DNA from: a virus | Lineage: Duplodnaviria; Heunggongvirae; Uroviricota; Caudoviricetes | DNA: 21,476 nt | Strand: one strand, 5' to 3' | Virus record (IMG/VR): IMGVR_UViG_648276645_000003 | Span: 1 to 21,476 of that record | Shown: positions 1 to 21,476 of the stretch, one piece after another | Numbering within the stretch: the stretch's first letter is position 1 | How the letters are laid out: every line of letters begins with the position of its first letter | Made by a program: the position numbers and the translations under genes | The notes under the pieces: model-generated | Database searches by the model: none | Seen by the model: only the letters and a program-made list of their open reading frames with translations | Told to the model about the DNA's origin: nothing

Positions 1-1236
1 CTACGATAACCGCGCATTCAACATAGCTACCTGTTCGTCGTTCATGTCATCAATCCACATACCGTAAATTTCATACACCATCTGCGCAGTTTCATGCCCC
101 ATCTGGCTGGCTATAAATGCCGGGTTCGCTCCTGCCGTCAACAGCCAGCAGGCAAAAGTATGTCGCGTATGGTACGGATTACGGCGGCGAATACCAGCAC
201 GTTTTACTGCTGCATTCCATCTCGCACCCAAACTGCTTACCGAGTAATAAGGTTTCTGTTTTCCGTTACACATCCTGGGCATGAAAACAAAATGCAGTTT
301 TTGCTTTTCGGTTCTGCCGTACTCCCGATGATAAAAAGTGATTTCGCTTTTGCGATGATGCCCGGTCAGTTTGTATTGCTCCTTCAGTGCTTCAAGAGCT
401 GGCTGTAGTAATGTTACCGTCCGGATCCCGGCATTTGTTTTTGGGGGACCGAACATATCCAGTATCGTCAGGTTTCTTCTGACATTCACAGTTCCCTTCT
501 CGAAATCCACATCCTCCCACGCCAGAGCTGCCAGTTCCCCGTGACGAAGCCCGGAGTAAACGGCAAATTTCCACAAGTTCTGGCTCTGTCCTTTTTCACT
601 TTCCATTAATGCATTGAATTCTGTTTTAGATAACGGATCTGGCTTTATTCTGTTTCGCTGTAATTTTTTTACTCCTTCAAATGGTTTGTTTGATATAAAT
701 CCCGACTGATAAGCAAAACGTAACAAAGAACAGAGCAGGGCGATATAGTTATCAACTGTGCGCACGGTTCTTCCTTTTTTGTTAGATCTTGGATTATCCA
801 GGTAAAGCGTTTCTCCATGCAACAGTTCATTCCGGTAATTTAAGATATCGCTATAACGAATATGTGATATCGGGGTACTTTCAGAAATTATTATCCTGAG
901 TGTTTTTAATTGTGATTTCGTTTTCTTCATTGTGTTTGTTGTTAACTCTGTCTCTTTAATTTTTGCCCAGATATCACAAAGCTCCCCGAATGTTTTTATG
1001 ACTCTCGTTGTCACCATTTTTGCCCCAGTGCTGGACTGGGGAAAACGTCTTAAATACTCAAATTCACCGGAGTTTATTTCATGAACTATCAGCGCTCTTA
1101 AATTTCCGGCCTTTTTAATATTACTGTTTGTAATCTCCCAGCCTTTTAATGTTTCCCGACATCGTTTTCCTCGAAACATGAACCAGATGCGAATGTTTCT
1201 ACCTCTAATCTCGACACCTGTTGGTAATTTAGACAT
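1..1236 (-). CDS. intR: Prophage integrase (tyrosine recombinase), Rac IntR-like
   Basis: 411-aa ORF, stop at 1-3, ATG at 1234-1236; N-terminus MSKLPTGVEIRGRNIRIWFMFRGKRCRETLKGW matches my recall of Rac IntR; C-terminal HTRHTFA ... MVYEIY segment fits the tyrosine recombinase catalytic region. Confidence 0.9.
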   Translation of the reverse strand: MSKLPTGVEIRGRNIRIWFMFRGKRCRETLKGWEITNSNIKKAGNLRALIVHEINSGEFEYLRRFPQSSTGAKMVTTRVIKTFGELCDIWAKIKETELTTNTMKKTKSQLKTLRIIISESTPISHIRYSDILNYRNELLHGETLYLDNPRSNKKGRTVRTVDNYIALLCSLLRFAYQSGFISNKPFEGVKKLQRNRIKPDPLSKTEFNALMESEKGQSQNLWKFAVYSGLRHGELAALAWEDVDFEKGTVNVRRNLTILDMFGPPKTNAGIRTVTLLQPALEALKEQYKLTGHHRKSEITFYHREYGRTEKQKLHFVFMPRMCNGKQKPYYSVSSLGARWNAAVKRAGIRRRNPYHTRHTFACWLLTAGANPAFIASQMGHETAQMVYEIYGMWIDDMNDEQVAMLNARLS

Positions 1237-1237
1237 A

Positions 1238-1453
1238 TCATGAGTCTTTGATAAACTGATTTATCTTTGGATAGTTGTACCAGATAATCCCTCGTTTGCT
1301 GTCTGGCTTACCTAAAGGAGATACTCGTTTGAAGTGGAAGCCTTCCACCCAACAGTTCTGGCGGTATGCTTCAATTTGTCTGGCCCCCAGACCAGTGCGA
1401 AGCATCAGGCCGTATTCAACCATCCACTCTTCATTAAAGATTACTTGTGCCAT
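1238..1453 (-). CDS. ydaQ: Excisionase-like protein (Rac YdaQ/XisR-like)
   Basis: Immediately upstream of int on the same strand; 71 aa from internal ATG at 1451-1453, which has an AGAGGTG Shine-Dalgarno 5 nt upstream; the longest ORF extends to 1477. Confidence 0.8.
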
Positions 1454-1552
1454 CGCATCACCTCTGGCAGGCGCCAATGTTAGACTGAAATTGACGCCTG
1501 ATGTTGATTATTAATAATCAGCTATGAAGTTTTAATTTGAATACAATGCAAT

Positions 1553-1741
1553 TCACGAGGACTGAAGTTTCTCGCAATTAAAATTTATCAGTTTTACTTT
1601 CTGCTCTCTGGAAACGCCTGCTTCTTTTTTACCTGAGAGCATTTTTTCGCATTCTGATTTCGTTAGTTTAGATTTTGAATATCTTGTCCAGTTAGTAGGA
1701 GTGCCACCTTCCTTTTCAATAGTGGCGGTAATTTTATACAT
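1553..1741 (-). CDS. ydaC: Small prophage protein (YdaC-like)
   Basis: 62 aa from ATG at 1739-1741, preceded by GGAGGTG with 5-nt spacer; 8-nt overlap with the stop of the upstream ralR-like gene; longest ORF extends to 1813. Confidence 0.65.
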   Translation of the reverse strand: MYKITATIEKEGGTPTNWTRYSKSKLTKSECEKMLSGKKEAGVSREQKVKLINFNCEKLQSS

Positions 1742-1940
1742 GAACACCTCCATTATTATTTCCAGTGGTTCGTTTATTCCACCTTTCGAGTGCTTCTTTT
1801 TCACTTCCACCATAACCGGTTCGGGATTCGCATCCGTTACACTTCGCTCGGTAATATCCTGAAATGGCTTTCACCGTTACTGATGGACAACCACAAAATG
1901 GACATGGTTTAACATTGTCATATCTCGTGATTTTTCTCAT
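1734..1940 (-). CDS. ralR: Restriction alleviation protein Lar / RalR (type I toxin)
   Basis: Translation MRKITRYDNVKPCPFCGCPSVTVKAISGYYRAKCNGCESRTGYGGSEKEALERWNKRTTGNNNGGVHV matches my recall of Rac Lar/RalR; Cys-rich; alternative upstream ATG at 1967. Confidence 0.8.
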   Translation of the reverse strand: MRKITRYDNVKPCPFCGCPSVTVKAISGYYRAKCNGCESRTGYGGSEKEALERWNKRTTGNNNGGVHV

Positions 1941-1984
1941 AAAGAATATTTCAAGTTGGCGGTGCATTACACCGCCAGGCTGAA

Positions 1985-2794
1985 TTATTCCTCTGAATTA
2001 TCGATTACACTGTATTCCCCGGTTAATACAGAGGAATCTGCAGGATCGATTGTCAGTGGTTCCTTTTCATCCATTGATACTGCACGCTGGATCTCAATTG
2101 ATACGGGCAGGTATTTGAACAGGCGACGAATAGCCGTTTTCTTTGCCATTTCTTCCCAGTGAGTTACCCACGGCCTGTTATTACCAGCTTTACTCTGGCT
2201 GCGCACCAGCTCAATCTGTTTGCGCGTCATAACTTCAAACTGAGTACCTCCGTCTTTCAGTCTTGCGACAGCATAGACGTGGGTAACCGGGGCATCTTCG
2301 TTTTCTCCTGGGCGGTGTATTAACTTTTCATCAAGGCCAAATTCGAAATTAAACTCGTCACCTTCACGGACAACACGGGCTGACAGGCTGGCGATTTGAC
2401 CTGAACGGCGAGCCAGATCAATCATGCCGCGATAGCCAATGATTAGCTGAACGTTTTTTTTACCGCTCTTTTCGTTTTTATTACCAAAAGGCAGTAAATA
2501 TGCATGACCGAGGGCGCTACCGGGCTCAAGTCCGAGCTGTGAACACTGTACGATTGCACTGACAAAACTCATAGTGTCACAGTTTCCTAACGCCGGAACT
2601 TTACGAATTTCTGTGGTGGCGATACGGATCATACGTTCAGCCGTCATATGGCGTGGAAGAGCTGCTGCCAGTTGCTCTTTCATTGATGGCTGGTTAATAA
2701 AACTAATCACGTCGTTATTTTTAATTGCTGCTGGTGCACGGTTTCCCTGAGTTTTTTGCAGATCGGCTTTTGCGATTGGTGGTTGCTTAGTCAT
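1985..2794 (-). CDS. recT: Recombinase RecT (single-strand annealing protein)
   Basis: Translation from [23 protein letters not shown] matches RecT as I recall it; start ATG at 2792-2794 overlaps the recE stop at 2787-2789; longest ORF extends to 2851. Confidence 0.9.
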
Positions 2795-5447
2795 TTGCAT
2801 ATTCCTTAGCCCAGCGGGGCAGTGATAACGTCTTAATAGCTGGCCATTCATCGGTATTGAGGCAGTCAGCCAGGGTTCGCAGATTGCGGTGATATTCCAG
2901 CTGACCTACCTGTTTTGCTTCTTCGCCCATCATGAAAATTTCAACCGGATAACGTCCGCATTCAATAGTTGTGCTGGCAACCAGAAAAACGAAAGTTGGC
3001 TGCACTCCAAACTGTGCTTCATAACCGTCACTGTAGAATGCATCCTGAACGTGATAGCGGTAGTCGTAATAAGCGGTTTTGAATCGTTGAATATCCGCCG
3101 TAGTTTTCACGTCCATGATCCAGTGAAATTCAGGGATAATTTTGTCCGGACGGCACCGACACAAAATTCCTGTTTCAGGATCTTCCCAGTAAATTGATGA
3201 TTCAGCGTGTCCGGCGCTTTCAACAAGCCATTGCCCCAACGGCAAAGCCATAACGCTTTGATACATGAGTTCAATTTTCCGGCCTTCTTCCGCAGTGATA
3301 ACCGTTTTTCCTGTGCTTGCGCATTCCATCAGAAACGCTTTCTCTTCTTCTTTTCCGGCGTTTGTACGGCGGTTAAATTCAGGTGCTACGATAAAGCGGT
3401 TACTGAATTCTTCCGGTTCAAGTACCCGGCAGTGGAAAGCGGTTCCTAAATCGAGCGTTTTTGTCTTTGTGGTGTCCACGGGGGCATTTTTACGCCACAA
3501 ATACAGTGCGGGAGTATCAGCAATGTCATCGAGCTGAGACTTACTGACACCGGGACCCGCGTGGTAATTCTCATTCGAAATTCCGTAATAAATACCTGGC
3601 TCTATGTCTTCTACGATTACGGGATCTGCGACTTCGCCAGTTTCATCACTGCAATCGCGATGCGGATCGCTGCCAGCATTCTCATGGTGCGGATGTTCAG
3701 CGCCTTCCATTTCCTCCGGATCATTTTCCTTAGCTTCAACCTGATTCTCTTCATCGAATGTTTCCTGGTATGTTGCGTCGCCCATCACCGCACCACAGTC
3801 AGGGCAGTTATCCCCGCCAGTCTGGCCGCAGGCATTGCAGGCTATTTCCGGTTCCTGTTGCACTACTGGCTCAGGTTGTTTCACATCCGGGCTGATTTTT
3901 TCCGTTTCTGGTGTGTTTTGTTCCGTTTCTGGCTGGGAATCGCGAGTCAGGATCCCCTTAACCCATTTCGGATCGTTCGGGTCGCTAATTCCGTCAACAA
4001 ATTCACCACGTGATGCGGCAAGCAATTTATCGGCATCGACAGGATTTTTTGATGGAATGTTTTTCCGGGCTTCATGGAGTTCTGCCCGCAGTTCCTGATA
4101 TTTCGCATCAACAGAATTTACCTGTGACTGAGCATCCAGCGGCTGCGTGTCCTGATGATGTTCAGTTGCGTCCGGTTCCATTGTTTCAGCCTCTCCCTGT
4201 TCATCTGCCGTTGTTCCAGATGGTTGCGGTTTTTCTTCATCATCCTGTTTTCCTTCTTCTGTTACTCGCTGCGGCATCGGGGCAGAGGAGCGACCGCAGG
4301 CAATATCCACGATTTTCGGATCAGGGTTGGCATGATCGGTTTCAGTCAGTACTTTGTTCAGATATTCAGTGACGTGTGCGGGGATGACCTCGATCCCAAT
4401 TGGTGCTTCTTTCACGGACGCAACCACGATGGCGCGGGAATAATCCAGCCCGCCAGGCATGGTGATGAATTTGTCGCGGAAAACAGAAAAGGGCGGTTTA
4501 TTTTCAGCGATAATTTCCTCAATGCGTTTAGCGTGTGCCGGATGAAGGTTATAGATGTCCACGTCCATTGAACGGGCCAGTACGCCAGTGGCTACATCGC
4601 GCGCCAGTGACGTCAGATCGTGGACGAAACCTTCGCCGCGATCGGTGAGGTTCCCGCCGCCAGCATTAGCACCGGAAGCCGTGCGAGTGATGCGTGAAAC
4701 ACGATTCCCTTTTCGCCATTCTTTTGTCAGAAGACCGCGATCAATGTGTTCGGTATCCAGCCAGGCTGAAATGAAATTCTTAAATTCATAGGGCTGATGT
4801 TTTTTCGTGATAGAGAAAACTGCCTTAATTGCATCAGTCAGGCGGAGCAGGGCGGCATTATCCAGAGTTGTCGGTTCTGCCATGCCGCGTATGGCCAACA
4901 GCAGATTCTGGACATAGCTGTTTTCCTGATCCATCTCAAGAGCAGTAATGTGTTCGCGTTGTTCTCGGGTGGCATGATGCAGGTATTTCCGATCCCCGGC
5001 CGCATAGGTAAAAATGTGCAGAAGACGCTGTGTGAACCGCAAAGTAGATACAGAGATTTCGCAATCCTGGCAATCCCCGTGAGCGTCTGCCCGTGTGTTT
5101 TCTTCCTGGCCTCCCGCCAGTTCTTCGGTTTCCGGTGCATCCTCCTGATGGTGAACGTCGTCTGGCGCTGCTCCCGGTTTTAGTTCCCAGGTCATGGAGT
5201 CTTTGCTGAGTTGATAGCGTTCACTCCAGGTAAAATCGATCTCACCTTCAGGGGGAAGGTCATTAACGACAGGAAAATTCGTGGCAACAGGTTTAAAATA
5301 GCTGCTCAGTTTTTTACCTGACTTAACGAGCAGGTAGTCCAGAGTGGCACAGGTCGATTCAAAATCGTCGCTTGCCCACAGGACGACGTCAGGTTCACCG
5401 GATGATTTTTTCGCTTTCCGTAACAGGAAGAGTGGTTTTGTGCTCAT
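2787..5447 (-). CDS. recE: Exodeoxyribonuclease VIII (RecE)
   Basis: 886-aa ORF beginning [26 protein letters not shown]; acidic, low-complexity central region and a C-terminal nuclease region as in Rac RecE; directly upstream of and overlapping recT. Confidence 0.9.
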
Positions 5448-5548
5448 TGTTTTTTAACCTCAACTCAGATTAAAATTCGTTTTGTTCAGTGAATGATCTT
5501 GCCGGATACACACTGCTCATAGCCTGCGCCATACGCAGGCTATCTCTT

Positions 5549-5824
5549 TCAGATTTCACCTTTTAATTTCATTGCAATCAGAGCTGCCAGAAATTCGGCT
5601 TTTTTTTCTGCGGGCAGATTCTTTCCGGTATGCACCAGGCACATTTTTTTGACACCTTCGTGAAGTGTTTTAACGTTGCCTGATGGACCGTCGATATCAA
5701 CCACAGTGAATGGGGTTTCTTTATTTTCTGTTTTAATCACGTAGCCAATACGCTTTCCTTCCAGATTAACCTCGTGAACAATGTCATCGGTAGTTACAAC
5801 AGTGGCTTCATAATTGGTAATCAT
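5549..5824 (-). CDS. racC: Rac prophage protein RacC
   Basis: Translation from MITNYEATVVTTDDIVHEVNLEGKRIGYVIKTENKETPF matches my recall of RacC; ATG at 5822-5824; longest ORF extends to 5872. Confidence 0.8.
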   Translation of the reverse strand: MITNYEATVVTTDDIVHEVNLEGKRIGYVIKTENKETPFTVVDIDGPSGNVKTLHEGVKKMCLVHTGKNLPAEKKAEFLAALIAMKLKGEI

Positions 5825-5898
5825 GTTTTTCTCCTTAATTAAGGTTGAGCGAATCCCTGCCATTGCTGGCATAAATTCAGTTTCGAATACTCAGTTAA

Positions 5899-6069
5899 TT
5901 AAAGTTCGTGTTCCATCTGGTCTTTTTCGGCACAGATTTCACTACAATATTTTTTCATTTCCGTTGTTGGGATAACTCCACGCATGAAATGAAGTGGTCT
6001 TGTAATGCTTTTGCTTTCTTCAACTTCTTTATCGCAAAGGTGGTAAGCACATTTTATTTTCTTAGTCAT
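5899..6069 (-). CDS. ydaE: Small Cys-rich protein (YdaE-like, putative zinc-binding)
   Basis: 56-aa ORF absent from the supplied track (below size cut-off); hand translation [56 protein letters not shown]; its ATG at 6067-6069 overlaps the kilR stop in an ATGA arrangement. Confidence 0.7.
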   Translation of the reverse strand: MTKKIKCAYHLCDKEVEESKSITRPLHFMRGVIPTTEMKKYCSEICAEKDQMEHEL

Positions 6070-6290
6070 CACCATGACTCCGCCTTTACAGGTAAACCAT
6101 CACGACCGAGGAAGACTTTAATCATGCAGTCAGAAATGCATGTTTTTGTAGTCAGGTTACGAATATAAAGTTTTCGCTTTTTAATATTGTTTGCCGAGGC
6201 AATATATGTCCGGCCGTTATGAAGAACATAATCACCAGGAGTCACACACTGACGTGGTATTTCATCAGTTCCGCAGTGATGTGCAATCAT
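6069..6290 (-). CDS. kilR: Cell-division (FtsZ) inhibitor KilR
   Basis: Translation [73 protein letters not shown] matches my recall of KilR; ATG at 6288-6290 with GGAGA Shine-Dalgarno 6 nt upstream; longest ORF extends to 6302. Confidence 0.85.
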
Positions 6291-6731
6291 AATTATCTCC
6301 ATTTTTACAAATGAACTTTGTTGATGCGGTGCCTGGTGCTTCCAGGTGACTGCAACCAGTTAACAATTACAGTCGGCTTTCCCACCCAAACCAATAAGGA
6401 CTAACATGACTTTTAACTGTGCCACGTGCGCTTAGCCGCATTCACCGCATCACAAAATTCACTTTAAAAAGGGCGGACATCAGCCGAACTTCAAGAAAAA
6501 AACTGATGCCGCCAGGACTACACACAGCAATGTCGTTATTTACAACCGGAGGCGCACTCCCACCATTTAAATTTAACAGACAAGACCGACTCTTTATGGA
6601 TATCGGAAATGCGCCTTCGTGTTGTGCCCGGTTTTATTTCACCACCTCCGGGCTTCGGTGGTCTCGGCTATACCCCTACAGCGAGAGCTTGTGTTAACAT
6701 TTCAATACCCTTACAGTTGAGAGTTATTGAT

Positions 6732-7220
6732 ATGTTGGATGTATTTACTCCATTGTTGAAACTTTTTGCTAACGAGCCACTCGAAAGACTTATGTATACG
6801 ATTATCATTTTTGGTCTCACTCTCTGGCTGATACCGAAAGAGTTTACTGTCGCATTCAATGCTTATACTGAAATACCTTGGCTCTTTCATATTATCGTTT
6901 TTGCCTTTTCTTTCGTGGTCGCCATTTCCTTCTCAAGATTGCGAGCACATATTCAAAAGCATTATTCATTACTACCAGAGCAACGAGTATTGCTTCGTTT
7001 ATCTGAGAAAGAAATCGCTGTATTTAAAGATTTCCTTAAAACAGGAAATCTTATTATCACTTCTCCTTGCCGTAACCCGGTTATGAAAAAATTAGAACGG
7101 AAGGGCATCATTCAACATCAGAGTGATAGCGCAAACTGTTCTTATTATCTCGTCACCGAAAAATACTCCCATTTTATGAAGTTATTCTGGAACAGCAGGA
7201 GTAGACGTTTTAATCGTTAG
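6732..7220 (+). CDS. sieB: Superinfection exclusion protein B
   Basis: 162 aa from internal ATG at 6732 (MLDVFTPLLKLFANEPLERL...); hydrophobic membrane segments; position between kil and the immunity region as in lambdoid phages; longest ORF begins at 6609. Confidence 0.85.
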   Translation: MLDVFTPLLKLFANEPLERLMYTIIIFGLTLWLIPKEFTVAFNAYTEIPWLFHIIVFAFSFVVAISFSRLRAHIQKHYSLLPEQRVLLRLSEKEIAVFKDFLKTGNLIITSPCRNPVMKKLERKGIIQHQSDSANCSYYLVTEKYSHFMKLFWNSRSRRFNR

Positions 7221-7372
7221 CTTACTGTGTGCTTCTCCAACCATCGGCGCGCACCAGTTTCGGTTTTAAATGTTTTGCTTTTGGTATACGTCATGGCAGT
7301 GAACGTTCCATCCTGGTTGGGGAACACGCCGCACACCAGGGATTCGTTGTTGCCGAGGTCGATTTTTTGCAT
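7217..7372 (-). CDS. ydaF: Small prophage protein (YdaF-like)
   Basis: 51-aa ORF not in the supplied track; hand translation MQKIDLGNNESLVCGVFPNQDGTFTAMTYTKSKTFKTETGARRWLEKHTVS; convergent with sieB, 4-nt overlap of stop codons. Confidence 0.6.
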   Translation of the reverse strand: MQKIDLGNNESLVCGVFPNQDGTFTAMTYTKSKTFKTETGARRWLEKHTVS

Positions 7373-7382
7373 TTTGCGAATC

Positions 7383-7517
7383 TCACATCTTGTTGCTACG
7401 TATAGCGACTTCTGCCTGCCAGAGATCCCAGTCGTTGTTGCGTAAAGCCTGCACAGCCTGGCTGTAAGTGATACCGCAACAATCCATCAAATACTGAACT
7501 ACTTCATAATGCACCAT
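7383..7517 (-). CDS. ydaG: Small prophage protein (YdaG-like)
   Basis: 44-aa ORF not in the supplied track; hand translation MVHYEVVQYLMDCCGITYSQAVQALRNNDWDLWQAEVAIRSNKM; immediately upstream of the ydaF-like ORF on the same strand. Confidence 0.6.
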   Translation of the reverse strand: MVHYEVVQYLMDCCGITYSQAVQALRNNDWDLWQAEVAIRSNKM

Positions 7518-7764
7518 CTTATCTCTCCCCTTAACGCTGGGTGGCGGAACGTTTTATCTACTGCGCTTTGTATCAATCAACAACTGCCGTCATGTTCGTA
7601 TGCCTCAGGCTGGCTACTTAGCCCTGTTCAGTGGCTGGATAACTCGAGGTATTGTCCTGCCGTTCTCTGGTGGGGCGTTGTTTGGATATGTTTATTAAAC
7701 ACAAAATGATTTTCCGTGTCAACACGAATTGTGTTTTGTGGTGAGGTGTCATATGATGATGATA

Positions 7765-7789
7765 CAAAAAAGCCCGCTGATAGCGGGCT
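7765..7789 (-). terminator. Rho-independent terminator downstream of the repressor gene
   Basis: Perfect 7-bp stem AGCCCGC/GCGGGCT with 5-nt loop at 7771-7789; an A6 run at 7765-7770 gives a U-tract on the minus strand, 28 bp past the repressor stop. Confidence 0.7.
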
Positions 7790-7816
7790 GATAGGCATAT
7801 TACTGTGATAGCAAGA

Positions 7817-8239
7817 TCATTGCTCCGGTGGGGGGGTATCTTTAAGCCTGCCTCTCAAATATTTTTCTACATACTCGTCGATTTCTTTTAGCCGAACTTC
7901 AAATAGCTCAATCATTCGTTGTTGTTCTGAGCCCGGTAGCTGGTTAAACAACTCTAGAAGTTTTCGTTGGGATTCATTTAACCACAATTCAGAAGAGTCT
8001 TTTTCTCCAAACAGGAGTTCAGGAGGAGATATGCCCAGTGCCTTTCCCAGTACGACAGCATCATGCACTCCAACATTTCTGCTGCCCGCCTCATAGTTAC
8101 CTATACGCGATTGCGTCCATCCGCAGATTTCAGCAAGTTTTCCTTGCGATAAACCAAGCTTCTGCCTGCGCTCTTTAAGACGCATTGCAATTTTGTCATT
8201 GAGCCTACTAGCGGCAATTTTTTCGTTTTCTTTTTCCAT
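7817..8239 (-). CDS. Prophage repressor, HTH XRE-family (CI/RacR-like by position)
   Basis: 140-aa ORF; HTH-like segment LKERRQKLGLSQGKLAEICGWTQSRIGNYEAG; divergent from the Cro-like gene across an operator-containing intergenic region. Confidence 0.8.
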   Translation of the reverse strand: MEKENEKIAASRLNDKIAMRLKERRQKLGLSQGKLAEICGWTQSRIGNYEAGSRNVGVHDAVVLGKALGISPPELLFGEKDSSELWLNESQRKLLELFNQLPGSEQQRMIELFEVRLKEIDEYVEKYLRGRLKDTPPPEQ

Positions 8240-8335
8240 TGCATCCTTGTATCACGAATCGTGATTCACATAAAACACAAAACAGCTTGACCGCATAACA
8301 CAGGATGTGTTTAAAATTGTCGTCGGAGGTTTTCA
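8240..8335. promoter_or_regulatory. Divergent immunity-region promoter/operator
   Basis: Perfect 15-bp palindrome ATCACGAATCGTGAT at 8251-8265; rightward -35-like TTGACC at 8287-8292 and -10-like TAAAAT at 8312-8317; GGAGG Shine-Dalgarno before the ATG at 8336. Confidence 0.6.
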
Positions 8336-8578
8336 ATGAACAAAATTTCAACATATCGAAAACAGCTTGGCCTGTCTCAAAGACAACTCGCTGTTCAGTT
8401 AGGGTGGATACAAAGCCGACTAGCAAATTACGAAGCAAACTTTCGTACCCCTGGGCTAGAGGAGTGCAGAAAAATTGTTTCCACCCTTAATCGGCTTGGC
8501 GCTCATTGTGGACTTGACGATGTATTCCCCCCAGACGGTAAGCATAGCGAAAACAGCATAGGAGCGGTTGATTCATGA
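8336..8578 (+). CDS. Cro/YdaS-like HTH DNA-binding protein
   Basis: 80-aa ORF with N-terminal HTH-like segment RKQLGLSQRQLAVQLGWIQSRLANYE; strong GGAGG RBS; divergent from the repressor. Confidence 0.8.
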   Translation: MNKISTYRKQLGLSQRQLAVQLGWIQSRLANYEANFRTPGLEECRKIVSTLNRLGAHCGLDDVFPPDGKHSENSIGAVDS

Positions 8579-8997
8579 AAATCAGGCATGAGCATATCGA
8601 ATCAGTGTTGTTGGCCCTGGCATCTGAAAAAGGGCAGGCATGGGTTGCCAATGCGGTCACTGAAGAATATCTGCGCCAGGGGGGCGGCGAATTGCCCCTG
8701 GTTCCAGGCAAGGACTGGAACAATCAGCAGAATATCTATCACCGTTGGTTGAAAGGTGAAACGAATGCGCAAAGGGAAAAAATTCAGAAGCTGATCCCAG
8801 CAATTCTGGCAATCCTTCCGCGCGAGCTGCGTCACCGACTCTGCATCTTCGATACCCTGGAACGCCGTGCATTACTGGCGGCGCAGGAAGCGTTAAGTAC
8901 GGCAATTGATGCGCATGATGATGCAGTCCAGGCCGTTTACCGGAAAGCGCATTTCAGCGGTGGCGGGTCTTCCGACGATTCTGTCATTGTTCATTAA
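8575..8997 (+). CDS. ydaT: YdaT-like prophage protein
   Basis: 140-aa ORF; ATG overlaps the stop of the Cro-like gene (ATGA); position and length match Rac YdaT as I recall it. Confidence 0.7.
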   Translation: MKIRHEHIESVLLALASEKGQAWVANAVTEEYLRQGGGELPLVPGKDWNNQQNIYHRWLKGETNAQREKIQKLIPAILAILPRELRHRLCIFDTLERRALLAAQEALSTAIDAHDDAVQAVYRKAHFSGGGSSDDSVIVH

Positions 8998-9009
8998 GCA
9001 AAAGTTTCC

Positions 9010-9429
9010 ATGCTGTTTGTGCTTATTCTAAGCCACCGGGCAGCATCATACGGGGCAATTATGGCCGCATTACCATACATGCAACTGTACATAGCTGATT
9101 ACCTGGCTGACACCATGCATTTGTCAGCAGAGGAGCATGGTGCGTATTTGTTGCTGATGTTCAATTACTGGCAAACAGGAAAGCCAATACCTAAAAACAG
9201 GCTGGCAAAAATTGCCCGTCTGACTAACGAGCGATGGGCTGATGTTGAACCATCCTTGCAGGAGTTTTTTTGCGATAACGGCGAGGAATGGGTGCATCTT
9301 CGGATTGAGGAAGATCTGGCATCAGTCAGGGAAAAATTACCAAAAAATCAGCCGCAGGAAAAGCATCTGTTCAGGCCAGAAGAAGCAGAAAGGAAGCAGA
9401 TGTTCAAACAAAACAAGAGAGAAATTTAA
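9010..9429 (+). CDS. YdaU-like replication-region protein, N-terminal segment (possibly split by frameshift)
   Basis: 139-aa ORF; the ATG at 9061 (MAALPYMQLYIADYLADT...) has a better RBS (ACGGGG) than 9010; ends at 9429 while the next ORF's frame is already open from 9309. Confidence 0.55.
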   Translation: MLFVLILSHRAASYGAIMAALPYMQLYIADYLADTMHLSAEEHGAYLLLMFNYWQTGKPIPKNRLAKIARLTNERWADVEPSLQEFFCDNGEEWVHLRIEEDLASVREKLPKNQPQEKHLFRPEEAERKQMFKQNKREI

Positions 9430-9452
9430 CAGGTGTTCAAACAGATGTTGAA

Positions 9453-10208
9453 GTGGTGTTTGAACATGATGTCAACACAAAGGCAACTAATAAAGATACA
9501 GATAAAGATCTAAAAACAGATCTAACCCATCCCAAACCCTTCCCTTCCGGAAGGGCGTTTCGGGATTTTGTGGCTGGAGTGCTTGAGGGGAGATTATCTG
9601 GCGGTACTGCAGCGGAATTTTGTAATTCTGCGGTGGTTGCGTTGCAGGCTGCTGGCCTGGATGTCTGTCGTGAGTATCCGGTGCCAGAGCGTGGTGACGG
9701 TTGCGGTGGGCGGATTGATATCGTCGTGACTGACAGGAACGGTGTCCGGTGTGGGATCGAGCTTGACCGAAATTCTCCGCGACAGAAATCACTGCTCAAA
9801 ATCGGTGCTGTTGAAACCGGGATATGTGTCTTGCGGCGCAGTGATATCGCAAGGCACACCGAGCAGGGAATTCTGGTTATCGGCGGGGCTGTTCGCCAGA
9901 AAAAATTTGACCCGTTGTCAGTTGATCTGCCCGACTGGTTGCCAGAAACACTCTGGCATGAGTGGGTCCAGTTCAGGCAGGCATTGCGTAAACCGATTCG
10001 AACGGAGCAGGGCGCTAACGGGGCGATACGGGAGCTGGAAAAATTCCGCCAGCAGGGTTTTTCACCTGAGCAGGTGATTCGACACAGCATCGCCAATGAA
10101 TACCAGGGCTTGTTCGTGCCAAAAGGTGTTCGACCTGAGACGTTACTCCGACAGGTTAACACCGTCTCGTTACCGGATAGTGCGATCCCGCCAGGCTTTA
10201 GGGGGTAA
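9453..10208 (+). CDS. ydaU: YdaU-like replication-region protein, C-terminal segment
   Basis: Listed ORF starts at a GTG at 9453, but its frame is open back to 9309 with no ATG; basic linker (KKSAAGKASVQARRSRKEADVQ) when read from 9309; lies just upstream of the DnaC-like gene. Confidence 0.55.
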   Translation: MVFEHDVNTKATNKDTDKDLKTDLTHPKPFPSGRAFRDFVAGVLEGRLSGGTAAEFCNSAVVALQAAGLDVCREYPVPERGDGCGGRIDIVVTDRNGVRCGIELDRNSPRQKSLLKIGAVETGICVLRRSDIARHTEQGILVIGGAVRQKKFDPLSVDLPDWLPETLWHEWVQFRQALRKPIRTEQGANGAIRELEKFRQQGFSPEQVIRHSIANEYQGLFVPKGVRPETLLRQVNTVSLPDSAIPPGFRG

Positions 10209-10214
10209 CTGACC

Positions 10215-10949
10215 ATGAAAAATATTGCGGCAGGCGGCATTCTTGAACGTATCCGCAGACTGGCCCCGCCACATGTAACCGCCCCATTCAAAACGGTAGC
10301 GGAGTGGCGCGAGTGGCAACTTTCCGAAGGCCAGAAACGTTGTGAGGAGATCAACCGTCAGAATCGTCAGTTGCGGGTGGAAAAAATTCTGAATCGCTCT
10401 GGCATCCAGCCATTGCACCGCAAATGCTCGTTTGCGAATTACCAGGTGCAGAACGACGGTCAGCGATACGCGTTGAACCAAGCGAAATCTATCGCTGATG
10501 AACTGATGACCGGGTGTACAAATTTTGCGTTCAGCGGAAAACCTGGTACCGGAAAAAACCATCTGGCGGCGGCTATCGGGAATCGCCTGCTGAAAGATGG
10601 CCAGACAGTGATTGTGGTTACCGTGGCTGATGTCATGAGTGCTCTACACGCCAGCTATGACGACGGGCAATCAGGCGAAAAATTTTTGCGGGAACTGTGC
10701 CAAGTGGATCTGCTGGTTCTTGATGAAATTGGCATTCAGCGCGAGACAAAAAACGAGCAGGTGGTGCTGCACCAGATTGTTGATCGCCGGACAGCGTCGA
10801 TGCGCAGCGTGGGGATGCTGACAAACCTGAACTATGAGGCTATGAAAACATTGCTCGGCGAGCGGATTATGGATCGCATGACCATGAACGGCGGACGCTG
10901 GGTGAATTTTAACTGGGAGAGCTGGCGTTCGAATGTTGGCTTGCGATGA
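10215..10949 (+). CDS. ydaV: Replication protein, DnaC-like helicase loader (YdaV-like)
   Basis: 244-aa ORF; Walker A FSGKPGTGKNHLAAAIG and Walker B DLLVLDEIG; typical position after the O-like gene. Confidence 0.85.
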   Translation: MKNIAAGGILERIRRLAPPHVTAPFKTVAEWREWQLSEGQKRCEEINRQNRQLRVEKILNRSGIQPLHRKCSFANYQVQNDGQRYALNQAKSIADELMTGCTNFAFSGKPGTGKNHLAAAIGNRLLKDGQTVIVVTVADVMSALHASYDDGQSGEKFLRELCQVDLLVLDEIGIQRETKNEQVVLHQIVDRRTASMRSVGMLTNLNYEAMKTLLGERIMDRMTMNGGRWVNFNWESWRSNVGLR

Positions 10950-10990
10950 TTTTTATGAGGAAATAATCGACGAATGAGGGCTAATGTCTG

Positions 10991-11087
10991 GTCACCCGGT
11001 TGACAATTACAAATATTTTATTGACGATGAATGGAAAATGCGTGACGATTACAATATATGACTTGTCAAAGTATAATGAGAGATTGC
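10991..11087. promoter_or_regulatory. Iteron-like repeat array and promoter region upstream of the AAA+ ATPase gene
   Basis: TGAC(A/G)AT direct repeats begin at 11001, 11022 and 11043 (exact 21-bp period); inverted copy TTGTCAA at 11063-11069 and GTCAC at 10991-10995; -10 candidates TACAAT 11050-11055 and TATAAT 11072-11077. Confidence 0.5.
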
Positions 11088-12191
11088 ATGAAGATTAACC
11101 ATGAGGATTTAATTGATCTTATAAAGGCATCACTGGATGCGAATTACAGCGAAGTTCGTAGTGTTAGTAATCGCATTGTTCGCGCAATTAGCGCTCAGGA
11201 TGCTGACTTAGCAAAGCAAATTAAGTCTATCATCCGTAAAAAAGGGGTACCATTACGTAGCTCTGGTTATACGGACAGTTTGCCCTTAGATCCGAAATCA
11301 AGGATGCCTTTAGTGGAAGAAGTCGAATGGCCTGCAACGCCTTTATTTCTTTCTGATGAATCACAGCATATTTTTCATGCTTTTATTCAGAATGTTATCC
11401 ATCAGAATGAACTTATAGAGAATGGAATTCCAGGTAAATTGAATTTACTTCTTTCTGGTCCGCCAGGAACAGGTAAGACATTAGTCGCTGGTCATATCGC
11501 ATCCAAATTAAACAAACCGCTCTATGTTGTTCGGCTTGACTCTGTTATTTCTTCTCTGTTAGGTGATACAGCGAAGAACCTAAGACAGATTTTTGACTTC
11601 GTCCCGACAAAAGATGGTGTGTTATTTCTTGATGAAGTAGATGCGGTTGCTAAGCTTCGTGATGACAATCAGGAAGTTGGAGAGTTAAAAAGAGTTGTTA
11701 ACACATTAATCCAAGGACTGGATTCTCTTGATGATTCTGCTATTGTCATTGCTGCAACTAATCATTCGAAGCTATTGGATCCAGCAATTTGGAGACGTTT
11801 CCCATATAAAATTAGCTTTGGTTTGCCTGGACAAGATGTCAGATGTGCTATGTGGGAACATTTTTTATTTAGAGATGATACGGATTCATTTCTAAGTAAA
11901 ATGTTATCTATCATATCAACTGGGCTAACAGGTGCTGATATTGAAAATATCAGTTTATCTGCAAGAAGGCATAGTGTTTTATCTGGCAATGGACTGGATA
12001 TACCATCTGTTGTTTATGCTATATTGAATAGCGTTGCGGATAGTACAGCAATTCCTTTTGGTAAGGATATAAATTCGAGTGTTAAGAAAAATTTAGCGAA
12101 GGAATTATCTAAGTTTAAATTATCACAGGCAGATATCGGTAGACTTTTAAATGTGAGCAGGCAAACTATATCAGGTTATTTCAAGGAATAA
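11058..12191 (+). CDS. Classical-clade AAA+ ATPase with C-terminal HTH-like tail
   Basis: Walker A GPPGTGKT (residues 134-141), Walker B VLFLDEVD (188-195), sensor-1 IAATN, second-region-of-homology-like LLDPAIWRRF; C-terminal LSQADIGRLLNVSRQTISGYF resembles an HTH; alternative ATG at 11088 has a GAGAG RBS; AT-rich (~35% GC). Confidence 0.85.
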   Translation: MTCQSIMRDCMKINHEDLIDLIKASLDANYSEVRSVSNRIVRAISAQDADLAKQIKSIIRKKGVPLRSSGYTDSLPLDPKSRMPLVEEVEWPATPLFLSDESQHIFHAFIQNVIHQNELIENGIPGKLNLLLSGPPGTGKTLVAGHIASKLNKPLYVVRLDSVISSLLGDTAKNLRQIFDFVPTKDGVLFLDEVDAVAKLRDDNQEVGELKRVVNTLIQGLDSLDDSAIVIAATNHSKLLDPAIWRRFPYKISFGLPGQDVRCAMWEHFLFRDDTDSFLSKMLSIISTGLTGADIENISLSARRHSVLSGNGLDIPSVVYAILNSVADSTAIPFGKDINSSVKKNLAKELSKFKLSQADIGRLLNVSRQTISGYFKE

Positions 12192-12193
12192 TT

Positions 12194-14461
12194 ATGGTCA
12201 GTGAAAATAAAGCTAAAATTTTAAACCCAATAATTACTTTATTGAAACCACCAACGCCAGAGGCGATTCCTGTTGGAGGGAAAAGTCGTAAAAATATTGT
12301 TGGTTCACGGTTGAAACAACAGCGTGAAGTTTTATCCTCAGAGATAGATTCCATATTAAGAACAGAAAGTGAAATAGTTAAACATCGTGGTAAGTATCAT
12401 ATAGTAACAAGTATGTTTGAGGACTCATATGCACCATCGTTTATACCAGATTCATTATTCTGTCCCAGTGTTGAATGTAAGATAGTTGCACCAGCATACA
12501 ATGGATATTTAATTGAGGTCAATAGCAATGCTTTATTGAAGTTGAAAAATAAAATTAATAATGCAAAAGCTATTACTGATCTTGTGGATATTTCAAGGGT
12601 TAGAAGTGTTAGTCTTTTTGATTCATCTTGTACATTGCGAAATAGTAGCCTTGATTCGCTCTGGAATACAGTTAAGGCTTTGAATACATTTCAATTTAAT
12701 GTGTGGTTTATGCCTTTTTTTGATGAGCTTTCTAGAGAGTCTGTAGTTTCAACTTTTTTAAATTTTTTAAATGATGGTATCATCGCTTTTGGTTATTCAG
12801 ATTTTGACATAAAAACTATAAATCAAGATGCTGCTGTTGGCGGGGATAATATAGTCATAGTTCCACCGTTACTTATTGAAGCGATAAAAAAGTATCGTAA
12901 ATCAGGTCAAGCATCCGTTACCGTCACTGTAGAGACTAAAGATAGTTTAAACAGGATGCTGAATAGCAGTGCTGTGTATCGTATAGATCCTGTATCACCG
13001 CTAAACGTAACAGATACTCCTCCTGGTAATGGGGCTGAACCTGTTCCACCAATATTGGGGGATAAGAAAATGCCAACTGTAGTTGTAATTGATGGTGGGT
13101 GCAATGCGAAATCATATTCAAAATTAAATATATATAAACTAAATCCGCTAATTCCAGATCATGATGCAGATTGTAAACATGGTAATAAAGTTGTATCGTT
13201 GTTATGTCACGGTTATGCTTGGAATAATAATTTAAACTTACCTAAATTGCAATGTAGCTATATAAGTGCACAGGCTATTGCGAAAAGGGGAGTGTTGAAA
13301 CAACCAACTCCGGATCAATTTTTAAATTATTTAAGAATGGTTGCTGACAAAACGTCATCTATCGCCAAGGTCTGGAATCTTTCGTTTAATGAAGACGCTC
13401 CTCATTATAACTGTAATGAGATAAGTTATCTGGGACATAAAATCAGTTTGTTGGCTCGAGAATTTGGTATTCTGCCTGTAATATCTATCGGTAATGTTTC
13501 AAAGAACGAAAAACAAAAAAATCTTTGTCCGCCCGCAGATTGTGAGTCAGGAATTACAGTAAGTGGGAGAACGGCCAATCATGAAGGAATGCCTTCAGAT
13601 GGCTGTCCTTTAAGTCGGAAAGGCCCTGCTCCTGCAGGAATGAAAAAACCTGAGTTATCATGGTTTTCTCGAGTTAGGGTGATAGGTGGAACAGTAGATA
13701 TCGGAACAAGTTTTAGTGCTCCATTAGTTTCATCTATTGCTGCTCATACCTTTTCGAATATTAAAAATGCCACTCCTGATTTGGTTAGGGCATTATTGAT
13801 TAACAGGAGTGAGTTGCTTTCTCATGATGATGCATTAGGATGGGGGACTCCTTGGGATGGCGATTTACTGCCATGGTATTGTAAAGATGGCAGTGTCACA
13901 TTAACGTGGATATCTAAGTTAAAGGCTGGGGCTGCTTATTATTGGAACGATCTTCCATTACCTCCAGAGATGTTAGTTAATGGTAAATTAGTTGGTGAGA
14001 TATCTCTGACAGCTATACTAAAACCTAAGGTTTCTGAGTTCGGAAGTGAGAACTATTTTTCGACAAGGCTCCAATGTTCGTTACAGGCAATAAAAGAAAT
14101 TAACGGGACGCTAAAAACAGAAAGCCTTCTTGGGTCAATGAAAGAATCTTCTGTTGATGAGCGTAAAGCTAGAAATGAACTTTCTAAATGGAGCCCTATT
14201 CGCCATCATGCAGAGTCGTTTAAGAGAAAAGATATAACAGGGTGTAAAATTCGGCTTTATGCTAGGATATATGCTAGAGATTTGTATCAGTATGGGTTAA
14301 ATAACCAACGGGAGCTTGAAGAGCAAGAGGTTTCCTTTGTTTTAACTTTTAAAAGTGTATCAGGATCGTCCTCAATATATACATCAATGGTTCAGCAACT
14401 TGGTGTTTATGTTGAAAGTGCTGTTATAGATAATCACATTAACATAGATGTTAATAAGTGA
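12194..14461 (+). CDS. Subtilisin-like (S8) serine protease, large multi-domain, cytoplasmic
   Basis: 755-aa ORF starting 2 nt after the ATPase stop, with AGGA RBS inside the ATPase 3' end; ordered S8 motifs VVVIDGG (Asp300), CKHGNKV (His329), GTSFSAP (Ser507); no N-terminal signal peptide; about 290 aa N-terminal and 235 aa C-terminal of the catalytic core unassigned; AT-rich. Confidence 0.8.
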   Translation: MVSENKAKILNPIITLLKPPTPEAIPVGGKSRKNIVGSRLKQQREVLSSEIDSILRTESEIVKHRGKYHIVTSMFEDSYAPSFIPDSLFCPSVECKIVAPAYNGYLIEVNSNALLKLKNKINNAKAITDLVDISRVRSVSLFDSSCTLRNSSLDSLWNTVKALNTFQFNVWFMPFFDELSRESVVSTFLNFLNDGIIAFGYSDFDIKTINQDAAVGGDNIVIVPPLLIEAIKKYRKSGQASVTVTVETKDSLNRMLNSSAVYRIDPVSPLNVTDTPPGNGAEPVPPILGDKKMPTVVVIDGGCNAKSYSKLNIYKLNPLIPDHDADCKHGNKVVSLLCHGYAWNNNLNLPKLQCSYISAQAIAKRGVLKQPTPDQFLNYLRMVADKTSSIAKVWNLSFNEDAPHYNCNEISYLGHKISLLAREFGILPVISIGNVSKNEKQKNLCPPADCESGITVSGRTANHEGMPSDGCPLSRKGPAPAGMKKPELSWFSRVRVIGGTVDIGTSFSAPLVSSIAAHTFSNIKNATPDLVRALLINRSELLSHDDALGWGTPWDGDLLPWYCKDGSVTLTWISKLKAGAAYYWNDLPLPPEMLVNGKLVGEISLTAILKPKVSEFGSENYFSTRLQCSLQAIKEINGTLKTESLLGSMKESSVDERKARNELSKWSPIRHHAESFKRKDITGCKIRLYARIYARDLYQYGLNNQRELEEQEVSFVLTFKSVSGSSSIYTSMVQQLGVYVESAVIDNHINIDVNK

Positions 14462-14501
14462 TGTACAGAAACTGATTTATTATTATGTTAATTAATGTAT
14501 T

Positions 14502-14522
14502 ACCCGCCTCGGCGGGTTTTTT
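14502..14522 (+). terminator. Rho-independent terminator of the ATPase-protease operon
   Basis: GC stem CCCGC/GCGGG with 4-nt loop, followed by T6 at 14517-14522, about 40 bp past the protease stop. Confidence 0.75.
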
Positions 14523-14555
14523 ATCTGCCGATGGTGAAGGTTGAAAAATAATCAC

Positions 14556-14620
14556 ATATTTGATTGTATGCGCAGCAAGAAATAAAAGTCATTGCGTTCG
14601 CACATTAAACAATCAAATAT
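14556..14620. repeat. 12-bp perfect inverted repeat pair with 41-bp spacer
   Basis: ATATTTGATTGT at 14556-14567 and its reverse complement ACAATCAAATAT at 14609-14620. Confidence 0.6.
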
Positions 14621-14704
14621 ACAACATGAAATAAACATTCTGTGTATATATATTTTTGCCTCCAGGTAGATATAAACCTCTTTCCTTAGAGGCTTGGAGG
14701 CATC

Positions 14705-14917
14705 GTGAAAAACTCACAGGAATCTTTTAGCACTAAATTTGCAGTCATACGTTGTGATGATCTGTCAGTTATTGTTGAAATGGATTATTTCCCTGATACA
14801 CAAAAAGCAATGATGTATCGGAATGGCCGCAAGGCAATTTTTTTACCGATGAGGAATAGTGATATTATGGGAAATGATAAATTGCCAGATGAATTGCGAG
14901 TCAGGGCATCCTGTTAG
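14705..14917 (+). CDS. Small hypothetical protein in the AT-rich island
   Basis: 70-aa ORF with GTG start preceded by GGAGG (14696-14700, 4-nt spacer); AT-rich like the upstream operon; no recognisable motif. Confidence 0.45.
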   Translation: MKNSQESFSTKFAVIRCDDLSVIVEMDYFPDTQKAMMYRNGRKAIFLPMRNSDIMGNDKLPDELRVRASC

Positions 14918-14988
14918 TATTGGCATTGATTCTGGTATACTACACAACGGGCTGAACACCCATTCTACTGCGCCAGCGGAGAACTACG

Positions 14989-15588
14989 ATGGCGCATATA
15001 CAACTGGTCAAACAAACCTCTTCCGGATTACTTCTCCCGGCGACGCCGGAGAGTTGTGATTTTCTGCATCAAATAAAAATAGGTGAGTGGATACACGCAG
15101 ACTTTAAGCGTGTGCGTAACTACGCATTCCACAAGCGTTTTTTCAAACTCCTGCAACTGGGATTCGATTACTGGACTCCGGTCGGTGGGGCGATCACGCC
15201 TCGCGAACGAGAACTGCTGTCTGGTTTCGTGGATTACCTGTGCGAATCAGTTGGTCGGGAACATACGCCAGCCCTGAGTGATGCCGCAGAGCAATACCTT
15301 AACACCGTTGCGACTCGCAGAACCCGGGATACGGCGTTGCTAAAGTCGTTTGAGGCTTTCCGCGAGTGGGTAACCATTCAGGCCGGATTTTACACCGAGC
15401 ATATTTATCCGGACGGTAGCCGTGGGCGTCGGGCAAAATCCATCGCTTTTGCGAATATGGACGAAGTCGAGTTTCAGCAGGTTTATAAATCTGTACTGAA
15501 TGTGCTGTGGAACTGGATTCTGTTCCGTAAATTCTCCTCTCAGGAGGAAGTTGAAAATGTGGCCGCACAACTACTGGAGTTTGCGTAA
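14989..15588 (+). CDS. Conserved lambdoid nin-region protein, function unknown
   Basis: 199-aa ORF with GGAGAA RBS; backbone-like GC content; first gene of a translationally coupled block leading to the Q-like gene. Confidence 0.7.
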   Translation: MAHIQLVKQTSSGLLLPATPESCDFLHQIKIGEWIHADFKRVRNYAFHKRFFKLLQLGFDYWTPVGGAITPRERELLSGFVDYLCESVGREHTPALSDAAEQYLNTVATRRTRDTALLKSFEAFREWVTIQAGFYTEHIYPDGSRGRRAKSIAFANMDEVEFQQVYKSVLNVLWNWILFRKFSSQEEVENVAAQLLEFA

Positions 15589-15878
15589 TGGTGAATTTAC
15601 GTAAAGCGGCTAAAGGCCAGATGTGCCAGATCAGAATCCCTGGCTACTGCAATCACAATCCCGAAACCTCTGTGCTGGCGCATTACAGGCTGGCGGGGAC
15701 GTGCGGAACAGCGACAAAACCACACGATATGCAGGCGGCGATAGCCTGTAGCTCATGCCACGATCTAATCGACGGGCGGGTAAAAACCAGCGATTACACC
15801 AAAGAAGAATTGCGCCTGATGCATGCTGAAGGGGGTTTTCGCACACAAGAAATCTGGAGAAAGAAAGGTCATTTATGA
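15588..15878 (+). CDS. Small Cys-rich phage protein (possible zinc-binding), function unknown
   Basis: 96-aa ORF, TAATG overlap with the upstream gene; Cys clusters (CQIRIPGYC and CSSCHDLIDG). Confidence 0.65.
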   Translation: MVNLRKAAKGQMCQIRIPGYCNHNPETSVLAHYRLAGTCGTATKPHDMQAAIACSSCHDLIDGRVKTSDYTKEELRLMHAEGGFRTQEIWRKKGHL

Positions 15879-16417
15879 TTTACCCAACAAATACAGGTAA
15901 AAGCGGGGAACACCTTCGTCTCACCACGCTGGAAAGTGTCTGGATTCAGGGAAAACTGCGCATGTGGGGGCGCTGGTCGTATATTGGCGGCGGTAAGACG
16001 GGGAATATGTTCAACCAGTTGTTGGGCTCTAAAAAGCTGACAAAAACGGCAATTAACGAGGCGCTCCGGAGGATGAAAAAAGCAGGCCTGAACAAGTCTG
16101 AACTTGAGGCTTTTTTGCGGGATATGATTAACGGTAAGCAAAAGAGCTGGCTGGCGCATTGTACTGATGCAGAGGCGTTATGTATTGATCGGGTCATAAG
16201 TGAGGTGCTGGCAGAGCATCCAGGATTGATTAGCGTCCTTCGGCAACGGTATGAGGGGCGGGGGATGACCAAACGCAAAATGGCTGAATTGCTAAATGAT
16301 GCACACCCAGAGTGGTGTTTTAGCACATGCGAAAAGCGAATTGCTAATTGGTTAGCCGTTGCTGAATATGCCCTGTATATTCCCATGCGAGAATCATTTG
16401 CTCAAAAAATAGCTTGA
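15875..16417 (+). CDS. Putative late-gene antiterminator (Q-like)
   Basis: 180-aa ORF, ATGA overlap with the upstream gene; last gene before a terminator hairpin, the tRNA cluster and the lysis cassette; assignment is positional. Confidence 0.55.
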   Translation: MIYPTNTGKSGEHLRLTTLESVWIQGKLRMWGRWSYIGGGKTGNMFNQLLGSKKLTKTAINEALRRMKKAGLNKSELEAFLRDMINGKQKSWLAHCTDAEALCIDRVISEVLAEHPGLISVLRQRYEGRGMTKRKMAELLNDAHPEWCFSTCEKRIANWLAVAEYALYIPMRESFAQKIA

Positions 16418-16500
16418 TTTTTTACGCATAAATTGCTTCAATTCCGGTATGCTTCGCAAAGCTGTATCGCGAGGCGAACCAAGCGCATGAACTTTACCAG

Positions 16501-16529
16501 AACCCGCCATTGAGCGGGTTTTGTTGTTT
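16501..16529 (+). terminator. Terminator-like hairpin downstream of the Q-like gene (tR'-like candidate)
   Basis: Stem ACCCGC/GCGGGT with 6-nt loop followed by TTTTGTTGTTT. Confidence 0.55.
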
Positions 16530-16569
16530 CTGGGGGGCATTTCGTTAAATGAAGCTGTGTTGTGCGCAA

Positions 16570-16603
16570 TTAGCTAATAACACGAATCGTGAATGTATAT
16601 AAT
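16570..16603 (+). promoter_or_regulatory. Candidate promoter with operator-like palindrome upstream of the tRNA cluster
   Basis: TATAAT at 16598-16603; 11-bp palindrome CACGAATCGTG at 16581-16591 in the spacer, matching the core of the immunity-region palindrome; -35 weak (TAATAA). Confidence 0.4.
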
Positions 16604-16671
16604 GCGCTTGTTCCTTCGATGGTGTATTCGAATAACGGATTACTGAATACAGCTATCCCATTAAGGGAACA

Positions 16672-16745
16672 CCGCCATCTGCTCATCGGGAAGAGCCGAC
16701 CATCATTTAAGTGGTAGGTGTGAGGTTCGATACCTCGGTGGCGGT
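16672..16745 (+). other. tRNA-like cloverleaf (possible non-canonical or degenerate tRNA, anticodon-loop CAUUUAA)
   Basis: Hand-folded: 7-bp acceptor stem (CCGCCAT/GTGGCGG), D-arm GCTC/GAGC with GGG loop, T-arm with TTCGATA loop; but C at position 8, A at position 33, an extra nucleotide at position 26 and no encoded CCA. Confidence 0.35.
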
Positions 16746-16750
16746 TCTGT

Positions 16751-16826
<76 letters not shown>

Positions 16827-16829
16827 TAT

Positions 16830-16904
<75 letters not shown>

Positions 16905-17179
16905 GCATTTGAAATAAGCCTTATTGTATTGCAGCACTGGCGTATTTTTATTACGTGGGAGCAGGTTGTTTCGAAAAAGCATTCTGTTCTCTGGCTATGA
17001 TTTGAGGCCAGGTGTAGCCTCAGTGCTGATTTTTTTACGGCAGCAGAATGGTGCATTATCGGTGGAGATTTTGTATTTCCTTGCAGGGCCGGTGATGTGC
17101 CATCCCGATGTTGTAAACATCGCTAAAAATGACATTGAGATTAATCATATACTAAGCAAAACCTGGAAATACATCCTTT

Positions 17180-17204
17180 ACCGCCTCCACCGGGCGGTTT
17201 TTTT
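17180..17204 (+). terminator. Rho-independent terminator after the tRNA cluster
   Basis: Stem CCGCC/GGCGG with 7-nt loop followed by T7 at 17198-17204. Confidence 0.7.
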
Positions 17205-17588
17205 ATTCTGAACCCTAAAAAAGAAACACGGACACTGATAATGCCCGTGTGGCAATGCCATGTAAGTTAGCGATGAATATGGCGCAAAAAAAAGCGCGGC
17301 CGTCGGATTAACGCCGCGGGACAAAGTCCATGAAGACTCATAAGTATTGGCCCCCTTCTGGGGACATGTTCATACTACTAAGCTTCAGAAGTGGTTTAAA
17401 TCATCAAATTAACCTTAATTTTCGATAAGTCTTATTTCATTTCTTTGCGCCACATCTGGCGCGCATCAAATAACGCCACGCAAAGGGCATCTGCGGATGC
17501 CGGTGCTTTTGACGGGGTGTTTTTTACGGGCCGCTGGTGGCCATTTTTTGTTTCCATTACACAGGCCCGCATCTGCGAGGTGGGGGTT

Positions 17589-17804
17589 ATGAAATCCATG
17601 GATAAGTTAACAACGGGTGTCGCCTATGGCACCTCCGCAGGCAGTGCTGGCTACTGGTTTTTACAGTTGCTCGATAGAGTAACTCCGTCACAGTGGGCTG
17701 CAATCGGTGTGCTGGGTAGTCTGGTTTTTGGCCTGCTGACGTACCTGACAAACCTTTATTTCAAGATTAAAGAAGATAAGCGCAAGGCTGCGAGAGGTGA
17801 ATAA
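17589..17804 (+). CDS. Pinholin, phage 21 S-type (dual-start holin/antiholin)
   Basis: 71 aa from [31 protein letters not shown]...; two start Mets (M1, M4) as in S21; two hydrophobic segments; GAGGTGGGGG RBS; longest ORF begins at 17445. Confidence 0.85.
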
Positions 17805-18301
17805 TGCCTCCATCATTACGAAAAGCCGTTGCTGCTGCTATTGGTGGCGGAGCAATTGCTATAGCATCGGTGTTAATCACTGGCCCAAGTGGTAACGATG
17901 GTCTGGAAGGTGTCAGCTACATACCATACAAAGATATTGTTGGTGTATGGACTGTATGTCACGGGCATACAGGAAAAGACATCATGCTCGGTAAAACGTA
18001 TACCAAAGCAGAATGCAATGCACTCTTGAATAAAGACCTTGCCACTGTCGCCAGACAAATTAACCCGTACATCAAAGTCGATATACCGGAAACAACGCGC
18101 GGCGCTCTTTACTCATTCGTTTACAACGTGGGTGCTGGCAATTTCAGAACATCGACGCTTCTTCGCAAAATAAACCAGGGCGATATCAAAGGCGCATGTG
18201 ATCAGCTACGTCGCTGGACATATGCTGGCGGTAAGCAATGGAAAGGTCTCATGACTCGTCGTGAGATTGAGCGTGAAATCTGTTTGTGGGGTCAGCAATG
18301 A
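17804..18301 (+). CDS. SAR endolysin (lysozyme with N-terminal signal-anchor-release domain)
   Basis: TAATG overlap with the holin stop; N-terminal Gly/Ala-rich weakly hydrophobic segment [20 protein letters not shown]; lysozyme-like core with E...D...T spacing as in phage 21 R. Confidence 0.85.
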
Positions 18302-18762
18302 ACAGAGTAACCGCGATTATCTCCGCTCTGGTTATCTGCATCATCGTCTGCCTGTCATGGGCTGTTAATCATTACCGTGATAACGCCATTGCCTACAAAG
18401 CCCAGCGCGACAAAAATGCCAGAGAACTGAAGCTGGCGAACGCGGCAATTACTGACATGCAGATGCGTCAGCGTGATGTTGCTGCGCTCGATGCAAAATA
18501 CACGAAGGAGTTAGCTGATGCGAAAGCTGAAAATGATGCTCTGCGTGATGATGTTGCCGCTGGTCGTCGTCGGTTGCACATCAAAGCAGTCTGTCAGTCA
18601 GTGCGTGAAGCCACCACCGCCTCCGGCGTGGATAATGCAGCCTCCCCCCGACTGGCAGACACCGCTGAACGGGATTATTTCACCCTCCGGGAACGACTGG
18701 TAATGATGCAGGCCCAACTTGAAGGTGCTCAGCAATACATAACCGAACAGTGTTTAAAGTAA
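18298..18762 (+). CDS. Rz i-spanin
   Basis: ATGA overlap with the endolysin stop; N-terminal transmembrane segment [17 protein letters not shown]; coiled-coil-like remainder; contains the embedded Rz1 frame; longest ORF begins at 18286. Confidence 0.85.
18518..18703 (+). CDS. Rz1 o-spanin (outer-membrane lipoprotein) embedded in Rz
   Basis: 61-aa ORF in an alternate frame inside Rz; lipoprotein signal peptide with lipobox VVGC; proline-rich mature part ([17 protein letters not shown]). Confidence 0.8.
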
Positions 18763-18899
18763 AATCTTAACTACAATATGATTCATTTTGATGATTGTTT
18801 CATAAGGAACAGTGAAGTAAGATCTAAGAGGGGTTAAATTTTATACAGTATAATCATAATATTGCAGCAAGGTGGTTATAATTGAAAGAATATTTAGAT

Positions 18900-20357
18900 A
18901 TGAATACATCTCATGTAAGAGTTGTTACTCATATGTGTGGGTTCCTGGTTTGGCTCTATAGTCTTTCAATGTTGCCACCAATGGTTGTAGCATTGTTTTA
19001 TAAAGAAAAAAGCCTGTTCGTTTTCTTTATAACTTTCGTTATATTTTTTTGCATTGGTGGCGGAGCGTGGTATACAACTAAGAAATCTGGCATTCAATTA
19101 CGTACCCGTGATGGGTTTATTATAATTGTAATGTTTTGGATTTTGTTTTCTGTTATTAGTGCATTCCCTTTATGGATTGACTCAGAACTTAATTTAACGT
19201 TCATTGATGCTCTGTTTGAAGGGGTTTCTGGAATAACAACAACAGGAGCAACTGTAATTGATGATGTTAGTTCATTACCTCGGGCATATTTGTACTATCG
19301 GTCACAGTTAAATTTTATAGGTGGTTTAGGAGTTATTGTTCTGGCGGTTGCTGTATTGCCATTATTGGGTATTGGTGGTGCAAAGCTTTATCAGTCAGAA
19401 ATGCCGGGGCCATTTAAGGATGACAAACTCACTCCCCGCCTGGCCGATACGTCACGGACACTGTGGATAACTTATTCTTTATTAGGTATTGCTTGTATTG
19501 TCTGTTATAGACTTGCAGGAATGCCTTTGTTTGATGCTATTTGTCACGGGATTTCCACAGTTTCGCTTGGTGGTTTCTCAACTCATAGCGAGAGTATCGG
19601 ATATTTTAATAACTATTTGGTTGAGCTGGTGGCTGGTTCTTTTTCCCTGCTATCGGCTTTCAACTTCACTCTTTGGTATATTGTTATTAGCAGGAAAACG
19701 ATAAAACCTTTAATCAGAGATATTGAACTTCGTTTCTTTCTGTTAATAGCCTTAGGGGTGATCATTGTTACCTCTTTCCAGGTCTGGCATATAGGTATGT
19801 ATGACTTGCATGGAAGTTTTATTCATTCGTTTTTTCTTGCCAGCTCCATGCTCACTGATAATGGTTTAGCTACGCAGGATTATGCAAACTGGCCCACGCA
19901 CACGATAGTGTTTTTGCTGTCGTCAAGTTTCTTTGGGGGATGTATAGGTTCAACTTGTGGTGGAATTAAGTCACTTCGATTTCTTATACTTTTCAAACAA
20001 AGCAAACACGAGATAAATCAGCTTTCTCATCCCAGAGCGTTGTTGAGTGTAAATGTAGGAGGGAAGATAGTTACAGATCGTGTAATGAGGTCTGTATGGA
20101 GTTTCTTTTTTCTTTATACTCTCTTCACGGTGTTTTTTATACTGGTGTTAAATGGTATGGGATATGATTTTCTTACATCATTTGCAACAGTGGCTGCATG
20201 TATTAATAATATGGGATTAGGTTTTGGGGCTACTGCATCGTCATTCGGAGTGCTTAATGACATTGCAAAATATTTAATGTGCATAGCTATGATTCTTGGT
20301 CGCCTTGAAATTTATCCTGTTATTATATTGTTTTCAGGTTTTTTTTGGCGCTCCTAA
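18900..20357 (+). CDS. trkG: Trk-system potassium uptake membrane protein TrkG
   Basis: 485 aa from ATG at 18900 (MNTSHVRVVTHMCGFLVWLYSLSMLPP...), matching my recall of Rac TrkG; multi-pass membrane protein; AT-rich (~35% GC); longest ORF begins at a TTG at 18882. Confidence 0.9.
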   Translation: MNTSHVRVVTHMCGFLVWLYSLSMLPPMVVALFYKEKSLFVFFITFVIFFCIGGGAWYTTKKSGIQLRTRDGFIIIVMFWILFSVISAFPLWIDSELNLTFIDALFEGVSGITTTGATVIDDVSSLPRAYLYYRSQLNFIGGLGVIVLAVAVLPLLGIGGAKLYQSEMPGPFKDDKLTPRLADTSRTLWITYSLLGIACIVCYRLAGMPLFDAICHGISTVSLGGFSTHSESIGYFNNYLVELVAGSFSLLSAFNFTLWYIVISRKTIKPLIRDIELRFFLLIALGVIIVTSFQVWHIGMYDLHGSFIHSFFLASSMLTDNGLATQDYANWPTHTIVFLLSSSFFGGCIGSTCGGIKSLRFLILFKQSKHEINQLSHPRALLSVNVGGKIVTDRVMRSVWSFFFLYTLFTVFFILVLNGMGYDFLTSFATVAACINNMGLGFGATASSFGVLNDIAKYLMCIAMILGRLEIYPVIILFSGFFWRS

Positions 20358-20494
20358 TATATGGCTGATTTATAATTGTGAGTTTAATATTATATTGACT
20401 CACTCATTGATCCAATACCTAACTTTACCAGCAACACCTCCGCCCCCAGTAGCACTGGCTGCTGGGGTGCGTTTTATTCATAAAGCAAGGCTGT

Positions 20495-20983
20495 ATGAGC
20501 GAGAAATTAAAGATAGTCTATCGCCCATTACAAGAATTGTCACCGTATGCGCACAACGCCAGGACGCACAGTACTGAGCAGGTGGCACAACTGGTAGAAA
20601 GTATTAAGCAATTCGGCTGGACTAATCCGGTGCTGATTGACGAAAAGGGCGAAATTATTGCGGGTTACGGTCGTGTTATGGCGGCTGAAATGCTCAAAAT
20701 GGATTCTGTTCCGGTCATTGTTCTGTCTGGCCTGACGGATGAGCAGAAAAAGGCGTACCGCCTGGCAGATAATCGCCTGCCGATGAATGCTGGCTGGGAT
20801 GAAGATCTGTTGCGGATGGAGCTGTCGGACCTAATCAATGCTGATTTTGATGTCTCCCTGACAGGCTTCATCCCGACAGAAATTGATGAACTGTTGACGG
20901 ATGTTTTGCCCGGTACAGGAAATGAGGAGGACGGCAACAGAGCTTGTGGAGGACTCGCAGGCCATTGCCCGTTACGGTCGTAA
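20495..20983 (+). CDS. ParB-like nuclease-domain protein (YnaK-like), truncated by a deletion junction near 20928
   Basis: N-terminal ParB-like region (LQELSPYAHNARTHSTEQVAQLVESIKQFGWTNPVLIDEKGEIIAGYGRV); the last ~18 codons are out-of-frame read-through of J-like sequence. Confidence 0.7.
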   Translation: MSEKLKIVYRPLQELSPYAHNARTHSTEQVAQLVESIKQFGWTNPVLIDEKGEIIAGYGRVMAAEMLKMDSVPVIVLSGLTDEQKKAYRLADNRLPMNAGWDEDLLRMELSDLINADFDVSLTGFIPTEIDELLTDVLPGTGNEEDGNRACGGLAGHCPLRS

Positions 20984-21476
20984 CGTCACGAAGATGGATG
21001 CGTTTGGCTGTACCAGTCGGGGGCAGGCGCACCGCGCCGGGCTGTGGCTGATTAAAACAGAACTGCTGGAAACGCAGACCGTGGACTTCAGCGTGGGTGC
21101 CGAAGGGCTTCGCCATGTACCGGGCGATGTCATTGAAATCTGCGATGATGACTATGCCGGTATCAGCACCGGCGGGCGCGTGCTGGCGGTGAACAGCCAG
21201 ACCCGGACGCTGACGCTCGACCGTGAAATCACGCAGCCATCCTCCGGCACCACGCTGATAAGCCTGGTTGACGGAAGTGGCAATCCGGTCAGCGTGGAGG
21301 TCCAGTCCGTCACCGACGGCGTGAAGGTGAAAGTGAGCCGGGTTCCTGACGGCGTTGCCGAGTACAGCGTGTGGGGGCTGAAGCTGCCGACGCTGCGCCA
21401 GCGCCTGTTCCGCTGTGTGAGTATCCGTGAGAACGACGACGGTACGTATGCCATCACGCCGTGCAGCATGTACCGG
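20931..21476 (+). pseudogene. Internal fragment of lambda-J-like tail fibre / host-specificity gene (runs off the window)
   Basis: Frame-0 translation TATELVEDSQAIARYGRNVTKMDAFGCTSRGQAHRAGLWLIKTELLETQTVDFSVGAEGLRHVPGDVIEICDDDYAGISTGG... matches my recall of an internal region of lambda J; no start codon; GC-rich. Confidence 0.85.

Follow-up and report, generated by a model that had tools for sequence, protein, structure and literature searches.

In a Rac-type Escherichia coli prophage, about 4 kb of low-GC DNA separates the replication genes from the nin module, and a first-pass annotation read it as a horizontally acquired cargo cassette. This raises the question of what the island encodes, how it came to stand there, and what it might do for its carrier. 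We addressed it in the whole stretch of 21,476 nucleotides analysed here, referred to as the window (IMG/VR record IMGVR_UViG_648276645_000003). The island is probably a self-contained two-gene defence/addiction cassette of the IetAS family. A Rac-type prophage at the ttcA site carries it as accessory cargo, in the slot that separates the replication genes ydaU and ydaV from a ninB-like gene. The features of the locus are collected in Table 1.

Table 1. Features of the island and its flanks (positions in the window)
Feature	Coordinates	Strand	Basis
ydaV-like IstB/DnaC-type ATPase gene, left-flank backbone	10215..10949	+	Pfam IstB_IS21 3e-20
Left junction and ietA 5' control region, AT-rich	10937..11087	+	homology breakpoint
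Four in-phase boxes, 21-nt spacing, candidate operator array	11000..11069	+	pattern and family-wide period
ietA, 367-aa classic-clade AAA+ ATPase, antitoxin by homology	11088..12191	+	PADLOC, NCBIfam, Pfam, PDB, AF2
ietS, 755-aa cytoplasmic S8 subtilase, toxin/effector by homology	12194..14461	+	PADLOC, Pfam, NCBIfam, AF2
Intrinsic terminator hairpin ACCCGCCTCGGCGGGT and T-run, right boundary of the slot	14502..14522	+	
Low-GC (0.39) backbone common to relatives	14502..14988	+	90-93% identity to island-less L002-L004
70-aa ORF, phrog_1813 (4e-31)	14705..14917		annotated 213-bp hypothetical CDS in relatives
DUF1367 / NinB-Orf-type gene, first of nin module, right flank	14989..15588	+	Pfam DUF1367 6e-98

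Results

Composition and boundaries of the island

Over 10950-14950 the GC content is 0.366, against 0.528 in the left flank (9453-10936) and 0.495 in the right flank (14989-16417), and 400-nt windows read 0.32-0.42 within the island and 0.51-0.55 beyond it. GC3 is 0.27 in ietA and 0.26 in ietS, compared with 0.59 in ydaV and about 0.53 in the DUF1367 gene. The compositional discontinuity that had been claimed for this stretch is therefore borne out both by the GC profile and by GC3 (0.26-0.27 inside, 0.52-0.59 outside). The island holds the lowest-GC 3.5-kb stretch of the whole window. Other low-GC patches also occur in the window, for example trkG at 0.378.

The steepest fall in GC is at 10945. 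Homology to island-less relatives breaks at 10936/10937, 13 nt inside the 3' end of ydaV, so that the original placement of the left edge just past the ydaV stop is essentially right. The last 13 nt of ydaV (10937-10949) lie in the swapped segment and give the protein a variant C-terminus (ending ...SNVGLR). The right edge, which had been set near 14950, agrees with composition, as GC rises most steeply near 14903, but not with homology, which puts the breakpoint at 14501/14502, about 450 bp further to the left. Because island-less relatives match from 14502 onwards, 14502-14988 including the 70-aa ORF belongs to the backbone and lies outside the cassette. The variable segment is 10937-14501 (3,565 bp). 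To its right, the product of the DUF1367 gene matches the NinB/Orf family phrog_319 (7e-70).

A two-gene unit encoding an ATPase and a protease

The ietS start codon lies 2 nt past the ietA stop and is served by an internal RBS (AAGGAA), and ietS stands directly 3' of ietA in 74 of the 76 homologous loci. Judged from sequence, the two genes are translationally coupled. The hairpin at 14502 is the sole terminator match in 10800-15100. The top promoter-like site is ATTACA-18-TATAAT (11048-11077), from a scan of the ietA 5' region whose hits were overall not above chance. A longer ietA ORF from 11058 is probably not the true start; the PGAP start in L001, another genome with the island, supports 11088.

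The PADLOC IetA profile matches the ietA product at 5.2e-100 over 361 of its 374 positions, and the match to phrog_3757 (7e-108) is full-length and collinear. The ATPase core is classic-clade (Pfam AAA, 4e-29; Cdc48/p97 in PDB, 3e-41), with the following motifs invariant among homologues: Walker A (G124-K130), Walker B (D182-E183), and T224-N225 and R236-R237 (sensor-1 and Arg fingers). In addition, the protein starts with a helical bundle, contains a conserved disordered linker and ends in a helix-turn-helix (HTH). The AF2 model (pLDDT 82) places the three HTH helices at 330-366 with a local pLDDT of about 92. The HTH is also found by profile (Pfam HTH_3, 0.004; phrog_8, 4e-5), and its residues R358 and Q359 are invariant across homologues.

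IetS matches the PADLOC IetS profile (1.3e-65), Pfam Peptidase_S8 (6e-14) and, full-length and collinear, phrog_3964. A family-specific N-terminal region precedes a catalytic domain containing D300, H329, N395/N399 and S506, which is followed by a C-terminal beta-jelly-roll. The triad D300/H329/S506 is invariant in 18 homologues of 43-67% identity. The AF2 model (pTM 0.82) returns Tk-SP (3e-13), KP-43 and furin in Foldseek, pointing to a subtilase fold.

Could ietA and ietS be decaying remnants without function? Rac prophages are often cryptic, and ydaU, next to ydaV, is frameshifted, so the prophage itself may be decaying. Both island ORFs, however, run full length and retain every invariant catalytic and motif residue, an independent genome has the island at 99.7% identity, and the exact IetA and IetS proteins recur in several assemblies. 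We therefore regard loss of function as very improbable.

A phased box array upstream of ietA

The region 5' of ietA carries boxes of the type TT(G/T)(A/T)C(A/G) at exact 21-nt spacing: TTGACAA (11000-11006), TTGACGA (11021-11027), GTGACGA (11042-11048) and TTGTCAA (11063-11069). The final box abuts a -10-like TATAAT at 11072-11077. The strict three-box pattern is found a single time in the window and never in 100 shuffles. Across 73 loci of the family, lags of 21, 42 and 63 nt give z of about 32, 23 and 9, and control comparisons confine this period to the proximal upstream region. The box type shifts with the recognition helix of the IetA HTH, and in distant clades with a different helix the box reads ATCGTYTC or ATCGCA while keeping the 21-nt period. 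Counted over loci with detected boxes only, the helix and box classes sort about 60:0 against 0:3, and no more than two or three independent clades underlie this covariation. The array accompanies the cassette in hosts that range from Enterobacterales to Planctomycetota MAGs.

Bacterial enhancer-binding proteins such as NtrC are ring-forming ATPases whose C-terminal HTH reads repeated upstream sites. IetA is like this type in joining an AAA+ ATPase to a C-terminal HTH and repeated upstream sites, but its core is of the classic clade (Cdc48/FtsH-like) and not of the sigma-54 activator clade. In addition, the sites here are direct 21-nt repeats overlapping the gene's own promoter region, which, unlike the NtrC arrangement, suggests repression. 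Given the HTH, the box array and the joint change of helix and box, oligomeric IetA would bind the boxes and repress its own promoter. We lean slightly towards such autorepression of the operon through these candidate boxes.

The resemblance of the TTGACA-type box to the sigma-70 -35 hexamer means that part of the signal could be promoter-related. The main box is identical to the -35 consensus, and in many loci the promoter-proximal box has a median position of -35 relative to the start codon. Rather than IetA operators, the boxes might be promoter elements in tandem (-35-like), or be bound by a host factor or some other protein. We consider this possible though clearly less probable than autorepression: a promoter does not require three to five repeats spaced at exactly 21, 42 and 63 nt, the box differs at the same period in distant clades with a different HTH helix, and the movement of the array with the cassette across such distant hosts counts against a host-specific factor.

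Beyond autoregulation by IetA, the state in which the IetA ring is docked on the array by its C-terminal HTHs might be part of how the system works, which we think unlikely. We consider it equally doubtful that, for instance, a phage trigger or loss of ATPase activity detaches IetA from DNA and IetS at the same time, so that derepression and protease activation are linked. Under such coupled sensing, the invariant disordered linker (residues 53-72) of IetA would be a candidate IetS pseudosubstrate.

Replacement of alternative cargo in a Rac-type slot

The island was found in only one of 5,426 complete E. coli genomes, and three other assemblies show it in the same Rac context. Over 2,000 genomes combine these flanks with different cargo. 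In relatives the slot contains DUF1627/DUF977 together with hok, doc, QueH, an orphan methylase or a type II R-M pair. All slot variants stop at the same terminator hairpin, which in L001-L004 follows ietS, hok or doc. No empty slot was seen among the relatives examined. K-12 Rac, described earlier as lacking genes here, does not serve as an empty-site reference, for in K-12 ydaV is followed by ydaW and the entire nin module is deleted. What is observed is replacement of alternative cargo rather than insertion into an empty site. The earlier reading of the island as cargo is upheld by its foreign composition, its rarity and the variable slot, while the insertion that it assumed is not.

A hairpin common to every alternative cargo set is a likely recombination crossover point. 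The match of the window to L001 ends at 14521, and those to L002-L004 begin at 14502; L001 carries the island yet diverges right past the hairpin, as expected for a crossover inside it. The cassette has probably arrived by homologous exchange at the 3' end of ydaV and the common hairpin, not by transposition. The sharp compositional edges of the island, and IS1 activity nearby in sister strains, would also suit a transposon-, integrase- or IS-type insertion into a formerly empty site. Such an event is nevertheless highly unlikely: the island contains no transposase or integrase ORF, relatives hold other genes between the same ydaV end and the same hairpin, and the divergence of L001 fits a crossover. 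No target-site duplication flanks the island, and no direct or inverted terminal repeats beyond chance occur at the island ends (longest 8 nt; shuffles reach 10).

Homologous ietAS pairs also occur in a P4-like satellite, an ICE-like region and a CP4-57-like island, and many mobile elements keep the two genes together. P2/P4 hotspots (PMC9122126) and lambdoid mosaic exchange (PMC3945230) likewise combine conserved flanks, swappable defence/TA cargo and recombination at short conserved sequences. The present slot differs from those hotspots in its position, with ydaV of Rac-type prophages on one side and their ninB-like gene on the other, and in having the common terminator hairpin as its right boundary. 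Our literature search found no paper on it.

Discussion

The island genes are, on homology grounds, members of the IetAS family, a known anti-phage family, and form a diverged subtype nearer to the Ti-plasmid type. The canonical pair, IteA-IteS in NCBI naming (the system of Gao et al. 2020; E. coli CT282, L095), has the same architecture and chemistry and its NCBIfam models align full length. IetA is 36% identical to its canonical counterpart (without the C-terminal tail) and IetS 27%. The NCBIfam matches score 297.7 bits for IteA (1.3e-88; cut-off 510) and 177.8 bits for IteS (3e-52; cut-off 900). Scores below the equivalog cut-offs, together with these identities, argue for a family member and not a canonical equivalog. 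Canonical L095 adjoins a tRNA-Thr/conjugative island rather than a prophage, and a brief look at its upstream region did not reveal an evident 21-nt array. Rhizobial plasmid copies are closer: their IetA is 52-55% identical to that of the island, and L018 and L027-L029 have the same kind of 21-nt phased boxes and HTH tail. The Agrobacterium pTiC58 system is reported to have the same layout, with the gene for an AAA ATPase of about 370 aa placed ahead of that for an S8 protease of about 750 aa; it is plasmid-borne, whereas the island is prophage-borne in an E. coli host.

To our knowledge, anti-phage activity has been shown only for other subtypes, and the closer Ti-plasmid and SGI1 relatives have been studied as toxin-antitoxin (TA) systems. 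Work on the pTiC58 ietAS genes (Yamamoto et al. 2009, J Bacteriol 191:4656) reportedly treated them as a TA for plasmid stability/incompatibility rather than as phage defence. They are cited as a TA/stability module in PMC13069673. SgiAT (S026/S025) of Salmonella Genomic Island 1, likened here by description, is an experimentally verified TA, carried on an integrative element, in which a subtilase is the toxin and an ATPase the antitoxin (PMC5006074). It is functional, with a native promoter too weak for post-segregational killing (PMC5006074), which fits tight repression; that paper mentions neither an HTH nor repeats. ietHAS, in which IetAS is joined by an SNF2 helicase (PMC13069673), has the IetA/IetS core in common with the island. 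The helicase gene is absent from the window, and the island cassette is strictly two genes. Defence by ietHAS requires protease activity, and its ietA could not be inactivated (PMC13069673).

By analogy with characterised systems, IetS would be a subtilisin-type protease of the cytoplasm whose free form is toxic, and the IetA ATPase would hold it harmless while hydrolysing ATP. In ietAS the protease is the toxin and the ATPase the antitoxin, with defence requiring protease activity (PMC13069673). A product of an infecting phage might upset the IetA/IetS balance, as SPbeta YosG triggers abortive infection by ietAS (10.1101/2022.08.27.505566), so that the freed protease would arrest or kill the cell before the phage is completed. 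The pair may double as an addiction module for its carrier. E. coli ietAS has been noted in prophages (10.1101/2022.08.21.504612).

Alternatively, the pair might do nothing against phage and serve solely to stabilise the Rac prophage by addiction (post-segregational killing). The closest studied relatives, pTiC58 ietAS and SGI1 sgiAT, were characterised as TA/stability modules, the same slot in relatives houses the hok and doc TA modules, and the island subtype is distant from the canonical anti-phage pair. However, diverse ietAS systems of other subtypes protect against phage by abortive infection, the PADLOC defence HMMs match full length, the slot in one relative carries a type II R-M pair, and the two roles are compatible with each other. 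A role in addiction only is therefore improbable in our judgement, and we favour a combined defence/addiction cassette.

The cargo of this prophage slot is a defence/addiction cassette of a known type, not a new system, and a rare E. coli case of the Ti-plasmid-like IetAS subtype. NCBI naming rules miss this subtype, so that its copies receive only the label "AAA family ATPase / S8 peptidase". The Rac-type slot between ydaV and the ninB-like gene alternates R-M, TA and IetAS modules, which makes it a place to seek further systems. In addition, the family-wide 21-nt array with its covarying HTH offers a hypothesis on how the ATPase may be wired to DNA and to its own expression.

Boundaries of the island and its mode of arrival

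The window is a Rac-type prophage adjoining ttcA, with intR, recET, the racR region, ydaS-V, a lysis module and trkG. A sliding profile in 400-nt windows shows a GC trough at ~11000-14950, with values of 0.32-0.42 inside against 0.51-0.55 on both sides. The first-pass annotation had placed a ~4 kb low-GC cargo island here, and the computed composition bears out this discontinuity: GC is 0.366 over 10950-14950, compared with 0.528 in the left flank and 0.495 in the right, and GC3 is 0.27 and 0.26 in the two island genes against 0.59 in ydaV and 0.53 in the next backbone gene. The island is the lowest-GC 3.5-kb stretch within the window, and its compositional edges, ~10945 and ~14903, match those proposed. 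Further low-GC patches are present, for example trkG. At the right window end (21000-21400), GC reaches 0.63, far above the rest, and relatives have ParB-like and terminase-region genes there.

Alignment with island-less Rac relatives, which had been suggested for defining the junctions and any target-site duplication, moved the right edge. Homology stops at 10936, 13 nt ahead of the ydaV stop, giving ydaV a variant C-terminus, and returns at 14502, the first base of a hairpin. The swapped segment is therefore 10937-14501 (3,565 bp), and 14502-14988 is low-GC backbone in common, not cargo, since homology with these relatives resumes at its first base. The hairpin is kept in all versions of the slot, the interval from the ydaV 3' end to the hairpin, and lies 3' of ietS, of hok or of doc. 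L001, the sole complete genome with the island, departs from the window directly 3' of it.

In relatives, the slot nearly always holds DUF1627 and DUF977 genes, and its extra occupants include hok, a doc toxin module, QueH, an orphan methyltransferase, DUF551 fragments and a complete type II restriction-modification pair. The latter is found in the closest overall relative, L005 (slot 12734-15749; MTase_II 1e-80, REase_II 1e-52), where ~900 bp 3' of the pair are unannotated. Neither target-site duplications nor terminal inverted repeats exceeding chance were found at the island ends, and the ORF survey of the island detected no transposase. The shared flanks, the alternative cargo and the lack of end repeats and of a transposase point to replacement of a module by recombination at conserved flanks, along the lines reported for lambdoid mosaicism (PMC3945230). 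The reading as cargo in a prophage hotspot is right in substance, with alternative cargo between the same flanks, but its boundaries and its insertion model are corrected. The Rac prophage of K-12, given in the first-pass annotation as gene-free at this position, was rejected as an empty-site reference, because ydaW comes next after ydaV and a deletion has removed the nin module.

Features of the prophage and boxes upstream of ietA (window coordinates)
Feature	Position	Strand	Remarks
RalA sRNA	1557-1735	+	Rfam 225 bits; antitoxin of the Rac RalR/RalA type I toxin-antitoxin system
Box 1, TTGACAA	11000		Upstream of ietA; exact 21-nt spacing
Box 2, TTGACGA	11021		Upstream of ietA; exact 21-nt spacing
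Box 3, GTGACGA	11042		Upstream of ietA; exact 21-nt spacing
Box 4, TTGTCAA	11063		Upstream of ietA; abuts TATAAT at 11072
ietA	11058/11088-12191	+	Long island ORF
ietS	12194-14461	+	Long island ORF
70-codon ORF, GTG start	14705-14917	+	Conserved in island-less relatives; phrog_1813; backbone, not cargo
Two prophage-borne tRNA genes	16751-16823, 16830-16901	+	Between DUF1133 (Q-like) gene and lysis genes
trkG	18882-20357	+	Second low-GC cargo gene, GC 0.378, GC3 0.32; classic Rac passenger

The tRNAs at the same position differ in relatives, being Ile/Arg in L001 and Thr/Gly in L005. Across the whole window, Rfam matched only RalA and the two tRNAs, with no match in the island. To the left of the island, the ydaU-like replication gene (9010-10208) is frameshifted by a 1-nt deletion near 9338, where the window reads AAAAATT-ACC and L001 and K-12 read AAAAATTAACC. 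The YdaU match shifts from frame 1 to frame 3 at the deletion, and 9477-9899 has no YdaU match. The gene is probably a pseudogene or a hybrid, and the prophage may therefore be cryptic; the frameshift could also stem from a sequencing error.

The island encodes a diverged IetAS pair

The island carries two long co-directional ORFs; its minus-strand ORFs are all 75 aa or shorter and lack support. The first product matches PADLOC IetA (5e-100) and Pfam AAA, the second PADLOC IetS (1e-65) and Pfam Peptidase_S8, and each falls in a full-length PHROG family. Both align over their full length with NCBIfam IteA and IteS, yet score under the equivalog cut-offs (298 vs 510 bits and 178 vs 900). By these matches, the cargo belongs to the known IetAS family as a diverged member. 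The equivalent ietA start by PGAP is 11088, and profile alignments concur. Only 2 nt separate the ietA stop from the ietS start, the ietS ribosome-binding site lies within ietA, and within 10800-15100 only the hairpin (14502-14517, followed by a T-run) resembles a terminator.

IetS has D300 (IDGG), H329 (HGN), N395/N399 and S506 (GTSFSAP), all conserved without exception in 18 aligned homologues with 43-67% identity. Its AlphaFold model (pTM 0.82) resembles subtilases with a C-terminal beta-jelly-roll, including Tk-SP, KP-43 and furin. No solved IetS structure was found: a PDB sequence search returned no match, and the fold search gave generic subtilases only.

A comparison of 23 IetA homologues shows no variation in Walker A, Walker B, sensor-1 or two arginine fingers, and the ATPase core is nearest Cdc48/p97/VAT (3e-41). 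The predicted structure of IetA (pLDDT 82) consists of an N-terminal helical bundle, a disordered linker (53-72), the AAA core and a helix-turn-helix (HTH; 330-366). The HTH is modeled confidently as three helices and is further backed by Pfam HTH_3 and phrog_8. The linker (window ~11244-11303) is predicted to be disordered (pLDDT 41-60) despite family-invariant G53, P55, L56, S59, G60, P66, D68, K70 and S71. It is a candidate for an interaction segment or a pseudosubstrate.

Distribution and relatives

Among 5,426 complete E. coli genomes, only OkiPb01675 has the island, with 99.7% identity and in the same position, and in over 2,000 genomes other content lies between the slot flanks. The exact IetS occurs in the same context in three further assemblies, two of which have a probable IS1 immediately downstream. 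In the sister assemblies L006 and L007, whose island is identical to that of the window, a ~770-bp insertion lies just 3' of the ietS terminator, and the target equivalent to window 14579-14588 seems duplicated around it; the insertion is probably IS1, since an IS1-type transposase (DDE_Tnp_IS1) was annotated there in L007.

Searches of the island DNA against deposited phage genomes, distant mode included, gave no match, and those against plasmids gave 65-68% similarity over the AAA core only, in rhizobial and Enterococcus plasmids; no donor was found in either set. The nearest IetS outside Escherichia is from Klebsiella (67% identity), then Pectobacterium (59%), and IetA is more conserved than IetS. 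The pair is also carried by an ICE-like region, a P4-like satellite beside toxin-antitoxin modules, a CP4-57-like island and rhizobial plasmids, and ietS lies immediately 3' of ietA in 74 of 76 testable loci. A Salmonella IetA homologue with 69% identity (P0125) was considered as SgiA of SGI1 and rejected, its context being a CP4-57-like island. The canonical NCBI-named E. coli IteA and IteS are only 36% and 27% identical to the window proteins. Judged from these identities, the window cassette is a separate subtype, nearer the Ti-plasmid type.

A 21-nt box array upstream of ietA

Four boxes precede ietA. The window has a single instance of the pattern of three strict boxes, 100 shuffles gave none, and the Klebsiella and Pectobacterium loci keep the same layout amid differing surrounding DNA. 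Box 4 was considered as an inverted copy and rejected, as family comparison shows TTGTCA to be a variant of the other boxes and in phase with them. A motif-free test counted 5-mer self-matches in upstream regions of 170 nt, with 83 loci reduced to 73 non-redundant regions. The counts were 165 at lag 21 nt (shuffles 13.8 ± 4.7; z ~32), 109 at 42 nt (11.7; z ~23) and 45 at 63 nt (9.8; z ~9), and z stayed at or below 3 for all remaining lags between 5 and 70. Control windows farther upstream or within genes gave 2-33 matches at lag 21. With strict TTKWCR, at least two in-phase boxes occur in 66% of loci and at least three in 32%, compared with 0.2% and 0% of shuffles. In distant clades with a different recognition helix, SKATA or SQSYV replaces S/T-R-Q-x-I/V, and the box changes to ATCGTYTC or ATCGCA, with the period unchanged. 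Helix class and box class are never mixed among loci with detectable boxes, a pattern based on only two or three independent clades.

Since 21 nt equals two helical turns, the boxes would lie on one face of the DNA. We infer that oligomeric IetA binds them as candidate operators and represses its own promoter, a habit of many antitoxins. The main caveat to the operator reading is the identity of TTGACA with the -35 consensus; promoter assignment by consensus alone was unconvincing. Self-repression of the window cassette is consistent with the weak native promoter of sgiAT in SGI1 (PMC5006074). In the ietAS literature searched, repeats, an HTH or autoregulation were not found; the original 2009 ietAS paper, outside this coverage, may mention upstream repeats. 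The promoter-proximal box reads GTTGACA in many alphaproteobacterial loci, where it lies at -34/-35 relative to the annotated start codon. Should it double as the -35 element, the ietA mRNA could be leaderless there.

Implications for the lysogen

In IetAS, the toxin is the protease, and the ATPase serves as its antitoxin; defence needs protease activity, and ietA cannot be inactivated (PMC13069673). In Bacillus, one such system works through abortive infection, with the phage protein YosG as its trigger (10.1101/2022.08.27.505566), and ietAS of E. coli is often borne on prophages (10.1101/2022.08.21.504612). By homology, IetA would keep IetS in check in the lysogen and limit expression of the operon. 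A superinfecting phage would disturb IetA, and the freed IetS would then cleave cellular targets and stop growth. The pair would also penalise loss of the prophage. The putative regulatory 21-nt array is a modest new lead.

What the first reader, a model, noticed from the sequence alone, without database searches (positions are those of the whole stretch)
11058..14461. AAA+ ATPase plus S8 subtilisin-like protease operon: candidate anti-phage / abortive-infection module
Two translationally coupled genes (2-nt gap, protease RBS inside the ATPase 3' end). The first is a classical AAA+ ATPase with intact Walker A (K140), Walker B (D192/E193), sensor-1 and arginine-finger-like RRF. The second is a 755-aa protein with all three subtilase catalytic motifs in canonical order and spacing (D300, H329, S507) and no signal peptide. 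Neither gene belongs to the Rac/lambda backbone, and the pair sits where lambdoid phages accumulate morons. An ATPase coupled to a cytoplasmic protease suggests regulated proteolysis as an effector. The architecture resembles what I recall as the IetAS pair, but I could not run a search, so it may be a divergent member or a distinct family.
Basis: partly seen in the sequence, partly recalled or inferred. Interest (0 to 1): 0.85.

Follow-up and report, generated by a model that had tools for sequence, protein, structure and literature searches.

The report
Prophage-borne IetAS ATPase–protease defence pair
This is a two-gene ATPase-plus-protease module of the already described IetAS toxin–antitoxin and anti-phage family, carried as rare cargo in a Rac-type prophage; it is a divergent member of a known kind, not a new system.

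Summary
Two coupled genes (ietA 11088–12191, ietS 12194–14461) form a low-GC island inside a Rac-type prophage. Two corrections: homologues and RefSeq place the ATPase start at 11088 (367 aa, not 377), and the catalytic serine is S506, not S507.

PADLOC matches both proteins full-length to IetA (E 5e-100) and IetS (E 1e-65). The pair is a divergent clade. It falls below NCBIfam's equivalog cut-offs for the anti-phage IteA/IteS, and it resembles the founding pTiC58 pair only in the AAA core.

It is rare in E. coli (1 of 5,426 complete genomes). The same Rac slot holds the Gao-type IteAS in 78 genomes and in phage vB_EcoS-683R6. Other members of the clade sit in P4-like satellites, prophage ends and defence islands.

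The likely mechanism is inferred from tested relatives. IetS is a cytoplasmic protease toxin restrained by the IetA ATPase, and phage infection releases it, aborting the infection. The biochemical mechanism of the family is still unknown.

One new detail: IetA ends in a helix-turn-helix, and 21-nt-phased TGACRAT boxes sit upstream of ietA. This array is conserved in 9 of 11 loci of this clade, suggesting autoregulation.

The parts
10941..11087 (+). Left cargo junction and the ietA upstream region. Backbone homology ends about 9 nt before the ydaV stop codon.
   Evidence: 1,335 E. coli genomes match only window 10900-10940. ydaV here is 244 aa, against 248 aa in strain M19 and phage 683R6. No terminator lies between ydaV and ietA.
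11001..11068 (+). Array of three same-strand TGACRAT boxes at 11001, 11022 and 11043 (exact 21-nt phasing), plus an inverted TGTCA at 11064. This is a candidate operator.
   Evidence: 0 of 20,000 shuffles give a phased triple, and these are the only 21-nt-phased TGACR pairs in the whole window. A comparable array is present in 9 of 11 loci of this clade and 0 of 11 loci of other IetA clades.
11048..11077 (+). Best sigma-70-like promoter match (-35 ATTACA, 18-nt spacer, -10 TATAAT). It is overlapped by boxes 3 and 4.
   Evidence: 10 of 12 matches. The number of promoter-like sites in the region is no higher than in shuffles, so this is only a candidate.
11088..12191 (+). ietA: a 367-aa classical-clade AAA+ ATPase, the putative antitoxin or regulator.
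   Evidence: PADLOC IetA 5.2e-100. Pfam AAA 3.9e-29. AF2 pLDDT 81. Foldseek matches p97 D2, FtsH, PAN, Vps4 and spastin. phrog_3757 7e-108.
11244..11321 (+). Conserved but predicted-disordered IetA segment (residues 53-78 of the 367-aa protein: GVPLRSSGY..LP.D.KSR.PL.EE).
   Evidence: Invariant G53, P55, L56, S59, G60, P66, D68, K70, S71, L75 and E78. pLDDT is below 50 for residues 53-63. The LP.D..SR core is also kept in Gao-type IteA.
11457..11480 (+). Walker A motif, GPPGTGKT.
   Evidence: invariant.
11619..11636 (+). Walker B motif, VLFLDE.
   Evidence: D182/E183 invariant.
12075..12185 (+). C-terminal three-helix helix-turn-helix of IetA (residues 330-366).
   Evidence: AF2 helices 330-343, 347-354 and 358-366. 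Pfam HTH_3 scores E 0.004, below threshold. R358 and Q359 are conserved. Sub-threshold HTH hits also occur in three homologues. The segment aligns with the Gao-type IteA C-terminus.
12194..14461 (+). ietS: a 755-aa cytoplasmic S8 subtilase, the putative toxin or effector.
12221..13003 (+). IetS N-terminal alpha/beta region (residues about 10-270) of unknown function, followed by a disordered linker at 275-281.
13061..13849 (+). S8 catalytic domain, with D300 (13091-13093), H329 (13178-13180) and S506 (13709-13711).
13886..14413 (+). IetS C-terminal beta-sandwich (residues about 565-740).
14502..14523 (+). Intrinsic terminator hairpin ACCCGC-N4-GCGGG plus a T-run, marking the right cargo boundary.
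   Evidence: Backbone homology (84%) resumes at 14502 in 173 genomes. The hairpin is invariant in the window, OkiPb01675, M19 and phage 683R6 despite their different cargo.

Best explanation
The pair is a two-gene IetAS-family module carried as accessory cargo of a Rac-type prophage. IetS is a cytoplasmic subtilisin-like protease whose unrestrained activity is toxic. IetA is a hexamer-type AAA+ ATPase that uses ATP to keep IetS inactive. When an incoming phage expresses a trigger protein, or otherwise disables IetA, IetS is released. It then cleaves cell or phage proteins, the infected cell stops growing or dies, and the phage fails to spread (abortive infection). The same toxin-antitoxin behaviour would also stabilise the prophage that carries the pair. 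IetA additionally has a C-terminal helix-turn-helix, and I infer that it binds the 21-nt-phased TGACRAT boxes over the promoter to autoregulate the operon, as type II antitoxins do. What is shown here: family identity, intact catalytic motifs, cytoplasmic location, conserved pairing, a mobile-element and defence-hotspot context, and the box array. What is inferred from relatives: toxicity, the antitoxin role, abortive infection and the phage trigger. What is my own inference: IetA binding to the boxes.
For: Full-length PADLOC IetA and IetS hits. NCBIfam IteA and IteS are the best hits. The catalytic triad, Walker motifs, sensor 1 and arginine residues are invariant across 42-55 homologues. Structure models are confident. 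The core folds are subtilase and classical AAA. No export signal is present. The pair is always adjacent with gaps of 2-6 nt in every locus examined. Contexts: a Rac prophage accessory slot, P4-like satellites next to RelE/MqsA or Abi_2, a prophage end next to the integrase, a Pseudomonas island with SLFN-like helicase, MazG-like and GT4-conflict genes, and a lambdoid phage downstream of its O/P genes. The same Rac slot holds an NCBIfam-equivalog IteAS in phage 683R6 and E. coli LR-51, and hokD plus a doc toxin in strain M19. Literature on relatives: the pTiC58 and SGI1 pairs are toxin-antitoxin systems with the protease as toxin and the ATPase as antitoxin (PMC5006074). A B. cereus ietAS acts by abortive infection and is triggered by a phage SPbeta protein (10.1101/2022.08.27.505566). 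Protease activity is needed for defence, and an ietA mutant could not be constructed (PMC13069673). For autoregulation: the HTH and the phased boxes.
Against: No member of this particular clade is known to me to have been tested. The pair scores far below the NCBIfam equivalog cut-offs (297.5 against 510, and 177.8 against 900). IetS has no BLASTP-detectable similarity to the founding pTiC58 IetS. The biochemical mechanism and the substrates of the family are unknown (PMC13069673). The pore-loop-1 position of IetA reads S-L-L-G with no aromatic residue, so a threading-unfoldase role is uncertain. All HTH hits are below Pfam thresholds. The boxes resemble the sigma-70 -35 consensus and could be promoter elements rather than operators. 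Expression signals are unverified, and the best -10 element lies so close to the start codon that the Shine-Dalgarno sequence might be missing from that transcript.
Confidence: 0.72

Rival explanations
1. The pair is primarily an addiction (post-segregational killing) module that stabilises the Rac prophage against loss, with no significant anti-phage role.
For: The two relatives characterised first were found as stability determinants of pTiC58 and of Salmonella Genomic Island 1 (PMC5006074). The pair always rides on mobile elements. The same slot in strain M19 carries the hokD and doc toxins.
Against: Other IetAS members do protect against phages (PMC13069673; 10.1101/2022.08.27.505566; 10.1101/2022.08.21.504612). 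SgiAT expressed from its own promoter gave no post-segregational killing effect (PMC5006074). Neighbours include Abi_2 and defence-island genes. The two roles are not mutually exclusive.
Confidence: 0.2
2. The pair works for the phage during lytic growth, for example in host takeover or protein processing. It would be transcribed with the early-right operon rather than acting as a lysogen-expressed defence.
For: It is co-oriented with ydaS-ydaT-ydaU-ydaV with no terminator in between. Both proteins match PHROG families of unknown function.
Against: The pair is dispensable and rare in Rac (1 of 5,426 genomes). It occurs equally in satellites and non-phage islands. It has its own AT-rich upstream region with a conserved box array.
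Confidence: 0.05
3. It is a secreted or housekeeping subtilase with a dedicated chaperone or ATPase.
For: The S8 fold, with propeptide-bearing secreted subtilases as the best structural matches.
Against: There is no signal peptide or membrane segment. The distribution is sporadic, and the pair sits in a low-GC island on mobile elements. The family-specific N- and C-terminal domains are conserved with IetS, not with secreted enzymes.
Confidence: 0.01
4. It is a decaying, non-functional remnant.
For: Rac prophages are often defective. The ietA leader is about 22 nt shorter than in homologues.
Against: Both ORFs are full-length, with every invariant residue intact. The proteins are 100% identical in several independent assemblies and viral contigs.
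Confidence: 0.02

Closest known systems
IetAS as defined by the PADLOC models PDLC02196 (IetA) and PDLC02197 (IetS), for example the pair on Rhizobium rhizogenes plasmid pRi1724
   Same: Identical two-gene architecture and sizes (374 and 752 aa). The proteins are collinear over their full length, at 53% (IetA) and 42% (IetS) identity. The N-terminal IetA motif, the S-L-L-G pore loop and the C-terminal HTH are shared.
   Different: The host and replicon differ (an alpha-proteobacterial plasmid against an enterobacterial prophage). The upstream boxes in pRi1724 are looser (TTTACAT and TTTACGA, 42 nt apart). I know of no experimental data for either pair.
Gao-type anti-phage IteA/IteS (NCBIfam NF042959 and NF042956), for example in Escherichia phage vB_EcoS-683R6 and 78 E. 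coli genomes
   Same: Same architecture and similar sizes (384 and 738 aa). IetA is collinear, including the LP.D..SR motif and the C-terminal HTH (hhalign probability 100%, E 9e-55). IetS is collinear from residue ~211 to the C-terminus in the Dongshaea example. The pair occupies the same Rac slot upstream of DUF1367.
   Different: Identity is only 39-43% for IetA and 23-27% for IetS. The window pair fails both equivalog cut-offs, while the 683R6 pair passes them. The 21-nt-phased TGACR boxes are absent. This clade is 78 times more common in complete E. coli genomes.
The founding IetA/IetS of Agrobacterium plasmid pTiC58 (Yamamoto et al. 2009, cited through PMC5006074) and SgiAT of Salmonella Genomic Island 1
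   Same: An AAA ATPase gene followed by an S8 protease gene. PADLOC classifies the pTiC58 proteins as IetA and IetS. The experimentally shown logic is protease as toxin and ATPase as antitoxin (PMC5006074).
   Different: pTiC58 IetA is 328 aa, lacks the C-terminal HTH, has a canonical K-F-M-G pore loop, and matches only the AAA core (40% over 161 aa). pTiC58 IetS is 836 aa with no significant BLASTP or hhalign match. I could not obtain the SgiAT sequence, so its clade is undetermined.
ietHAS, an IetAS variant with an SNF2 helicase (PMC13069673)
   Same: It shares the IetA and IetS components, and protease activity is required for defence.
   Different: The window has no third gene. The upstream gene, ydaV, is the phage DnaC-like replication protein of the Rac backbone.

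Membership tests
IetAS (PADLOC/DefenseFinder sense) | Adjacent, co-oriented AAA+ ATPase and S8 protease genes | tested here: met
   2-nt gap on the same strand. The pairing is conserved in all homologous loci examined.
IetAS (PADLOC/DefenseFinder sense) | The ATPase matches an IetA profile over its full length | tested here: met
   PDLC02196: E 5.2e-100, residues 16-376 against profile positions 5-369 of 374.
IetAS (PADLOC/DefenseFinder sense) | The protease matches an IetS profile | tested here: met
   PDLC02197: E 1.3e-65. Five further IetS models also hit.
IetAS (PADLOC/DefenseFinder sense) | Intact catalytic residues (Walker A/B; Asp-His-Ser triad) | tested here: met
   K130, D182/E183, N225 and R236/R237 in IetA, and D300, H329 and S506 in IetS, are all invariant in the alignments.
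IetAS (functional definition) | IetS is toxic and is neutralised by IetA | not testable with these tools
   Shown only for the pTiC58 and SGI1 relatives (PMC5006074).
IetAS (functional definition) | Protection against phage infection | not testable with these tools
   Shown for other clades (PMC13069673; 10.1101/2022.08.27.505566; 10.1101/2022.08.21.504612).
NCBIfam IteA/IteS anti-phage equivalogs (Gao-type clade) | Score at or above the curated equivalog cut-off | tested here: not met
   IteA scores 297.5 against a cut-off of 510, and IteS 177.8 against 900. As a positive control, the phage 683R6 pair scores 526.6 and 1038.1.
Orthologue of the pTiC58 IetA/IetS founding pair | Full-length sequence similarity to both founding proteins | tested here: not met
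   IetA is 40% identical over 161 aa of the AAA core only. For IetS, BLASTP gives E = 1.0 and hhalign gives probability 3%.
Type II toxin-antitoxin system with a DNA-binding, autoregulating antitoxin | The antitoxin carries a DNA-binding domain | tested here: inconclusive
   A three-helix C-terminal HTH appears in the AF2 model. Pfam HTH hits are recurrent but all below threshold.
Type II toxin-antitoxin system with a DNA-binding, autoregulating antitoxin | Repeated operator sites over the operon promoter | tested here: met
   Three TGACRAT boxes at exact 21-nt phasing plus an inverted copy, overlapping the best promoter match. Conserved in 9 of 11 clade loci and 0 of 11 controls. Binding by IetA was not tested.
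Secreted subtilase | N-terminal signal peptide | tested here: not met
   The N-terminal hydropathy maximum is 0.79.
Substrate-threading AAA+ unfoldase (FtsH, ClpX or p97-D2 type) | An aromatic-hydrophobic-Gly pore loop 1 | tested here: not met
   The position reads S-L-L-G and is invariant in this clade. pTiC58 IetA has K-F-M-G. The functional meaning is an inference.

The most novel reading that the evidence does not exclude
IetA of this clade would be a DNA-binding AAA+ hexamer. Its C-terminal helix-turn-helix domains would dock on an array of -35-like TGACRAT boxes spaced two helical turns apart. That would couple operon autorepression to the state of the ATPase-protease complex. The conserved but disordered N-terminal motif (GVPLRSSGY..LP.D.KSR) would be the element that occupies, or is cleaved by, the IetS active site. 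This would give the first concrete regulatory and inhibitory model for a defence family whose mechanism is still open.
Probability: 0.3. Interest if true: 0.5.

Novelty: new member of a known kind. Interest (0 to 1): 0.3.

Why it matters
IetAS is a recognised defence and toxin-antitoxin family whose mechanism is still undescribed, so this pair does not open a new category. Three points are modestly useful. First, RefSeq labels this clade only 'AAA family ATPase' and 'S8 family serine peptidase', because the NCBIfam equivalogs cover only the Gao-type clade, so it is under-annotated. Second, two distantly related IetAS clades occupy the same Rac prophage slot, bounded by the ydaV 3' end and a conserved terminator hairpin, which documents cassette exchange at a defined hotspot. 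Third, the conserved phased boxes, the C-terminal HTH and the conserved disordered motif of IetA are directly testable handles on how the ATPase controls both the protease and the operon.

Tried and rejected
- **Literature search for 'IteA', 'IteS', 'sgiAT', 'ietHAS':** returned only unrelated papers.
- **Founding papers:** Yamamoto 2009 (PMC2704731) and Gao 2020 are not held. Their content is cited through PMC5006074 and PMC13069673, or marked as my own knowledge.
- **Finding SGI1 SgiAT among the homologues:** the Salmonella protein P0125 and the abundant P0144 both sit in other integrase or P4-like islands, not SGI1. It remains unknown which clade SgiAT belongs to.
- **A second AAA+S8 pair in pTiC58:** I assumed one might exist that is closer to the window. 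None does; pTiC58 is absent from the tblastn hit list, and its only pair is the divergent 328/836-aa one.
- **'The C-terminal HTH is specific to this clade':** proposed, then rejected. Other clades have HTH-like C-termini, and the Gao-type IteA aligns through the HTH.
- **Exact TGACR as the universal box:** rejected. L019-L021 use variant cores. The broadened motif T[GT]AC[AG] was chosen after seeing the data, so the 9-of-11 against 0-of-11 result needs independent confirmation.
Full report
**Observation**

The window holds two same-strand ORFs at 11058..12191 and 12194..14461. They are separated by 2 nt, and an AAGGA ribosome-binding site lies in the last codons of the first gene.

There are two corrections:
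- The catalytic serine of the GTSFS motif is S506; residue 507 is Phe.
- The ATPase almost certainly starts at 11088. All 42 aligned homologues begin there, RefSeq annotates that start in the one complete E. coli genome that carries the pair, and the identical database protein is 367 aa. In the corrected numbering the key residues are K130, D182/E183, N225 and R236/R237.

Neither protein has a signal peptide or membrane segment. The pair lies in a low-GC island (0.33-0.42, against 0.51-0.54 in the flanks).

**Identity**

PADLOC matches the ATPase full-length to IetA (E 5.2e-100) and the protease to IetS (E 1.3e-65). Pfam finds the AAA and Peptidase_S8 domains. NCBIfam's best hits are the anti-phage IteA and IteS equivalogs, but the scores are far below their cut-offs (297.5 against 510, and 177.8 against 900).

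Both proteins also match full-length PHROG families labelled 'unknown function'. No IetS relative has a solved structure by sequence. The IetA core is closest to Cdc48/p97, FtsH, PAN and Vps4.

**Position within the family**

Direct comparisons separate three sequence clades.
- **The window's clade.** This includes the pRi1724 pair, at 53% and 42% identity over the full length, and relatives in Enterobacterales, Pseudomonas and rhizobia.
- **The Gao-type clade.** NCBI names these proteins IteA and IteS. They have the same architecture but are only 39-43% (IetA) and 23-27% (IetS) identical.
- **The founding pTiC58 pair.** These are 328 and 836 aa. Only the AAA core is similar (40% over 161 aa), and the protease has no significant BLASTP or hhalign match. 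PADLOC still calls both proteins IetA and IetS.

An exhaustive search of 1.84 billion representatives finds 76 proteins at E ≤ 1e-30 and 245 at E ≤ 1e-10. About 30 of the listed representatives are full-length members of this clade.

**Context**

The window is a Rac-type prophage. The cargo runs from about 10941, inside the 3' end of ydaV, to about 14501. Backbone homology resumes at a terminator hairpin.

The hairpin ACCCGC-N4-GCGGG is invariant in four loci that carry different cargo. The pair occurs in 1 of 5,426 complete E. coli genomes.

The same slot holds other cargo elsewhere:
- **Strain M19:** DUF1627, DUF977, an IS110 element, hokD and a doc toxin.
- **Phage vB_EcoS-683R6 and strain LR-51:** a Gao-type IteAS that passes the NCBIfam cut-offs. 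That pair is present in 78 genomes.

Other members of the window's clade sit in these contexts:
- P4-like satellites, next to RelE/MqsA or Abi_2.
- A prophage end, beside the integrase.
- A Pseudomonas defence island.
- A lambdoid phage, downstream of its O/P replication genes.

**Anatomy of the proteins**

The IetS model is confident (pLDDT 85.7, pTM 0.87). It has four parts:
- an N-terminal alpha/beta region (residues about 10-270);
- a disordered linker (275-281);
- the S8 core (about 290-550);
- a C-terminal beta-sandwich (about 565-740).

The best structural matches are subtilases with a propeptide and a C-terminal beta-domain: Tk-SP, KP-43, SubHal and Kex2/furin. Invariant residues are spread over all three domains.

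The IetA model (pLDDT 81) has four parts:
- a three-helix N-terminal bundle;
- a strictly conserved segment that is nonetheless predicted to be disordered (residues 53-78);
- the AAA module;
- a C-terminal three-helix HTH.

The pore-loop-1 position reads S-L-L-G, whereas pTiC58 IetA has K-F-M-G.

**Mechanism**

From the literature on relatives:
- The protease is the toxin and the ATPase is the antitoxin in pTiC58 and SGI1 (PMC5006074).
- A Bacillus cereus ietAS protects by abortive infection, and a phage SPbeta protein triggers it (10.1101/2022.08.27.505566).
- Protease activity is needed for defence, ietA mutants could not be constructed, and the mechanism remains unknown (PMC13069673).
- E. 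coli ietAS systems are often prophage-borne (10.1101/2022.08.21.504612).

I therefore infer that this pair is a phage-triggered protease toxin restrained by its ATPase. From my own memory of Yamamoto 2009, which I could not check here, both protease activity and ATP binding were important for the pTiC58 system.

**A new detail: phased boxes upstream of ietA**

Upstream of ietA there are three same-strand TGACRAT boxes at 11001, 11022 and 11043, with exact 21-nt phasing. An inverted TGTCA lies at 11064. Boxes 3 and 4 overlap the best promoter match.
- No phased triple arose in 20,000 shuffles, and these are the only phased pairs in the whole window.
- The same array occurs at conserved offsets in Salmonella, Pectobacterium, Serratia and lambdoid-phage loci.
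- With a broadened motif chosen after seeing the data, 9 of 11 loci in this clade have a phased pair. This compares with 0 of 11 loci from other IetA clades and 0.6% of background windows.

I propose that these boxes are operators for the IetA HTH. The alternative is that they are -35-like promoter elements.

**Verdict**

This is a real and intact member of a known family. It is divergent and rare, and it is interesting mainly as a handle on an unsolved mechanism.

Noticed in passing
window 11001-11068; also L004, L012, L013, L015, L019, L020, L023: TGACRAT-type boxes with exact 21-nt phasing lie upstream of ietA. They are conserved across this IetAS clade, absent from other clades, and resemble the sigma-70 -35 hexamer.
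   Followed up: yes
window 14502-14523; L001, L009, L011: An invariant terminator hairpin ACCCGC-N4-GCGGG marks the right edge of the variable cargo in four Rac-type elements with different cargo. It may be a recombination boundary.
   Followed up: partly
L011 3595-6988 (phage vB_EcoS-683R6); L017 4001-7394 (E. coli LR-51): A different, Gao-type IteAS pair occupies the same Rac slot directly upstream of DUF1367. It is present in 78 of 5,426 E. coli genomes, against 1 for the window's clade.
   Followed up: yes
window 10215-10949: ydaV is 244 aa here, against 248 aa in other Rac elements. The left cargo junction lies inside its last codons and changes the C-terminus.
   Followed up: partly
window 11244-11321 (IetA residues 53-78): This segment is strictly conserved yet predicted to be disordered (GVPLRSSGY..LP.D.KSR.PL.EE), and it is partly shared with the Gao-type IteA. 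It could be an interaction or pseudo-substrate element.
   Followed up: partly
window 11072-11090: The ietA leader is about 22 nt shorter than in homologues. The best -10 element (TATAAT) ends 10 nt before the start codon, so a transcript from it would lack the GAGAG Shine-Dalgarno sequence. This is unexplained.
   Followed up: no
window 14524-14988: Downstream of the hairpin the window follows the M19-type sequence, which includes a 70-codon ORF at 14705-14917. OkiPb01675 and phage 683R6 share a different version. The region is mosaic.
   Followed up: partly
window 16751-16904: tRNA-Thr(TGT) and tRNA-Gly(TCC) genes lie downstream of the Q-like gene, as in phage 683R6. OkiPb01675 has tRNA-Ile and tRNA-Arg there instead.
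   Followed up: no
window 1-10000 and 18882-20357: The prophage also carries other toxin or exclusion genes typical of Rac (integrase, recET, kilR, sieB, ydaS/ydaT) and a trkG-like gene. These are known from the annotation of identical elements.
   Followed up: no
L097 17968-18966; L012 4059-4503; L014 2239-4515: Members of this clade sit beside Abi_2, RelE/MqsA, SLFN-like helicase and MazG-like genes in P4-like satellites and defence islands.
   Followed up: no

Follow-up and report, generated by a model that had tools for sequence, protein, structure and literature searches.

The locus studied here raises the question of which protein reads a row of short direct repeats placed just upstream of an ATPase gene, and what such reading would do to the genes that follow. 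The window, meaning the whole stretch of DNA that was analysed, is 21,476 nucleotides long and comes from an IMG/VR record of a Caudoviricetes virus (IMGVR_UViG_648276645_000003). The ATPase is IetA, encoded by the first gene of the ietAS operon. In homologues, IetA is the antitoxin and IetS the toxin of a toxin-antitoxin (TA) pair (PMC5006074; PMC13069673), and another report describes abortive infection by an IetAS homologue, triggered by a phage protein (10.1101/2022.08.27.505566). How IetAS acts against phages was still called unknown in 2026 (PMC13069673).

The ietAS cassette and its prophage setting

The operon lies in a discrete insertion, with the following parts:

10940 to 14501, no strand assigned: inserted ietAS cassette, with approximate junctions taken from homology breaks in E. 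coli prophages
11088 to 12191, + strand: ietA, classical-clade AAA+ ATPase (antitoxin) of IetAS, assigned by PADLOC, Pfam AAA and the AF2 core
12194 to 14461, + strand: ietS, S8 subtilase (toxin/effector) of 755 aa, beginning 2 nt past the ietA stop

The IetA protein of 367 aa matches the PADLOC model of IetA (PDLC02196, E=4.8e-100, aa 6-366 covered) and Pfam AAA (3.9e-29), and its start at ATG 11088 is that of the RefSeq annotation of an identical copy. IetS matches the corresponding PADLOC model (E=1.3e-65) and Pfam Peptidase_S8. The locus thus has both genes expected of IetAS, one for an AAA+ ATPase of the IetA type and, directly downstream of it and on its strand, one for an S8 subtilase of the IetS type.

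The element hosting the cassette is a Rac-like prophage with intR, recET, racR and ydaSTUV, followed by DUF1367, YbcO and a Q-like gene. On the left, the ydaV homology of ~1,800 E. coli genomes stops at window positions 10936-10940, and on the right a few genomes become homologous again from 14502. The cassette between these breaks, ~3.6 kb, consists of the array, ietA and ietS, with the array ~60 bp inside the left end, and forms a minimal insertion between ydaV and the DUF1367 gene. An intrinsic terminator at 14503-14522 (CCCGCC-tc-GGCGGG-TTTTTT) coincides with the right junction and is part of flanking DNA that a few other E. coli also carry.

A nucleotide search with the ietA 5' region matched one of 5,426 E. 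coli genomes, in an identical copy; E. coli OkiPb01675 (NZ_AP042478, L001) matches this region at 100%. The same search returned no phage matches, and rhizobial plasmids matched in the coding region only. To the right of ietS (window 14300-15200), no complete E. coli genome covers at least 80%, and therefore the window derives from a strain other than OkiPb01675 or is mosaic. An ORF of 70 aa (14705-14917) lies inside a stretch matched in a few genomes only.

Two other sets of repeats were seen in the window. TGTTCA occurs at 9368, 9401 and 9434 in 33-bp steps (window 9367-9466), with TGTTCAAACA at 9401 and 9434 and an inverted TGTTTGAACA at ~9457, where the ydaT-like gene meets the ydaU-like one; these repeats could serve the prophage replication module in regulation or in connection with an origin. 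Inside ietA itself, CAGAATG, CAGAATG and GAGAATG follow each other at 15-bp steps (11388-11425), which is probably a coincidence of the coding sequence, since the period is a multiple of 3.

Four in-phase sites upstream of ietA

The array and the predicted promoter with which it is interleaved are made up of these elements:

11000 to 11007, + strand: operator site 1, TTGACAAT, the strongest, at -88 from the ATG and the top match in the window to a position weight matrix (PWM)
11021 to 11028, + strand: operator site 2, TTGACGAT, site 1 plus 21 bp, phase-fixed PWM rank 445 of 42,930
11042 to 11049, + strand: operator site 3, GTGACGAT, site 2 plus 21 bp, abutting or overlapping the predicted -35
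11063 to 11070, + strand: operator site 4, TTGTCAAA, site 3 plus 21 bp, in the predicted spacer just 5' of the -10
11048 to 11053, + strand: predicted -35 hexamer ATTACA, a sigma-70-like consensus match and also a TTTACA-like family word
11072 to 11077, + strand: predicted -10 hexamer TATAAT, a consensus match, not conserved in the related loci L005/L006

The first-pass annotation had located TGACAAT at 11001-11007, TGACGAT at 11022-11028 and 11043-11049, TTGTCAA at 11063-11069, TATAAT at 11072-11077 and a partial GTCAC at 10991-10995, and all these coordinates are right. It had taken TTGTCAA for an inverted copy; lying 21 bp past the third copy, this element is rather, or also, a fourth in-phase site, and in a de novo scan for phased copies TTGTCAA(A) at 11063 differed from TTGACAA by one base. 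An independent repeat finder run on the window recovered both the 21-bp pair and a 7-nt inverted pair. The partial GTCAC is present as described, but it does not belong to the element: it reads GTTAC in a near-identical E. albertii copy and is without counterpart elsewhere. That copy carries three intergenic SNPs; every TGAC core is left untouched, and it is one of these SNPs that removes the partial GTCAC.

Counted over the window, TGACRAT occurs 12 times against 6.9 expected, with three of the 12 in the array. A comparable triple, defined as any 7-mer with at most one variable column at equal spacing of 9-33 bp, arose in 87 cases when the 138-bp intergenic region was put through 20,000 dinucleotide shuffles, and this probability of 0.004 before multiple testing is only suggestive; four further such triples exist in the whole window, every one inside ORFs. 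A PWM built from other loci only, trained solely on those with IetA 45-80% identical, placed site 1 first among 42,930 window positions and the three positions fixed by the 21-bp phase at ranks 445, 227 and 120. The four in-phase sites are real and far from chance.

Sites 1 and 3 share a longer unit of 14 nt, GGTTGACAATTACA (10998-11011) and GCGTGACGATTACA (11040-11053), 42 bp apart. The extra ATTACA in this unit is a TTTACA-like family word and doubles, at site 3, as the predicted -35. The array region as a whole is AT-rich, with 35% GC.

Conservation of the array and its phase

IetA homologues number ~2,500 or more. For comparison, ietA loci were collected through the protein, by alignment-based scans of metagenome and viral contigs; a single-protein scan of species-representative genomes gave two loci only. 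The first-pass annotation had set conservation in homologous islands as a check on its reading, and there the repeats and their 21-bp phase are indeed kept while the spacers diverge. In L005 (IetA 81% identical), TTGACAT, TTGACGAT, TGACAT and TTGTCA at 408/429/450/471 reproduce the four-site layout. L006/L007 (IetA 71% identical, beside an integrase/AlpA element) have TGACAT at 3915/3936/3957, separated by unrelated T-rich spacers, and on rhizobial plasmids (L150/L151) TTTACAT, TTGTCAA, TTTACG and TTTACG follow in 21-bp steps, with TTGTCAA in phase. The same theme continues down to ~46% IetA identity when 130 nt upstream are listed for ~70 loci.

Quantitatively, over 60 non-redundant loci whose IetA shares at least 45% identity, T[GTA]ACA on the + strand upstream of ietA was counted at 2.2 per locus against 0.1-0.2 in controls, and the spacing of its pairs peaked at 21 bp, with 50 pairs, and at 42 bp, with 24. 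A sharp self-periodicity of 20-21 bp and 42 bp marks the 150 nt upstream of ietA in 102 non-redundant loci whose IetA bears a helix-turn-helix (HTH), and it is absent in controls. Exact 6-mer self-matches, which presuppose no motif, have their maxima at 21/42 or 20/40 whichever HTH class is taken, and show no peak in three control regions. At least three phased 8-mers were found in 45 of the 102 upstream regions and in 4/95, 1/102 and 1/100 of the controls; this was the sole criterion used, at least two phased 8-mers being uninformative with 50-65% of controls passing. The conserved information is limited to ~7-8 positions per unit, with diverged spacers.

Loci that pair the array with ietA come from plasmids, integrative elements and unrelated phages, and from distant phyla. 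Of the earlier description as "iteron-like", the geometry stands and the link to replication does not, as the array travels with ietAS and not with the neighbouring replication genes. A prophage regulator was rejected as reader of the array, because array and ietA go together in all of these elements. It is very likely that the array is a functional cis-element carried by the cassette. The proposal that a regulator binds the phased repeats 5' of the ATPase gene cooperatively, along one face of the DNA, gains support from the conserved repeats and phase, with the binding itself putative.

A predicted DNA-binding tail on IetA

A candidate reader is encoded by the operon itself:

12075 to 12185, + strand: C-terminal three-helix HTH of IetA (aa 330-366), recognition helix SRQTISGYF, proposed array reader

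IetA ends in LSQADIGRLLNVSRQTISGYFKE. Pfam HTH families match at aa 342-366, HTH_3 in the window protein and HTH_11 and HTH_24 in 35/40 and 30/40 homologues; the score in the window protein, 22.9 bits, is just below the Pfam cut-off of 23, and tails of homologues, taken in isolation, score above the curated thresholds of HTH_24 and Sigma70_r4. In the AF2 model of IetA (mean pLDDT 82.8) the terminal helices 330-343, 347-354 and 358-366 have pLDDT ~90. The profile matches and the model together support a predicted DNA-binding C-terminal domain in IetA of this subfamily. All relatives retrieved with the window IetA have the tail, and its recognition helix splits into classes.

Structural matches of the IetA core are p97, FtsH, Vps4 and PAN, and a fold search with the whole protein listed AAA+ cores only. 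Two other assignments were rejected. A sigma-54 interaction domain was not found above threshold, Sigma54_activat scoring 17.5 bits against a cut-off of 20.2, and with its fold nearest p97/FtsH/Vps4/PAN IetA is not a sigma-54 enhancer-binding protein. Nor is it an AAA+ protein of the DnaA/Orc initiator clade, as the top structural matches are all classical-clade unfoldases; Bac_DnaA is absent from the Pfam matches listed for IetA.

Proteins named IetA fall into two architectures, as noticed at L152 (47873-48859, pTiC58) and L153-L189, one of ~328 aa lacking the DNA-binding tail (pTiC58 type) and one of ~365-390 aa with the C-terminal HTH. The phased upstream array was found only with the HTH-bearing architecture. 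The founding IetA of pTiC58 (328 aa) has neither an HTH nor a phased array upstream. In an alignment-based scan, 32 non-redundant HTH-less loci including pTiC58 served as control, and their self-match histogram was flat, with one match at 21 bp. At least three phased copies were present in 1/32 HTH-less loci versus 45/102 HTH-bearing loci (Fisher p=4e-6). As arrays are missing from the HTH-less loci, the array goes with the HTH and not with IetS or IetA as such.

Repeat word and recognition helix vary together

Each class of recognition helix was found with its own phased word:

class vSRQ..Y: TTGACA / TTTACA type (also TTAACA), with phased T[GTA]ACA in 34/55 loci and other words in 0
class vSKATAyR: (T)CGTCTC, with phased CGT[CT][TC]C in 13/23 loci and T[GTA]ACA in 0
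class SxGKvS: CTTCAT / GTTCA, with phased [CG]TTCA in 3/4 loci
class xxRQvRN: CTACGA, GATTCG or GATAAC

The cross-table of class and word has zero off-diagonal entries and none of 10,000 label permutations reached the observed count, a result to be read with two reservations: the HTH classes are phylogenetic clades as well, and the words were picked by eye, post hoc, in the very data being compared. Common ancestry and this after-the-fact choice therefore account for part of the association. The strict phased-word test was passed by only ~60% of loci in the two large classes. Judged from the loci compared, the repeat word tracks the predicted recognition-helix class, and the phase is constant.

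Promoter geometry

In the window, ATTACA (11048) and TATAAT (11077), separated by 18 nt, form the only sigma-70-like promoter found in 10400-11600, with 10/12 matches. Site 3 abuts its predicted -35 and site 4 fills its spacer. The predicted start at ~11084 would leave a 5' UTR of ~4 nt, a near-leaderless transcript that would bypass GAGAG at 11078-11082. As to the TATAAT named as -10 element in the first-pass annotation, its position directly past a site fits what is seen across the family, where one site falls within the core promoter, and the hexamer is not conserved in L005/L006, the closest non-identical relatives; in the enterobacterial subgroup no consistent -10 element could be assigned by eye.

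Clearer promoters were found in other groups. The vSKATAyR consensus (n=22), cTTGAc..tCGTcTCac..aatg..AtaaTcGTcTC-ATG, has the order -35, operator 1, 17-nt spacer, -10, operator 2 and ATG, and as the ATG sits where transcription should start, a leaderless mRNA is predicted. In the SRQM subgroup (n=16), TTTACA lies 21 bp 5' of a TTGACA at -36, which is the -35, and a degenerate copy covers the -10 region, followed by an ATG without Shine-Dalgarno. Across L055-L087 (vSKATAyR) and L029-L048 (SRQM), the ietA ATG stands 6-8 nt past a -10-like hexamer without Shine-Dalgarno, implying leaderless ietA mRNAs. In L134, L135, L118 and L129 the site is in the spacer, just after the -10 or at the start site. 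In the classes with clear promoters, a site thus lies within the predicted core promoter, which is repressor geometry.

Discussion

Autoregulation by the antitoxin is the rule in TA systems. Given the repressor geometry and the role of IetA as a TA antitoxin, we propose cooperative HTH binding with negative autoregulation, and consider it fairly probable that the array is the ietAS operator, bound cooperatively by the antitoxin-ATPase IetA for autoregulation, probably repression, of its own operon. IetA itself is likely to be the binder, through its C-terminal HTH. Its effect on ietAS would, on balance, be repression. Several HTHs of one IetA oligomer would bind the direct repeats, and the two-turn spacing would place all sites on one DNA face and so allow cooperative binding. 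When occupied, the sites abutting the -35 and filling the -35/-10 spacer would limit ietA-ietS transcription, and such negative autoregulation would keep the toxic protease and the antitoxin low and balanced. The weak points of this model are that the promoter in the window is a consensus match and that sites 1-2 lie well upstream of it, a position that would also suit an activator.

Sites so placed could serve another purpose, in which the array bound by IetA is an upstream activating sequence, or a docking or assembly platform for infection sensing, and not a repressor operator. Sites 1-2 lie 40-60 bp 5' of the predicted -35, arrays of 3-5 sites reach far upstream in several classes, and for the sgiAT operon, a homologue with or without HTH, the authors proposed a need for positive activation (PMC5006074). 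Against these points, at least six classes place one of their sites within the core promoter or where transcription starts, and IetA is without a sigma-54 activator module (Sigma54_activat 17.5 vs 20.2 bits), so that we give activation or docking a small chance.

It is very unlikely that the repeats are read by a host factor, as tandem sigma-70 -35-like hexamers or as sites of a nucleoid protein. The words of the SRQ class, TTGACA/TTTACA/TTAACA, are indeed the -35 consensus and its common variants, and the low GC content (35%) would suit such a reader. However, the 20-21-bp phase persists in other classes, whose words do not resemble a -35 (CGTCTC, GTTCA, CTACGA, GATAAC) and stand beside a separate TTGACA -35, HTH-less IetA loci are without arrays, and arrays are present in distant phyla, where host factors differ.

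Direct repeats ~21-22 bp apart are classic iteron geometry and the array lies 50 bp past the DnaC-like gene ydaV, yet replication iterons or an origin of the adjacent phage replication module (ydaU/ydaV) are a highly improbable explanation: the homology of the ~1,800 E. coli genomes that share ydaV ends before the array, it is with ietA that the array moves, to plasmids, integrative elements and other phages, and the conserved unit is ~7-8 bp and not 17-22 bp. That the feature arose by chance in AT-rich DNA, or is a leader RNA with structure or a short ORF upstream of ietA, has a practically negligible probability, since, despite the local shuffle probability of 0.004 before multiple testing and a 32-codon frame open across the repeats, the array is conserved family-wide, the RNA folds no better than its shuffles (z-score +1.22; 179/200 shuffles fold at least as well; no Rfam match for the array region), and in relatives the small frame contains stops and its peptide is not conserved.

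An operator bound by IetA would resemble several known systems. Autoregulated type II TA operons likewise have a small DNA-binding domain on the antitoxin and the antitoxin gene first, and their repeated operators overlap their own promoter, as the sites here are predicted to do. Here, in contrast, the antitoxin is an AAA+ ATPase of ~370 aa with the HTH at its extreme C-terminus, the proposed operator consists of 2-5 direct repeats at a fixed 20-21-bp phase without palindromes, and the toxin is a subtilase. DnaA and Orc1-Cdc6 also combine AAA+ with a C-terminal DNA-binding helix bundle (HTH/winged helix), their oligomers read arrays of short, oriented boxes, and dnaA is autoregulated through boxes in its own promoter; the IetA core, however, is of the classical clade (p97/FtsH/Vps4/PAN) and not of the initiator clade, and it is without origin context. 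Plasmid iterons of the RepA/pi/TrfA type are direct repeats ~two turns apart that are bound cooperatively on one face, and some of them also autorepress, whereas the present locus has no Rep gene, a unit of 7-8 bp against 17-22 bp, and an array co-inherited with a defence operon and not with a replicon. The founding IetAS of pTiC58 and its HTH-less kin share the homologous AAA+ ATPase and S8 protease, the gene order, and the roles of IetS as toxin and IetA as antitoxin, but the pTiC58 IetA of 328 aa differs from the window system in lacking the HTH and the upstream phased array. Transcriptional control of defence operons by DNA-binding proteins encoded in the cassette is known from BrxR/CapW (WYL-type) and CapH-CapP, where separate genes encode the regulators; in IetA the predicted DNA-binding module is instead joined to one of the core proteins of the system.

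In the part of the IetAS literature covered, with the founding 2009 paper (PMC2704731) outside its scope, we found no description of the IetA HTH or of the array. The sgiAT paper (PMC5006074) mentions neither an HTH nor autoregulation nor operator repeats, and full-text co-mentions of "IetA" and "helix-turn-helix" concern lambda Ea22 and not IetA. That antitoxins regulate their own operons is well known; the apparent novelty lies in an HTH fused to an antitoxin of the AAA+ type, in an operator of direct repeats at a fixed two-turn spacing, and in the co-variation of the two by class.

There is also a bolder version of the proposal, to which we assign a modest chance, in which IetA would be a sequence-specific, DNA-bound AAA+ machine and a phage trigger would strip it from the DNA or consume it, so that the operon would be de-repressed in step with the freeing of the IetS protease. 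At rest, an oligomer of IetA would occupy the phased array at its own promoter, and in the vSRQ class a sigma-region-4-like HTH would read -35-type hexamers and compete with RNA polymerase. If this were true, DNA binding would be part of infection sensing and timing by IetAS, beyond housekeeping autoregulation.

Systems of the IetAS kind are widespread, acting against phages and stabilising plasmids, and the HTH tail with its matching array offers a concrete and cheap experimental handle on them. The two features suggest a natural division of what is called IetA into HTH-bearing, self-regulated systems and HTH-less ones. Caution would be needed when IetAS is cloned "with native promoter", as the promoter region is probably feedback-controlled. 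Finally, the classes may represent a set of orthogonal HTH/operator pairs with a common geometry.

Follow-up and report, generated by a model that had tools for sequence, protein, structure and literature searches.

A helix-turn-helix tail on the antitoxin ATPase IetA and phased repeats at its own promoter: a case for autoregulation of ietAS

Introduction

Does the antitoxin ATPase of a two-gene anti-phage system carry a DNA-binding domain at its C-terminus and, if so, which DNA would that domain read? The question is raised by a prophage locus within a 21,476-nt stretch of viral DNA (IMGVR_UViG_648276645_000003; hereafter the window), in which the gene for an AAA+ ATPase (ietA) is followed by the gene for a subtilase (ietS). 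Gao et al. (2020) reportedly recognised IetAS as a defence against phage. It is a widespread and experimentally validated anti-phage and toxin–antitoxin system (PMC13069673); as related in later accounts (PMC8562856; PMC13069673), it was first described by Yamamoto et al. 2009 as a plasmid-stabilising toxin–antitoxin pair of pTiC58. IetA is reported to be the antitoxin and IetS the toxin, and the mechanism of defence is stated to be unknown (PMC13069673; PMC8562856).

Three things are already known: IetAS itself, helix-turn-helix (HTH) antitoxins that autoregulate, and fusions of AAA+ ATPases with HTH domains. In the literature searched, no mention was found of an HTH on IetA, of autoregulation by IetA or of repeats at its promoter. 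Set against that literature, the HTH tail and the promoter repeats add an undescribed feature to a system that is itself known.

The ietAS pair and its setting

On the evidence of profiles, gene adjacency and motifs, the pair in the window is an IetAS defence or toxin–antitoxin system. Both genes lie on one strand, the ATPase gene first and the S8 subtilase gene 2 nt behind it, as in the IetAS layout. The PADLOC profile for IetA (PDLC02196) matches the ORF with E = 5e-100 over residues 16–376 of a 377-aa ORF, tail included, and that for IetS matches the product of the downstream gene with E = 1e-65; Pfam finds AAA in IetA (E = 4e-29) and Peptidase_S8 in IetS (E = 6e-14). The top NCBIfam matches are IteA_antiphage for IetA (E = 1e-88) and IteS for IetS, both below their equivalog cutoffs (297.7 vs 510 bits for IteA and 177.8 vs 900 bits for IteS), and the two proteins therefore represent a divergent subfamily. 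The motifs of the ATPase are intact: Walker A (GPPGTGKT, residue 124), Walker B (LFLDEVD, residue 179) and the WRRF arginine-finger region (residue 235). The motifs of the catalytic triad are present in IetS: Asp in VVIDGG (297), His in KHGNKV (328) and Ser in GTSFSAP (504).

IetA is placed in the classical FtsH/Cdc48/Vps4 clade of AAA+ proteins. At the position of pore-loop 1 (residues 156–160; 11553–11567 in the window) it has S-L-L-G-D, which is near-invariant in the family and puts a leucine at the position of the aromatic residue of Vps4 and FtsH.

The start of IetA is almost certainly the ATG at 11088, because a RefSeq AAA family ATPase (P0001; Escherichia albertii/E. coli) that is 100% identical to it has 367 aa, and because homologues align from that methionine; residue numbers refer to this 367-aa protein. 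A start at the ATG at 11058 would give a longer ORF (11058–12191) that overlaps repeat 4 and the –10 box of the upstream region, and homologues give it no support.

The pair is cargo of a Rac-like prophage (intR, recET, racR, ydaSTUV) adjoining ttcA; on one side of the insertion is ydaV, which codes for a DnaC-like ATPase (10215–10949), and on the other a DUF1367 gene (14989–15588). This insertion is present in one of 5,426 complete E. coli genomes; the ydaV end is common to more than 1,300. Past the ietS terminator, and before the DUF1367 gene, there is a short ORF (14705–14917), and the matching E. coli record has an incomplete hypothetical protein annotated just 3′ of ietS, possibly an insertion scar.

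The Shine-Dalgarno sequence of ietS lies within the final codons of the HTH, 7 nt from the ietS ATG at 12194. This overlap, together with the 2-nt gap between the ietA stop and the ietS start, suggests translational coupling of the two genes, and it may place an extra constraint on the C-terminal K-E of enterobacterial homologues. The features of the locus are collected in Table 1.

Table 1. Features of the ietAS locus, in positions of the window
Feature	Position	Strand	Basis or comment
Putative operator array	11000..11068	+	Four direct hexamers, exactly 21 bp start to start; sequence, family statistics
Repeat 1, TTGACA	11000	+	
Repeat 2, TTGACG	11021	+	
Repeat 3, GTGACG	11042	+	
Repeat 4, TTGTCA	11063	+	
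Best sigma-70-like promoter match	11048..11077	+	ATTACA, 18-nt spacer, TATAAT; consensus scan 10/12, consensus match only
ietA CDS	11088..12191	+	367 aa + stop; AAA+ ATPase, antitoxin partner of IetAS
AAA+ ATPase core	11445..11822	+	Walker A, Walker B, WRRF
AAA lid, residues 249-314	11832..12029	+	AlphaFold helices 249-259, 267-276, 282-299, 305-314
Lid-HTH linker, residues 315-329	12030..12074	+	Variable sequence; pLDDT ~72-74 (blocks 311-330)
Three-helix HTH domain, residues 330-366	12075..12185	+	AlphaFold, Foldseek, profile, conservation
HTH helix 1	12075-12107	+	AlphaFold
HTH helix 2	12126-12149	+	AlphaFold
HTH turn	12150-12158	+	
Recognition helix 3, RQTISGYFK	12159-12185	+	AlphaFold
Shine-Dalgarno for ietS, AAGGAA	12181..12186	+	Read from sequence; inside final HTH codons TTC AAG GAA
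ietS CDS	12194..14461	+	755 aa; S8 subtilase, toxin/effector partner; PADLOC, Pfam, motifs
Terminator-like hairpin with T-run (intrinsic type)	14502..14527	+	3′ end of two-gene operon

Fold of the C-terminal tail

The first-pass annotation had proposed, from the pattern of hydrophobic and polar residues, that the last ~28 residues of the protein (12105–12188) form an HTH-like tail behind the ATPase core. The presence of such a tail is confirmed by predicted helices, structural matches, a profile match to XRE-type proteins and conservation. Its boundaries have to be redrawn: the peptide KELSKFKLSQADIGRLLNVSRQTISGYFKE occupies 12099–12188, with the TAA stop codon next, whereas position 12105 falls two codons late, at LSKFKL; and the proposed segment does hold the HTH core, but the domain is ~38 residues long, its first helix starting at residue 330 (nt 12075).

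In an AlphaFold2 model built from an alignment of 106 sequences, the tail forms three helices (330–340/343, 347–354 and 358–366) with pLDDT of ~90, and when modelled alone it takes the same three-helix fold with a mean pLDDT of 88. Thus the tail is predicted to be an ordered HTH, neither disordered nor part of the lid. In the alignment of homologues, the columns of the linker that separates it from the lid are low in information, except for P323.

When the isolated tail was compared with the PDB by Foldseek, 50 of the 50 listed matches were small helical DNA-binding proteins, nearly all of them classical HTH proteins; the matches reach TM scores of at most 0.76 and a probability of 0.99, with an E-value of only 0.26 because the query has just 46 residues. 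The top matches include SIRV1 ORF55, IstA, the DeoR-operator complex, Pax5, the Sin, gamma-delta and Tn3 resolvases, and Tc3.

Pfam gives sub-threshold matches to 16 HTH families, of which HTH_3 is the best (E = 2e-4 with the last 53 aa); this match spans profile positions 7–31 of 55 and misses the gathering threshold of 23 bits both with the whole protein (17.6 bits) and with the tail alone (21.7 bits). Precomputed matches to HTH_3, HTH_23 or HTH_7 are present in some IetA homologues. Because the Pfam hits alone are not decisive, a profile of 34 tails (A2) was compared with the sequences of the PDB. It matches the PbsX-family regulator 9k3w (E = 4.7e-7) and CylR2 (1utx; E = 4.9e-7), and also a mycobacteriophage immunity repressor (E = 3.6e-4) and the antitoxin PezA (E = 7e-4). 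The five-helix XRE domain is not complete: the protein ends one residue past helix 3, and helices 4 and 5 are absent. In the computed model, then, the tail of IetA is a separate, three-helix version of the XRE-type HTH.

Conservation of the tail and the clade that lacks it

Among 106 homologues of 53–81% identity, the tail is one of the best-conserved stretches outside the ATPase core, with the consensus SQADIARLLGVSRQxVSxYLKE; R358 and Q359 are near-invariant, and Y364, L365 and K366 are conserved in 88–92%. The HTH-like tail is kept at 35–45% identity in Planctomycetota, Thermodesulfobacteriota, Bacillota and gut metagenomes, and computed conservation is in this sense deep. The recognition helices of these distant homologues include SKATAYR, SSKTTIQK and VSTGYISK, and SLRKVKD in Enterococcus. 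A plasmid of Enterococcus faecium (L082) has a TIR-domain gene (2083–2901) 46 nt upstream of the ietA–ietS pair, which may be a three-gene variant; the tail of its IetA, ISQREIAEQFSFSLRKVKDCL, is divergent and HTH-like. In a Hyphomicrobiales MAG (L075, 4001–4462) the ietA frame is broken after ~153 codons, probably as a pseudogene or through an assembly frameshift.

A separate clade of IetA proteins, 320–335 aa in length, stops at the lid and is without the HTH tail. It includes the type found on Ti and Ri plasmids (328 aa in the Ti type) and ~60 loci on viral contigs, most of which have next to them an ORF of ~800 aa, consistent with IetS. On two plasmids, pTiC5.7 of Rhizobium rhizogenes (L001, 2328–2921) and a P. 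aeruginosa plasmid (L083, 2046–2636), a gene for a DUF6088/AbiEi_4 winged-helix protein lies ~245 nt 5′ of the tail-less ietA, on the same strand, and could encode a separate regulator. As a general substitute for the HTH in tail-less loci, this DUF6088/AbiEi-like regulator was rejected: it was seen on these two plasmids and at none of the 10 viral-contig loci with a nearby upstream ORF.

Repeats upstream of ietA in the window

Directly upstream of the TATAAT –10 box (11072–11077) of the best promoter match lies an array of four direct hexamers (Table 1); repeat 3 abuts the –35 element and repeat 4 lies in the spacer. Copies of a 14-nt repeat family (D1) occur 42 bp apart in the same region. 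A phased pair of TT[TG]AC[AG] hexamers is found nowhere else in the window, on either strand. The last repeat, TTGTCA at 11063, is best read as a direct copy that matches in five of six positions. Its reading as an inverted TTGACAA (TTGTCAA at 11063) is disfavoured by the exact 21-bp phasing and by the same pattern at other loci, and a search for palindromes 5′ of ietA gave none that was convincing: the signal consists of direct repeats. The same array, with hexamers at 0, 21, 42 and 63, is present in three Photorhabdus loci (L002, L003 and L062) in which IetA is 65% identical and the sequence of the spacers differs.

Phased repeats across IetA loci

The clade to which the IetA of the window belongs by its recognition helix ([ST]RQ; clade A) gives 63 dereplicated promoter regions. 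In these, the strict hexamer TT[TG]ACA occurs 11.4 times per kb, compared with 0.36 in the remaining 430 kb of these loci; the clade A repeat (TTGACA/TTTACA) resembles the sigma-70 –35 box, so that part of this enrichment could reflect promoters. In the same promoters, 46 pairs of the hexamer lie 20–22 bp apart and 15 are separated by 42 bp; the rest of the loci has no such pair, and shuffled sequences give 0.03.

The phasing was also measured with no motif assumed, by counting pairs of 9-mers with at most one mismatch at all distances from 8 to 45. In each of three HTH-bearing clades the counts rise to one narrow maximum at 21 bp, with a further signal at 42; the clades have 23, 37 and 21 hits over a background of 0–2. 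The 37 HTH-less loci have no spacing peak, also none out to –500 nt upstream. Counted by locus, 21-bp phased repeats are present in the promoters of 67 of 126 dereplicated HTH-bearing loci and in 0 of the 37 HTH-less loci (Fisher, 9e-11, phylogeny ignored); this contrast rests on few independent events, because the HTH-less proteins form one clade and the statistics do not take phylogeny into account. About half of the HTH-bearing loci thus qualify under the strict definition of the repeats, and the others have degenerate hexamers. A stronger argument than presence and absence is the covariation across four classes of recognition helix.

Covariation of recognition helix and repeat

When the class of the recognition helix is set against the phased motif at the promoter, the table is essentially diagonal, with one off-diagonal hit. 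The [ST]RQ helix goes with TT[TG]AC[AG] (34 of 62 loci), the SKATAxR helix with CGT[CT]TC (18 of 40), the SKTTIQK helix with TCGTTC (9 of 11) and the STGYxS helix with TTGTTCA (3 of 3), and none of the four motifs is found at the 37 loci that have no HTH (0/37).

The SKATAxR clade (clade B) has a fixed order of elements: TTGACA, repeat 1, –10 box, repeat 2 ending in ATG, and repeat 3 at +21. Repeat 1 is located in the spacer between the –35 and –10 boxes and repeat 2 at the start codon. Of 41 SKATAxR loci, 23 have a good –35/–10 promoter with a 17-nt spacer, and its –10 box stops precisely 6 nt short of the ATG, a geometry that implies, as a prediction, a leaderless ietA mRNA at these loci. 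Comparison across the family thus finds operator-like repeats that overlap the ietAS promoter and track the DNA-binding domain of the antitoxin.

Two details of clade B (metagenome loci L085–L134) concern the coding sequence. One operator repeat, CGTYTC-ATG, contains the start codon of ietA (e.g., L089, ~1400–1525), and another repeat lies inside ietA codons 6–9 (R-F-M).

Proposed mechanism

The most probable reading of these data is that an oligomer of IetA binds the repeats of its own promoter via the HTH and so controls ietAS in the manner of an autoregulating type II antitoxin. Such a use of the repeats had been suggested in the first-pass annotation and is now backed by the restriction of 21-bp phased repeats to HTH-bearing loci and by the covariation of helix and repeat. 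The physical binding of IetA, its oligomeric state, repression as the effect and any link to the sensing of phage are what we infer.

The truncated XRE-type HTH (helices 1–3) would be held on the lid of IetA by a flexible linker. IetA is likely to be an oligomer, and several HTHs could engage the direct-repeat array at once; a spacing of 21 bp corresponds to two helical turns and would put the sites on the same face of the DNA. The array overlaps the ietAS promoter, and its occupancy by HTHs would occlude RNA polymerase. Binding of IetA would in this way repress, or at least set, the transcription of ietA and ietS, and the level of antitoxin would feed back on its own synthesis, i.e., negative autoregulation of an antitoxin–toxin operon. 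The handling of IetS would fall to the ATPase core. The sites of XRE proteins are usually inverted repeats, not direct ones. A direct arrangement would suit an oligomer in which each subunit is reached from the last by rotation, as in a ring or a spiral, and not by a dyad; 21 bp (~71 Å) is roughly the step from one subunit to the next along the outer edge of an AAA+ hexamer.

A further reading, which we consider quite unlikely, goes beyond repression: the promoter-bound IetA oligomer would be the resting state of an immune switch. Here, a ring or spiral of the classical, protein-unfolding AAA+ type would sit on 63–84 bp of same-face direct repeats, anchored there by tethered HTHs (at most four to six of them), and its occupancy of DNA would be coupled to the way in which it controls IetS. 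Removal of IetA from its substrate or from the DNA by a phage cue would have two effects, release of the protease and derepression of the operon. If true, this would be a DNA-scaffolded AAA+ antitoxin, a logic undescribed for any defence system or for AAA+ proteins of the classical clade.

Alternative explanations

Three other explanations (sensing of phage DNA, reading of the repeats by another factor, and a protein-binding tail) are, even taken jointly, unlikely to hold the answer, and all three leave the covariation of helix and repeat unexplained.

Perhaps the HTH is a sensor of phage DNA, replication intermediates or other non-self nucleic acid, the binding of which releases or activates IetS. 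A defence ATPase equipped to bind DNA could in principle use that domain for sensing, and IetAS acts by abortive infection, with some of the phage escape mutations lying in replication proteins (bioRxiv 10.1101/2022.08.27.505566). However, what has been identified as the trigger of one Bacillus IetAS is not DNA but a phage protein (bioRxiv 10.1101/2022.08.27.505566), and the whole IetA clade that includes the Ti-plasmid type works without a tail. The recognition helix covaries with the repeats of its own promoter, which points to a sequence-specific target on self DNA, and the sequence data give no pointer to a phage target, leaving a sensor of this kind very improbable.

The chances are equally slim that the repeats are real but read by another factor, as tandem –35 boxes or promoters or as sites of a host or prophage regulator, the HTH acting elsewhere. 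The clade A repeat is near the sigma-70 –35 consensus, its last copy is often the –35 box itself, and the prophage in the window carries its own repressors; yet CGTYTCA, TCGTTC and TTGTTCA are equally phased and are unlike a –35 box. Moreover, the repeats follow the recognition helix of IetA across very different hosts and contexts and vanish where the HTH is absent, and among the loci examined no other conserved neighbour gene was seen.

Least probable of the three is a tail that serves as a protein–protein or lid-extension module, for example to dock IetS or stabilise the oligomer, and plays no part on DNA: small three-helix bundles can mediate protein contacts and the domain is shorter than a canonical XRE domain, but the highest conservation falls on residues of the DNA-contact type (the S/T-Q that opens helix 2 and the SRQ that opens helix 3), the variable linker sets the tail apart from the lid, and covariation with DNA repeats would be left without explanation.

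Implications of the proposed IetA autoregulation

Autoregulation by IetA through its HTH, if correct, would be a first testable clue to the control of the poorly understood IetAS system. A fused XRE-like HTH is present in most IetA clades, each of which has its own 21-bp-phased promoter array, and the four classes of helix paired with four motifs constitute a predicted specificity code. Judged from its sequence and that of its promoters, IetA also looks like a sequence-specific DNA binder, which is rare for an AAA+ protein of the classical FtsH/Cdc48 type. A practical rule for annotation follows: IetA proteins with the HTH and those without it should be treated as two subtypes. That antitoxins autoregulate is well known, so that the surprise for specialists is a moderate one.

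Comparison with known systems

Like the known IetAS systems, the pair in the window consists of an AAA+ ATPase gene followed by an S8 subtilase gene on a mobile element, in this case a prophage. The Ti-plasmid type of IetA and its ~60 relatives on viral contigs have neither the HTH tail nor phased repeats at the promoter, whereas the IetA of the window has both.

Type II antitoxins with an XRE-type HTH, such as PezA, resemble IetA in combining a DNA-binding module with a module for control of the toxin, and in having operator repeats over their own promoter; HigA and MqsA are other XRE-type HTH antitoxins that autoregulate their operon. The neutralising module of the type II antitoxins is a short peptide, whereas that of IetA is an AAA+ ATPase of ~330 aa. 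The HTH of IetA sits at the C-terminus and consists of three helices, and its putative sites are direct repeats at 21 bp, not palindromes. With the XRE/Cro-C1 repressors CylR2 (1utx) and the PbsX-family 9k3w, IetA shares similarity in helices 1–3 and the motif SQxxLAxxLxVSRQTI; it differs from them in that its HTH is without helices 4 and 5, is fused to an ATPase and has direct repeats as its putative sites.

AAA+ proteins that act on arrays of sites through a DNA-binding domain at the C-terminus are known: the NtrC-type enhancer-binding proteins and DnaA. IetA belongs neither to the clade of sigma-54 activators (the Sigma54_activat match in IetA is under threshold, 17.4 vs 20.2 bits) nor to that of the initiators, and its HTH is XRE-like rather than of the Fis type or like domain IV of DnaA. 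What IetA has in common with these proteins is the order of the modules, AAA+ followed by HTH, and, as proposed here, an oligomer placed on multiple phased sites.

Follow-up and report, generated by a model that had tools for sequence, protein, structure and literature searches.

An operator-like sequence upstream of the tRNA genes of a Rac-like prophage is probably a fortuitous feature of a mobile tRNA cassette

The window, i.e. the whole stretch of 21,476 nucleotides that was analysed (IMG/VR record IMGVR_UViG_648276645_000003, positions 1 to 21,476), is a Rac-like lambdoid prophage in which the following genes are present:

1-1236, minus strand: integrase (label from position and the RefSeq annotation of related prophages)
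2787-5447, minus strand: RecE-sized gene (label from position and the RefSeq annotation of related prophages)
6609-7220: SieB
7817-8239, minus strand: prophage repressor, 140 aa, with a helix-turn-helix (HTH) domain of the Xre/434-cI type (Pfam HTH_3, E=5e-13)
8336-8578, plus strand: Cro-like HTH protein, 80 aa, divergent from the repressor (Pfam HTH_3)
8575-8997: YdaT (CII-analogue) gene, directly after the cro-like gene (Pfam YdaT_toxin)
after the YdaT gene: replication genes
11058-14461, plus strand: IetA/IetS pair (PADLOC)
before Q: DUF1367 and YbcO genes
15875-16417, plus strand: late antiterminator Q, DUF1133/Q-like (Pfam DUF1133, E=4e-107; Phage_antitermQ, E=7e-6)
16751-16826, plus strand: tRNA-Thr(TGT) (ARAGORN; Rfam tRNA, 73.8 bits)
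16830-16904, plus strand: tRNA-Gly(TCC) (ARAGORN; Rfam tRNA, 67.8 bits)
after tRNA-Thr and tRNA-Gly: holin, lysozyme and Rz genes

The labels for integrase, xis and RecE were assigned from position and related RefSeq annotation, without a domain search. For the repressor, no S24 peptidase domain was found in the 140 aa, the PDB matches cover HTH regions only (SaPI 'Orf20', C.AhdI and the 434, P22 and lambda repressors), and the PHROG matches are to transcriptional regulator/repressor families; Q matches PHROG 753 (anti-termination protein Q-like). The IetA/IetS defence system (IetA, an AAA ATPase of 377 aa, E=5e-100; IetS, a subtilase of 755 aa, E=1e-65; PADLOC) sits between the replication genes and the nin-like region, and the phage vB_EcoS-683R6 has, at the same place, two genes that are comparable in size and annotation (S8 family peptidase). 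Moreover, another IMG/VR record (L008; IMGVR_UViG_2734482784_000002) represents the same prophage with 8520-15587 deleted; the deletion joins the cro-like gene region to the YbcO gene, with loss of the replication genes, the IetA/IetS pair and DUF1367.

The immunity region was compared among five lineages that have the same immunity type, i.e. the window and four prophages (L027, L028, L029 and L042) from O157:H7 ECP19-598, APEC O1, strain P4 and strain H9, with immunity regions that are 95-96% identical. The order of the repressor, cro-like and YdaT genes matches the RefSeq annotations of L027-L029, and the immunity type is carried by 162 of the 5,426 complete E. coli genomes. Three operators were delimited:

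7721-7735, unstranded: OL operator AACACGAATTGTGTT, AACAC-(GAATT/GAAAT/AAAGT)-GTGTT across the lineages
8251-8265, unstranded: OR-left operator ATCACGAATCGTGAT, invariant in the five lineages and a perfect match to AWCAC-N5-GTGWT
8297-8311, unstranded: OR-right operator AACACAGGATGTGTT, arms invariant, centre AGGAT or AAGAT

The arms of these sites, A[A/T]CAC...GTG[T/A]T, are invariant in all five lineages, and the 5-bp centres drift (GAATC in OR-left; GAATT, GAAAT or AAAGT in OL; AGGAT or AAGAT in OR-right, where 8297-8311 reads AACACA(G/A)GATGTGTT across the lineages). Because the arms are constant while the five central bases drift, we read the recognition sequence as AWCAC-N5-GTGWT with a free centre. 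The window has three perfect matches to this sequence, where 0.11 would be expected, and each of them is one of the immunity-region sites; the plain CAC-N5-GTG occurs five times, and three of these occurrences are the immunity operators. The comparison thus bears out the initial annotation in so far as it had taken 8251-8265 for an operator, and CACGAATTGTG at 7723-7733, which OL encloses, for a looser relative of it.

With respect to the early promoters, OR-left lies 12 bp upstream of the repressor start codon, OR-right fills the spacer of the predicted rightward promoter (-35 TTGACC, 8287-8292; -10 region TTTAAAAT, 8310-8317), and OL abuts and overlaps the perfect -35 of the predicted leftward promoter (TTGACA, 7722-7717; -10 region TTTAAT, 7699-7694), in which both hexamers are conserved and the spacer is variable across the lineages. 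These hexamers were read from the sequence; the consensus scan, which requires A at position 2 of the -10, lists none of them. The placement of the operators fits a lambda-like switch. Isolated conserved AACAC half-sites are also present at 7699-7703, in the spacer of the leftward promoter, and at 8275-8279, between the two OR operators; either the repressor or the Cro-like protein may make additional contacts there, or the half-sites are coincidental.

Boxes of the YdaT type (TGATT-N6-AATCA) are found at three places. An exact box at 8569-8584 covers the start codon of ydaT, a placement that has also been reported from Rac and CP-933P (PMC11879457, PMC9986795). A second exact box, TGATTATTAATAATCA, lies at 1505-1520, upstream of the xis/int genes, and its position suggests a possible CII-like activation of integration. 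The third, with one mismatch (8262-8277), overlaps the right edge of OR-left.

The arrangement is familiar from the lambda, 434 and P22, CP-933P and Rac-type sets, in which the repressor and cro-like genes likewise diverge and both early promoters are covered by operators of dyad symmetry. Shared as well are a further operator at a leftward promoter beyond the repressor gene, and a YdaT (CII-analogue) gene after cro with a YdaT box over its start codon (PMC11879457). However, the AWCAC-N5-GTGWT operators of the window differ in sequence both from the GTTTAGTAA-type repeats that are the operators of CP-933P (PaaR2/YdaS; PMC8630535) and from the RacR operators, WTAGGC-n3-GCCTAW (PMC9638921), and there are only two full sites at OR and one at OL. 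As far as the literature that we searched goes, this operator set is undescribed.

The OR-left palindrome ATCACGAATCGTGAT consists of 7-bp arms around a central A, and its 11-bp core, CACGAATCGTG, is present exactly at two places in the window, 8253-8263 and 16581-16591. The identity between the two copies runs to the 12-mer CACGAATCGTGA (8253-8264 and 16581-16592). The initial annotation had reported this recurrence together with CACGAATTGTG at 7723-7733 and a TATAAT at 16598-16603, and on re-reading all sequences and coordinates were correct. With one mismatch allowed the 11-mer gives five strand-hits in the window, against 0.23 expected, and 0 of 100 shuffles reach five; these hits include the three immunity sites (a palindrome being counted on both strands), and because the immunity sites dominate the count the excess does not by itself test the late-region site. 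A first-order Markov model of the window predicts 0.009 copies per window of the exact 11-mer and 0.0025 of the 12-mer; the figure is 0.035 if the core of whichever of the three operators is accepted, and 0.19 if any 11-mer sub-match is. In a single window such a recurrence is improbable (P about 0.01-0.04) but unremarkable for a feature drawn from a whole-genome scan. The flanks of the two copies, compared by eye, show identity at chance level beyond the shared 12-mer, and there is therefore no sign of a copied segment. The one paper that a full-text search of the literature for the 11-mer brought up is an unrelated one on Drosophila.

The late-region copy and its surroundings were then set against the operator definition:

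16579-16593, unstranded: operator-like site AACACGAATCGTGAA, with a core 11-mer identical to that of OR-left

The site reads AACAC-GAATC-GTGAA and has A at position 15, where T is present in 15 of 15 operator instances from the five lineages; nine of the ten arm positions match, and when the outer pair A1/T15 is included it falls short of the operator definition by one arm mismatch. Two such one-mismatch arm matches are seen in the window, against 2.6 expected by chance. What sets 16579-16593 apart is only its centre, GAATC, which, judged from the operator alignment, is unconstrained in the operators and is the same as in OR-left. The other one-mismatch match, AACACGGACACTGAT at 17225-17239, lies inside a terminator-like hairpin of the minus strand (17226-17250) and is most likely due to chance. 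Outside the immunity region the window holds one extra exact core, not the multiple copies of a dispersed operator set.

The operator-like site spans about -31 to -17 relative to the putative start associated with the TATAAT, a position at which a bound protein would be expected to block RNA polymerase; having nine of ten arm positions and the centre of a bona fide operator, it is quite possible that it would be bound in vitro. Two other readings of the palindrome were discarded: as an RNA hairpin, its best fold (-2.4 kcal/mol, z = -0.96) has a stem of only 4 bp that closes a 3-nt loop, and as a YdaT box (TGATT-N6-AATCA) it has, by eye, three mismatches in ten positions.

Between Q and the tRNA genes two blocks can be told apart. 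The first is linked to Q:

16414-16530, plus strand: candidate late promoter/terminator unit (pR'-tR' analogue); terminator by scan, promoter and pause elements read from the sequence

The unit begins with TTGATT (16414-16419), which overlaps the Q stop codon, followed 17 bp on by TTCAAT (16437-16442) and by a -10-like TATGCT (16448-16453; TACGCT in relatives) at about the start site, and a leader of ~80 nt ends in a strong intrinsic terminator (16498-16523) plus a T-run. The whole of 16414-16530 is conserved with Q in vB_EcoS-683R6 and an O157:H7 prophage (Q 93-96% identical). In lambda, pR'-tR' is laid out with a sigma-dependent pause element, and by analogy 16414-16530 likely represents such a unit. 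We infer that late transcription is governed by Q at this promoter-terminator unit, upstream of the tRNA cassette. The proposal in the initial annotation that the repressor also controls the late region is not upheld, since the operator-like site, being downstream of the terminator at 16498-16523, cannot govern initiation of the late operon; the machinery of late transcription (Q, promoter and terminator, 15875-16530) is inherited with Q and ends before the cassette.

The second block belongs to the tRNA genes:

16531-16750, plus strand: 5' block (leader) of a mobile tRNA cassette, ~220 bp, with boundaries from comparison
16598-16607, plus strand: putative -10 TATAAT plus GCGC discriminator, candidate cassette (tRNA) promoter; TATATAAT invariant in E. 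coli A10
16671-16745, plus strand: tRNA-like element (degenerate tRNA) that opens the RNA array of the cassette; cloverleaf-like MFE fold, z = -2.6

Homology to vB_EcoS-683R6 covers Q and ~115 bp up to the T-run of the terminator, is then lost, and resumes exactly at tRNA-Thr, 16531-16750 being replaced by unrelated DNA. The O157:H7 prophage has the same Q end and terminator followed by a different cassette with tRNA-Met, and in all, three different cassettes begin right after the T-run of the Q-linked terminator. Since the Q/terminator homology ends at the T-run and different cassettes follow, 16531-16750 is an exchangeable leader. Its order is poly-G junction, ATTAGCTAAT palindrome, operator-like site, TATAAT-GCGC, leader hairpin and tRNA-like element. 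The poly-G tract (16531-16538) at the left cassette junction varies between 6 and 9 G among otherwise identical copies. The ATTAGCTAAT palindrome, a perfect one of 10 bp at 16569-16578, lies just upstream of the operator-like site, and nine of its ten positions are kept in E. coli A10. A role for RacR as a binder of the cassette was considered and rejected; its half-site ATTAGGC bears no more than a superficial likeness to ATTAGCTAAT, and the spacing does not fit.

Within 16525-16680, TATAAT at 16598-16603 is the single -10/-35 candidate; from it to tRNA-Thr the distance is 148 bp, and to the tRNA-like element about 70 bp. Its -35 is weak, with no good hexamer at 16-18 bp spacing, and the consensus scan called no promoter here; the best options for a -35 are CTAATA (3/6, 18-bp spacer) and ATAACA (4/6, 15-bp spacer). 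The element that the initial annotation had described as promoter-like thus keeps its -10, with TATATAAT invariant in A10, but loses its upstream half: the start coordinate given for it implies TTAGCT (16570-16575) as the -35, which leaves a spacer of 22 bp and no workable sigma-70 geometry. The sequence TATAATGCGC resembles stable-RNA promoters that are under stringent control, rrnB P1 for example, and a tRNA promoter carried by the cassette is a plausible candidate.

Downstream of the TATAAT a stable leader hairpin (16608-16672, z = -3.6) precedes the tRNA-like element, which has a 9-bp acceptor stem and an aberrant anticodon arm. The element is called neither by ARAGORN nor by Rfam, and its homologue in Yersinia phage YeP1 is annotated tRNA-OTHER. 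Of the Rfam families searched in 16300-17500, only tRNA-Thr and tRNA-Gly reach thresholds.

The distribution of the leader bears directly on the suggestion that the repressor controls the tRNA genes. The leader (16531-16750) is present at about 100% identity in 39-40 of 5,426 complete E. coli genomes, as well as in 10 contigs from IMG/VR and 4 from metagenomes. The Q genes adjoining it reach only 88-90% identity. By a two-part query (cassette and immunity region) of the complete E. coli genomes, at least 26 of the 39 that carry the cassette are entirely without the immunity region of the window. Specifically, ATCC 8739 combines an identical leader with an unrelated HTH repressor and an immunity region that has GTACT-N3-AGTTC repeats, and RM10740 and PK8568 combine it with RacR-YdaS immunity; in the immunity regions of these three the 11-mer is absent even with one mismatch, and cassette contigs with more than 13 kb of upstream DNA show no palindrome of the immunity type.

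Conversely, three of the five lineages with the immunity type have other cassettes (tRNA-Met in O157:H7, tRNA-Thr/Gly with another leader in APEC O1, an ORF6N gene in P4). In these three prophages no site within two mismatches was found in the stretch following Q, and no CAC-N5-GTG between Q and the next gene. Immunity type and cassette are combined in two independent lineages: the window with its deletion derivative L008, and the prophage that is shared by five genomes (H9, FDAARGOS_1268 and three Z142 isolates). Hence 16579-16593 is not co-inherited with the repressor gene, three of five lineages having no such site, nor is it absent where the repressor is absent, being identical in the RacR-type and ATCC 8739-type prophages. 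With the leader identical under other repressors and the site missing from three of the five lineages, cassette and immunity type assort freely; the site occurs without the repressor, and the repressor mostly without the site. All cassette copies but one are nearly identical, so that the motif being kept in other immunity backgrounds shows that it originated independently, not that it lacks function here.

The exception comes from E. coli A10, whose leader is 75% identical; no other diverged homologue was found. Such homologues were sought by pattern scans of viral, metagenome and genome contigs and by blastn in 'distant' mode; the scans returned only identical copies or unrelated chance matches (two scans of genome contigs were empty), and blastn returned A10 plus matches in Yersinia phages to the tRNA-like part only. 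The A10 cassette follows an antiterminator of a different family. It keeps TATATAAT and AATTAGCTAA unchanged, and its core reads TACAAATCGTA, with 8 of 11 positions kept, which is the background rate. Two of the three core changes are dyad-symmetric (C3 to T with G13 to A), turning CAC...GTG into TAC...GTA; with five arm pairs, a single double change of this kind falls short of significance and only weakly hints that the palindrome matters to some factor. Co-variation of TACAAATCGTA with the immunity operators of A10 itself was considered and rejected, as the ymfK-ymfT operators (TTGTACC-N5-GGTACAA and CATATTA-N6-TAATATG) differ in geometry and do not match. A relative with two mismatches lies between the ribosome-binding site and the ATG of ymfT in A10, and such matches are at chance level (6 against 7.7 expected).

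Our data therefore speak against the central proposal of the initial annotation, repressor control of the tRNA genes: the same leader occurs under RacR and other immunity, most lineages of the same immunity type are without the site, the outer T is missing, and in A10 the core has drifted at the background rate next to an invariant -10 box. We consider it probable that the late-region copy is a near-operator by chance only, lying at the promoter of a mobile tRNA cassette that mosaic recombination has brought next to the repressor of the window, and we infer that this copy has no meaningful regulatory effect at the tRNA site. According to this interpretation the 140-aa Xre-type repressor, and probably the Cro-like protein too, would recognise the three AWCAC-N5-GTGWT operators in the immunity region, and 16579-16593 would fall outside this operator design, at the -35 and spacer of a promoter candidate that is weak, dominated by its -10 and placed at the head of the cassette leader. 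The leader would be a self-contained mosaic block that has recombined behind the Q-promoter-terminator units of many Rac-like prophages, whichever repressor they carry; in the lineage of the window and one other, the cassette would happen to share a genome with a repressor whose operator it resembles, and the resemblance would come down to arms with a single mismatch and a centre that is under no functional constraint and is identical by coincidence.

Among the alternatives, the one that survives best is real cross-regulation, in which the repressor or the Cro-like protein binds 16579-16593 and shuts the cassette promoter in the lysogen, so that the tRNAs are made only after induction. The exact 12-mer identity with OR-left (0.0025 expected) and the nine arm positions are in its favour, as are the overlap of the site with the -35/spacer of the sole promoter candidate in the leader and the combination of immunity type and cassette in two independent lineages. 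Operators at a distance from the immunity region are moreover known for the repressors of other phages, namely P1 C1 and mycobacteriophage L5 gp71. On the other hand, the outer T that is invariant in the operators is missing, the site pre-exists unchanged in prophages that do not have the repressor of the window, three of five lineages with the repressor have no equivalent, A10 gives no excess conservation, and the cassette promoter is itself only a candidate. We therefore regard cross-regulation as unlikely; such a link could be either adventitious or one reason why the combination persists. Adventitious binding of the repressor to 16579-16593 in this particular mosaic is likewise less likely than not. 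It is equally a tentative idea that mosaic recombination has put a mobile tRNA cassette under a resident repressor, with tRNAs that are silent in the lysogen and released on induction; if true, this would be regulatory wiring caught in the act, made by module shuffling and not by evolution of the site.

A clearly less probable explanation is that the palindrome is an element of the cassette itself, used by a host or other factor to tune the tRNA promoter, in which case its likeness to the immunity operator would be irrelevant. This would agree with the conservation of the leader at ~100% beside Q genes of 88-90% identity, with the symmetric change of the outer arm positions in A10 (CAC...GTG to TAC...GTA), and with the second perfect palindrome, ATTAGCTAAT, just upstream and nearly invariant in A10. 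Yet recent spread accounts just as well for the near-clonal identity of the cassette, the A10 evidence comes from a single diverged homologue in which 8/11 is the background rate and one symmetric double change in five arm pairs is not significant, and the operators of A10 do not match its variant. Furthermore, we know of no E. coli regulator whose site can be recognised in the palindrome, which is a further point against a dedicated element.

Finally, we find it very improbable that the TATAAT belongs to a Q-dependent late promoter with the palindrome as Q-binding element. In its favour, the distance from Q to the TATAAT downstream is 180 bp, and the Q-binding element of lambda is located between the -35 and -10 of pR'; but 683R6 and the O157:H7 prophage keep Q (93-96%) with the cassette exchanged for unrelated DNA, the part co-inherited with Q is 16414-16530, and the same cassette lies behind a different antiterminator family in A10, so that this candidate was rejected.

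The P1 C1 and L5 gp71 systems ('stoperators') likewise place a sequence that resembles a repressor site far from the immunity region and beside a promoter unrelated to immunity. In these systems there are many operator copies per genome, conserved together with the repressor. In contrast, the window has a single imperfect copy in an exchangeable cassette that occurs without the repressor and is missing from most repressor-bearing prophages. As to the tRNA genes, these are known downstream of Q and pR' in lambdoid and Stx prophages, where a small tRNA array is likewise present between the Q/late-promoter unit and the lysis genes; the array of the window differs in having its own leader, a TATAAT-GCGC promoter candidate and a degenerate tRNA-like first element, and in being an independent mosaic block.

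The comparison defines AWCAC-N5-GTGWT as the operator sequence of a common Rac-like immunity type, delimits the leader of a mobile tRNA cassette, and points to the likely pR'-tR' unit of DUF1133-type Q proteins. It also shows that an exact recurrence of an 11-12-mer can arise from mosaicism plus chance. If the repressor did bind the cassette promoter, it would mean that the shuffling of phage modules can create new regulatory links at once, and that the expression of prophage tRNAs is tied to induction.
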